Below are positions 1 through 64,000 of a stretch of DNA of 64,000 bases, piece after piece. Position 1 is the first letter of the stretch. Each line of letters starts with the position of its first letter. A model generated the notes under the pieces. That model was not told where the DNA came from, did no database searches, and saw nothing but the letters and a program-made list of their open reading frames with translations. This DNA is from Asterias rubens (lineage: Eukaryota), in NCBI RefSeq assembly GCF_902459465.1, contig NC_047070.1:16616001-16680000 (forward strand). The letters are read 5' to 3'. The position numbers and the translations under genes were made by a program.

Positions 1-321
1 AGCCAAGAAGCGTGGTGAGCTCGTGGGCAGTGCATAATACTAAGATGAATATTATTTAGATAAATCTGCTCAATTTTGTAAATTGTGTAACTTTATCTTC
101 TTTTTGAATTGTGTATTCTCTGTATGTTTTCCAGCGATTCGACCCTTGGTTGCCATTGTAAACAAAAAAAAACCGTCAATGAAATGAAATGAAGTGAATA
201 TGAATATAGACTCCTCTCAATATTAATATGAATATAGACACCTTTCAATTATAATATGTAATATAACACCAGACATTTATATAGTGCATACCAGAGAAAG
301 AGGTTAGTCCTCACTCAAATA

Positions 322-510
322 TTAAAGCCTTTTTCGGCATCTGAAAGCACATCTTGTGCGACAAGGGTGTTTTTTCTTCCCTTATTCTCTTGCAACTTCG
401 ATGACCAATCAGACCAAATTTGTACAGGTTTGTTTTTGTATGCATAAAGTTGGGATACACTAAGTGAGAACAATGGCTTTGGCAAGTACAAAACGTGTCC
501 AGTGCCTTAA
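322..510 (-). mobile_element. Partial copy of the same TTAA-flanked MITE family
   Basis: Reverse complement of the left half of the 11160-11515 element, ending GTCCAGTGCCTTAA. Confidence 0.6.
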
Positions 511-1004
511 ATCGGAGTGCAGTTGGAATAAGATGTGTGTTATATTGAGAACGAGGTTCGCGTGACATTGCATGCACTGTCAGCATGGATGTGCTCAACT
601 CACTGAACTGTGTCTGGTTCTGAGAGAGCCCTTTGAAACCCAGTCAGAATTTAAGCTCCAGTCATTGCTCCATGATCAGACCATCGAGCATTGATCAGAC
701 TCATGTCATACTTTATAAATATTTAATCACTTATCCATTAAGGGGTTGTGCATGGTTGATCCATAGTCACAGGGCGAGCCGATTTTAATGCTTGTCTTGT
801 ACGTTTTGTGACTATACCTAAAACTTATTTAATAATTAAGCATACAAATTTTTAAAGAAATTAATCAAAGTGTTCACACACTGGGAAATGTAGCATTATT
901 GAATATTTTGATGAAAAAAGGGTCAATATTATTCAAACGTCTTTTCCTAAAGTCGTTGCAATTTTATACAGTGAGGCTATTAAACTGCACAACAATTTGT
1001 AATG

Positions 1005-1460
1005 AAAATGTGAGCATAGTTTCTAATTAAGATTATTGGGTTGAAATATGTTGTTTAAATGACTTTCATTCTCTAAGAACAAGATCTACAACACTCTCAT
1101 GTACTCCCAAATGAGCAATTCCTAGCCGCAGTTTACAGTGTGGTTTTAAACTTTACAAAACAATCATGGAAACGTGAGCTAGTTTCTGATTAAGATTATT
1201 GGGTTGAAATATGTTGTTTAAATGACTTTCCTTCTCTAAGAACAAGATCTACAACACTCCCATGTACTCCCAAATGAGCAATTCCTAGCCACAGTTTACG
1301 GTGTGGTTTTTAAACTTAAAAAAACAATAACGAAAACGTGAGCTAGTTTCTGATTAAGATTGTTGGGTTGACAACTGTTGTTTAGATGATTTCATTCTTT
1401 AAAAACAAGATTTACAACACTCCGTTGTACTCCCCAATGAGCAATTCCCCAAGCCACAGT
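1005..1460. repeat. Tandem repeat, ~163-bp unit, ~2.8 copies
   Basis: AAGATT(A/G)TTGGG recurs at 1029, 1192 and 1356 with conserved intervening sequence. Confidence 0.9.
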
Positions 1461-4400
1461 TTCTACGACACAGTGTCCGACCCAGAATGTGTTGTTATAC
1501 ACACAGTGATTGCCAACAATTGTCAGTCTTATTATTGCGTCTAATCCGTTGGGACAGGGAAGGCTGCACTCGATGAAGATTCTTTTCAGCCCAGAACTCG
1601 AGATTTATCGAGTTCTGGGAAACCGGCGTTTGAAACTAGAGAAAATTTAACTGTAACCTTGTAGACAACTGGACTTTTCATAACAGGTCAACTTTCGCGC
1701 TTAAATGAGATCTTAAGTTAACGAAGAGCGGCGGAAAGGGGAAGAATTTTATGCTGATAAGTGGAACTTTAGGCCTTTATAGACAATGGTGGGGTGCATA
1801 AGAATTGGCTCCAACGAGCCATGTACCGTAAATACTCAACAGACCGGACACTTTCATTGAAGTCTTATCCTGTGCCAGCTAAGCCTGTCACTTTCAGTGT
1901 TCAACAAGTCAAAATCAAAAACAATGGTTAAACAAACAAACAAACACACCGACAAACAAGCAGACAACAAGCATAACAACACAACAGCAACACTAAAATT
2001 GCCATCATTTGCATCTTGCAATCAGGGAGATTGTCTACAACAATCAGTAAGATGTCATCACTGCATTCAAGAAAACTGGGCAAAGTTTCCATAATCAGAA
2101 ATACTACTTAAACAAAAAATCATCAGAACATGGAAAGATTGGTTTATCTTCAGGGAACTTTCTGCAGATTCAGCAAGCTCTTCATAATCCCAGTTGAAAG
2201 TAAGAAAGAACTTCCCAAAAACATTCCGGTAGCTAAAAGGAGACATGTCAGTTGGGTTAACTTGACCACATCTCTCCACAAGTTTTGAAGTTCACATTGG
2301 ACAAGATTATATCATGCACGAGGAATAAACTACATGATTATTTTGATTACTTGAATTTTTACCTGTGAAATTAATAAATGACAATGGAATTATACTCAAA
2401 ATAATTTTTTCAAAACACAAAAACATATTAATATTAATATAACAAAGGGAGGGAGCACATTTTCCACAGGTTAAATAAATTATGTTTGATTAACTTTGCG
2501 AATGACATTTTCCAAAACCAACTAAACTTGTTTTGAATACACAGGCTAATGTAAAAAGGTGAAAACTAAACCACTCGTTTTGTTGCAAAGAAGAAAAGTA
2601 AGACTAGATCCAGAGTGAAGTTCGTCTAATTTCACTCAAAAAGAGAGACACATATTGACTTTCAATCTCAAAAGAGCGAAACTTAGACAAGTCACTCTTT
2701 TATATTAAGAGCGACATCTGACGTGCGAATGGGACGTGAGTACGTTGCCAAGAAACTATTCTCTTTCCAGCTCATTACATGGCACATGACGTTCGCGTCG
2801 ACCATCAAGATACCCGACTCTTGTTCCCATCTTAACAGATGCCGACATCACCTGTAATTAAGCCTAATTAAAATTATCCAGTAATTCAACTAAGTGGATG
2901 CAATCTGGTCGCCAGTAAAAGCACATCCGTGTGGCAGCTAATTAGAAGCAGCAGTTTGATCATGAAGCTAACTAGCGGATGGTCCATCTGCCATGCATAC
3001 CAAAGCTGCCCACAAGATTCCGGGATCAAAACCAGAGAAGTTGACTGACCGCAGGGACAGTGTGATGAGCAACATTGTACAAAGAGCAAACATAGGACTG
3101 AAAATACAACAGCCTTGACGAGTTGAAAACCTATGGGCGTACCCACACTCTTCCCACAGCCTGCGGGGGCGAGAGGCTAAAAGGGGGATGGAAGCACCCC
3201 GATTTTGCCGAAAAAAGGCACGCCCTACTCCTTCAGCCCTAATGTACATTTTATTTTGCTAAACCTATATCAAAAGTAATGTAAAGTCCATTCCCTACCA
3301 ACAGTGACGTCACTTCCCAACGTCTGGGTTGATGTAGAACCAAAGTAGCCTGGATGTGGGTCATTAGACTAATTTCAAGTGGCCATAACTTTATTGCACA
3401 TCAAATTAATACATGCCAATTCACATGATTCGGTAGTGGATACGAAATGGTCGACGGTAACTTTTTAGATTATTTGAAACACTGACATAGTTGATGTCTC
3501 CCCATTGGAATAGCCATCACAATACTTCAGGCGTGAAGCCTTTTATCATGTAAATGAGAGAACACAAATCTGTGCAACAAGGGTGTTTGCAACCTCGATT
3601 ACCAATTGTTCCAAACTTTCACAGAGTTGTTACTTTATGCATGTGTTGGGGTGCACCAAGTGAGAATACTGGTCTTTGACAATACCCAAGCTATCCGGGG
3701 GGGGGGGTTATTTTACAAAGAGTTAAGACTGGCCTTATCTCAAGTTAAGACGAGACACTCGTACTAACCTTAGACTATATTTAAGTTTTTAATAACTCCT
3801 AAAGAGTCATAGAAATAGTCTTACGTTATAACTATCTTTGTGAAATTGACTCCAGTGCCTTTAACCAGGCGTCCAATCCACATTCTGCAGTGCTGATCAG
3901 AAACACCTGAGCTCAAGCCCGCTCCCTCAACTCGGCCATCAGTACATACCACAACAGAACAGCGCGTCATGCTGATTATTCATAACAAACCATGCACCAT
4001 TAGGCTATACACGTATAATTAATTGCTTGGACTCAAACCCAATACCCATAAACAAATGAAGACACATCAATCATACAGTGCAAGATATGTGGCCTTTGGT
4101 TTAAGCTCACGATGAAATAATGCTGGATACCATCCTCGAGAAGATGATAATTAATTAATCCCGAATGGAACTATTACCATAGCCCCAGCCGAGAATAGAT
4201 AGTCTTTTAATCTAACCCACTTTTCAAACACATTACTCGGTTCATCAATGCTCGTTATTATCCATTATGAACACTAGGTTTACACTGGATCTATTCCTCC
4301 CTGAACATTCACGACATAATCCATTTTCAGAGCCCAATTTCATAAAGATGCATAATCTGCTAGGGTAATTTTACGATCTTTCACGGTGCCTCTTTTTGTT

Positions 4401-5273
4401 TCTTCCCAAGGATAATTCATCAAGAGCTCCCTGTAACTTTAAATGTAATTCATGTAATCGTTGTTGCATGCAAAATGTCACGAGTAACAATAATTAAAAT
4501 GGAATCAATAGTGTTCAATTGATTTTTCAACACTATTGATAGTTGGAGAACTATACTTCACTTCTTATTAAAGAAAAACAAACCAGCAATTAAAATAAGA
4601 TAATTGAAAGGGTAAACATTATTGTATCAAAAAGTGTGCTTCATTCAGTATTAACACCAACACAGTACAGAAAGATTAACTTTCATGTCCTTTCTCGATT
4701 GGCTCAGCCCAACGAATGCCGAGCGAGGCATGCTTTAAATTAAAGTGTCATTGCGTCGTGTTCAGAACAAAAAATCGAATTCAGTTCGGGTTATCAGGTC
4801 CCTAGACCATTTGACGCTTAACTAATCCCAGTTGTTTGTTACCCCAAGAGAGAGTCACATACCATGGACCAATTGTGTCGTGACTAAAAGCAACGGACAA
4901 ACATCTATAACGGCATTACACGTTATTCCAATGACCACGAATACAACACAGATTTCTTCTTCAATAGTTCCGTCAGCAAACACTCAGATTTGAAGAAGAC
5001 AAATGGATGTGATGAAGTTAACTCTTACCATCCCCCTGGGGAGTGTTCACGCACAATTATTCATACCAAATCGCATGGAAGCGCCACTCCTATTATCCAA
5101 AGAGGTATAAAGGGTTCGGAGTCACTCGTCTGTTTTATATGAATCTTCTTTCTCTTGAAATGGTTTCTTAATTAATTGAAAATTTTGTTTTGCCCCTGAG
5201 AGGTATATGTGTCCCGCCTCAATTTGATAGTTGAAGGGGTTTTGACATTCTAGTTGATCTTATTTTATTTACT

Positions 5274-5543
5274 GAATTGGTCATCGAAGTTGCAAGCGAA
5301 TCATGAAAGAAGAAAAAAAACATTTGTTGCACAAAATCGTGTGCTTTTACATGCCAAATATGGCCACAGGAATGAAGTATTTTAATATGTTTTAGTGAGA
5401 AATTACCTCTTTCTCAAAAACTACGTTGCTTCTGAGGGAGCTGCTTCTAACAATGTTGTATACTATCAACAGCTCTCCGTTGCTCGTTTAAGTTTCTATG
5501 CTAAATTCTGTGAGTAATTAACATTAGGGTGCAGTGCCTTTAA
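5274..5543 (+). mobile_element. Partial copy of the same TTAA-flanked MITE family
   Basis: AATTGGTCATCGAAGTTGCAAG...GGGAGCTGCTTCTAACAATGTT...GCAGTGCCTTTAA. Confidence 0.6.
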
Positions 5544-6000
5544 TTTCTATACAATAAACATTTTGTATTTCCCTCATATCAGGATATCACTATCGGTTGT
5601 TGCCTTTGGAATTAAATTGACACCCGGACCATGCTCCGGACTATCAGCGTGAAAAGTAGCATCCATGCCGGACGACGCTGAGACAATGTCCCACTCTTCA
5701 GATAGTAATTGTTCGGTCAATTTAATGACATGCAACATAATAGGTTTATTGCATTCATTATATCCCAATAAATAATGGCAACCTTCAGGTTTATATGCAA
5801 TCATTTCCTTGCTGTTGTTTGGCCAGGGTATTCAATTAGATACTGTAAGAAAATACTATCATTATAATGGCCAAGTGAAACTGAGACGAAGAAGAAGACG
5901 AAATTAAATTACGGTTTGGAGAAATCACTGTTAAAGATGCTTTTGTTTCGGAAGACATATGTTTGTCCAGTATAATGGGAGACTTTCTGGGACGATAGAG

Positions 6001-6097
6001 GGCAGCAGACTTACCGGGTAAATCCATTGTTCTCAGAATTATGCGCATGTTCAGAACTACGTAAACAATGGAAATTTACCCGGTGTGTCTGCTGCCA
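6001..6097. repeat. Short foldback (inverted repeat) element
   Basis: GGCAGCAGACTTACCGGGTAAATCCATTGTT (6001-6031) against AACAATGGAAATTTACCCGGTGTGTCTGCTGCC (~6065-6097). Confidence 0.75.
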
Positions 6098-6666
6098 CCT
6101 AGCGTTGGAAAGTCTCCTATTGGGGAGTTACGTATACTGGCGAGTTTAATGATTGTATTAACGATACTCGCCAACTTCAATTTATCTCCCACAAAAGAGA
6201 TTTACACATGGTTGTACCCGCAAGTTGTTTATTTATAGCTTCGTCCTATAAATTTATTTCCTTCATAATTTACATGCTTTGTATTCACAGGATAATATTT
6301 GGTCCTCGTAAAAAAAGGGGGGGGGGGGAGGTTTTATCAAGAGAGGGCCTACAATGGGTTGGCCTAACTGTACACAAAGGGTATGTTCTAAAATACATTT
6401 CAGGCTATTGTAATAAAAAAAATCCAAGGGAAAGAAAACAAAATCGGAAATCACACTAAAGAATGAATATTTTGTTTGCGGTAGGACCATGTGTTTCTAC
6501 TTTCCAGGTATAGAGTTTGTTCTTTACAGAAGGGATGAACCAACCCTGTGTATTTTAATATTAAAATCATGTCAAACTTGATAACTACCTTCTCTATTTT
6601 GTTTTTTAACTATGTCACTCAGCGAGTATTTGATCCTCGTCAGTTAATTCTGACCACAAAGTACTT

Positions 6667-6708
6667 TCTCCTGAAGACGAGCTGAGTATACTGTTCGAAA
6701 CGTCGAGA
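6667..6708 (+). ncRNA. Minimal type I hammerhead ribozyme motif (Penelope-like-element type)
   Basis: TCTC-CTGAAGA-C-GAGC(tgagtatact)GTTC-GAAAC-GTC-GAGA. It has the conserved CUGANGA and GAAA cores, stem II GAGC/GTTC, a palindromic ACGT mini stem III, a GUC cleavage triplet and a 4-bp stem I TCTC/GAGA. Confidence 0.7.
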
Positions 6709-7384
6709 CCACACCGGCTCTGAAACTGCAAGATTGATAGTGAGTTGCCTGAGACTGCAGCATTGATGTAACGAAGGGGCGGCTTGCAATACACGTGTAT
6801 TCTTAATCTGCTGTATAATTACAGTATAATTGATGTACTGTTTTAGGATAAAAGGCAATACCAAACATTTGGTAATTACTCAAAAAATTTAAACGACCAT
6901 AACTTAATACTAGGTAAGAAACACTGCAGCTGCTGATTAGACAAAAAATAACACTACGTGGTTGTCGTACAGAGGAATTAAAAAACATTTCCATCTGAGA
7001 AACGTTTCTGCATGAAACGTTTCTCAGCTAAGGTGATAGTTATGAGATTATAAGGTCATTATAATAATGGTGGGTTTTTACAATGTCGCTTACTTATAAG
7101 CTCAATGGTTGTAGGGAGCAGTTCATAAACGTTTCAATCTGAGAAAACGTTTCTTCATGAAACTTTGGGTATGGTTTTAATTGTGAGGTATTTAGCCATT
7201 ATAACAATGTCTCTCCATTGGATAAACGGAAATACTGCCGCTGTGGGTCACCATTAATATGTTGCTCTGTAACTTCAAGATAGAAAGGTCTATTCTAAAT
7301 GTTTTCTAATGGATACCTATTGTATGAGGTTGGTATCAATGTTGAAGCGCCGAATGTGCTTAAAACGAGAAACAAATTATTTAT

Positions 7385-7875
7385 TCGCTTGTCATTTAGT
7401 ACCAAAAGTCTCTAGCGTTTTTTCATCTGTCTTTAGCTTATTTAGAGAGCCACTTTGTGCTTGGTGGCCCCCGGGGCTGAATGTATCTCATTGAGATGTT
7501 TCCATGCTCTGTATTAGTAGTGCTTGTTAAGTATTTGCCCAGTGCCGAAATTTGGCAAGGGGGTCTTTTGGGTACGTAGTTGAAGTCATGGTGTTAGCAA
7601 GTAGAAAATCAGACGTAGAATAAACGTTTACAATTAATTATTCACTTTTAAAACGTTTACTTCACGCCCAATTTGTGCTTGCCCACCATGACTTCAACTA
7701 CTTACCTAAAATACCACCTTGCCAAATTTCGGCAAGGGTAGGATAATGAAACACAAATAATACTGCGGCTGGAAACATCCAGCCCCGGGGGCCACGAAGC
7801 ACAAAACGGCTCCCTAAAAAAGCCAAAGACAGGTGACAGATTCAAAAGGCTGATAGTGATTGCCAAATGACATGA
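7385..7875. repeat. Long imperfect inverted repeat (MITE/foldback-like), arms ~200 bp
   Basis: GCCGAAATTTGGCAAGG..GTAGTTGAAGTCATGGTG against CACCATGACTTCAACTAC..CCTTGCCAAATTTCGGC; GTGGCCCCCGGGGCTG against CAGCCCCGGGGGCCAC. Confidence 0.75.
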
Positions 7876-10800
7876 CAGCTCTCCATCGTACCAAATTATG
7901 AGTTGGTTCGTATAATTGCGAATTTGTAAATTTTACACAACTTAAATTTTTTTGTGCGCACGGGTTATTCTTAATAGTGCGTTGAAATAAGCACTATAGA
8001 TTTTCAACGGTATCTCAAAAAAACTTCCACCTTTTGAAATACAATGTTCACAACTTATAGTTGTATTGTATATGTCTACATTTATACTGGAATTAAAATA
8101 ATTAAACGGTGCCTCACTTTGCCTTTCAGATTTGCTAAATAGAGAACGCAATTTATTTTTTTGAACAGATGCTACTCATCTGCTTTTCGTTATCTGATAG
8201 ACAGGGGAATATGTTAGTGCTCTCACCAAAGGCAAAGTCAATTGCATTGCCCTCGGCTTACATATATTATATACCCAGCTTATTGTTTGTCATTTCTAAA
8301 GAATTGTAAATCCAGTCTGCACAAACGCCATGGGACACCTGCAATTGTATGTCTGGGCATAACTGCATCTTCCGGGCATCTAATGAGCCAAGTTGTTGGT
8401 CTATCATGGCCGAACCATCTCGCTCCTGCACTCCATTTAAAACGATTCCTTCAATGGTAATTCGTTTTCTCTTTATCGATTACTTTAAGCATGCTTAATG
8501 ACAGGTGTGAACTGCAGTATAGTGTTTTGTGTTTCAGTTTAAATCGCATCAAATCCAAGCAAACCGCATGGAAGCCAACGGTACATTGTTTTGCGCCGGA
8601 AATCAATTCAAATCCTAGAGGATTCAACACTAGACGCAAACACAATCACCATCGGAAAGCAGCATCATTAACACTCATACAATCATAACAACAACAGCAA
8701 CATCTATTAAACAATGTTACTTCAGGCAAATTGAACTCGAAACTGAACATTAAGTGACCACCATTGCTTCATTAACCGTTGAATGAACTAACCATACCCG
8801 CGTAAATGAAATACAGACCAGGCTAGGCCACGACAACAAAAATACAACAACAGTACAATGACGCAGGGAATAAAGCGGCATAATTTAATAAATATTTATA
8901 GGATTAATAAGCATACGGCATTGAAGAATGAACCATGAACTTTCACTGATAAATTTACCATTTCACCAGAGTTTGTTAAATCATTACTTTTCTGGTAATT
9001 ATGCAAATCGCAGAGACCATCGATAGACTCAGTCGTGGTTGACGCCAACATAAATAATTAAAAAACTACATTTCACGGCACAATTGCAGTATAAAATTCA
9101 CAGTTGTCACAAGGCTAAACTCTGGTCATGGGATATACTTATTTCAATTAAATGAAATCATGTATATTTAAAAGAGTTTCTGATATTTACTCTGTCATCG
9201 TCATGCAACTGTTCAATGTCCCTCCCTTGACCGCATATAATATGTATGCTAGAAGACTTCCAACAGGCCTAAGCACAGAGGGGTATATGAGTACATTCAA
9301 ACAATCAATCATTACACAAACACGCATCTCAAAAATGGATGGTCAAGTTTTTGAAAAAAGGAAAAAAACAGGGCACAAAGTATATACTTGTTTTGATTCA
9401 GGTAATTTTATCGAATCAAGTGGTGAACTTATATAACAAAGTTTCCGTACACACAGAGGGCCTAAACATAGTTCTTCCCTATGACATGTCTTATAAAGAA
9501 GACGCCAGAACGCGACAAATGATACACGTAGCAACCAATGCACTACTTCCATAGCAACCAGTGTACTACATACATAGCAACGGCAGCTCCTTCGTACCTA
9601 GACGTCTTTTTATGCATCACAATGGGAGCTATAATAACAAAAAATTCTGATTTTACTTTTAATTTGGTCTGGTCCGTTGGCGTTCTACTTTTCGCTTAAT
9701 ACAAAGCTGCATGGATGGACCAACAATGCAAGTGAAATCAAGACACTTTCAGATAAATATTGTTAACTCGAGTTCAGGGTGGTTAAAGTCGTCAAGGTGT
9801 GGTTCGAATCCACATCATGACAGTTGTGTCCTTATCAGCAAGATGCTTCTATAATAATTGTTTCCCTTTCTCCAGGGATACAATAAACAGAGCAGAGGAT
9901 GATGGTTAAAAAAGCTTGGTCATTCACTACGGATTATTTTAATTAAGTGTTTTTTTTTTTTTGGTTTTTTTTATGAGAGCAATGTGTACTACCAGCAACA
10001 AATGAGCGTTAAAACTATCGCATCAAAACATACAAAAACAGGGATGTTTGTACGACTGTTAGAGTGAACAGTTTTATAACCATCTCTTTTTTGTGTGTAA
10101 TAGTGTTAATTCCATCCAAATTATTAATGTAATGTTTTACTCAGACTTTTAACTATGTAACTGTTCATGTAATTCTGCTCCTGGCAGCGAATTTAATAGA
10201 TTTTTAAATAACCCATTGAATGAAAATAAATGAGTGTGTTCAAACGTATAACCTTGTCTTGAAAAAGTATCCAAACCACACAACATGCAACTGGGGCCAT
10301 GACATACTATGGTCCCAGCCTTGAACCGACTCCTTACGTGACTTTATGATATTCTCTTACATTGTCCAATGAGAGTGCAATTTACAAAATTGAGGCAACA
10401 CGATCTGGCCTTCTCAAGAATGAATATCAGACATGACACCTGGGACAAATTGTGCAATGCTGTTATATATAAAGCAGGACCTATACAGCCTGCACCAAAA
10501 TAGCAGACTGTATAAGCAAAAATACGAATGGGACCAGTCGTGACAAATCTACATTACAAAACAATGACAGTGATTTTTGGACGGTAACCAATTTCTGCTA
10601 AAAGCTACATTTGTATGCGTTTAGCAAACTTCTGTACTTTCAAGTTTTATGAAGTTGGCAACATCAGAGCCAAAGTGTGTTTCTTGATAAAACGTTAGTC
10701 GGTGGCATGTGATTTCCGCTGGTATGACAACAAAAACCACGATGATTTTGCAAATCAAAAAGATCCTTACATAATAACCGGTAGTAATAATGTACATGAC

Positions 10801-11159
10801 ACACCTAGTCAACAAAGACAACAACATCACAATAATAGCATTACATGTCATTTTTATTATTATTCCATCAAATACAATTTCCATCAACTGCATGATTAAG
10901 CACAATTTCACGACAGGCTTCTGCGATACAAACAGTGTGTACATCATGGGATTTGATTTAGTTGTGAAATGTTTCTCAAAGGCTGTTTCTTGTTCTCTCC
11001 TTATTCAAAGCTTGCTGCCTATGATTCTCTGGGGCAAACGGGGAGTATATGTGAACATGTAATTGCTCTGAAACAGTCAAAGTAGATACAACAAGAGAAG
11101 GATTTACATTTCTATTTCATCAGTTCGCCTTGAAAAAGAAACATATACCATGATTCAGC

Positions 11160-11515
11160 TTAAAGACACCTATGGTAATTGTCTAAGACCAGTATCCTCA
11201 ATTGGTGTATCTCATATATAAGATGCATAAAGCAGTGAAAATGTGGACTCAATTGGTCATCGAAGTTGCAAAAGAAAAAACCTTGTTGTACAATTAATTT
11301 GTTTACTTTCAGATGCCGAAAAAAGGCTTCATGCCTGAAGTATTTTAATATTGAGCGAGAAATAACCCCGTACTCAAATACGCTATAGCTACTTCAGAGG
11401 GAGCCGTTTATCACAATGTTTTATACTGTCAACAGCTCCCCGTTGCTCGTTACAAAGTAAGTTTTGTAAACTAACAATGATTTTGAGCAATTGCCAATAG
11501 TCTACAGTGGCTTAA
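11160..11515 (+). mobile_element. Non-autonomous DNA transposon (MITE), TTAA-flanked with AG termini, Kolobok-like; near-complete copy
   Basis: TTAA|AGACAC..TATGGTAATT at the left end and AATTGCCAATAG..GTGGC|TTAA at the right end form imperfect TIRs. Partial copies of the same internal sequence lie at ~322-510, ~3560-3680, ~5274-5543, ~40025-40130, ~51170-51310, ~54360-54460 and ~61691-61885. Confidence 0.65.
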
Positions 11516-14500
11516 TAAGCTACCGCAAGGCTAGTGCTGCAGGCACTCAGTGCATGACGGCACAGTGTTGTATTCCAGCTATAGTCAATGGCCCCCAAGA
11601 TAAGAATGCAAAGAAGTGAAATTAATTATTAGACATACGGATATATGAATTTATTTCTTCATCTCATTCTTTTGGCATCTTCATTTTGTTGATTACGCAT
11701 TCCGCATCATCAACATTCTATAATGATATGGACTTTTCTTTAAGACGAATTAGAAACCCGTAAAGGGGCATTCTACGAAAGAGTAGTGCACGAACTGCCT
11801 ATAGGCTCTATCCCGAGGCCTACTAGTAAAGATCGAGCAAAATATAGCCACTGACAATGTCTTAATAATTTAAGTCTTTAAGACCAATAAATTGAATTAT
11901 TCGCCACTTTGTTTTAAAGATGTAATGATTTTCATCGTGGGTAAAGAATGATGATATTGTTTGATTTTCACCGTCTACTTTGTGGTGGATATGCACTGTG
12001 TGCTTGCTGAGTCATGCTGGGAAAACCAACAGGGACAACGCGTTTCAAGTCCCTATACATTATGTCGACCTCTTTGCTCCCAGATTCACACTTCGTATGT
12101 TAAAACTTGTACTCGGTTGGGATTCGAACCCGCAACCTCGCATCGGTGTCAGTCAAACTATATCACACTTTACCATTGCTTCGTCATAAAGTCAACTTAC
12201 ATGTTATTGTTAGCCCCATTGGCTACACAAACTTGGGAGCTGATATTGGTTTATGGAGATCAGTCAATATTATATTAAAGGGGTTGTGTCGGCAATGATC
12301 AAAGCAGGCTTGGAATTATAAACTCTCACACAGTAACTGCACGCGTGGGCCATCCCCTCATAAGTATTACTACGGATGTCGTTTGCGTGTGTGCGGTAAT
12401 AAATATGGTGAGAGTTCATAATTCTATTTCGAGGAGTCACACAAAGCAGCTGAGCACAACATATGCCTTCGTTGTAGTTTACCAGTCAAAATATCATGTC
12501 ACATGTACAACTTGTGACTGGTATCCTGCTCATGTTTGCTTTGCACTACGTTCTGAAAAATGTAGTCTTGGTGCAAGACGTTGTTTTCTTCCTCCATGTC
12601 CACACTATCACTCAACCGTCGTAATCCACCGCTCGCCCCCTCCACGCCGCACACATTACTACTTGCGACAAGACTACATGTCAGAATGTAGTGAGAACTA
12701 GTTCGGTGTGAGGGGGTATAGATAGCTGTAGGAATTTGAGCCTTGCTTTGGTCATGACAACAAACAGCACCTTTAACATCTGTAGCAATATAAGTAATAT
12801 GGCCATCATGGGAATTTGTTTTGTGACAGCAGGCATGGTTACACAATACGACTAATTAAACGTTTATTTTTTTGCAATACTTGGCATACAAATTATTTAC
12901 TCCTTAAAAAACTGTGTTCAAATCTGTATAACACAAATTGCACATGACAAAACTCTCATCAAACTGTAAACCGGAAATCTTTGTGTTTTCTTCTGATAAG
13001 ACCGCGTCACTATACCCTCAACTAACATATTAAAGTCCATACAATTATATGTTTGCCCATTCCACTCTTGCGTATTATTACTACATGCCAACATTATCAA
13101 TCTTTAAAAAACAACAATAATGACATTTCAGTTTTTACCTTTTATAAAATAAACAACAAAAATAACAGTCTTCGGTTTTTTTGCACAATGTTATAATAAG
13201 TGGATTAAAAACATATTACAGAAAATAATGCGTATATTTTCATATTTACAAACCATCGCATATTTACAGCTACTAATAACAGTTTAAAATTTTGGTTCGG
13301 AGGGACACACAAACCTTCCTCGTTAATATGTTCCTTTAAAACATTTATCTATAGCTAGAGAGACATGGAATAACATCAACCCCTGTTCCTTGCTCTATGC
13401 ATCAACCAACCCTCTCAACCAGTACAAACAAAGCAGAGCTGCCAACGTTTTCTACTTGCAATCAGGGAGTTTTGTTTACAGTAATCAGGAAGATACTTCG
13501 GATTACCTTTAATATAGTATGAAGAGGGCTGGCCTGTATGCTTCGGGCAAGGGCACCAAGGCATTTTCTCCATTGCAAAGGGCACCCTATATTGAGGAAA
13601 TTGTAAATTTGTACTGGAGCATTGCAAGGGCACCAAGGCAATGACCAGGGGTCATACAGGCAATCGCATTTGTTGACTTCATGAAGTATTAGGCCTTATA
13701 AAAGGTTTCCATTACCTGGAAGACTTTCAAATTTGTATATCGATACATGTACACATTGGTTTATTTTCAAGGAGCTTCCTAATGCAGAATCAGGGAGAGT
13801 TGGCAGCGCTGTAATTTTTGTTAATGGTATGATTGCCTGTTGCAGGCCTGGAATTTCATCTTTGAGAGGGCAAGGCCATTCTCTTATTGTAAAGGGCACT
13901 TCCAAAATGTTTAAAGTCTATGTGAAACTTTAGAAGGGACACCAAGAGTCAAGACCGAGGCAACAGGGGCCACTGCCTCTGTGGTCTCCATGTAGCTCAA
14001 TGGATGCTGTCTGGACATTGCATGCTGCATTGAGTAGCATACATACTAGATCCACTGAAAACTTTTCAGTATTTTCACACTCGTATTCGCTCTGCACATT
14101 GAAGTAATTTCAGTGCATGATTAACACTTTTACCAACAACATGTATTGTTTTCACAATTCAACTGACAGATAACATCATATTTATAGCTTTGAACTCACA
14201 CTGAAACAGTGTTTGAAAGACATACGAAATTAACTGTATACATGTTATACAGTGTTTTACTCCCATGGATATTGCCTGCTGTTGAACCAGCTGGCACCCC
14301 GTATTTGGTTTTGATAGTTAGTAAATCCATAAAACACAACACCTCCCATGCCTTTTTCGCATGACTAACCAATAAATGCACCGTTTGGTTACCATACCCG
14401 CATGCTGCTATGCATAAAGCTATACGAAACTCAACACATGCTTACAACATAGTTAAGACCCACTCTATGCTTACAACCATCATGGCGGTATGCAACAATG

Positions 14501-17451
14501 GAGGAAAAATAACAGCCATGATATTTTGGTCCTAGGATAAGTAGGAGTAGTCAAGTACAAGGGCTTACCTATACATGAATACATATACTTTCAGGCTATT
14601 GAATCATAATTGTTCACATTTTTTCCAAGGGCGGAAAAAAAAATCGCCGGGAATCAGACTAAAGTAGAGAGAATATCACACCTGTTATAACAAACACAAA
14701 AAAATTTAGTGTAATATTAATAATGGTACAACATCGAATGATGTTGACATTGATTTGTAAACATCACACTATAGCTTAGAGAGAAAACAACCTGTAGTCA
14801 TGGCACTGGAATCGTCCTAAAAGGCCAGGAAACATTTGTACCTCTCTTGCAACCTCAACAACTTTGTTCAGACACATAGGTTTTGTTGACAATAAATTAT
14901 TACTATTATGTCATTAATTACTTTTAAAAATCGTTTATTTCAAAAACACTTGTGCCATTTCAACTTGACCACACTGGAATATTGGGGAAGAGTTATCTCA
15001 ACACAGGCTCAAATTATGTTTAAAAAGAGGGAAAGAAAAAGCTTCATTTGGGTAAATCCATTGGGAAATTAAAATTATTTCAAGGCCCGTAAAGTCACGA
15101 AACAAGCGACCGGGTGAATATAAATTATGCATAGGACTAACAGCAAGGGAAACTTGATAATTTGTTGTATGTTTTTTACTCCATGAATACACAGGCTCAA
15201 TGTTTTAAATGAGAAAAAGCTTTTTATGTAAAAACCATGGGGAAATAAAAAAAATTCAAGGCCTAAAAAATCACGAAACTGTTGGTTATTATAGAGTAAA
15301 CGAAAATAAATATGCATAGGCCTAAACAGCAAGATTAAAATTATGCTAAAATCATTAAAAACTTTATAATTTTATGTGCTTTACTCTCACTGTATAAGCA
15401 GTTACACCGAACTGAATTGCGTATAGATCTTAAGATGGTCAAAGTTTTTTTCCAGCTTTGGGATTTAATCCCTAGAGCTCAAACAAACAAAATGCCATTC
15501 TTTGTTAACCTTATTCTTTTGTTGTGTACACCTGACTGGGGGTCGCAAGTGGGGTGGGGTGCCATGCCAGTGTTCACCCATCTTTTCACGTTGTTGGATT
15601 CGGTTCACTTGTTGTAAAGAGGTTCTGTTTTGCATACAGATAACGGACCTAATGTACAAGACTTGTAGTTTGGCTTCCCTACTGGTGCCATGGAGTAATT
15701 TAGAGAATGCAGCACAGTAGTTTGAGTAACATCAACAAGAATTCCTAACAAACCAAATCGATTCGTTCAAGCCTTCGTTACCTACACCCCCCCTTTCCGG
15801 TAAACAACAGATGGAGGGGAGGAGAAAAAAGAGGGACCTCAGTTTGCACACCAAACTGAAAGTAATAAAAACACAATTATTCTAATTTTAGGGTTTGGAA
15901 TTGGTTCCCCCTGGGGCAAAATGGGTTGAAATAGAAAGGGCCTTGCCTGATCTTCTGTGCCTTAGACAAATACAACTAGTATTTACTAAAGGCACTCGTT
16001 TAATAGATGATAAATGTTCCTGGTGCTATACAACACACTTATCGAAGGTTCAGCTCACATGCCACAAAAGGGGAAAGCACAATGAGTTTACCTTTTTATG
16101 TTCAGAGTTTGTTTAGGGTCTGATGATGTTAGATCAAACAAACATAGAGCAAGGAACCGAAGGTCTAAATTAAAGTTAAATGTTGAATGTCAGGTTGTGT
16201 TAATAACGGTTGGTGTGAAACCGTCACTCAAGATGCATACACATTACCTTTAAGAGCCATGGTTGGTAATGGTATGATCTTGGAGGCAAGTATAGGATCA
16301 GATTTATTCTTGAAATGCGGTTGTTAATATGAATTATTACTATGAATTTGTTATCAGTACCAATTGTCCCTTCTCTATGATGTAAGTAAGTAGTAATTCC
16401 ACTTTTATTTTAAGTTCATGTGCACATTGCAAAATGCCAAAATGTGATGATTATTTCAAAGGTTGATTGTACAAATGTTAGATGCAAAATACAGGATCAA
16501 GCGAGGATGTCTTTATGAGCTGTGGTGGCCCAGTGGTTTAACGACGTTTCTTTTTCTCCTCATGGAGACAACAAAATCATAAATTTTTTAAGTCAAAACA
16601 TCGAGGTGTTAATCCACATGGCCCTTCTCGGAACCACCACATCTTAAAATGTATACGTTTCCACAAATCTCACTAGACTGTATCTTCACCATGCAACATT
16701 TAAAAATCCTACTTAAAATACATTGTGTAATGGGATGAGAGTGTACACAAAATTAACTATAAACCATAGACACTACATGAGTCGTTCCATGGTTGACAAG
16801 TCGACTGGCAGGGACATCTTAATTCGGACTGACCTTTGACATGGATGTTGACTGTGCAAACTCGCACGTATTCGAGCTTCCGGGACTAGTTTGGTCCCAA
16901 CTATATCGAAATTTACGTGTGCGTGATTCCGTTTCTTCAGATAATAGTTAATATAAAAACTACCTCATGTTGTTGATTGAGAGAGTAAAAGTATGCCATG
17001 TATACGAAAGTAAGTTAACCAACAAAGAAAACAATTGGAGATGTATTTGATACAATTGGAGATGTATTTATGACAACTTGATATCATGGGCATGTTTATT
17101 TGCTCGAATTTGGTAAAAATACAATTTAGATCAGATTTGATTTCATGGACAAAATATAGTCTTCGTTCGTGATAGGTTTTTTGTTTCGTTACTGATACGC
17201 GCGAGATTTGCACAGGCCTGCAACTTTGGCTGCAAAGCCACAACATGTACACGTCAATATACGTCAAGCCACTATATACTTGTAATCATTAACATGTTTA
17301 GAAGGTTTTATTCTAGGGATGCCACTTTCTGGGTCCCAGAGGACAATCTGTCTTTGCTCATGGACTTTGTGTCGGTGCTCTTCTCGGGTCCAATTAGATA
17401 CACGATTAGGTATCAAAGATGCGTAGGGTCGTATGATGGGCGAGCCATCCT

Positions 17452-18825
17452 TCAGTTTACTGACGAGTCATTTGGTTCCACATCTACGTTTCCATTGACT
17501 TCGCGTTCACTTTTATCAACTTCATGTTTAATCTGAAAGGTGACCATGACAGAGTGCTGACTGTCGTTGTCCTCGCTACTGTCGTCGTCGTCGTGTCCAT
17601 TGACAGGCAGTGGCACCTGGCGGAATGTCACCTGCGTGCGCCTATAGAAGTTATTCCCCGATGTCCTGAATCGAATACATGTGCAACAAAGCATCCGGCG
17701 GTACGCAGGTCCAAAGTCCTTGGTGAAAAACGGATAAATAATGGGGTTGAGCAACGAGTTCAAGAACCCCAACCACAGCAAACACGACTCGAGTACTGAG
17801 TTGATCTCACATGAACAGTAGGGCCTTATCAATGTCACGATGAAGAACGGCAACCAGCAGAAGATAAACGCTCCCAAGATGACGCCGAGTGTCTTGGCCG
17901 CTTTACGCTCGCGTTTGAGTGAAATGCGCCTCGGTCCCTTCTTGATCGACCCCGAGGAGAACCTCGTACGTAATGATATGAACTCGGCTAATCTTGGTAA
18001 AGAGGGTCTCCTCTCCTGGGAACGAGAAGTGCTAATGGTATCCTCATTTGAGCTATTAGAATTCCGTGTGGAGTCTATGGATCGACCCACATCAATGGAG
18101 TTTAATTTCACTGCCGCGCGTTTGATGGTTGCAGTCTGCCTTTGCTTCAAATCAGCCAGCTCGCTCTTCCGAGCCGCGCGATAAATCTTAAAATAAACCA
18201 ATAACATAACGGAGAGTGGAAGATAGAAAGCCCCCAGCGTTGAAATGATCGTATAGTACGGGTTCTGTGAGATCAGACAGAAGTTATACTCGGGCCCGTG
18301 TTCATTTCCTCCCCATATGAACAGGGGTTGAAACCCAATAAACGCACTTGTCACCCATACGATGAGTATAAACAGTAGCATGAGCCTAGAGGTGCGTTTA
18401 TTCACGTAAGTCATCGGTCTTGTTATGGCCATGTACCGATCCACACTGATCATACACAGAGTCATGATAGAGCCAGTGCACGCTAAAACGTCGCATGAAA
18501 TCCACAAGTCACACACTGCCGGTCCCCAAATCCAAACTTTCTTAATTTGGTATGCTGCGGCAAACGGCATATCCAATGCTGCAACGGCAATGTCTGATAT
18601 CGCTAAGTTGATGATGAGAAAATTGGGTGGTTTGCGGAGCTTGCGGTCGAGACACACAGATAAGATGACCAGTATATTCCCGAAGAGAGTTAAGACGATG
18701 ACGGTACCGGTGAGGAGTAAGATCAAGACGGTGGCCCATGGCGAGTACGGTGGGTCATCCTCGCCGGGTAAATCCGTCCCATTCCCCGGTGTCCACTCGT
18801 CGGAGAGTGTCGTCAAGTCCCCCAT
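17452..18825 (-). CDS. HTR7: Class A aminergic GPCR, serotonin receptor 5-HT7-like (457 aa from the ATG at 18825; coding region intronless)
   Basis: Seven hydrophobic segments, with GN in TM1, LAISD in TM2, D3.32 in CDVLACT, DRY, CLISQ in ECL2 followed by YTIISTLGAFYLP (S5.42/T5.43/A5.46, typical of 5-HT receptors), RERKAAKTLG, CWLPFF and NPIIY. ECL2/TM5 and the TM6 'TLIRP' resemble vertebrate 5-HT7 as I recall it. The track ORF starts at a GTG (18879); the first in-frame ATG (acaATGg) is at 18825. Subtype assignment needs a phylogeny. Confidence 0.88.
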   Translation of the reverse strand: MGDLTTLSDEWTPGNGTDLPGEDDPPYSPWATVLILLLTGTVIVLTLFGNILVILSVCLDRKLRKPPNFLIINLAISDIAVAALDMPFAAAYQIKKVWIWGPAVCDLWISCDVLACTGSIMTLCMISVDRYMAITRPMTYVNKRTSRLMLLFILIVWVTSAFIGFQPLFIWGGNEHGPEYNFCLISQNPYYTIISTLGAFYLPLSVMLLVYFKIYRAARKSELADLKQRQTATIKRAAVKLNSIDVGRSIDSTRNSNSSNEDTISTSRSQERRPSLPRLAEFISLRTRFSSGSIKKGPRRISLKRERKAAKTLGVILGAFIFCWLPFFIVTLIRPYCSCEINSVLESCLLWLGFLNSLLNPIIYPFFTKDFGPAYRRMLCCTCIRFRTSGNNFYRRTQVTFRQVPLPVNGHDDDDSSEDNDSQHSVMVTFQIKHEVDKSEREVNGNVDVEPNDSSVN

Positions 18826-21800
18826 TGTCCGGAAAACGGGCTTGTTGAAACCTCCGATTCCCACAGTCCATTCCGACACATTGTCGGCAGCGTCTGCGAC
18901 AACGAGTAGCTGTAAACTAACTGTTCGTGGTCCCTCAGCAGCACCATATACATGTACATATATTGTTAAAAGACCCTGTCTTAATCAAAAGACTACTTTT
19001 TCACTCAACCGTCTCGAGATCGATAGCCCATGCCAAATCCTTCCATGGTCCAGGATAATAATAGGGCGTCGTTTACCGAACTATTCTCATGGTCTCTTTT
19101 TGTTGTCCCTACTGACTTTATGTTAAATTCAGCGGGGGATCAAGATACCCATTTTGGGACCGTCCAGTCAAAAGAGCAGATACCAAACCAGTCGATTTAA
19201 ATTACAATCACAAATGAAGGGATTTTGTTGTTGTTCCATGTAGATAACAAAAGGGGACTCCGGACACAAACAGTCCGGCCGTGTATTTCGGTGGGGGCAC
19301 TGCCCGAGAGCCTGACTGAATCGCCTCTCGCCTCGTTAGGTCGCGGAATGATCGCTGTGGATGGACGTCCTGGCCACCACCTCAGACACAAAACAAGATC
19401 TTGCCAGTCTCGTAGCACAGCTCCTTGTCCTCGTGTAGTGTAATTACTGAAACCATCTGAAACAATGTTCCTCCCAGAGTCGCTGAAGTGTCTCGAAACA
19501 CGGCCTTGTTAATTCATGGTAAAACATACACGATCAATCACCGGCCCTTCTGACATCAATCATGACCACGTGTGAAACTCGTCTAGCTTGACACTTTACA
19601 AACCGAGCCCCTCACTCAGGCAAACAGCGAAAACACACGAGTGGTCAAGCCAGGATGGAAAGTGTCATGGGCCAACACCGCTGTGTGTCCGGCAGTCAGC
19701 AAGCACCACGGCTAGAATTGAGAGCAAGCTGACCACCCACTGCTAGTCAGTAATTGGGTTGGTTCGTATTGGACAATCCACGTGTGCTAGCCCGCGTGTG
19801 TCATTCATTCCGACCAGTCCATTTTTTTGCACTGGTCACTCTCTTTCCGCAACAATAATGACATATACTTTATGTATCATGGTTATGTATGACGTGCAGT
19901 AAACTTCCTCGTTTGAGATAAAGTGTTTGACCATGGTGTGATCAGATTATTGCATTGGGGACTCACAAGGCATGTCAGACAAATAAAGAAGCCGGCTTCA
20001 TACCAACAGATTTACGGGCGACACCTTCATGGTTCAAAAAAACACCTGAAAGCAAATTAATCCCGGTGACGAGGACGGGCCATCCAGCGAAACAATTTCC
20101 GCAGTCAAATCACCGACCCTCGTTTAAAGGCAAAGTATACATTGGATTTTTGGGACCGTTTTAACTCAATATGAATGTAGATAATACCATGGAGGTAGAA
20201 ATATTTCTACCTCCATGATAAAACACAATAAAACTAGCGTGTGAAAATTTCCTTTCAAAAAAGGTGGTCGGGAGTTCGAGATATCGCCAAAAAGGCCAGA
20301 GCGAATAAAGTCCACACAGGAAGAATAATCTAATACACAATCTGAGAAACATTGTTGCAGTAACGCTTTTTACATCCGCACTTTCGAAGAGACATGTTTC
20401 TCAAAATGCTTTATACTATGATATCGAACGCTGCTGTAGGCTTCTGGCAACAAGTTTGTAAATTGCATTGCCATTAAATTTAAGAGTTACTACTAAAAAT
20501 ATACATTCCCTTTAAGGGAGAAGGAAGGGTCGTATATATGTTAAAGGCACCTTCGTAAAACCTTACTCAATGGTAAAACCTATGATAAAGGAGTTTCATC
20601 CTTTATAGTACTTCATTTTATAACATGAATAGATGCGGAAGTTGCTGGAGCAACTGCTTATGACGTCTAATCTTGTCTGGGACCTTCATCCTCCGTTTGG
20701 GACAGAATTAGCGAATGGTACATGAAAATCTTCATTTTCAGACAGGGCGAACGAAATTGCATGACAAAGTGTTTTTTATATTTGTAATGATGATAGTGTT
20801 TAGGTTTTTAAATTTACCTTTTTCTTCATTAAATTGCACTAGGACAGAACACTTTCTATTATGAGAACAAATTGTACAGTGGTAGTAGTATACTGACTTT
20901 AGTTTAACGAAACTTAATTCATTGAGGGTTCATTCTTGTTAACATTTTCAGTTAACAAGATACAAATCTAAACATAAATACTTCACACATGGTATTTGGC
21001 CGTTGGAACATTTTATGAGTACAAGGGTTGAACCATAAGGCAACACTATGTACATGTGCAGGTTTTAATATACTTTTCTTCTGGCTATTATTAATCACAA
21101 CTTATCACTGATTTTTTTTTTGAGGATCAACCAGTTGACCATCGGAATCAAGTATAGGAATATGCCAACATTTATATAATAATGTGCAGTGCAGCAATGT
21201 ACAGACGTCATGGAAATATGTGGTGACTCTACGGTATTTTCCGTAGTAGGACACCGGCAAGACTATGCCAGTTGACAGTTCAGCCATGTTGAGGTATGAC
21301 GCACCTGTCATTGCAATGGTACATTCCTCCAAACGAATGATTTTACATACAGGGTAATGGTGTGTGTAGTCTTAGCTCAAGACGTGATTATGGTAAGCTG
21401 GTTGAAAGGGGGCGCAGCTTTACAGTAGTTTCGGGAAAAAAAACCTCAAGGTTTTACAACACAAATACTGAGCACCTGGTTGGGAGCGACACCTGGTCGC
21501 GACAGCTTTATATACACACGTTAAACATGGTATTGAATTTATGTTTCTAATTTTATTGCAGTATCTAAACCACTCTGTCGTCAGGGTGTAGTGCACTTTT
21601 ATGAATCTGAAAGGACCTTGAACAACCAGCGCTTGCGCAGAACTGCCTTAGATTACGTAATGTTATATAATGTCTATTTTTAGGTCATTGGAAGATATTA
21701 TTATTACAATGGTTTAAAATGGCGGCATTATATTGTGTCTGTTCTCATTGTTCGCATAACGGTAGCTTATGTGGCATCCTAATATCTCAGCGTTCGTACA

Positions 21801-24800
21801 CATAGCTATGTCTATCCAGTAAAATAAGAATATGCATCGGCGAGCAACAAGTCGCCACTTACTGCTAAGAATTAAGCACCGACTGTGCCTGCTAAGCATA
21901 TAGTGCTGTTCATTGCTTAATTAAGTCTGAAGGTACACACGCCCAAAATAATTATGGTTCACCCGATCATAAAAATACACAACAAACGTGGACAAGGCAT
22001 CACGGACAATAGAGGGCGCTCGTTTCTTATAAGCAAAAACTCAGCAACGAAATCCCAACAACGGACACTAAAGCGACGCCCTGGAACGGGTTTCCACTTG
22101 AAGACCTGACCTTAACACACTTTTACAAAAGATGGAGCATAACACAACAACTGTCCTCATTCATACACTTGAAAAGTCAAAGTCCTACATACAAAGTGAG
22201 CTCTCTCATTCCATAGAGCACCCATCTTATAAAACTATAGTCAGTTCCCGTAGAGGAAGGCCAATACTACGTGGACGCCTGCCGCAGCCAGAAATACCCA
22301 CCAAGTCGATTTTACAACACATGAACCTGTTAAACAGCATTGAAAGAAGACTAGCACCAAACAACCATAACGGTAACTTAACACATCAGACATAATGAAG
22401 CTAATTAAAAGTTTGAGATAATCTAACAATATTGTATTACGTCAATGACGTCTAATCACTATGCAATTAACGCTCTCGCCATGTATGAAGGTTGTCCCAA
22501 GACAGCTAATTATAAGCTATAAATATATACTTTCTCATTCTTGTTTGATATTCCAGCAGGATGTAAAGTATCGGTCAAGGTAGAGTGATATAAGTCCATC
22601 GGTCAAACTTTCTACCCTTGAGGGGTGCATGATACCCTAGAGTTTAGCAAGGCCTCCCACTCACGGTGATCATAGAAAAAGGACATTTTCTATATACATG
22701 TACATGTAGTGTGATAAAGTGAAACATGGGTATATGGGTAAAAACCAAAAATTAATCAAGTGAAACATGTTTAGATCTCTGGTCGAAGGTCCAAGGGTGA
22801 GAGTCATTGCTGACATTGAAACTTGGATCAGGACCTTAGGGCGTATGTAAGAAATGATGGCATCTACCTTTTGGTAACCCCTGGTAGAAGTGAGGTGAGG
22901 GTACTTGGGCAAACTTGTTTCTCTTGGAAAGCAAACTGCCCCCGAAAAGAAACATTTATTTGTCGTTCCCCCTCCCCAATTAAACTACCAGACACTATGA
23001 ACTATTGGAGTCCGTCAAATGTGCTTGTTGTGCCCCACGCCCCGATTCATGGTCCCAGTAAGAGAGTGCAAAACGACTACAACTATTGATACAAGGTTAA
23101 GACGAGTTCGTCGTTAGGAACTGAAATTGGTCCTTAAGTTCGTAAGCGCATTTTCCCTCAGAAACCTTGAAGAACTTTGCAGAGACTGTATTTAGGGTAG
23201 AGGCTCGAACTGAGCGCAGATAACAACTCGTCCTTGATAACTAAATGTACCAAGTAACGTTATGATCGCATACATCGATCCACACACGGCCATAGATTGG
23301 GCAAGGTACGACAATTACCATATACAAATAATGTCTATTATACATGTCTATTAACATCTATTATACAAATAATGTGTAAGATGATATCATTAGGTATGGA
23401 AGGCAAGTCAGTCTAGTTACAGGCCTGATACTCCACGGAGGCAACGAAGGCGATTGCCCCCATGCCCCCTGGTCGCTGCCTTGGTGCCCTAAGTGCCAAA
23501 GTTTTCAAAGATGCATTCGCACTCATACGATCAGAACAGGCACAGAGAAGTCTTAAGAACAATAAACATGTTATCAATTGAAATGGCGTTTCTTTCTTTC
23601 AAGTTCTGTCACGACTCAATTGTCAACAAAATTAGCATCTTACATCCGGATAAAAAATACTGCCAAAACAAAACTATAATTTAAAGCCAAAGTTTTAAGT
23701 TCGTTACAAACATAAGCCATTAGATACTGAGTCGACTTAATTGTTTTTTTTTTACTTTACCAAAAAACACAGAACATTGTTATGAAGTGTGGCAGGGTGA
23801 TGGAATTGTGGCGTTGATGATACAAGTTAGAATTTGGAATACAAGAAGCTGTTTCTGTCCAAAAACGCATTTGCGCATAGAAGGTGCAAGACTAGTAGAC
23901 TGCGCTTTGGGTTGTGCATGTTAGAACAAAAATGGCGTTCAACAACCACGTGGTCAAAAAAAAACTGGTCCTCCATGTCACAACTGTCAATATATAGTTC
24001 AGATTCAGAGTACATCAATTTATTTGGCTATAGGCCCTTCGCAGAATTATCCTTTGAACAATACATGCATTAGCAACGGCAAACACTTTGCTTGTTTTTC
24101 TGCTCACTAGTTTTTTACAAACTCAAATCTGTAATATGGCACTTTAGCGAAATCTGACGAACTCTGACTGCGTGCCAAATTCCATACGTGTACCGTCAAG
24201 GCTGAACTCAAGGCACAATCCCAAAAATGTTCTCCTTATTTTGTCCCCTTATAACCTCTACTCAGTGAAGGTAAACTTTTTGTTTTCACCAGTCATGTTT
24301 CAGGGAAGCTAGGACTCTGATGACCCATTATGCCATTGTCTGGCTAATATCGATCCATGTTTCCAATGTTAGTTTTCTCAATGACAATCGTGACTGACGG
24401 GTGAATAATAAATATAGACATAGAGAAAAATAACCCATTGTGATTTAAACTCAGCTTGGAAGTTATAAAATGCCAGTACACAAACACTTCAATGGCTATG
24501 GTCCGAGTTCGAAATAGGCTCTTAATAATAGATTACAGTTCAATAATAGATTACCTACATTATTGAATGATGTTACTTGAGCTGATGTTGCTCCTCGCCT
24601 GATGTCTTTACCCTTTTTGATTTCGAAATACACTCACACGTGAAAACACTCAAAACATTTCGTATCTTTCGTGGGCTTACGGAAGAAAAGTCTTAACCAA
24701 TGATGAGCGTTGATTTTGCCCAGCTCTTGATACTAGTGTTTTACCAAACAAACAAACAAACACCTCAACACACAAATCAACAAATATATTCATAAATAGC

Positions 24801-26419
24801 ATTAAACAAATAACAATAATAACAGTGCGTTTACTTTCCCTTTTGATTTTAAAGTATCATTCTTTATCTCACATGATGGTTTTCTTTCAAAAGGTAGTCT
24901 TGAATGAAAGTTGTTTACAGCTTATCTTTAGTCAAAGTCCTCTAAAAAGTGTTGCTCTATGATTAAACACATGTTGTACTGCCCATCTAGCAAGCATTTT
25001 GCCACCCGCCAATCACCGTGGTCATGCCTTTTCAACACAGGCTACTTAAAAGGAACATGTTTTTCTATCGTTCTGTGCGGGCACTTTGCACACTTTCTGT
25101 ACATTTTGCCGCCTTTTCAGGGTCCACCTGTCACCATTATGTTTCGATTAACTACCGAAGGTTTTAGATTGTCTGATTGGAAGAGATCACGTCTTTTGGG
25201 GTCAGTGACCCTGATGGTATACCGGAATCAATGTGTGGAGGTGGTGGATCAGACACATGCGTACGGAAGAATCTAGGCCTATACTTGTGTTAAAACATAG
25301 TTATTTTGGTGTTGTTTATAAAAGTGTACAGGAAAACTTTTGTTGCATCGAACGTTTCTCAGACCATTTTTGTTTTAATTTCACGATTGAACGAATTTCG
25401 ACAGAGCAGTAGCTACAGAAAGTAAAAAAAAATTACTTTTGAAATACGAAGTCCGGTCATTATATAAAAAAAAAACTCTTCAAAAAACCTTTTAAATAAC
25501 GTTTGCATATAATGATTCTGATTGGCCAAACCAGCAGCAATTCAGACATGGTCAATCATACATTTGCATATTCATATAATCCAATCTACAGTGTCAATAA
25601 GTCATGGCGTGGCCGACCTTACGACGACACGTAGACAATCCCAACCTGAAAAAAGATTGTGTAAGTCTGTATTAAATTGCACAAAACACATTGATTTTTT
25701 CGCATGAAAGCATTTTTTATTTTATTTACCTGCTGTTTGATTTGAATCAAGAGAACATTCACTTCTGTGAAATAAATAAAAATAATATTAAAATTTAAAC
25801 TTGAGGCCTATGGACAATACCACAATTATAGATTAGAATTATGCACATAACACATGCCCACACCAGATTAAACATTGTTGGAGAGAATTGTTTTTCAAAC
25901 AATTTTAATTTGAAACCTTACTGATACCAAAGTAAATATGAAACGGTACAGATGAAAAAGACAAATACTTGTGAATGCAATACATGTACACGCACTGGTA
26001 CAGTCCACTCGACTATCCAACTAAATTACAGTTGCTTATTTTGCTTGATGCAATGGATATAAGCCTGTTTCGTGCTTCCATCAAAGTAAAAAATGATCAA
26101 ATTTTAAAGAAATCTAATAAAAATGTAAACCAATTCATAACATTTTGAAAGTTGGCAGAATGATTTGACAATTTTAAGAACAATAACAACATGCACATTA
26201 AAGACAGCTGAATTCAAACGAGTTTGTTTCACAAACGGCAAAAAGTTTCAAATACTTGAGTTACGTGTTGTTGGATTTAAATGACACCTTATATTTTATT
26301 TTCATTTATTATTACGATTTTTTTGTAAATGAAGGCAGTTGGTCCTTTGGTATTCAACTGGTTAAAAACCTGTGACATCATCACAGAAGATTAGTAGGCT
26401 TTAATTTAAACAGGAGGAA

Positions 26420-26720
26420 AACAAAATGGCTGCCATCCTCGCTTTGTTTCCAGAGAAAATACACATGGTGCCCATCCTTGCTTTGGTTACAGGAGAAAAC
26501 CAACAGGCTGCCATCCTTGCTTTAGTTGCACAGTTCTGAGTTTGAGAAAAACAACATGGCTGCCATCCTTGCTTTAGTTGCACAGTTCTGAGTTTGAGAA
26601 AAACAACATGGCTGCCATCCTTGCTTTAGTTGCACAGTTCTGAGTTTGAGAAAAACAACATGGCTGCCATCCTTGCTTTAGTTGCACAGTTCTGAGTTCT
26701 GAGAATAGTAACTTCGCTGC
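26420..26720. repeat. Minisatellite, 52-bp unit, ~4 copies plus degenerate 39-bp units, just 3' of the PLPP stop codon
   Basis: GGCTGCCATCCTTGCTTTAGTTGCACAGTTCTGAG at 26506, 26558, 26610 and 26662. Confidence 0.92.
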
Positions 26721-26832
26721 CATTCTTGATGAGTTGGTAACATAAACTTGAGTCATAGAAACGCAATTAGACGCACAACAATTCAGCTCACTTCAAACGT
26801 TCTGCTTCCCCTCTGAGATCCCATCCACCCCC

Positions 26833-29800
26833 TCAAACCAGTTTAATGGCGCCATCCTGATCCCTCGGCCCATTCGCTATCGCAACATTATGTTCATACT
26901 CGTCCCTCGGCGACTCATTAAACATTGGTATAGATGCGAAAGGTGTTAACGTCGCGTAACATCTATCACAGTTTGAATGAGCTATGGGCGGATAATGCTG
27001 TCGATAACACACAAACGTAACACCAAAACCAAGTAGTGAGCCAATAACAACATCTGTGGACAAAAAAAATATGTCCTGTCTTGAGATCACCGGGGAGTTA
27101 CAATTTTATTCATATTTGGGACAATTTCAACAAACAAAGATTTATTTTAAATGTGAATCTATCCTAATTGCTAAGCCAAGTGTGATCATAAAACAAAATC
27201 TGCTCTCGCTTTACGATAAATCAAGCCTAGGCTAGCCTATTGTTTTTATTAGGCTTTACATTATATCTACTCCTTGGTAGTATAATATAATGCAAGACAG
27301 CTCTCTAAAGCTATGTCTAAAACCCTATACCACAATAGTGCTGTACACTATTCTACCTACAATATGATTTTACCGACATTACAGTGTGATGTCACAAACA
27401 GATTCTGATAACCCGTTTTACGATAAATCAAGCCTAGATTCTCATATAGTGCACCGTGTAATTAACCCATGAAAGCAAGACAGTTCTCTAAGGAACAAAA
27501 TCTACCTGACAAGTAGACACACACACATGTTGTTACCACAAACTGAATCGATATTGATACCTAACCATGCAATGCCTCAAATCCATAGTAAACACTATAG
27601 TGCTGTACACTGTTTTACAAACCATAGATGTCAATTTTTGCATTAAGTTTAAAGAATGCATTTTTTTTTGTTTACACCTACACCAATGTGTAGTAAGCAC
27701 TGTATACTCAGTACTTTTATTGGTTTTGTGATGAAGCAATGGTAAATTACTCGAGTGGGATTCGAACCCACAACCTTTTATACTGTTCCAAGTTTCTTGT
27801 TTGAACCCAGAGGAGTAAATTGAACACAACACCATCCCAGCCCTTGTTGTTTTTCATTTATACACCTAGGTGTAGAGAAGCAAGCATCTTACTCAAGAAC
27901 ACAAGTGTAGAGACAAACACATTTATGTAACAGGGGGGGGGACACCTACAACACAGGTCATTACCAAGAGTTGGTTCGTTATATAGCACACATATCCTAG
28001 AAGCTAGATCAAGGTGATTATCCCTATACGTTTGGCATACTTTTAGAAGACTCCTCCAACTCCCTAGGGAGCTTACAAACTCCAAGCTACTGAAATTCGC
28101 CCTAGAGAAGCCCTTAATCAAACACAATACTCAGTCACGAGTCACGATTTTGTTGGTCTATTGAAGCCTGCTAATTTACTTCCTCAGTCTGACAACTATC
28201 ATAGCGACTTGAAACTAAATGTCATGATTTGGTTTTTCTATTGAAGCCTGCTTGTGTACATCCTCAATAGGACCTTGCAACTAAATGTCACGACTTCTTG
28301 GTTTTTTGAAGCCTGCTAATGTACATCCTCAGTCTGACAACTATCATAGCGACTTGAAACTAAATGTCATGATTTGGTTTTTCTATTGAAGCCTGCTAGT
28401 GTACATCCTCAATAGGGCCTTGCAACTAAATGTCACGACTTCTTGGTTTTTTGAAGCCTGCTAATGTACATCCTCAGTCTGACAACTATCATAGCAACTT
28501 GAAACTAATTGTCAAGATTTGGTTTTTCTATTGAAGCCTGCTAGTGTACATCCTCAGTCTGACAACTATCATAGCAACTTGAAACTAATTGTCACGATTT
28601 GGTTTTTCTATTGAAGCCTGCTAGTGTACATCCTCAGTCTGACAACTATCATAGCAACTTGAAACTAATTGTCATGATTTGGTTTTTCTATTGAAGCCTG
28701 CTAGTGTACATCCTCAGTCTGACAACTATCATAGCGACTTGAAACTAAATGTCATGATTTTGTTGGTCTATTGAAGCCTGCTAGTGTACATCCTCAGTCT
28801 GACAACTATCATAGCGACTTGAAACTAAATGTCATGATTTTGTTGGTCTATTGAAGCCTGCTAGTGTACATCCTCCGTCTTAAAACAATTATAGCGACTT
28901 TAAACTAAATGTAACACTTTTGTTGGTCTATTTAAAGAACACTTCTACCAAGTCTTATCTTTAACTACAAAACCAACACAAGATTTCAACCAAAAGTTGT
29001 TGACATGTTGATGACAAATTGCTTTGTGAGCAATCAGTTTTACTAAGATGAAATCAGGATGCTGGTAAGGGACAAATAAGAAAGGAGCTTACCTTGCCAG
29101 TGATGATGGTAATCAGCCGTTCTTGAAAGAGCAATCAGCATGGCTGATATAACAGGTGCGGCTGCAAGGCACAGCCTCCAGGAACTCCCACGACCCTGGG
29201 CCTCAAAGCAGCGTAGCTTGCCTGCCAGGTACAATGAGGCAAAACCTAGACCAGCAAATGCAACTGCAGAAAAAGAGGGGGGGGGGGAGGATGAAAGAAA
29301 AGTCAAGTTCATTATTCTAAATCATTTAATGTCCATAAAATGAAAATTTCCATTGTCAAAATGCTCACAAAAAAATAGTAATTACAAATTTCAAACTGCC
29401 ACATACATAAAAAAAACCATGAATTCCATACTTTGGTAAATTTACCCGATTGACATTATGAAGCAGTAGGCCTCAGTGATTTGTGGATAAAGATGTTAAA
29501 ATTCATAAAAAATCAAGCAAAACTGATGCGTTGAGTGCGTTGAGGAGGCTTTGAGGTTGATTAGGATCAACAAAGCAAAGTGTGATCCCCTGATCCACCT
29601 CTTCCGAATGATCTACATGCACAGTAGCAGATACAGAGCTTATAATTGTAGCTAATAATAATACTGGGTTCTTATATTGCGCTTTATCACACGCCTAGGG
29701 GCATATCAAAGTGCTCAGTAATAGTTCCTGCAAGGTATGTGGAGTGGAGCTAAGTATATGAGACCTATTCCTTTATAGCACCCTTGGTTTACAAGATGCT

Positions 29801-32800
29801 GTAGCGCACCAGGAACACCAGGGTGAGCCCCTTCTATTTACAATAAAGCCTGTAAAGCCTGGTTCATACTTCCTGCAAATGCAAAAGCAAATTTGTTGTC
29901 ACATATTTCGCAGGAGTTGAGCTAATATAAATCTCTGTTGCAAATTTGTGAGGTCAAATATCATACACCATTAGCAGGAAGTATGAACTGGGCTTAGTGA
30001 GTCAGCTTGGTGTTCACAGGTCTAGGCCGTTACACAATGCCTGTCTTGCGGTTGACTCATCTTAGATGAGGAGACCTTGCCCTCAGGAGTGTGTGGGAGT
30101 GGGAAATCACCTTGGATAATCATCTCAATTGCTATATCATCAATCATTAACAGGCCTTGTACTTAAGCTGGTTTTATAAGTAGCCCACCAGGCTATGAAC
30201 TTAATATTTTTACTTTATATCTTTGATGTGCTAACAAAACTGACCACAATGAAGGCCCAAAATCCTAATGTTGCTTCAGCACAAAAAGAAGCTTCAAAGC
30301 ACAACAACATTGAGATTTACCAGAATAAGGTTACCAGTCAAACTACCATGTCACCAAGTCAATTTATGACTGGTATCCAGCTCCATTTTCCTTAGCAGAA
30401 AATTCTACACACACTAAAAAATGATTAAACACTTAACAAAAAAGTAGGTTGCATAGTTTTTAGTCGCCCACACGGTCAAGTGGTCTTGACCAGCCCAGGC
30501 CTGATACTTAACGGAGGCAACAAAGTTGATTGCCTCCATGCCCCCTGGTCACTGCCTTGATGCCCATAAAATGCTCCAGTAGAAATTTAAAATGTTCCTC
30601 TTACGGTGCCCTTAAACAAGACGAAAATGCATTGGTGCCCTTGCCCTTTCAAAAACTAAACATACATGCCTGCCAGCCCATAGCTATTTTTACTAGACAA
30701 TTCTACTCCTCCCGCTCGTGTTAATTGTGAGCCCTTCTGTCTAGTGTTACATGAAAGCAATTTTTTCTATTTGTTACCATTAATTAGTTTAAAAAACAAC
30801 TAATATGAAAGAGGCTTCCTCCTGTTTCAACAAGCCGCCCACACAGTCACACAGTATGTAAATGTTCATTTAATGAAGAACATTCAGAGGTAACATCGCA
30901 ACTGGATAATATTTGCTGAAGAACTTAGGCCAACAAAAGTGTCAATATTAGTGTCAGCATGCTGGTTGTAACATCTTTAGCAGCTTGCCAAACCACCATT
31001 CTATTATTACTCAATGTTGATACTTTACGGAGGCATTGCTGGCAATCACCTCAGTTGCTCCTTATGCCTTGATGCCCCATACACATTCAACAAAGGGGTG
31101 CCTTTTACAAATGAGAAAATTCAAAAATGAAGCATCGGGCCCGACTTCTATGATAGCAAGACATATTATGTTGTTTTAAAGATGCTATACTAGCAATAGG
31201 TTAAGGAGCTGGTTAGGGTACAGGTGGTTTAGTTAAGGAGCTGGTTACATGAGGTTAAGGAGCTGGTTACATGAGGTTAAAGAGCTGGTTAGTGTACAGG
31301 TAGTTATGGAGCTGGTTATAGGTAATGTGCTAGCTCTATGGTTAGGTGAGTGGTGACCTGGTTATAGGTGGTTAAGGAGCTGGTTAGTGTGTAGTTGAGG
31401 AGCTGGTTACAGTTATAGGTAGTTAAGGAGCTCTTGTAGGTACATGTTGCAAGCAACGGGGCAGGTGGTTCTGGTGCTGGTTATTGTACATGGTTAAGGT
31501 GTAGGTATCCAGGTGTACTAAGTATAAAGTATGTGCTCAGCCGCAATTAATCACATTTTGTTGGCATCTCTTTTATGAACAGCATATTGAAAATCACTGA
31601 AGTTACAGTTAATGCAATAAGTTGACCACCCAGCCTGATTTCAATGAAGAATAAGAACTACTGGGGTGTGTCAAATACAATAATCTAAGGTGCGCACCAA
31701 ACAAACAATGTGTAGATTTTGGTTCAACTTTAATTTTGAGCCGCATTGACAGACAAGGTTTTAAAAGACATGAGTCAGGTTGGATGGTCCACTATTCCCG
31801 TTGAGGAGTCTTATATAATAAGAGTACAAGGCTAAAAGCGCTTCTAACTGGCTGTCAAATGAAATTTATATCAGGTGTGATGGGTTTAGATAGCCATGGG
31901 GTTATTACTTGTAAAAAACAACAAACTGGAATGGAACTTTGGTAAAGATTCTCCAATAGGGAAGTTTTGTTTTTTAAGGAACAATACAAAGGAAATCCGT
32001 TGCTTTAGGGCCCACTGAAAATTGTTCTGGTTTGAAGTTATTGAGTTGACGTCCTGACTTTAGTCCACTGTCATTGGTAACTATGTATCACTTCAAGTTT
32101 GTCTTTGAAATCAAATATGACTCATATTGTTGGAAATGCCATCACACCCAAACCAATGCCAAATGGTGATCACTTCTATGACACTATCACTGAAGTGTTT
32201 TACAATTTTTCAATTTTGGGGTTGAACAAAGAAAAATTGACTAGAGTGGGATTTGAACCAATGACCTCTGGATTATGACTTGGATAGCTCAGTTGGTAGA
32301 GCGCCGGCACATTAAACCAGAGGTCGTTGGTTCGAATCCCACTCTAGTCAATTTTTCTTTGTTCAACCCTAAAAATCATTTAACAATTTACCCAGTTAAT
32401 TTCCCTTGTGGTTTAAATTGATTTTTCGATTTGGTAAAAATCATGGTATTTTACTGAAACACAATATGTAGACCCTTGTGCGTTGACATTTTCAAAAACT
32501 TGAGGCATGAGGTTTATAAAGTAACACAAGCATGGAAGTTTGTCTTGAGAGTAATGTACATTTTGTACGCTTTCACAAGTTTGTTATGCACGTTTTGGGA
32601 TAAACCAAGTGAGGATACTGGTGTTGGAAGATTACCCTGCCTTTAAGATTTACCTCATTCATCAAATGAGTTACTCATATATAAAAATGTCAAGTATTAA
32701 GGTATGTGTAACATTTTCTGTGCCACATAAACAGTGGACAAGTTTTTTTTGTGTTCCAATTTCCATTCTGACAGACAAGAATTTGACTTGAGTCATGTTG

Positions 32801-35800
32801 GATGGCACACAAGGAGAAGGTCTTACGTAATAAACAGTCCAATAACAGTACAAGGCCAACAGTGCTTACATGTTATAACTGGCTGTCAAATGAAATCTTC
32901 ATCAGGTCTGCCAGGGGTCCTGATGAGTTCAGATTGCCATGGGGTTATTTAATTGTAAAATACAACTGGAAGAGAACCCCGCAGGCAGAGCTTGTTCCAA
33001 TGAAGAAGGTTATTTTAAGGAACAATGCAAAGGAATTCCATAGCTTGAGGGCAAAGGAAATTGTTTTGGGTCGAAGTTATTTAGTTTTCAAAGAGGCGCT
33101 ACAAGGTCACTAAAGCTTTTGCGATTCACTTTTTTTTTAAATAAAGAGTCCTTATGAAAATAGAAAAAACACTTCAAGTTTCTAATCTTGCTTTCAGTGA
33201 GATGTAATTTCATTTGATACAGTGTTTTGTAAGGTATTTGTTTACATATGTAATGTCTGTTTACTCTTGTAGGCCTATTTGTTGTGTTTCACCGTATTCC
33301 ACGAACTGACACCAACCTTGTCTGACAGCGCTCTACCAATTGAGCTATCTAGCCCTAAGTTGACAGCCTCCCTATCTTGTCAATATTATTGTTCCAGATG
33401 CCACTCAGAAGCCATACAACCTTTAACTGCCATACAGCCAGGGAGCACCCCCAAATTTACGATACTACATTTACAAGTTGGAAGCAGCAACAGAGGGCTC
33501 ACCTTAACGGAAGGCGACTTTGATTTCATCCAGGGTTTAGGCTTTTTACTTGGTATTTAAGTAAACCTGACTCATTTTACTTAATAATGCCATCACAGCT
33601 CAACCAATGCCAAAGGTGATCTCACTTTTCCAAGGAGAAAAGAAGCCAACATCCGCTTTGAAATGGTTGAATATAGTTTACAATGCATGACCAAGTATAA
33701 ATCAAAAGGATTTGGAAATCAAATTAGATTTCTTATAAACTTTAGACAACAATCAATAAAGAATCAAGCGAGACAATGTAAGTCAATAGTGTATAAAAAT
33801 ATTGTCCTTCAAGTTGTACGATCACACCATTTATCAATTGATGAGCCATACGTATTGAACACAAAGGTCAATTTTATGCTCATTCGAAGGCATCAACAGA
33901 GGGCGCTGTTACATTCAAGAAGTGGGTCCATTTTTCTATGTAGCAAATTTATTCTTGAACACGAGGAGTAACAGCTGTCCTTTTCATATTATGATCACTT
34001 AACCCCCAGTCTGCCCCAGCAAACAAACTGCTCTGGAGTAGGGGTAAGTGGTAAAACACCGGGGTATTCTTGTAACGTGCAACCAAAACCCTGTGGAATG
34101 GGAACACAGTGCGCCAAGGTAACCATGGGATAACAAAAAGTCCCAGAGCCTCCACTGGGCTATATCTTACAAGGAATAAGAGCAAGCCTGATGCTTATTG
34201 GAGCCAATGAAGGGGGATTGCCTCCATGACCCCTGGTCATTGCCTTGGTGCCCTTGAAATGCTCCAGTAGAAATTAACAATTTCCTCATAGGGTGCCCTT
34301 TATAATAGAGAAAATGCTGCCCTTTGTCTTGCAAAAAAAAAGAGCACAGAGGCAAGAAAGAAATACATGTATAGTGTGAAAAGGGCTTAGGATTAGTGTG
34401 TAAGTTTACTCACATGATGAATGGCCACTGGGGAAACTTTTCCGCCCTTCTGTAATCGTATCAGCATCTCCAGTACACTTCATATCCAGTGAGGTCTTGC
34501 CATCAGGAAAGCATCGCCAGAAAAAGTCAGGTCTTGGTCTGTGGCATAAAATAAACAAACAAGATTCAAAGATTGGTTTGGCAAAGTCACACTAAATTTA
34601 AAAAAAAGGGCCCAATTTCATAGAGCTGTTAAGCAGAAAATATTGCATAGTAAATTACTTTGCTATACAAAAAGTAACTGGGGCACCAGTTGCAACAATG
34701 TAAATTTTATGGCATTTTGGCTGGTAACCGTTAAGCATTATTTTCTGTGCTTAGCAAATATCAATGCTTACAGGCTTTATGAAATTGGGCCCATGTTTTT
34801 AGAATGTTTTAAAAGCCATACAGTGCAATCCGGAGCATTCTATATGGGTTTCTCTTTATAAAAAATAAAAAAATGAAAACAAATTGTGGGAATCCTGCTC
34901 TAAATACTCAAACCAATTGATAGTCATCCCACAAATATTCATGAAGGGATGTGTAAAAAAAAAAAAAAAAAAAATTCTTCTTACTTGAGGCATTTTCATT
35001 AACCAAGTGACTTTTTACACTCACTTCATTATGATAAATCCTTGGGCAGCATACAAGCCATTGTTTCGAGCAGTAATCTGGAGGGTTCAAAATCTAACTC
35101 TAGTAAATTTGTCTTTAATCCACCCAAATTTAACTTGGGGAACTCTTTATCATCACCATTCAATACTCAGGCATTTGTCTGCTGGCTTAAAAGAATTAGA
35201 GGCTTTCTGTCAAAATATTACAAAATGAAGATGGATGCATCACTTACCTTCCCACAGTAAGCTTGATACAATTAGTTATTACTCCATTCAGTACCAGGGC
35301 CAACGTAACCGCTGTGACAAAAAAACACCACATTTTAATTTTGGTTTGAGATCATTTAAAAAATCAACACTGTAGGAACTTGCAAAGTATCTTTTCTGTG
35401 TAGCGCCTTCTCATGGTTTTTATTGTTTAGTGTTTTTGTTGTTTTACAAGATGGCTGCAAGTGAGGTTTGTCATGGATAAATAAAGTTAGTTCAGTTCAG
35501 TAAGTAATTGTCTCAAAGATTGGTTATAACAAACACCCTTGGAAAATGAGCCACAAGACTACATGTATACGGGTCAACAGATCTACAAGACATTTGCTGT
35601 CCCTCACCCATCTTGGGGTTTATTGTCTTGTATTTTGTTATCGCCAAATAAAATACTAATATAAATAATAATAATATTTGCCAAAATATTTGCCAAAACA
35701 CCTTGCCATTATGCTTGGAAGAAAACCCCTAAACGAAAAGGCAACAAACAACAACAATAAACAATGAAACTCACCTAGAATCGCCTGGTGTGTGTCCTTT

Positions 35801-37087
35801 TTATCTCTTCTAATGATGGCAAATATTGCTATGATAGTCAGTGGTACCACAGATATTATTGTCTGAAATAAAAAACATAAACAAATAAAAATTATTTGCA
35901 ATTTGAAATAGGTGCAGATAAGAGAAATAAGTTTAACGGAAATGAGATAACAAAACTGAAATTATTTCCAATTACAGAATAAAAGTGCACAGTTCCACAA
36001 CAACAGTGTATTTCCTCCAACAAGAAAAAAAAACAGGCTTGTCAAATTAGGCATGCCTATTCACCCTATTGCGTGAATACTGGCATGCGCTTGGGAAACA
36101 ACAAAATAAAAGCAAATGCTTTTGTTTTGTTGTTTACCATGTGCATTCTAGTATTCATGCACAGGGCCAATGTTGGCACATGATAGGGAGTGAACCAGTG
36201 AGAATTCAGCTGTCAATCATCAATATGTAGGAGGTAAAGTATTATCGGCAAATTTCTTCTCCTGTAATCTGTCTTCACATCACTCAGGAAATGTTGCATC
36301 ATAAGAGAACCATGGGAAAACCACCTGAGTTTATGAAAACAATCCCGGGCCCAATTTCATGGCTGTGCTTACCGCCGAATTCTGCGCTTACAATCACCAT
36401 TCTCCGCTTACTGTGCAAGTACCAAATGTCTTCTCAAGCTGTGTAAGTGCAGAATTCTTTGTAGCCTTGAGTAGACATGCGCACAATCGCACATGCAAAG
36501 ATTCTCTGCATCTGTGTGAAATAAGCTTGAGGTAAGCATGGAAGGTGCTGCTTACAGTAAGCAGGGCCATGAAATTTGGACCAGACCAGTACCAGGATAG
36601 ACTTACAAAGAGTGCACGTGTTGTAGTGTAGCTACTGGTGACTGGGTTTCTATACAACCACATCTCCTCAGGTTGAATGATGCGATGAAATGGCTCCAAC
36701 TCTTCAGTCACTCTGTCAAAGTAAAGTGAACAAATATCAATCATAGATCTTTCATTTCAAAATATCTCAGCTCGAGTTTTGTCCAACCCAGATTGGAAAA
36801 ACAAACCAGGTTGAAAAACTATGGAAAGCCACAAATGCAAATCGCTACTGTTTGAAAAAAATGTAGCAAAAATATTCAAACATTGTGCTGATTTTGTTGA
36901 CAACAAAACACTAATTATGGGAGCCCCTTCTTTTGGTGAAATTGCTCCACACATCTTACTCTCACAGTGCTAAGACAAAAACAGGAGAAATTTATACTCA
37001 CAGAAAAATTGCAAAGAGACCAAGCCGGACGGAGATTTCAGACATCATCTTAACTGCTGAAGGATTCACAATACAGCGCCAACCCAT
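26833..37087 (-). CDS. PLPP4: Phospholipid phosphatase 4/5-like (PAP2 family, PPAPDC1-type), 7 coding exons, 273-286 aa
   Basis: Exons on the minus strand: 37087 (or 37048)-37002, 36712-36607, 35862-35775, 35311-35248, 34538-34414, 29263-29093, 27053-26833. All are GT-AG with matching phases 2,0,1,2,1,1. The protein reads [39 protein letters not shown]..., with intact PAP2 motifs C1 KLTVGRPRP, C2 SFPSGH and C3 [16 protein letters not shown]4 versus PLPP5 cannot be resolved; it is probably a co-orthologue of both. Confidence 0.92.
28140..28935. repeat. Minisatellite with 80-bp and 65-bp unit variants (PLPP last intron)
   Basis: TTGAAGCCTG at 28161, 28241, 28306, 28386, 28451, 28531, 28611, 28691, 28771 and 28851. 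Confidence 0.93.
30498..30660 (+). repeat. Second dispersed repeat family (GGCCTGATACTT..GGAGGCAAC..GTGCCC)
   Basis: Related copies at ~13515-13695 (inverted), ~13940-14000, ~23420-23495 and ~34190-34345 share CCATGCCCCCTGGTCAxTGCCTTGGTGCCC..AATGCTCCAGTAGAAAT. Confidence 0.6.
31195..31440. repeat. Low-complexity tandem repeat (GGTTAAGGAGCTGGTTA variants)
   Basis: Repeated GGAGCTGGTTA cores with variable spacers. Confidence 0.8.
32213..32420 (+). mobile_element. tRNA-derived SINE-like element fused to an inverted partial copy of itself (PLPP intron)
   Basis: A-box TAGCTCAGTTGG (32285) and B-box GGTTCGAATCC (32329). 32213-32274 is the near reverse complement of 32311-32376. Other family copies lie on the minus strand at ~33320-33550 and ~56195-56330. 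Confidence 0.65.
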
Positions 37088-38412
37088 GCTGGGAACTAAT
37101 GCGTCAGCAACCTACTGATGTACAGCAGTTGCTACTGATGACCATGCGTCTTAGGACAGGTTGTAAAATTAAGTTCAATCAAAGTCTCTTGAAGGTGTTT
37201 CAGGTTCTGAAAAGACAGAAAAATACCAATAATAATCATTCATCACAGAACAAAGTGCTTCAACCATACTGCACCAGAAAAAATGACAAATATAATTTAA
37301 TTATCCTCTTCCATGAATTGACTGATTGCTCGTTTTGTTGTAAAGTGCTCTAGTATATGACCTTCACTTCGAAGGATTCGATAATTGCACCTACCCGACC
37401 CACCCCTAATGGTAACACCATACCCAGTCCCAGTCAGTAAAGTTTCCATCCAGCCACAACTTTTTCATTTAAAAAAAAATGAGTGAAAGTGGTGGCAGGA
37501 TACGGAAACATTCCCAAAGAAAATATTGGGAACTACTGGCATAGAGCAAGGTCACTATTTTGAATGATTGTATCAACACTAACACTAAAGACGTTTTCGC
37601 CCATTTTTGGCGGTGTGGTCAGCCAATCCAAGCCCAAGAAGTAGTGACAAGATTTGCCAGTCAGTTGTTTACCATTTTTAACAAACAATATTTTGATAAC
37701 AATGATTTATACGGACACGTTACACACACCATGAATGGTTGTACTTATTTGGCCTTATTTGAATATAGAAAGATAGACAGAGGAAGGAAAAGACCTTCAT
37801 GCACACACATAAACTAATATTAAAAAACAGAAGTATGTCCTTAACAAAACAACACTTCCAACCTAAACAGTTTGCAGTGCAAAGTACACCGACCGAGTGC
37901 TGTGTTGTGATGTTGTTTGGTCAATAACTCAGAGGTCGGACATGGTCGGACTATCCAAGTCCTTTTTTCTCAATAATCTGCACTATTATACACTCCTTCT
38001 TCCTTTTCAATATTAATGTAATACTGTAGTTAACAGCCACAATAAACCAAATAATGTACTTACATTTTGGAGCAGACAACATTATTTCTGACACTTTTGA
38101 CAAGACGACACGTTTCCTCACAGGTTTACACGTACAACTATTCGTATGCTTGTGGAGCGGATCGGGTACCAGTGAGATATGAATGAACTTTGACCTCATA
38201 ACGTTTCCATGTCATCAAGTGACGCTCGATTCAATTGACTGCACAGCAGGTCCATCGGACATTACAGGTGCACGGTGGAGGTTTTTCACCTGCGGTCCTG
38301 AGACGAGCTGTGATATTTTTTTTTTAACAAACTTCCTTGTAGATATCTTCAAAATATACAAATAAACACGTAACAGCAACAGCTCGAAAGGACATGGACT
38401 ATTTATTTCACT

Positions 38413-39992
38413 ATGGCGTGGGAAATGTCTTTAGAGGCGTACCAGGCTGCCTTAATTCTAGCTGGCTGTGGGGATGCTTTGGGTTCAGGTAGCAAAGCAA
38501 CCCTCAAAGAGATTGGTGTAGTAGAAAACATTGATGTCAAACCAGCACATTGGCCAGTCAGCCAGAACACCGTGTTGCATCTGGTGACCGCCGAGGCTCT
38601 GGCCACCGGTCACCATGCTGAAAGTTTATGGCCGGAGTTTGCAACTCGTTACGTGGACTGCATGTCAGCTTCCATGATGTCCAACCGGAGACCGAGTACC
38701 AGTATACTTCGGGCCACTGCTCGCCTGAGACCGTCCGAGACACAGGGATGGGAGTTGCCCTTCGACGGGTCCCGGACGGCCATTGAAGCCTATCCCACCG
38801 CCCGTTCAATGTGCATTGGACTTCGGTACCACAAACCCAGCCAACTTGGCTCTCTCGTAGCAACAGCTGTCGAAAGCGCTCGGATGACACACCACCATCC
38901 AACTGCCTATCTCGGGGCCGTGACATCGGCACTTTTCACGGCGTACGCGGTCCAAGGAAGGGAGGTTCGCGAATGGGGAGCCGGACTTCTCCAAGTGATC
39001 CCAGAGGTGCTGGGATACATCATCTCCACCGGAAGAGATGTTGATGACAATCAAAGAGAATGGTGCTATTTTGGGGACACGTGGAGGGAGTACGTCGCCA
39101 TGCGGGGTATCTTAGATGGCGAGAGCAGGCCAAAGTTCCCCCGGAGGTATGGAGCAGAGAGACGGCGTGAGGTGTATCAGCGATTTGCGGCAGATAACAT
39201 GGTTCCCGGAAGATGTGGACACGATGCACCCCTCATTGCGTAAGGAAAACTCTGATTTTTGGCGTAATATTTCTTTATCCATTCGTTATTTTATCTTTCC
39301 TTTCTAATGATCCAAAATACAAAATTACAGGTAAGCTGTAGGCAAGTGTGCTTACAACAAGCCCCCTCCTTCCCATTATTATGTCAAACAGTGTACATGT
39401 ACAACCTTCTTCTGATATAGCGCCCTCTTTGAACCATCCTCCCACAGCCCATAGTAGTTTCTTATTTGCGGGGACAATCTCCAGCGGACAGGTTTCACTG
39501 GGAGACCGCCCCGAGTGGCCGCATCTTCAAGATATATCAACTTGCATGATACCCGTAATAGTTCACTAATGACTTATGGTTTGTATTTTATTTTGTTGGT
39601 ATACCAACGTTTTAAAACTTTGCAGTTTTTGAATTTCACAAGAAATTACCCTACTAGAGGTCGAAACGTCAGGCAATTAATAATGTATGCATTTATACCA
39701 TAGGTCCCTTTTGTTTGTTAGCAGTTTGCAACGAGTATTTTATCAAAATTTACTACGGATACATTTTTATATTTTCAGCTACGATGCTTTACTGTCCTCA
39801 GAGTCCTGGGAGGACCTTTGCAACGGAGCCATGTTCCACGGCGGTGACGGTAGCTCAAGCGGGTCCATTGCGGCAAGCTGGTGGGGGCTCATACACGGTC
39901 TGATCGGCGTCCCTGACCGGCATCACACTCAGGTCGAGTTCAGAGACAGACTTCTCGATGTTGGAACTAAACTTTATGCAATGAGCTTCTAA
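38413..39992 (+). CDS. ADP-ribosylhydrolase family protein (ARH1/ADPRH-ARH2/ADPRHL1-like), 346 aa, 2 exons, probably catalytically inactive
   Basis: Exon 1 is 38413-39239, the intron is 39240-39778 (GTAAGG...TTTTCAG), exon 2 is 39779-39992; 1041 nt in total. Family motifs: AAxxLxxxGDALG, WPVSxxTVLHLVTAEAL, ARSMCIGLRY, THHHPTAYLGA, GHDAPLIAYDALL, FHGGD, WWG. The catalytic SDDT reads SQNT and DSDS reads DGSS. Confidence 0.9.
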
Positions 39993-41252
39993 TGTTATGC
40001 AAGTAACCGCAATTGTGTGCTTCCAGGTGCCTACAAAGACTTCAGGCCTGAGGTTTTTTATATCAGATTAAAATTAGTTTTTTTTTACCAAGTTTCTTCA
40101 GAGAGAGCCGTTTCTCACATTGTGTTATAAACAGGTCTTTTTTTGCTAGTAGATATTTTTTTAGTACCAACCATATTTGTCTATTGCCTTTGAATTAGTT
40201 TCCCATGGCTCTTCGCATAGCAACACGCACAATATCCGCGCCACCCTGCCGCCATTTTGGGACTCCGAAATGTACACAAAGAATATTTAGTCCCGAAATA
40301 GTGGAAATAGTCGACGTGCATTGGGTGTTGCCGTATGCTTTGGCACAATCTCTGTTTAAAATTAGAAGGGTAGGGACATATCAACAGAGAATATGTATTG
40401 GAAACTATCTTTACTGTTATTTGTAATCTTTAACTTTCCAAATTGCACAAACCATGCATCTTTGAATTTAGTTTTATGACAACAAAGTGGTAGCTATATA
40501 TTGACGCAAATTTCGTCGGCTTTACTCCTTCCAAAAATGTGTACATAATACGGTTTCAGCAACTTCAGTGTAAGTGTTATATTCATTATTAAAACTTTGA
40601 GTGTGTGCTTATAAACGATGACAATTCTTTTTAAAAGGATAATTTTATTTCAGTTTATAATATTGTTGTAGTAGGCCTACACATAAAATATTGTGACAAT
40701 CGTTGTTGTTTTGTCTGTGCACCATGTTATGCTTAAAAAAAGGAGTGGCATGACGTCCATTTAATTTTTGTAATTCGCCAATAAATCACCGTTTATAAAT
40801 AATACAATTATTTTGTTTTTCTGTATGCAAAGAGAGTAGGTGTATGGAACACTTGTTGTATGTGTGTGTTGTTGGGCCAAAAGCACTAGCCATCCCCAAG
40901 CCTTTGCCCTGCCCCTCCCCTTTTAAATCACCGTTTTTTAAACCTTAGTCAACCGATCTATGATATTTTCTAAAGAATGTAATTGTCTTGGACAATATCT
41001 ATTATAATATATACTTTTTAAATGACTTATTAATTGAGCAATATACATTGTGTCAAACATTGTTTAAATTTCGACATGAAACAATAAATTAACGTGCAAA
41101 TGAGAAAACAAACTTTCATTTGATCTTGTTTAGACATAAATCCACGGGAAAATGTATAGATAGTTATTTTATAGCAACGAAAGTTGTCGCTGTATTATAA
41201 CGACAAGACTCCTTTTGTATAGTTACGTAAATTGGAACAGAAACCTCGAAAT

Positions 41253-42992
41253 TCATTTCCGTTCCTGTTCAGGACGGCTTATATTCCTGTGTCTCGAATG
41301 CATCGCCATAACGACGGTAACCGTGACAACATAAACAACGATTTCAAATATGGCCAGCACAACTAGAACTTGCCAGTTGTTGAATACAGTCCAGTGGATC
41401 CCATAGCTGAGAGCCTTACTGCTTGTCGGTTTGGTGCTTCTCTCTAACCGGCTGGTCCGCTCGTCCACACCGGTATTATCTGAGATAGTTCTTGGGAGGG
41501 TGGCAGTACTCTGGTCATCGTCTGGCAGGTTGCTTTTTCTGGTCTCGTTTATAGTAGTGGATTTTGCGTCACCGACTTCGACTTTCTCTTTGTTAAGAGG
41601 TGTCTTTTGATTTGGAAAAAAAAATAACAATGTTCTAAATAATAGTCTTCAAAGAACACATCAGGAAAGGCGTCGGAGATTGCATGCAACGCCATTGCAT
41701 TCAACGGATTCACAATAATCTATAACGCATGCAGATTGTGCATCCATAGGACACTATAATAAGTTATGAATCAGTAAATAAAAAAAAACCGAGAGAAAAC
41801 TGTCCCCATAGGCTCCAATTTGTTAATTTAGATTTTGCGGAAATCACAAACAAAACACAAACCACTCGAGGTGTTTACTCGAAAACCCGACCACTCGATT
41901 TAATTAAATTTGTTTTCCTCTATCTTGAAAAATAAAAGTGATAATTAACTCAAACTGTTTATTTGTCGTGCATTTTATAAACCAATTTCACTACAAAGTA
42001 ATTAAATATGTATCATACAAAATCATAACGAAATGACGGAGCTTTTACTAAAAATAACCAGCAAGATATCATAATAAAATGAACGCCTCCATGTGAATGT
42101 TAAAAACATTTTTACGACCATAAAAAACATAACTATACTATAATGTGGTTACACTGCACATTTGGTTCCATATACGTTTTCATTTATTATTTTCATAAAG
42201 GCCTTTTTTTGACAGCCTTACCTTTCCAGCTGTCGGATCTGAGTTTTCCAAGGTATAACTCAGTTGTCGTGTCACGTCTGTCTGCAATGGCGTTTTGGTA
42301 GTTGATGCATCTGTGATGTAAACAAATTGTCATTATTAACTCTAATGTAGAATCGTGTAAAAAGGGGTTGGGGTGTGGGTTGGAATAAGAGAATTGATAA
42401 TAAGATTCGCCGTGGCTATAGTACACGAAATATCAAACTACGTTCACACATACATGAATTTGACAACACGTACAAATCTATTTTGAGAGCAGTGGTGGCT
42501 ATGAGAAGAGCCTGTCTGTACTCCTCGACACTATGACCGAAACGAGGAGTACAAACCGGCCCTTCTCCAGAGCCACCTCTAATCACATAAGAGATTTTCA
42601 GGGTGTCATCGCAAACCTACTTGCCTTAATCGTGTCACATTCACACATTCTCAAATATGCATCCCTGTAGAGATATCTTTTGTTCTTTCCATTGTCCCTG
42701 TACTTAAGATTTTCATATAGACTTCGTACACAAAATTTCTTGTGGAGCACTCGGTCTTTATATTTTCCCTATGGAGTCCTTTTATTTTCCCGTTTTTGTT
42801 TTGTCCTTGGTCCAGTCTCCCTAGGTACCCAACATGAGAGCATTTTACACAGGGGCCTGCCCTACACAAATATACATTTATTACCAAGCTTAAATTTTAC
42901 TCACTCGTTATTCCAGTGTTTTGAATCAACACGAAACTACCTGCCGTCACAAGCCAGAAGAGACATGAGATTTTACATTCCACCCCGTGCAT
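41253..42992 (-). CDS. Putative small single-pass type I membrane protein (about 163 aa): signal-like N-terminus, Ser/Thr-rich stalk, TM helix, short basic tail
   Basis: Exons 42992-42941 (MHGVECKISCLFWLVTA, phase 1), 42310-42222 (DASTTKTPLQ...DPTAGK, phase 0) and 41603-41253 (TPLNKEK...WQVLVVLAIFEIVVYVVTVTVVMAM-HSRHRNISRPEQERK*). Splice sites are canonical and in frame. No family recognised. Confidence 0.5.
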
Positions 42993-45764
42993 CGTGCTGG
43001 CTTCAGTCACTCTATGGGTCCATCATAAAGGGAGGAATGTTTATCTCGAAGGGAGGAATGTTTCTCCAATTTTTTTTTCTAAAAAAAAACAAATTTGATC
43101 GTATTTACTCGTCGCAACACGTCAATGAACGGCAGCTATGCTGACTGAAGCGCGGGAACGACTGGTGCAGGTCTTCTTCGACCCAGTTTGTGCATGGCTC
43201 TGCAAGAATGCATTGTTCAAAATTAATCAGCCGTCAAATCTTAAATAAGGTAGAAGGAATAACGTCTCAGGACAAAACCATTAAACAAAAACATTAAACC
43301 TTTGGGTTAGGAAAAACAACATTGTGGGGATGTTTTTTCTGTGGTGCTGGCAAAAAAATTCTGAACGGCGTTTTTCGGTGACCGTGTTGTTAAAGTTAAA
43401 GCTTATTGTCACAGCTTTTAATAAAGCACACACAATCACACTTCTTACTTTAAAGAACAAGGAAAGGCTATCCAAAATACACAGTGCCTGCACTATCAGT
43501 TCCACTAATTAACCAGTTTGAAATTTCACTTGGAACAATGTCCCTTTGATGATGGCACAGCGCTTTCTCAATGGCGTAGGCCTACAAGCTGGTAAAATTC
43601 GTGAAATTCCATTTCGTAAAATCTGCAATGGCTATCATATACATGTTATCATACAACGTGTGTCAAACTCACCATTGCTTCTTATGATGCAGTCCTTAAT
43701 TCCCCCCTGCTTATTCACCAAGGCAATGACGCTTCCTGAATACAAAAAACACTGTGCGAGCAGTGGCGTGACAAATTCCACTAATGGACACATTTCAAAG
43801 ACAAAATTTCTCCCCAAACAAAATGGCTGTGGCGACTGGCTGATTTTCACCTTGAGCACAACGTATATCATTAAGTTCTTAATGGGATTTTGAGAAGCGA
43901 TTGATGCGTAGTTACTGCAACTGAAGTGGTCTGGATATAGACACGGAGGTTGTGACAACAGGTTGTTGGAGGGTAGTCTTTGTACATGGCGGTGTTTTAT
44001 ATCCGCTAATGGTTCTGCCCCAAACAGTCTAGGAATTGCGTCGTTTTAAAGGTGATTCAGAGATTGACTGTATCAAAGTGATGCAAATTTATAGGCAAAT
44101 TTATAGAAAGATACGGAAAAGGTATGTAAGGCAAGGTTTTAGTTTAATAAACAGTGCCTAATAACTGGGGGGGGGGGGGGGGGGGCTCGCCATTCACAAT
44201 AAAGTTTTTGTAAAATGCGCGCGAGACTGCATTCATTTGGGTACGTTGATTTGAATCATCTTATTATGATTAAGGCCAATTATAAGACGACATAGCCGTC
44301 TGATAATATTTTCGAAGCTGCGAATAATGAAGTGGGGTTGTTCTATACTTACAATATTAAGGATTGCGTGTACTCTGAAATTTATGCTGGGTCGATTCGA
44401 GTAATGATAAGAGTGTACAGAAAATTTCATTGTTACGTGAACCAAGACTAATTTCTTAGAAATGGATGAAAGGAAGATATTTCCTCATAATTGCGCAGTA
44501 TACTTCGCCAGCGTGTCAATGCCATTCCAGCTCGTGAAATAAAACTCATTATAGACCTAATGAGAATAGTAAGGCAAACACAATTTAAATTCAAGTGTTA
44601 AGCAGCTATGGTGCAGTTAAAACCCGTTGCATTATAAAATGGTTGTACCACGGTGGATTGAGCGATCTATTCGCAATGCTCGAACACACCAGTACGCGAG
44701 TATTTGACGAGTTTGTGATCAATTCACAAAGCCTGTAAGAACAAAAGCCCTCTCAGACAAGGAAAATCTTGCTTAGCAAAAGCAGGTTAGCAGCCAACAT
44801 TCCATAAAGTTTACATTGTTGCGACTGCTGCCCCTACTCTTCATATATATCCGTTAAACAGCTTTATGAAATTGGGCCCTGAATATACAACAGGGACTAA
44901 CAAAATGAGCCAGAAACGCAGCTACATTATTATTTCTAACTATTTTGTTGTATTAGTGTTTTTATTATAACAAATGCACAGTGGTAAAACACTACCCGGG
45001 TATTTTGTTATATTTTCATAACGCACTAATACAAAGAACAAGGCCTATAAACATTTGACTTAAAAGCGACTATTAAAACGAATGATTCAATATAAGAAGT
45101 ACAGGTTCTAATCAAAATGCTCCACAGTAATAAAGTTGCATGGTCCGATTTCGCCGAAATACATTTTTCTAAGCAATTGTTTACCTTTGCGAAAATTTGG
45201 ACACCCCTCAAAAATCTAGGGCTGGGTGAACGATTATGACTGAATCTTTTTTTTCAGTTTCAAACGTTTTCGTTTTTTTTTACAGATTTCGTAGAATTCT
45301 TACTACAATTGCCATTTTGCATGCTTTTAAAGAAGGGAAAAAAAAAAAAAAAAAAAACAATGGCATGGTCATTACTAAAGTTTGACAATACCTTTAAACG
45401 ACAGCTTATAATTTTCTTGAATCTATGATCTCTCGAAATTTAAATAATTTGAATCGAAATCAGCCAAAAATCGGACCTGGCATCTTTAATATTATAAGAT
45501 TGTCATACATGATACTTCTTAAACAGTAACACTTTTGTGAGTGCATAATAATAACATAGCACATTCTGCAGAAAAAAACACACACAAAAACACATATTCA
45601 ATTTCGAGGTCTTTGGTACGTATGTGCGTATGAATCACTTCAAACTAAGGTCTTGTGCGCATGACGTCATCGACGTGACAAGTGAACAATGGAGGGTCCA
45701 CGATCGGCGGCCATTTACCATTATGTTGTGTCCGTGTCTATAATGTTCTGATGTGATTATACTA

Positions 45765-48700
45765 TTAGGTGGGCCTCTTCTTCGTTGAGATGAAGATGGT
45801 TACGAAGTCGCCCTTTTCCAAGGATCCTGGAGAAACAACAATTTTAAAACGCATTTGTTATCTTGAACTGTACAGCATTTTTTTTCTTCTTCCGTAATTC
45901 ATAATATACAAGGCGATAGACTTAACAAAACAGACTAAACCAAGTTATACACAAGTTGAGTCCCAAATTGAACAATATGTATGAATGGGGTGGTGTCATC
46001 CGAGAGAAGGAAAATGCCTATTTGTAATGGAGCACCCAAGACTATTGTCAAATTAATAATAAGTAGATACTAGCAATTAAGAGCAGTAAATAGCATGTAT
46101 TAAAATACTACTTAGGACCCTACCTGAACTCCAGGGTTCAGCAATGGTAGTGTTGGAGAATAGGATCTGTGGAGTTCTCTTGAATGAACAAAGGAACCCA
46201 CTATCAGCGATGATCATCAGCCACCCCTCGCTTCCACCTACACACGGACTCAACTTCTTATTGATGAGCCAACGTCTTGTTCCAAGGGCTTCGGGCGTGT
46301 ATTGCCTGCATCAACAAAGAGGGTAGTCGTGTTGTAACGAGAGGCCATGTACATACACTGAGAAGAATCAATGTGTTTAATAACTTGACGTTTCGATCAG
46401 TGTGCCCTGGTCGTCTTCAGGAGAATATACTAGACTCTTTTGTTGTATGCTGCTTAAGCACATGCCCAGGGTTCAAATCGCATTGGGCTAAGAATAAATC
46501 AAACATTGTCGGTGTATGGGTAAAAAACCAAAATTAATATTCTTTATCCCCGATGCAAATTTAACATCTATTATATCATTGCGGTACCCGCTGCCAAAAC
46601 ATAGGATTCGAACTGCCTCTAGCTGCCGGGCAATCTCGGTAGTCTAGTTGGTAAGACACTGCTCTAGAATTGCAAGGGTCGTGGGTTCGAATCCCACCCG
46701 AGTAACATGCCTGTGATATTTTTTCACAGGACTCGGGAAAGTACTGAGTATACAGTGCTAACACACATCGGTGTATGGGTAAAAAAAAAAAAAAATTAAT
46801 AAACATTGTCAACTTATACTTAAATCAGGACAGGTCTTTTCAGAAATAAGAAGACCCACGTATTCCGAAAATATCTCTACGAGTAGTAAAACAAAAGCAA
46901 GACAGCTTCTCAAAAAAAAGAGCATAATCTATACAATATGGCAACACGAGGTGTTACAAAAAACCTATACCTCACCATGCAATGCCTCATATCCCATATC
47001 CAACTTCTACTTACCCTTCAATTGAGAAGACGTTGCACTCTGACTCTTTAGTCAGATCACTCCAGGGTGAGAAGATGAGATTCTCTTGGGAGAACCAGCT
47101 GAGGCTGTCCGTGCCCTCCCCATCGAAGATGAGGCAAATCGTCTCCATCTCATCCTTGTATACAGACAGCTTTACCTGATGGGCAATAATTTAACAAAAA
47201 AAATCATTATTTGGGGGGTTGAACAAAGAATTTACTAGAAGTAAGGAAAACAACTGACATTGTTAGATTCCATAGACCGGCACAGGCTGTCAGCAAAACA
47301 TCTTGAAGCCTACTAGTCCAGGCTGTGTCGTATGCCCAAGAACCGCGTCGTCCATGCAGGGTCGAGGGGGACAGAGCTCCGCTGGCCCCCAAGAGCAGAA
47401 CATAGTACTTTATGTTTGCCCAAGTGGGCCTATATGAGTGAGAAAAATCAGCTCCTCAAAAGAAACCCCGCACACGAACACAATAATGGGACCTGACTCC
47501 CACTACCCTTCTTAGATAATTTGGAATAGTCCATTCTAGAACATCAAGGACTTTGGCTCAACCAGAGCAGTGCACGTTGGAGAAAACAGTGAAATAAATA
47601 ACAAGTGACATGACGAGGGTCGCCAGCCCTGAATTAAGGTTTTTAACTAGTGAACTCCTTCAAAAAAATAAGGGAACCCGGTATCAATATTTTGATAGTT
47701 CTCCATCTTTGTCCACGAGTGCACTGCCCTGAGTGCATATGATTAGTGATCAATATTCATATATTCACCTTATCAATATTCAGTTCTTCCCACAACCTAA
47801 CGTGACCAGTCTTGTAGTTCCCTGGAAAGGATTTATCAAGCTTACGCGCGGGTGGGATGTCAGTGTTCAGCGAGAATTGTTGCCGCCATAATTGTTTGTT
47901 GTTTGAAAGAGCTTGGAATCCGTCCGTGAGCTTGAACACCATCTCCCAATTGTCAGACTCTGTGCGAAAAAATCATATCAAATATAAATACATATGGTTT
48001 TCCATTCATTTTCAGGCAAACAAACATGTTTAATAAAAACACATTCAATTTCACACATTCTTTGCGACTTTATGAATTTGAATAACTCATTTTGACAATT
48101 CAATGCCGATGCGACGGAGTATTCATTTTCGAACGAAGGTCATGGAGCCGGAGTTTAAACTTGAACGAATATTTGTTGAAAATTGGCCTTGAAACATATA
48201 TTAGGTCTACATCAATTTTGTTACCAAATACACATACAATTTAATGTTAAGCTAAGGTTTACTCGTGTAAAGGTGATGGTCTGGCAATAATAAACACTCA
48301 AACGCCATGATTTACATTACTGTCAAGGTTAAAGTTATTTTGAAAATTAACGAAAAGTGTGATGTTTCTTTTTACAGTCTAAAACAGACTACGCCTAAGT
48401 GGTTTTGGTGCGCATGCAATTTGCATAAGTATTTTCAAGGAAAAGGGTCTGTTTTTAAGGAACCGGACCTGTACAATATCCGTAGTATTTATGTTCGTCC
48501 TCTCCCTCCGATGGCACCTGGTTGAGGGCGTAAACAATGTAATCTCCACAGTGCAGTGCTCCCAAGGCAAGTCTGATGTTACAACATCCATCTTCCTCTG
48601 ATCCAGAAAGAAGAAAATAAACAAAAATAAACGAGGACTCATTAAAGTAGAAGTGTGGCAGGACATTCTGTTCCCCGGGGATTCTGTCGTCCGCACGGCG

Positions 48701-51700
48701 AACATTTTTTTTTTATAGTACCCTCTTAAAATTTTTTTAAATAAGGGTAAACATAATTGTTTTATTCTTTAAGAGAAATTTTCTTTTGATTTACCCCATG
48801 ATTACACCGGCGTGTGTTAAGCACAGAATACTCAGTACTTCCCTCGAGTCATCATGTGACCCACATGCATATTACTCAGAAGGGGTTCGAACCCACTAAT
48901 GCAATTGTTCAGCTACCTGTGTTGATGCACCCTTCTAGAGGAACGCGTGCTCCTGGTCGGTCTGGTAACTTGTCGTCAACCCATATTGGGTAACGGGTAC
49001 CGCAGTGATCCAGCTCCACACAGCTTGTAGGCATATCCAGAGGTTCTCCTTAAAAAAGTTTGGTCAGACAGAATGAACATAAGCGAATGCAATGACAGAA
49101 AAACATATTCAGACTTGTTTTCACCTCGGACCAATCGAAACACATTATTAAAAGCTTAGGCCTACTTTCGGTTGTATGCATGCCGTGTGCAATGTGTGTT
49201 GTAAAATTATACATGTCATTGTATGTCATTTGGATTTGACCCGATAATAAACTAAGTACTAATACTGCACCCTTTCATTTATTTCAACCTAATAATATTT
49301 TCAGACCTTTGGTGTCAGTGAAGCGATACCAGCCGGGTCTGATACTCTGATCACTTAATGATCGCCCGTTGTAGTTTCTCATATCACGGCCTCTCCTAAT
49401 ATCAGTCAAGACAACATGACTCCGGTCTCTACAGGGGTTAATCAGCACTGTTATGAAAAAAAAACCATGACAAAAAATAGAAACTGTTGAAGTCTACCAA
49501 AAGAAATTTACAAACAATGGGAGAACAAAGATAGGTCATAAAGTTACGTATGTATATGTTCTTATCTTAGAGCGGATGCAGGTTGGTCTTGCCTCGCCTT
49601 GCTCCGGCCTCGGGGACCCCAGTTCGAATCCCGGCGAGGGCACTATGTGAATTGTGTTTACATTCCCTACTTGACTGCCTTGGTTTATTCTGGAATAGTT
49701 CTCTGGGGTTTTCTTCACACATCTTTAAATTAAATAACTGAAATGTCTTCATTGCAGTCTTCTTGTTTTCATTGTGTATATATTTTTATTGTGTCTGCTT
49801 ACAGTTTTTTTTATTTTATATTCAAATCTACTCTATTTTTGTAATCTCTTATTGTATATTTGCTGGTTTTTGATGTTTGAATGAATATTTATATTGGTAA
49901 CCATAAACACAATTCAGCCTTTTGGCTGCTATGTTTGATTTTTAATAGACCAATAATGATAATAATAGTAAAATTCTCTCTTCCTGTTTTGATCTAAGAA
50001 AGAGCGTTGGGAATAGAATCCAATTCGAAAATAGGACGTGTCTCTTACATGGAGATTTGATGAAGATCGCAATCACATCGGCACTTTCAACCAAACCTGC
50101 GGAGAAATCAAGAACCAGATAACATAAAATGTTTACATCATTGTTTTCTGGAAGAGCATTCTCTAGATTTAAATAAACACAATTACCATATCAACTCCAA
50201 GCTGACAGCATGGAAACTGGTTAACAATGGGATTTGATGTCAGATTTTACATCAGGTTGACCCATTTCCGGATTATCTTGACTCAGATTGTGGGTAACAC
50301 TGTCCCTTTAATGGGTCAGGGGAATTCAATGAGATTTAACGCTGGTCTTATCTCGAGTTAGGACGAGTTACTCTCGTCCTAACTTAGGACTAGAGTTTTA
50401 TTTCCTATGACTACAGCCTAAAGTTCTTTGTGAAATCGACCCATGCAGGTCCATTGGAGACATCTTTTGTTCTTTCCTCTGTCCCTGTACTTAAGACCCT
50501 CCCATATTTGTACACACAATTCCTTGTTGAGCAACCCAGTCATTAGAATCCCCCTATGCAGTCCCCTTGTTTTTCATTTTCTGTTCTGTTCTCAGTCTCC
50601 ATAGTGAGTATGAAAAAACAAGGTCAGTTTTGACCCGGGAGTTTTGTGAGTGTAGCATTATAATAGCTCGCACCACTTGCCCAGCGGACTGAGGTATCCC
50701 GGGCGCTGTACAGGAAACTCTGCTGACGATCGCCGTGGGTGGAGAGGCAGTCATTTGAACTGGATGACACGGCTAGCCAGCCCTCAGCCTTAGAGCAAAA
50801 ATCACCTTCAATTCCGTCCACACTGTTGATGAAAAACTGCCGGGAATCTTTGCTGTTGGAATGAGAAATGTTGCAGGAAGGAAATTATTGAGCTTATTGT
50901 TTAGTCTGCTTTCGAGTCGTTGTGGTGGGTGTTTTTAGCAAAGAGGAATTCACATATTATAGAGTGTGGTAAGGAAACGTAGGGTAAAGAGATACTGATA
51001 AGGTGGGGCAATTTGATTCAGGTGTCAGGTTAACGCAAATGAGTTCATTCAAAGGCACTGGTTGGTCATTACTCAAAATAACTGTTAGCAAAAACACTGA
51101 CTTGGTAAATATGAGTAATGGAGAGCTGTTGATAGTATAAAGCATTGTGAGAAACGGCTCACTCTGAAATCAGAAAGAAGTAATTTCTCACTAATTTTGA
51201 ATCTTCTAAAAGTCTTCGGGCCTGAAGCATTTGTTATGCATCCGAAAGCAGTCAAAATTGTGCAACAAGGGTTGTTTTCTTTTATTATTCTCTTGCAACT
51301 TCGATGACCAATATTGAGTCAAAATTTGTAATACCTGCCCATGGTGAACTGTGTGTATGTGGTGTTCGATGTCATGTCGGTGTACGGCGTCTCGATGATA
51401 CGATCTCGCGAGAACCAGTTGAAGCGATCCGATCCCACACCGTTAAATATGAATCGCCGTACCTCACGACCATTCTTATAAAGTGATAAGCGGATCTACG
51501 AGAAAATAAAGTAAACTCAAAAAGTTAATCTTTCAGTGTATTAAATGGTTTGGGTACCTTTTTTTGTGCGACTTAAAACACAAAAGCCCTCAGATTTACA
51601 TTAAACTTACACGGTTGAAAGATAATGATGGTTGAAAGCTTCCCTCATCGTGTGACGTCAGATACAAGGCTACCGTTAAGTTACCTTGTTTAGGCCATTA

Positions 51701-54700
51701 ACCTAAACAATAACCTTTTCCGAAAGAAGGATTCGAATGCAGCTATGACTAGGGACAACTTGTTTTGTAGAAGTTGGTAGGCAATGTTGCTTACCACAGA
51801 TACTGCCGTTATTATTTTGTCACATTGGTCCCATTGAATTAGCTGTACCCACCTGTTGGACGTCCATCTGGTGCCAGTTGTTGACGAGGCTGCTCTTGAA
51901 CGGTTCTGGGAACGAGGTGTCCAATAGCTGAGCCTCGGGGACGTCCGCATTCACTGATTGGTTAGATGCCCACAGCTTGTAGATGTTGTTATGGTACACG
52001 TCTGGTAACGAGACTCCTTTCATTACAAGATCCCACTCAATGAATCCTATTTTTATAGGAGGAAACCAGAATGTGTTCTTTTGTTTGTAAAGGTTGTTTT
52101 ATAGATTGGCTTTTGTTACTTAGTGACGATTCAGAGAACATTTTATTTAGAAGAAAGAACAAAAGTGACATGTGATAATTTGAGCTGAACACAGTGTTTA
52201 CTTGATAAGAAAACAAACGCAAAATGTCATGACAAAAAGCTGTGAATCCACCAACGTTTAGCAAGGTGACTGTGAGTACCAACCGCATCTCAGATTCAAA
52301 TGTTCTTGGGGTGAAATTATCAAAACCATGTTACTTGGAAGGGAATCTTTTCTCAACATTGTTTATAATATCAACAGTTGCTTCTCACCTAAAGTTGTTT
52401 GGTAAATAATTTGAGGATTTATACCAATCTATGACTTTACCTAAAGGTCCCCTAAATCACCCACACTTTTATAAAGAAATACCCTATGGGGTATACTATG
52501 CAGAGTTGTGGACTCGAGTCAAGTGACTTGGACTCGTGTCGGCTTCGAGTCGCTATTTTTGTTATAAATGTGACCCGACTCGTAACTTTCAGCACTGACT
52601 TGTGACTTGGCTTGAACTTGCAAATGATTCATTGTTCCGTTGTGGAAAGTGTCCCTTAAGTTGGCGTGAGCAAGGGTCCCACTTACCAGTGCAGTAACCA
52701 GCAGGCTGGTCTGTGTTGAGTTGAGGCAAGCGGTAAATGTAGAATCCACCACAGTTACGTACAAGCACCATGATCTTGATGTTACAACAGCCTGGATCAT
52801 CTGTTAGAGAAGAGAATAGCAAGTGCGCATGACGGAATGTGTTAAATTACTTTCTAAACACATCCGGGTCAAATGTGACCCACTTCCGGGTCAGATATGA
52901 CCCGGCTGACCCGGATCAGTCCCGTTGGGCCTGAAATAGTAATCACTGTGAACCCCGGTTCAAATCCAAACTCAGATCAAAGCCTTCTTCCTCTTCTTCT
53001 TTTTCCTTTTTAGTGGTAGCCTTCAAATCATGATTAAAGCTAAACGCACTGCTAGACACACCGGGGCGAACCCATTCTCTTTGTGACACTTGGGACCTAC
53101 ACCTGTATGTCCCATCCGAAGGACGAGAGAATGGTTATTAAGTGTCTCTGTTAAGTTAAGGACACAAGTGTCGCGACGGGGACTCGAACCCACACTATGC
53201 AATACACCAGAGCTTAAGTTCGATGCTCACCCACGCGAATTTGGCTTGGTCCTTTTTTGGTCAAGTTATTGTTGGATACGATTCTTTCTGATTAAAACAA
53301 ATTCAGATTGATACCTACCTGTGTTGACGCACATTATTCCTTTAACAGTCTCGCCGGATTCAGTGTACTGTACATCCAATAGCCAAATTGGGTACCGTGT
53401 CCCACAGGAGCCAATATTCTGACAGTAATGAGTAATTTCTTCACCTAAAATTACCAAATTACGAAAATATACATTAAATTATATTGAAATGTCATTTGTC
53501 AATGTCAGTTCGGGGAAATAAGTTAATGCTGAGCATTTTATGCGTTATAATAAAATGTTGAAGTAAACTATGAAGGATAAAAAAATGTTTTTTTTAGTCT
53601 GAAAGCTTACAAAATTTCCTGTGAAACATTTCTCTCTGAAATGCAGTTATGGGCATTCTAGGAAACTAAAAATATGGAAACACAAACAAGAAAGTTGTTG
53701 TTGTTGATATTGTTGTAGTTGATGTCGTTGTTGTTGTTGTCGTCGTCGTCACTGCTGCTGCTGCCGCCGCCGCTGCTGCTCGTGATGTTGTTGTTGCTGC
53801 TACCATTTTTTATTTTTATATATATTTTTTATTATCAAAATTGAATGGTTCATTCAGAGTATTTCTGTTTATGTGAGTGGTTTACCAGCAGGACTGTCGA
53901 ATCTGTACCAGCCGGGTGCGAGTTGTGTGTCGTCCACCACCGGGTCTCCACTCCCTCTCCAATTCACTCCTCGCTCTCGGTTATCCAAGACCTGATAACT
54001 CTTCTTTCTACAAACAGGAGCTTCTGCAGATCAACAAATAAACAAACAAATAATAAATGAAGAGCTATAGACATATGCGAAAAGAAAAGTGACGGTGCTT
54101 CTATAAAGTTTAGTTTAATTTATAAACTAAAAAAATAAAAACATTTTGAAAATAAAAACTACAAACTAATGAAACTACAAACAAATCTTCCAGAAAACGA
54201 GCACAAATCTAAAACATATTAATCTCCAGTGTACAGGAACATGTGAAACTATTGAACTCGTTTAAAATGGAGTCCCTTTTGAGAGATGTTTTGCCTACCT
54301 TCTGTCTTCATAAAAATCGCCAGTTCATCCGCCTCCCCAACTTGCTCTGAAATCAAATCAATGTTTTATACTATCAACAGCTCCCCTTTGCTCGTTGCCA
54401 AATAAGTTTTTATGCTAACAATTATTTTGAGTAATAACATTAGTGTCCAGTGCCTTTAAGGCGACAGTTCACACAGAAAAAATCCAAAATGTCCTACCTA
54501 AATCCCAGATAGTTGCCGCGTTAGTTCTACTGTATTTGAACATCGGGAAGGGACTATCGTTCTCCCAGCTGCATCCACCAGGCGAGGCGATCATCAGAAA
54601 CCAACCATTTGCGTTCCAACAGTCATACAGTGCCGTACGCATCATCATGAAGCGATAGTTCAAATGACTTCAGACAACAAGAAATGGACAAACAAAAACA

Positions 54701-57700
54701 AAATGTTTTTTAAACATTAACATGCTTAGTCTAGTTAATTAAGCGTTGTTGTTTGTAAATTGTTCCTTTATTCGTATACGTCCAATGTTTGTCCGTTTAC
54801 ATTATCTTTGTCTGTCCATAGGTTAATTGCTACACTGGCTGGCATCGGCTCATCAAATGGGCCTCAATCATTTTCCTTGACTGTGTAAACCTTACACTAC
54901 TCTGTTCGCTATTACATTTCAACTGTTGTTTTTACTTACTCAGCATGGATGGATTTGACAGATGCATTGAGATCCTTATACGGGCTGGATAGAACCTTGT
55001 CACCATCGAACCATGATGTCTTATCTGTACCGGACCCATCGAAGACGATCCGAAGAACTTCAATCCCAGCCGAGTACAAGGAAACCCGAACCTGTGGTTA
55101 TAACGAATTTACACTCTGTTATTACGAGTTCACAATCGCACTCCGTTATAATCACGGATTCTCAATAAACCGTAATGACGAATTCTTGATCAGTTATAAC
55201 GAATTCACAATCAATTATTACATATTCACAGTCGATTATTACGGATTCACAATCAATTATGACGGATTCACAATCGATTAAACGGGTTCACAATCCGTCA
55301 TTGCGATTACTTGAGTCCGTTCTAACGTCTTTTTTTGGTCTTCTATCTTTTCACTCCTTATACTTTCTTCTTTGCTTGTGATGTGAGGATCGGGGTGTTT
55401 ACCTCAGCAATATTCAAGGAGTTCCAGTCTTTCACCAACATGCTCTTGAAATGTCCCTGGTAACCTGTCCCAATGACCGCAGCCTCCGGTATGTTCTCAT
55501 TGAGAGCCTCTTCGCTGGTCCACAGATCGTACGGGTCTGGTTCGGAGATACCAGCCATGGCCTTAAAAACCATCAACCAAGGTCCACTGTCTAAAAGACC
55601 AGAAATTACGAAAAATCAAACACATACACTGCAAAAACGGGGTGTTAAAATTGACACCATGGCATTGACACCAAATGGTATCATGGCCGCCTATCGTGGA
55701 CCCGAGCTCCTTTGTTCAGCTCTTTATTCTGACAAACTCATTTTGTTTCTAAGTGCGTCTTTATTGAATTGAAATGAATTGGATTGAAAAGGACAATAAA
55801 ATAAGCTAAATGGAGATGGGCTGGACGCAGTGCCAGAAGAACAGGAACAACAGATTGACAACCAAGGATATGGAAAAGGAAAGGAGGTAGACAGAGAAGA
55901 AGATGGAGAGATGGCATCAGGGTATATGCAGGAGCAACATGGACCAGAACTGCAAGAAATATAAAGTAATGGCATTTACACGAGGGCTGCATCCTACACT
56001 GGATGAACTCAGCCTAATAGATGCTGATGAGATTGAACCGACCTGTACAGAACGCTGCAGGACGGACGCAACGTGGAAGTCTGGGTAGGTAGTAGATGTA
56101 GAACGCCCCACAGTTACGAACCACTATCCTAATCCTCACGTTGCAACATCCATCTTCCTCTAATAGAAAAATACACCAAGATAAAGGTTACAAGTTTGGG
56201 GTTGAACAAAGAACAAATTGACTGGATCTACACTTGAACCATCGACCCCCGTATTAACATACCGGCGCGCTACCAACTGAACTATCTTAGCCCTAGTTGA
56301 CAATCTCCCTAAATTATTTTTAGCCAATATCTTTTCAGGAGGATATAATTTAGGCGGGTAATATAATCTCCTGTAAACGTGGAATTCCCTTCATCAAAGC
56401 AAATATAGATTGTGGTAAAATTGTGAGTCTAAACAATAGGTCAAAAAACAAAGACAAATCCCCAATGTATACGGGGTCGACAAAAGCATGTGTGGGTGCG
56501 TGGTGTTGGGTGAGGTGTGCAGGGGGTGGGGGCGGCGCAAGGGACCTGATTGACCCCCCCCCCCCCCCCAAATAATAAGTAGTTTTATATCCTGCCAAAA
56601 TAAATAGTGTCATGCCAAATACAGATTCTATTTCCACATACCATTTTGATTAATTTGTTCCCATTTCCCTCTACTGGGAGTAAATGTTTCGGCAATTTAT
56701 TTACCACATGTGTTTTGCATTTTTGGGTAAGTTTAAATATCCCCTGGGTGCGAACCTAGACCTAGCAACATTTTGCCCCTTAAAGGCTGTGTTTATTTTT
56801 GGAAACTAGCTGTTTATCATACTATACATTTGCTTTGAAATTACTAAATAAATTACCAGTGTTAATGCAACCAGTTACTACTGCATTGTTCCTATTCGCT
56901 GGTAACCGGCCGTCCATCCAAACCGGGTACCGGGTTGCACACATTCCCATCGGAACGCACTCAGTGGGCATCCGGGTACCTGTTTATGATATTAGAATTT
57001 TTTCATTTTAATAATAATTTATAAAGAAATTTTTTATTCGCATTCTGTGATTCTATGGGATTGATTTTACAATGCACTTAAAAGAATCACCTTTAAAGAT
57101 CACCTGCGATAACCTCTGTGTTTTCGTTCGGTAAAATACAACGGCCGAGATAAAAACAAATAAAGAGTTGAGCTGTTTTGCTGAGTGGATTAGGATACGA
57201 TAGGTTAAAAACCACAAATCTTGACACACTTTACAGGGACAGTGAACATTTAAGAGGCCCTGGGGACTACAATTGGGCCGAGATGAACAAAGCGACCTCT
57301 AGATTCAGTTATAGTGTGGCTTCAAACAGGGTTTAACATCGGGTAAACTCAAATGACGCTAGAGTGGCCAAAAGGAGTTGAATCAAGATCGTGATGTGCC
57401 TTGATTTAATAGCATGCCAAAACATGTGACAACATAATAAAGAAATAATTGATGTGGTAACTTTGAACTTGAGTTTTCCACTCAGTCCGTTTGAATATAA
57501 AAACATGCCCCTAAAATCTTGTTTTTATGGATTCCCAATTCGTAAAACAAAAATGCACAATAGTATTTCAATAATCTTATCATTGTTATTACAGACACAG
57601 TTTCACGATGTGTAGTGTGTTTGTTTAAGCTGACCCTTGATCAAGTGACATGAAACAAAGAAATCAAAGATGCATTCAGTGTAACTCCATTGTTTAAATA

Positions 57701-58312
57701 AACTGTTACCCATCTTTACTCAGGCCTAAAAACCAAGGAGCAGTATGTTTTGCTCCATGCTGAAACGTACAGAAAGTGACACAAAATCTGACGTTGGTGA
57801 TTATCGGCTTCTTGTTCGTCTAAGTGAAATGTTATGAAAATAATATTTACCTGCATTTCCCATGAATCTATACCATCCTTCTTGCAAGGAGTGGTCACTG
57901 AGAAGCTCGGTGGACACCACATGCATAGAAGAGAAACCGGAATTCCTCCGTTCATCGTCTAAGACGGTGTAGAGATCATCATCACAAGCATCCTCGACAG
58001 CTGCAGGAAAGAGAAATTAGAAAGTAAATTGCTCATGAGTATTCTGGTCTTCTTCTTTCGAGACCACCATCTACTCTTTCTTCAAATGTTTGGCCAGGAT
58101 TGGGCGCATCTCACAGCCTTCTCGCTTGCTGCCTATCAGTATTTATGTTTTTTTGTAAACATTAGTATATAGTTGGAATTTTAAAAGCTAAGATGTATTC
58201 TATATATTCCGAGATGTTTTTTCTTACCGGTCTGAGAGGACCCATCGGGATCGACGGCTCCTTCCTGACACCCACAAACGGCCACAAACATGCAAGTCAA
58301 TAACAAACGCAT
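45765..58312 (-). CDS. Secreted multidomain protein, 996 aa, 22 exons: signal peptide + 3x[uromodulin/GP2-like D8C(D10C) module + unnamed ~185-aa domain]
   Basis: Exons on the minus strand: 58312-58228, 58000-57851, 56979-56857, 56159-56043, 55590-55403, 55091-54940, 54667-54498, 54346-54299, 54023-53886, 53444-53319, 52800-52687, 52046-51853, 51495-51335, 50852-50674, 50096-50049, 49447-49307, 49048-48917, 48597-48469, 47959-47769, 47175-47015, 46305-46124, 45826-45765. They sum to 2991 nt, one open frame ending in TAA, all GT-AG. Signal: MRLLLTCMFVAVCGC; an alternative in-frame ATG lies at 58327. D8C hallmarks occur three times: GWYRF, (M)PxxC, CxTRYPxW, CC, xCG, [YF]C. Confidence 0.9.
46384..46425 (-). 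ncRNA. Minimal type I hammerhead ribozyme motif, second copy, in an intron of the 996-aa gene (sense to the transcript)
   Basis: The minus strand reads TTCTC-CTGAAGA-C-GACCAG(ggcaca)CTGATC-GAAAC-GTC-AAG. The cores are intact; stem I is weakened (AAG where the first copy has GAG). Confidence 0.6.
46511..46800 (+). mobile_element. tRNA-related retroposon-like element, 290 bp, with ~28-bp terminal direct repeats and a 10-bp target-site duplication
   Basis: AAACATTGTC flanks both sides (46501-46510 and 46801-46810). Both ends read GGTGTATGGGTAAAAAA..AAAATTAAT. The internal tRNA-like block 46635-46702 has an A-box-like TAGTCTAGTTGG and a B-box GGTTCGAATCC. Confidence 0.65.
48469..49447 (-). other. 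D8C/D10C module 3 (3 exons)
   Basis: NPCRDRSHVVLTDIRR...SDQSIRPGWYRFTDTKG / EPLDMPTSCVELDHCGTRYPIWV...GCINTG / EEDGCCNIRLALGALHCGDYIVYALNQ...YYGYCT. Confidence 0.85.
49590..49725 (+). mobile_element. tRNA-headed SINE fragment (different family)
   Basis: B-box AGTTCGAATCCCGG followed by a SINE-like body ending TCTCTGGGGTTTTCTTC. Confidence 0.45.
53060..53235 (-). mobile_element. tRNA-headed SINE fragment
   Basis: B-box complement GGGGACTCGAACCC and body GTCCCATCCGAAGGACG. Probably related fragments lie at ~3890-3950, ~9770-9870 and ~29750-29845. Confidence 0.5.
53695..53800. repeat. Compound trinucleotide microsatellite (GTT/GTC/GCT/GCC)
   Basis: Directly visible runs; intronic. Confidence 0.85.
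55095..55295. repeat. Degenerate ~21-bp tandem repeat (TTATxACGAATTCACAATCxA) at the acceptor of exon 55091-54940
   Basis: About eight degenerate copies. Confidence 0.75.
55808..56018 (+). mobile_element. 3' remnant of an RTE-like non-LTR retrotransposon (degenerate ORF C-terminus)
   Basis: The plus frame translates to KWRWAGRSARRTGTTD*QPRIWKRKGGRQRRRWRDGIRVYAGATWTRTARNIK*WHLHEGCILHWMNSA*, matching the RWAGHxxR...PRxxKRxxGRxxxRW...W end of RTE-clade ORFs. It has two internal stops. Confidence 0.7.
56043..58000 (-). other. D8C/D10C module 1 (3 exons) of the 996-aa gene
   Basis: CDDDLYTVLDDERRN...SDHSLQEGWYRFMGNAG / TRMPTECVPMGMCATRYPVWM...GCINTG / EEDGCCNVRIRIVVRNCGAFYIYYLPRLPRCVRPAAFCT. Confidence 0.85.
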
Positions 58313-60039
58313 ACTTAAGACATTCATCTCTAGTTCCTGAAAAGTCAAACAGACAAACATAACTGCATTAGTTGTCGACATCTTTTTGAGCTTTTCCTCG
58401 AGAGACAGTGGTTCATGTATAAGTTGCATTTGCGAAGGTCTTGTGCGTTTTGATAACAGTGTTCACCTTTTTAGCTTTACAAATTATGAAATTTGAGAAC
58501 TTGTGTTACACTTCAAGGGGACACAAATAGACAAAGTCTAACCATAGATATATTTTCTATATTGCCTAACCTCAGAGCTGAGGTTCCGTAACTATCCGTA
58601 AGTATCCTTGAAAAAGATAAGCTTTGTACCACAATCATATGTATATAGAATGTATGTTTTTTATACATAAATTCTAAGTTTGATAATGTCTCAACATACT
58701 TTCAAGAATCCGTGAGTGAGTCCTCGATAAAAATAATGTCCGACGCACGAGCTAGCTGAATCTTTCACGTGGAGTGGTTTCTAGCCTCCCGTCCGGACAT
58801 CACTCTCTTTCCCTGGTTGTGGCTCCCTCTTTGCTGCTCGCAACAAGAATGCTGCCCTGTTCATAAAATTTTAACGGCAACAATGTTTCTCCTGAGATGG
58901 ATCTGTGACTGAACTTCTAAGACACCTGTCACCAGCCGTCGTTAAACTTGCCCCAAATATATCATTCGAACTTCCTCCTGTTGGTCAAAAAGAAACCACA
59001 GGAACTCAGGGGTGGGAACATTCTTTCTGAGATGCGAACTCAATGTGAACTGTTTCATGTTGTGCGAGTGGCTACCAAAACAAAAATAATACTTATTGGT
59101 GAACTGAGAGTGGAAAACTCCAAGAATGAGAGTGTTAAAGTCATTTAAAGTCGGTCAGCGGGGGTTATAGGAATCAGATTCTGCTTTTCAGTTTCTCCCG
59201 GGATTCATTTTGTTGTGCCCCGGCATACCGCTAAATGTTATTGACATGATGGTATGTTCGATGTGGCTTGGGTACCTCCTGGCGTCTGTGGGTTTTACCG
59301 AGAATTTCTACAGCTGCTAGGTTGTTTGACCGGGTAAATCTAGATCCCGGCCCCGACCCAGTTCACCCAATGTCATCGCAACAATCTGGGTTGTGCTGCA
59401 TGTTTAGTTCGCCTTTATTTTTGGGGGTCGCTGTACAGTGTATTCCCAAATGGCGAGCAAGATAACGGTATATTTACTATGACGTTTTTTCAAGGGGGTG
59501 AAAACATCTATTGACAAACTGGAGACGTAAAGTGCCGGTGTAGCAGAAGACTCTGCCCACCCTGCCCCCATCACCCCCCGGAAATTATGTCCCCCATAAC
59601 TTCTTCTGATACTAGTGCCCTCTTTTGAATCATCCTCCTACAGCCCATATTTCCCATATTATGGGGGACAGAATCTCAATAGATAGAATTCCCTGAGACC
59701 TGTTTCTCGGGAGATTCTGTCTCTCCATAATGATGGGCTGTATGCACTGCTGATTCAATTCAGGTCGCTCTTTCAGAAGAAGTTTGTACACTGAGTCTGT
59801 GTGTGGGGGGGGGGGGGGTCGTCTCAGGGAATTCTGTCCGCCCGAGGTTCTGTGTACCTTATGGGAAATGGGCTGGAGGAGGATGATTCCAAGAGTGCGT
59901 TATCATGATTAATTTGTACACGGTTTGCCATAATTATGGCGGACTGACTCTCCGGGGGGGGGGGGGGGGGGGGGCGGCACACAGATAATCCCCTGCCCTC
60001 ACAGGAGCACTGAATTTCCGGGGGTGGGGCATTACCTTC

Positions 60040-60535
60040 AGCCACGCGGGTGTCGCATGCAATTATGTCCTCTGTGCAATACTATCCGGAGGACATAATT
60101 GCATATGCAATAATGTCCGCTGGACGGTTTGTACATATGCAATTGTGTCCGCCCGGACGCTGCTGCATAATGCAATTGTGTTCGCCCGGACACAATTGCA
60201 TATGCAGTTGTGTCCGCTCCCGTGCACAACCGTCCTTGCATTAAATTAAACGCCCTTGGTCGATGGAACACATTCACCATTTTTTTTACAAGCTATTAAA
60301 GTGCATGTCATGAATGGAAATGTTCGGCCGTTGGGTATTCGCTGCAATCATAAAATACGTAAATATAAAAACGTTAGGTTCAGTGCATGCACGCTCGCAA
60401 ACGCACGCACATACATGTACAGTCAAGTACATGTCCACCGGACGGTTTTTGCATAGCCCCGGACACGATTGCATATGCAAAAGTGTCCGGAGCGGACATT
60501 ATTTGCATGGCGGACACAATTGCATCTGACACCGG
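60040..60535. repeat. Degenerate direct and inverted repeats of CCGGACACAATTGCATATGCA
   Basis: Multiple copies in both orientations at 60050-60250 and 60430-60530. Confidence 0.7.
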
Positions 60536-61690
60536 CATGTTAATCCAGAGGTACAGCAGTTTGTGATGTGAAAATATCTTCACTTTTACCAGAGGAGAAT
60601 CATTCATGAAACATTGAATGAGGGCGTTGATGCGTAGTTAGTTTGCAATGGAACATTCACAGACAGCCTGGTCTATATTCCGTCACAACATACTAGCGTT
60701 TTAGTTCTTGGGAGACCGATCGATCCACTGCTAAGTCGATTGCAATATCCCCCCACCCCCATCAACACGTACATATGCCATAGCTTTGATCAGCGAGCAT
60801 AGTACAAAGCCCTGTCATCAAGAGCTTTCAGAGTTTAAAGTGAAATGAAGTGGAAATAATTAAATCAAGGATGATTGCGTCAACAGTAACACGGGAAACA
60901 AAATTTGTGACTTCCTGGCATGGCGTTTTACCGAAGAGTCTCTGTTATGGGAAAGGCATAATTTTTTGATATCTGCCAGGGGTCTGAGTTTTATATTTTC
61001 TTCGAACTTTCAGCAGACATATCAAGAGGAATCACAACAAGAACTGCGTACGGATTGTTGCAGACCTACATACAGGTAACCAAAGGTTGTTGTTGCTTCT
61101 TTATTATACTTTTGATATGACCAGGGGTGGATTTCATGAAGAGTTGGGACTAATCTTATCTTGAGTTAGGGCGACTCAGAGTTACTTAGGACTAGCCATG
61201 CGTTTTTATATCTCTTTGGACTAGTCCTTAGGACTAGGGGACTAGTCCTAGCCCTATATAGGACGGAAAAGTTTCCGCATGGCGCCACCACTTTTTCATT
61301 CGATATGAAATAATATAGTATCTAATTTACCTCATTGATATATCCCTTTTTGTAAAAATGAGTGAAAAAGTGGTGGCGTCATACGGAAAGTTATCCTATA
61401 GGACTCTTCCTCTGTACACAGATAAGATAATACAAAAGTGTAAGGCTGCCAGGGCTAGGATTAGTCCTAACTCTTTGTGAAATCGACCCATGCACAAGTA
61501 GTAAAGCAAAAGGCATATCGGTAGCTCGTACTGTGAAGTTTTCTTGTCGGCTTGCTTGCCTGCGTTCTTTTCATTTCGCCGTCTGAACCCATTTGCCTTA
61601 TACCGACATTTAAGCCCAGAACCCGCCCACATGTTCTGTAGACAACCGTCGGTCAGGTGTAATGTAGAGTGAGTGAGGTGGTGGGCTGGG

Positions 61691-61885
61691 TTAAAGGCCC
61701 TGTACAACTTTGGTAATTGCACAAAGACCAGTGTTCTCACTTGGTGTATCCCATCATAAGCATAAAATAACTAGCCTGTGAAAATTTGGGCTTAATTGGT
61801 CATCGAAGTTGCGAGAAGATGATGAAAGAAACAACACCCTTGTTCTGACGAATTTGTGTGCTTTCAGATAAGAATAAAAGGCTGC
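61691..61885 (+). mobile_element. Left part of the same TTAA-flanked MITE family
   Basis: TTAAAGGCCCTGTACAACTTTGGTAATTG...AATTGGTCATCGAAGTTGCGAGAAG. Confidence 0.6.
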
Positions 61886-61951
61886 GGATGGGAGTAATAG
61901 TGAATGTCAAGTAAGTTCCACCAATCAAATGACAAGGATCTGTATGTCAGC

Positions 61952-63975
61952 AGAAAATTAATAATACTATGTGTGAGGCCTCAAACAAGATAATCTTGTA
62001 TCTAAGCTAAACTAAGTAACATTGATGTACAGGCCTACATCAATTGAGTCTTGAATAAAAGTTGTTTGCTGCAGAAACAATGGAAATATGATGGTATTTT
62101 TTTTTAAAAGGAAAACCATCTAATTACCTTATGAGTGTAATCTTGCTTCTTCATCTTATCCTCAGCAACTTGGTGGTAGTTTTTATTTCCAATATTGTTT
62201 TAGAAACACATATTCATAACCTGTAAAGATAAAACATTAGATTCTTAAAGGAAATGTTTTGTATATTCATGTGTATTAAGAAACAAGTTAGGTCTCATTC
62301 TGTAAAAAGGAAAGCATGTAAAACTGTAGAATATGTAAAGGTTTATACATTTTCTACGAAAAAAAATTGCGATTCAACCTGATTTTTTTTTAACCGGCCT
62401 CCTCCATTTCCCCTCACAGCCGGCTCTTCCTCACCATTGCCAGAAATGTGAGTTGAAATAGAACTTCTAAAGGTTGTAAATTGGTCAGTTCTGCAAATAA
62501 TATAGAAGACTTGTATTTTTCTTTTGTGATTGGAGAGGGCATATTGAATGATAAAAAACATCTTGCTAAGAATGTTGAACTTAATCTTATTCATTCAGCC
62601 TAATCATTAGAATACACTTTCTAAACAAAATTACAAGCCTTTCATAGAGATTGGACTATAAGTTTTTGCTTCAGTAAATGTGTCATCTTTAAATTATGAA
62701 CCAGTAGTAGGTAATTGCATTCTACTTACAAACAGCTTTCAGGTATTTAGATCATTTATTTATGGGGAAGATAATCCCATTATTAGGCCTAAACAAATAT
62801 CATCATATTAATTCTACAGAAACTATTTTTGGTTTTAAAATCATTCATGGGAAAATTATCTTATTTTAGGCCTACACATTTGGCAATGGTTTTTGGCCAA
62901 CTCTGATTAAAAGTTGCCTTTTTATAGACCAACATCAAGAAAGACATGGAATGGAATTTTGAAAAAATAGCAGTTAGGCCTACTTTTAATTTATATAAAC
63001 TTAAAAAAATTATAAGACTTATCATCTAATTGAAATGAAATCTCATTTTATTTAATGTATTTATATCTTTTGTTATGATTTCAATTACAGATAAATGTAG
63101 GCCTACTTCAAGGAAAAGCCATGTCACTTTGAAAAACAAAAACAATTCACAATACTCCTTACATATTACCTGGAACATGGGGTTAGACTTGTCGTCTACT
63201 TCAAATTCACATTAATTAGAAGAAATATTTTTGGTGTTAGACTTATAATTTATAACATCTACTTTTAGGCCCCCATTTGTTGTCTTTTCTGCAATTGTGA
63301 ATAACATTTAAATGTAGGCCTACTTCAAGGGAAATGGCATGGCATTTTGCCCCCAAATCATTTAATTAGAAGACAGTTTTTACAGTTTTAAGCTCATCAT
63401 CTATTGGAAAATTGTTCTTATTTTAGGCCTTCATTTATTTCTTCATTTAATTTTGTTCACTAACACTTAAATGTAGACAGACAAGGGCGTGACATTTCAG
63501 TGGGGGGAGGAGGGGGGGGGGTAGCCACTAAGCCTATTCCAAACTCATGTTACCTAGACGTGTGGGTTTGACTTGTCATCCATTGAAAACATTATTTCCT
63601 TAAAATATAGATTAATAGCTAATTACCATATAGCCCTGCACACATGAAGTAAGTGTAATCTAGAATCAACTAAAAGTAGTTTCTTGTTTTCACAGGTAGG
63701 CCACAGGCCTTTAATCTGAGGAAAATTAATAATACTATGTATTAGGCCTCAAACAAGATAATCTTGTATCTAGGCTAAACTAATGTACATGGTTGTACGG
63801 GCCTACATCAATTGAGTCTTGAATACAAGTAGTTTGCTGCAAAAAAATGGAGTTATGGTGTTTTTTTAAACGGAAAACCGTATAATTACCTCATTAATGT
63901 TATCTTGCTCTTCATCTTATCCTCAGTAACTTGGTGGTAGAACGGTTGTTTTTTATTTCCAATATTGTTTGAATT
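61952..63975. repeat. Direct duplication of ~250 bp (61952-62200 and 63720-63975)
   Basis: GAAAATTAATAATACTATGT..GGCCTCAAACAAGATAATCTTGTATCT...CTTCATCTTATCCTCAG.AACTTGGTGGTAG...TTTTATTTCCAATATTGTTT is present twice. Confidence 0.85.
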
Positions 63976-64000
63976 GATTTCAAAATTCAACACTGGCAAT

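What the first reader, a model, noticed from the sequence alone, without database searches (positions are those of the whole stretch)
38413..39992. Invertebrate ADP-ribosylhydrolase pseudoenzyme resembling, but distinct from, vertebrate ARH2 (ADPRHL1)
Seen: an intact 346-aa two-exon ORF, with SQNT (38560-38571) in place of SDDT and DGSS (39846-39857) in place of DSDS. The segment after GDALG is short (SGSKATLKEIG), suggesting a deletion of roughly 10-15 aa. Established: human ARH1 needs D55/D56 and D302/D304/S305 to bind two Mg2+. Vertebrate ARH2 is an inactive paralogue (SDNT, ESAA) needed for cardiac myofibrillogenesis. Inference: three of four acidic ligands are lost yet the frame is preserved, so the gene may be selected for a non-catalytic role. 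The substitutions differ from ARH2, so this is either an independent pseudoenzyme origin or an older ARH2 lineage than usually assumed.
Basis: partly seen in the sequence, partly recalled or inferred. Interest (0 to 1): 0.7.

Follow-up and report, generated by a model that had tools for sequence, protein, structure and literature searches.

The report
Echinoderm-wide dead ARH1-family enzyme
This starfish gene encodes an intact, transcribed relative of the ADP-ribose-removing enzyme ARH1 that has lost its metal-binding and substrate-binding residues, has been kept by selection in all five echinoderm classes, and lost activity separately from the vertebrate heart pseudoenzyme ARH2.

Summary
Window 38413-39239 plus 39779-39992 (+) is a two-exon, 346-aa ARH1-family gene of an Asterias sea star.

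- **Active site.** Three of the four Mg2+-ligand aspartates are replaced (D55Q, D56N, D304S; D302 kept). The ADP-ribose-contact residues are gone too, and 11 residues are deleted after GDALG.
- **Expression.** The splice joint is in transcript contigs from two species.
- **Selection.** dN/dS is 0.13-0.15.
- **Fold.** A model of the 98%-identical orthologue superposes on human ARH1 at TM 0.93.
- **Age.** Orthologues with the same kind of damage exist in sea stars, brittle stars, urchins, sea cucumbers and a crinoid. They form one clade (100/100 support), so inactivation dates to the echinoderm stem. Former active-site positions are now the least conserved part of the protein.
- **Active paralogue.** A canonical ARH1 lies elsewhere in the genome (contig C7).
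- **Relation to ARH2.** An exclusive clade with ARH2 is rejected (AU p=0.0145). The best trees place it beside the vertebrate group ARH1-like + ARH2, whose ARH1-like members are still canonical. Inactivation was therefore independent of ARH2.

Its function is unknown, and I found no paper describing it. Databases label it "ARH1-like" hydrolase. I rate it a new variant of a known kind, of moderate interest.

The parts
38192..38412 (+). 5' untranslated region. The most upstream transcript contig starts at about 38192. A short out-of-frame upstream ATG lies at 38394.
   Evidence: table 8 (X7 record 20 covers 38192-39239; X1 and X3 contigs start at 38290/38280); sequence
38413..39239 (+). Coding exon 1 (residues 1-275 plus the first two bases of codon 276). 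It ends at a phase-2 GT donor.
   Evidence: joint 39239->39779
38485..38517 (+). Shortened segment SGSKATLKEIG (residues 25-35) after GDALG. The Asterias-specific 11-residue deletion lies between K28 and A29. The canonical W-E-F motif, which holds critical residue E25, is absent.
   Evidence: E25 listed as critical in PMC9738213
38560..38571 (+). SQNT (S50 Q51 N52 T53) in place of the Mg2+-binding motif S54-D55-D56-T57 of human ARH1.
38683..38697 (+). NRRPS (residues 91-95) in place of canonical GRAPG. G100 of ARH1 is S95 here.
38776..38805 (+). TAIEAYPTAR (residues 122-131) in place of the glycine-rich substrate loop GGCGAAMR (G127-R134). It is two residues longer and has no glycine.
39190..39225 (+). 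A260-D261 ... G266-R267-C268-G269-H270-D271: the loop that carries Y263, S264, W266, S269 and S270 in ARH1. All five substrate-cleft residues are replaced.
   Evidence: residue roles from PMC7390403
39240..39778 (+). Single intron (539 nt, GT..AG). Position and phase (..IA|YDA.., phase 2) are shared with three other sea stars, the crinoid, the urchin and the canonical ARH1 of this genome.
39779..39992 (+). Coding exon 2 (last base of codon 276, residues 277-346, stop TAA at 39990-39992).
39846..39857 (+). DGSS (D299 G300 S301 S302) in place of the Mg2+-binding motif D302-S303-D304-S305. The next residue, S303, replaces the invariant T306.
39993..41500 (+). 3' untranslated region, at least to 40008 (X1). 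Contigs in X3 and X7 run on past 41500, but these may merge with the convergent minus-strand gene downstream.
   Evidence: table 8 (records 2, 16, 22)
38064..38119 (-). First exon of the divergently transcribed PAP2-family gene. Its 5' end lies about 70 bp from the ARH transcript start, so a shared bidirectional promoter at about 38120-38191 is inferred. Context only, not part of the ARH gene.
   Evidence: joints 37206->38064 and 36712->37002, CT..AC; PAP2 by Pfam; same arrangement

Best explanation
The gene encodes a catalytically dead member of the ARH1 branch of the ADP-ribosylglycohydrolase fold family, that is, a pseudoenzyme. It arose in the echinoderm stem lineage and has been kept under purifying selection in all five living classes.

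Shown here: the ARH1 fold is retained, the gene is spliced and transcribed, and selection acts on the protein as a whole. Constraint has been lifted specifically from the former catalytic centre. Three of four Mg2+-ligand aspartates are gone in Asterias, and D55, D56 and D304 are gone in every member. E25, the G128-C129-G130 loop, G100, W266, Y263/S264 and S269/S270 are also gone. A separate canonical ARH1 elsewhere in the genome presumably supplies arginine de-ADP-ribosylation.

Inferred: the protein neither binds two Mg2+ nor hydrolyses ADP-ribosyl-arginine. It probably does not bind ADP-ribose in the canonical way either. It most likely works as a binding or scaffolding protein through surfaces of the conserved all-helical fold.

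Inferred from trees: it descends from an old deuterostome paralogue lineage. In vertebrates that lineage gave the still-canonical 'ARH1-like' genes and ARH2. Its inactivation was independent of ARH2's.
For: Gene model and family.

Expression: the joint 39239->39779 (GT..AG) occurs in contigs of X1 (A. amurensis-like) and X7. In X7 the exons stand at k-mer depth about 208 and the intron at about 4.6.

Selection: NG86 dN/dS is 0.147 for A. rubens vs A. amurensis (8 nonsynonymous of 24 changes; neutral expectation 77%; P=8e-6). It is 0.129 for Acanthaster vs Patiria (dS 0.56; P=5e-27).

Fold: AlphaFold model of P0001 with pLDDT 95.2 and pTM 0.94; TM 0.92-0.93 and rmsd 1.6-2.1 A to human ARH1.

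Clade: sea stars, brittle stars (Amphiura), urchins (Lytechinus, Diadema), sea cucumbers (Holothuria, Apostichopus) and a crinoid (Anneissia) form one clade at 100/100. Conserved gene order (PAP2 | ARH | small gene | D8C_UMOD) and the same intron confirm orthology.

Site table: 22 of 22 canonical sequences keep D55, D56, D302, D304, G128, C129, G130, W266, S305 and T306. All 11 clade members lack D55, D56, D304, the G128-G130 loop and W266. All 10 members that cover the C-terminal site carry T306S, and 9 of those 10 carry S303G.

Conservation: active-site positions score 0.55 against 0.67 for the rest in the clade, but 0.91 against 0.72 in canonical proteins.

Canonical ARH1 with VSDDT, GRAPG, GGGCGAAMR and GGDNDSTG lies at G000 C7:16992175-16999228.

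Independence from ARH2: AU rejects an exclusive clade with ARH2/ARH2b (p=0.0145, dlnL 23). The clade with ARH1-like + ARH2 + ARH2b has 96/96 support. With ARH2 removed, the clade with ARH1-like has 98/96. ARH1-like keeps all motifs, and ARH2b keeps DSDST/ESDAT/DSEST.

Roles of the residues: PMC7390403 and PMC9738213.
Against: No biochemical data exist, so inactivity is inferred from residues alone. D302 is kept in Asterias, and several classes keep Glu at position 55, so weak or altered metal binding is not excluded. Former active-site residues are stable within sea stars (QNT and [D/E]GSSS in four species), so a class-specific use of the cleft is possible.

The first two trees left the backbone unresolved. 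The AU values against an echinoderm-only duplication are marginal (p=0.035-0.058). The 28-row clade was named only after the tree had been seen.

No hemichordate or other non-echinoderm member was found, which an old paralogue would predict unless it was lost there. No synteny links the gene to vertebrate ARH1-like.

The expression evidence comes from assembled contigs, with no tissue or quantity information. The structure was modelled on the A. amurensis orthologue, not on the window's own protein.
Confidence: 0.8

Rival explanations
1. It is the echinoderm orthologue of vertebrate ARH2 (ADPRHL1). On this view the ARH2 pseudoenzyme lineage, including its inactive state, predates the echinoderm-chordate split.
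For: Both are long-branched, inactive ARH1-family proteins. In the smaller data set an exclusive clade was not rejected (AU p=0.246). Both fall in one supported clade together with ARH1-like (96/96). Position 56 is N or G in both sea stars/crinoid and ARH2.
Against: With better sampling the exclusive clade is rejected (AU p=0.0145, dlnL 23.1). In the best tree the vertebrate groups ARH1-like + ARH2 + ARH2b are together and the echinoderm clade is outside them (test D). Canonical ARH1-like sits in the same clade, so the common ancestor was canonical. ARH2b keeps DSDST/ESDAT/DSEST and one teleost ARH2 keeps ESEAT, so ARH2 lost residue 304 inside vertebrates. The ARH2 hallmarks are absent: retained D55, GRRPD, SGFGAATK, the GRRGHDAP di-arginine loop and the long C-terminal isoform.
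Confidence: 0.07
2. It is a younger, echinoderm-specific duplicate of the canonical echinoderm ARH1. It diverged fast after losing catalysis, and its apparent affinity to vertebrate ARH1-like/ARH2 is a tree artefact.
For: No member of the clade was found outside echinoderms, and the two hemichordate proteins are canonical. It shares the ..IA|YDA.. intron with the canonical gene. The early trees were unresolved, and this placement was not rejected then (p=0.21). The stem branch is long (0.46-0.56).
Against: AU p=0.035 (with echinoderm canonical), p=0.058 (with all ambulacrarian canonical) and p=0.0385 after removing ARH2. The clade with short-branched ARH1-like has 98/96 support without ARH2, under a site-heterogeneous model.
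Confidence: 0.25
3. It is still an enzyme. Either it is a hydrolase using a rebuilt, metal-poor or single-metal site, or it is a neo-enzyme with a different substrate.
For: D299 (=D302), H270/D271 (=H272/D273) and the H-H-H-P motif are kept. Most classes have Glu at position 55, and urchins have E-E at 55-56. The cleft residues are stable within sea stars. The ARH review notes that even ARH2's inactivity may reflect the model substrates used (PMC9738213).
Against: No acidic ligand is conserved across the clade: position 55 is Q/E, 56 is N/G/E/S, 302 is D/E/Q/A and 304 is S/R/N/K/H. The former active site is the least conserved part of the protein (0.55 vs 0.67), the opposite of the canonical enzymes (0.91 vs 0.72). 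The substrate-binding glycine loop, W266, Y263/S264, S269/S270 and E25 are all lost. The segment holding E25 has suffered independent deletions in Asterias, sea cucumbers and the crinoid.
Confidence: 0.08
4. It is a decaying or neutrally drifting copy whose open frame survives by chance.
For: It has lost catalytic residues and carries an 11-residue deletion.
Against: The frame is intact in at least 11 species of five classes. dN/dS is 0.13-0.15, with P=8e-6 and 5e-27 against neutrality. The gene is spliced and transcribed. Gene order and intron are conserved. The fold model is confident.
Confidence: 0.01

Closest known systems
ARH1 / ADPRH (ADP-ribosylarginine hydrolase; human structures 3HFW, 6G28, 6IUX)
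   Same: Same fold (TM 0.92-0.93, rmsd 1.6-2.1 A, 40% identity) and the same length class. Structural-core motifs such as RMTHHHPT, GHDAP and IAYDA are kept. The intron before YDA is shared with the sea star's own canonical ARH1.
   Different: D55, D56 and D304 are replaced by Q, N and S. E25 is deleted. G100 is S. The G127-G130 loop is replaced by a longer glycine-free loop. Y263, S264, W266, S269, S270 and T306 are replaced. The active site is the least, not the most, conserved region.
ARH2 / ADPRHL1 (vertebrate cardiac pseudoenzyme)
   Same: Both are ARH1-family proteins that lost Mg2+ ligands yet are kept by selection. They probably derive from the same old paralogue lineage. The idea of a non-catalytic role for an ARH fold applies to both.
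   Different: The substitutions differ: ARH2 has SDNT, GRRPD, SGFGAATK, GRRGHDAP and ES[AGS]AT, and this gene has SQNT, NRRPS, TAIEAYPTAR, GRCGHDAP and DGSSS. ARH2 keeps D55 and the G-x-G-A-A loop. ARH2 has a di-arginine loop essential in Xenopus (PMC7390403) and long isoforms of 700-1900 aa. An exclusive clade is rejected (AU p=0.0145). Inactivation occurred separately.
Vertebrate 'ARH1-like' genes (fish, amphibians, reptiles, lungfish, sharks; for example Xenopus LOC495095)
   Same: They are the nearest vertebrate relatives in the trees (98/96 when ARH2 is left out). Length is similar, and they share the WPVS context.
   Different: ARH1-like proteins keep every catalytic and substrate motif (SDDT, GRKPG, TGCGAAMR, GRSGHDAP, DSDST). 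No shared gene neighbourhood was found.
Other degenerate ARH1-like copies in bivalves (Mercenaria P0067, Dreissena P0081, unnamed P0071)
   Same: They are further examples of loss of the SDDT/DSDS ligands within the ARH1 family.
   Different: They are unrelated lineages that branch with molluscan ARH1s. They are single-species observations and are not shown here to be old or constrained.

Membership tests
ADP-ribosylglycohydrolase fold family (Pfam PF03747) | Significant match to the family profile over the whole domain | tested here: met
   Exon 1 scores 90.8 bits (profile positions 1-215). Exon 2 scores 31.8 bits (positions 241-287). The cut-off is 26.2 bits.
ADP-ribosylglycohydrolase fold family (Pfam PF03747) | All-helical ARH fold | tested here: met
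   Model of the 98%-identical orthologue P0001 has pLDDT 95.2 and TM 0.93 to human ARH1. ARH3 and DraG follow at TM 0.6-0.75.
ARH1 (active ADP-ribosylarginine hydrolase) | Two Mg2+-binding motifs, 54-SDDT-57 and 302-DSDS-305 | tested here: not met
   The motifs read SQNT and DGSS, so 3 of 4 Asp are lost. They are invariant in 22 of 22 canonical sequences (PMC9738213).
ARH1 (active ADP-ribosylarginine hydrolase) | ADP-ribose contact residues (E25, G100, G127/C129 loop, Y263, S264, S269, S270) | tested here: not met
   All are replaced or deleted (residue list from PMC7390403 and PMC9738213).
ARH1 (active ADP-ribosylarginine hydrolase) | Hydrolysis of alpha-ADP-ribosyl-arginine | not testable with these tools
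   This needs a biochemical assay.
ARH2 / ADPRHL1 | Falls inside, or as exclusive sister of, the ARH2 clade | tested here: not met
   AU p=0.0145 against the exclusive clade. The best tree puts it outside the vertebrate ARH1-like + ARH2 + ARH2b group.
ARH2 / ADPRHL1 | ARH2 signature residues: D57 kept with N58, D100, S128/F130, di-arginine loop R271-R272, E302/A304 | tested here: not met
   Window residues are Q51/N52, S95, no G-x-G loop, R267-C268 (S-C in the other sea stars) and D299/S301 (PMC7390403).
ARH2 / ADPRHL1 | Multi-exon gene with an optional very long C-terminal extension | tested here: not met
   It has two coding exons and 346 aa, with a stop directly after the domain. ARH2 representatives are 700-1900 aa.
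ARH2 / ADPRHL1 | Heart or striated-muscle expression and a role in myofibril assembly | not testable with these tools
   Only assembled contigs of coded runs were available, with no tissue information.
Pseudoenzyme (general definition) | Homologue of an active enzyme that lacks catalytic residues, is expressed and is under purifying selection | tested here: met
Pseudoenzyme (general definition) | Demonstrated lack of catalytic activity | not testable with these tools
   This is inferred from sequence only.

The most novel reading that the evidence does not exclude
The ARH1-like/ARH2 paralogue lineage had a second, non-catalytic job already in the deuterostome ancestor. That would explain why it lost catalysis independently at least twice (echinoderm stem, vertebrate ARH2) while staying under strong constraint. 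The echinoderm protein would then be a functional analogue of ARH2, for example acting in actin or muscle assembly. Alternatively it may work together with the PAP2 lipid phosphatase that has been transcribed divergently from the same short promoter region since before crinoids and sea stars split.
Probability: 0.12. Interest if true: 0.7.

Novelty: new variant of a known kind. Interest (0 to 1): 0.5.

Why it matters
ARH2 has been treated as the single, vertebrate-specific pseudoenzyme of the ARH family (PMC7050489, PMC4990356, PMC7390403), and its mechanism is still unclear. A second ARH1-family pseudoenzyme that was inactivated independently and is roughly half a billion years old shows that this fold is repeatedly recruited for non-catalytic work.

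It offers a natural comparison: what two independent dead versions keep in common points to the non-catalytic function. It occurs in animals with tractable embryos (Patiria, urchins).

It also corrects database labels. These proteins are annotated as 'ADP-ribosylhydrolase ARH1-like' or 'ADP-ribosylarginine hydrolase', and they should not be counted as hydrolases in surveys of ADP-ribosylation systems.

Tried and rejected
- **Sequencing-run search.** The first search failed because the machine was busy; the retry worked.
- **Early trees.** The quick tree and the first careful tree left the backbone a polytomy. The first AU tests rejected neither ARH2 sisterhood (p=0.246) nor an echinoderm duplication (p=0.21). 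Resolution came only after adding brittle-star, sea-cucumber, hemichordate, canonical echinoderm and more vertebrate sequences.
- **Synteny as an independent test of the link to vertebrate ARH1-like.** Takifugu ARH1-like lies beside a recent tandem copy (73% identical) and an ataxin-2-like gene, with no PAP2. The Patiria canonical ARH1 has DHHC and TEX33 neighbours. This gave no support either way.
- **PAP2 neighbour.** It was not seen within 10 kb in Lytechinus or Amphiura, so the pairing is shown only for sea stars and the crinoid.
- **dS saturation.** dS between Asterias and the valvatid sea stars is saturated (about 3 or undefined), so those ratios were not used. The IQ-TREE codon run printed no omega line.
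- **Literature.** Searches for echinoderm or invertebrate ARH pseudoenzymes, and for the timing of the ADPRH/ADPRHL1 duplication, found nothing relevant.
- **Earlier scan notes.** A word search returned only unrelated pseudoenzymes of this genome.
- **Not attempted.** No complex prediction was run, because I claim no binding partner. The window's own spliced protein has no single reference, so the structure was modelled on P0001, which differs at 8 residues.
Full report
**1. What is in the sequence**

On the + strand, an ATG at 38413 opens a frame that runs to a GC|GTAAGG donor after 39239. A TTTTCAG|C acceptor before 39779 continues it to TAA at 39990-39992. The spliced CDS is 1041 nt, giving 346 aa with a single terminal stop.

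Both exons match Pfam ADP_ribosyl_GH, PF03747. The best solved relative is human ARH1 (3HFW, 6G28, 6IUX) at E about 1e-62 for exon 1 and 1e-14 for exon 2.

The alignments place S50-Q51-N52-T53 (38560-38571) on human S54-D55-D56-T57. They place D299-G300-S301-S302 (39846-39857) on D302-S303-D304-S305. They also show a 10+2-residue gap after GDALG.

**2. Organism, gene model and expression**

The closest database protein is 'ADP-ribosylhydrolase ARH1-like' of Asterias amurensis (P0001, 346 aa, 98% identical). The window is contig C10:16616001-16680000 of a 417.6-Mb genome.

I laid contigs of four public runs on 36500-41500. The joint 39239->39779 (GT..AG) appears in a 1176-nt contig of X1, whose differences match the A. 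amurensis protein. It also appears in X7, where exon contigs have k-mer depth about 208 and the intron about 4.6. The gene is therefore transcribed and spliced exactly as predicted, in two species and two studies.

The transcript starts near 38192. The 3' end is uncertain, because contigs run on into a convergent gene.

**3. Not a sea-star oddity: an echinoderm-wide clade**

The Acanthaster and Patiria orthologues (357 aa) carry GQNT and EGSSS, so only the 11-residue deletion is specific to Asterias. Profile searches of the 50%-identity and 90%-identity libraries, with names, add further members:

| Member | At the SDDT site | At the DSDST site |
|---|---|---|
| Lytechinus (urchin) | PEEG | QGNVS |
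| Diadema (urchin) | PEES | QGKVS |
| Holothuria (sea cucumber; truncated model) | QESI | not covered |
| Apostichopus (sea cucumber) | EENI | DCRAS |
| Amphiura (brittle star) | EEGT | DGRGS |
| Anneissia (crinoid) | SEGT | AGHAS |

All these proteins form one clade with 100/100 support. After them, scores fall from 577 to 416 bits, and the next hits are two fully canonical hemichordate proteins.

Orthology is backed by gene order. PAP2(-) | ARH(+) | a 185-192-aa gene(-) | D8C_UMOD(-) is found in three other sea stars, and PAP2(-) | ARH(+) is found again in the crinoid. It is also backed by the same phase-2 intron at ..IA|YDA.. in four sea stars, the crinoid and the urchin. The remodelling therefore dates to the echinoderm stem. 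From general knowledge, that is roughly half a billion years ago.

**4. How dead is the active site?**

The published critical residues of ARH1 fall into three groups:
- D55, D56, D302 and D304 coordinate Mg2+ and act in catalysis.
- G100, G127, C129, Y263, S264, S269 and S270 form the substrate cleft (PMC7390403).
- E25, S54 and S305 are also listed as critical (PMC9738213).

I aligned 22 canonical sequences (echinoderm, hemichordate, mollusc, coral, vertebrate ARH1 and ARH1-like) with the 11 clade members.
- All 22 canonical proteins keep D55, D56, D302, D304, G128, C129, G130, W266, S305 and T306.
- No clade member keeps D55 (Q or E instead), D56, D304, G128, C129, G130 or W266.
- G100 is S in 10 of 11 members. 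Of the 10 members that cover the C-terminal site, all carry T306S and 9 carry S303G.
- The W-E-F segment holding E25 is eroded in all members, and it was shortened independently in Asterias, the sea cucumbers and the crinoid.
- In Asterias only D302 (D299) survives.

The most telling result is that the conservation pattern is inverted. With one species per class, the former active-site positions have a mean majority fraction of 0.55, against 0.67 for the rest of the protein. In five equally deep canonical proteins the figures are 0.91 against 0.72. Constraint has left the catalytic centre but not the fold.

**5. Is the gene under selection?**

Yes. NG86 dN/dS is 0.147 between A. rubens and A. 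amurensis: 16 synonymous and 8 nonsynonymous changes, where neutrality predicts 77% nonsynonymous (P=8e-6). It is 0.129 between Acanthaster and Patiria, where dS is 0.56 and unsaturated (P=5e-27).

The AlphaFold model of P0001 is confident (pLDDT 95.2, pTM 0.94). The only softer stretch lies around the deletion. The model superposes on human ARH1 at TM 0.92-0.93 and rmsd 1.6-2.1 A.

Between classes the protein evolves faster than the canonical paralogue. Patiria and Apostichopus are 45% identical for this protein and 65% for canonical ARH1.

**6. A separate active ARH1 exists**

An eight-exon gene on G000 C7:16992175-16999228 is about 75% identical to the canonical Patiria ARH1 (P0011). It keeps VSDDT, GRAPG, GGGCGAAMR and GGDNDSTG. 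The genome holds no further copy of the window gene.

**7. Relationship to ARH2**

Real ARH2/ADPRHL1 sequences came from the representative search. They are teleost and tetrapod proteins, named, mostly long isoforms of 700-1900 aa. They carry WPVSDNT, GRRPD, SGFGAATK, GRRGHDAP and GGES[AGS]ATG.

A sister group that I call ARH2b (shark, coelacanth, gar; 100/100 with ARH2) still has DSDST, ESDAT or DSEST. Whether ARH2b is a separate paralogue or those species' divergent ARH2 stays open. In either case the ancestral vertebrate ARH2 kept an acidic residue at position 304.

The early trees were unresolved. With broader sampling of 56 rows under LG+C20+F+G4:
- The echinoderm clade groups with vertebrate ARH1-like + ARH2 + ARH2b (96/96), and the canonical ambulacrarian ARH1s lie outside.
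- In the ML tree the three vertebrate groups are together and the echinoderm clade is their sister.
- An exclusive echinoderm + ARH2/ARH2b clade is rejected (AU p=0.0145, dlnL 23).
- A clade with the canonical echinoderm ARH1 is marginally rejected (p=0.035), or p=0.058 with hemichordates added.
- When the long ARH2 branches are removed, the clade still joins the short-branched, fully canonical ARH1-like group (98/96). The affinity is therefore not long-branch attraction to ARH2.

Because canonical proteins sit inside the same clade, its ancestor was canonical. The echinoderm and ARH2 inactivations are therefore independent events. The different substitution patterns say the same thing.

Caveats: the larger clade was named only after the tree had been seen. 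The AU values against an echinoderm-only duplication are marginal. No non-echinoderm orthologue was found, and no shared synteny. I put about 0.6 on the old-paralogue origin and 0.25 on an echinoderm-specific duplicate. The conclusion of independent inactivation holds under both.

**8. Mechanism**

Shown: this is an expressed, constrained ARH1-fold protein with a dismantled catalytic and substrate site, existing beside an intact paralogue.

Inferred: it does not hydrolyse ADP-ribosyl-arginine. Because the phosphate- and ribose-binding loops are gone as well, it probably does not read ADP-ribose in the canonical way either. It most likely acts through protein-protein contacts of the conserved helical scaffold.

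Seven positions are fixed in the clade but differ from the canonical consensus, in human numbering: G100S, P143H, P187E, S262A, M276L, S303G and T306S. These are the obvious starting points for mutagenesis.

One contextual clue is the PAP2-family lipid phosphatase gene. It is transcribed divergently, with its first exon (38064-38119) about 70 bp from the ARH transcript start. The arrangement is kept from crinoid to sea stars, and the contig depths are nearly equal in X7 (207 vs 208) and X1 (21.7 vs 22.2). That depth is a poor measure of expression, so this is only a hint of co-regulation.

**9. Novelty**

The literature treats ARH2 as the one inactive, vertebrate member of the family. Searches found no report of an echinoderm or other invertebrate ARH pseudoenzyme. 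The proteins are in databases under automatic 'ARH1-like hydrolase' names.

This is a second, independently derived and very old pseudoenzyme lineage within a known family, so I rate it a new variant of a known kind. It is of moderate interest, and its function is still unknown.

Noticed in passing
window 29046-38119 (- strand): A PAP2-family (PF01569) gene of about 286 aa. It has the KxxxxxxRP / PSGH / SRxxxxxHH blocks, and from memory it resembles phospholipid phosphatase 4/5. It is transcribed head-to-head with the ARH gene, with the two 5' ends about 70 bp apart. The pairing is conserved in three other sea stars and in the crinoid Anneissia. It was not seen within 10 kb in Lytechinus or Amphiura.
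   Followed up: partly
window about 41300-43050 (- strand), by offset from L024:12900-14642: A small gene of 185-192 aa with no Pfam hit, convergent with the ARH 3' end. It is conserved in position in A. amurensis, Acanthaster and Patiria. Transcript contigs from the ARH 3' UTR run into it.
   Followed up: no
window 40096-40129: A stretch of about 31-34 nt in the ARH 3' UTR with enormous k-mer depth (up to about 27,000 in X3 and 12,000 in X7). Many short contigs continue from it into unrelated sequence. It is probably a dispersed short repeat or the end of a mobile element.
   Followed up: no
G000 C7:16992175-16999228 (locus L022): The canonical, presumably active ARH1 of this genome. It has about eight coding exons and all catalytic motifs intact.
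   Followed up: partly
proteins P0100, P0115, P0116 (also P0126, P0186): A vertebrate group sister to ARH2 (shark Mustelus, coelacanth, gar), some members with about 1200-1300 aa. It lost the N-terminal SDDT motif but keeps DSDST/ESDAT/DSEST. It is either an undescribed ARH2 paralogue or very divergent ARH2 orthologues.
   Followed up: partly
proteins P0067 (Mercenaria), P0081 (Dreissena), P0071, P0087, P0102: Further ARH1-family proteins with damaged SDDT/DSDS motifs in bivalves and in unnamed metagenomic or transcriptomic sources. They suggest that loss of catalysis recurs in this family.
   Followed up: no
locus L029:400-6077 and 10001-16802 (Takifugu flavidus): Two ARH1-like genes in tandem (73% identical) next to an ataxin-2-like gene.
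   Followed up: partly
window 38394-38396: An out-of-frame upstream ATG in the 5' UTR opens a short ORF that overlaps the start codon. It may be a translational control element or may mean nothing.
   Followed up: no
runs X2, X4-X6 (X2 laid): Seawater and plankton metatranscriptomes hold near-identical fragments of exon 1 and the 3' UTR. This may reflect expression in planktonic larvae or gametes, or shed material.
   Followed up: no
window codon 267 (39211-39213): A. rubens alone has Arg at the position of ARH1 S269 (GRCGHDAP), where the other sea stars have Ser. This is the first position of the loop that carries the essential di-arginine in ARH2. It is probably coincidence.
   Followed up: no
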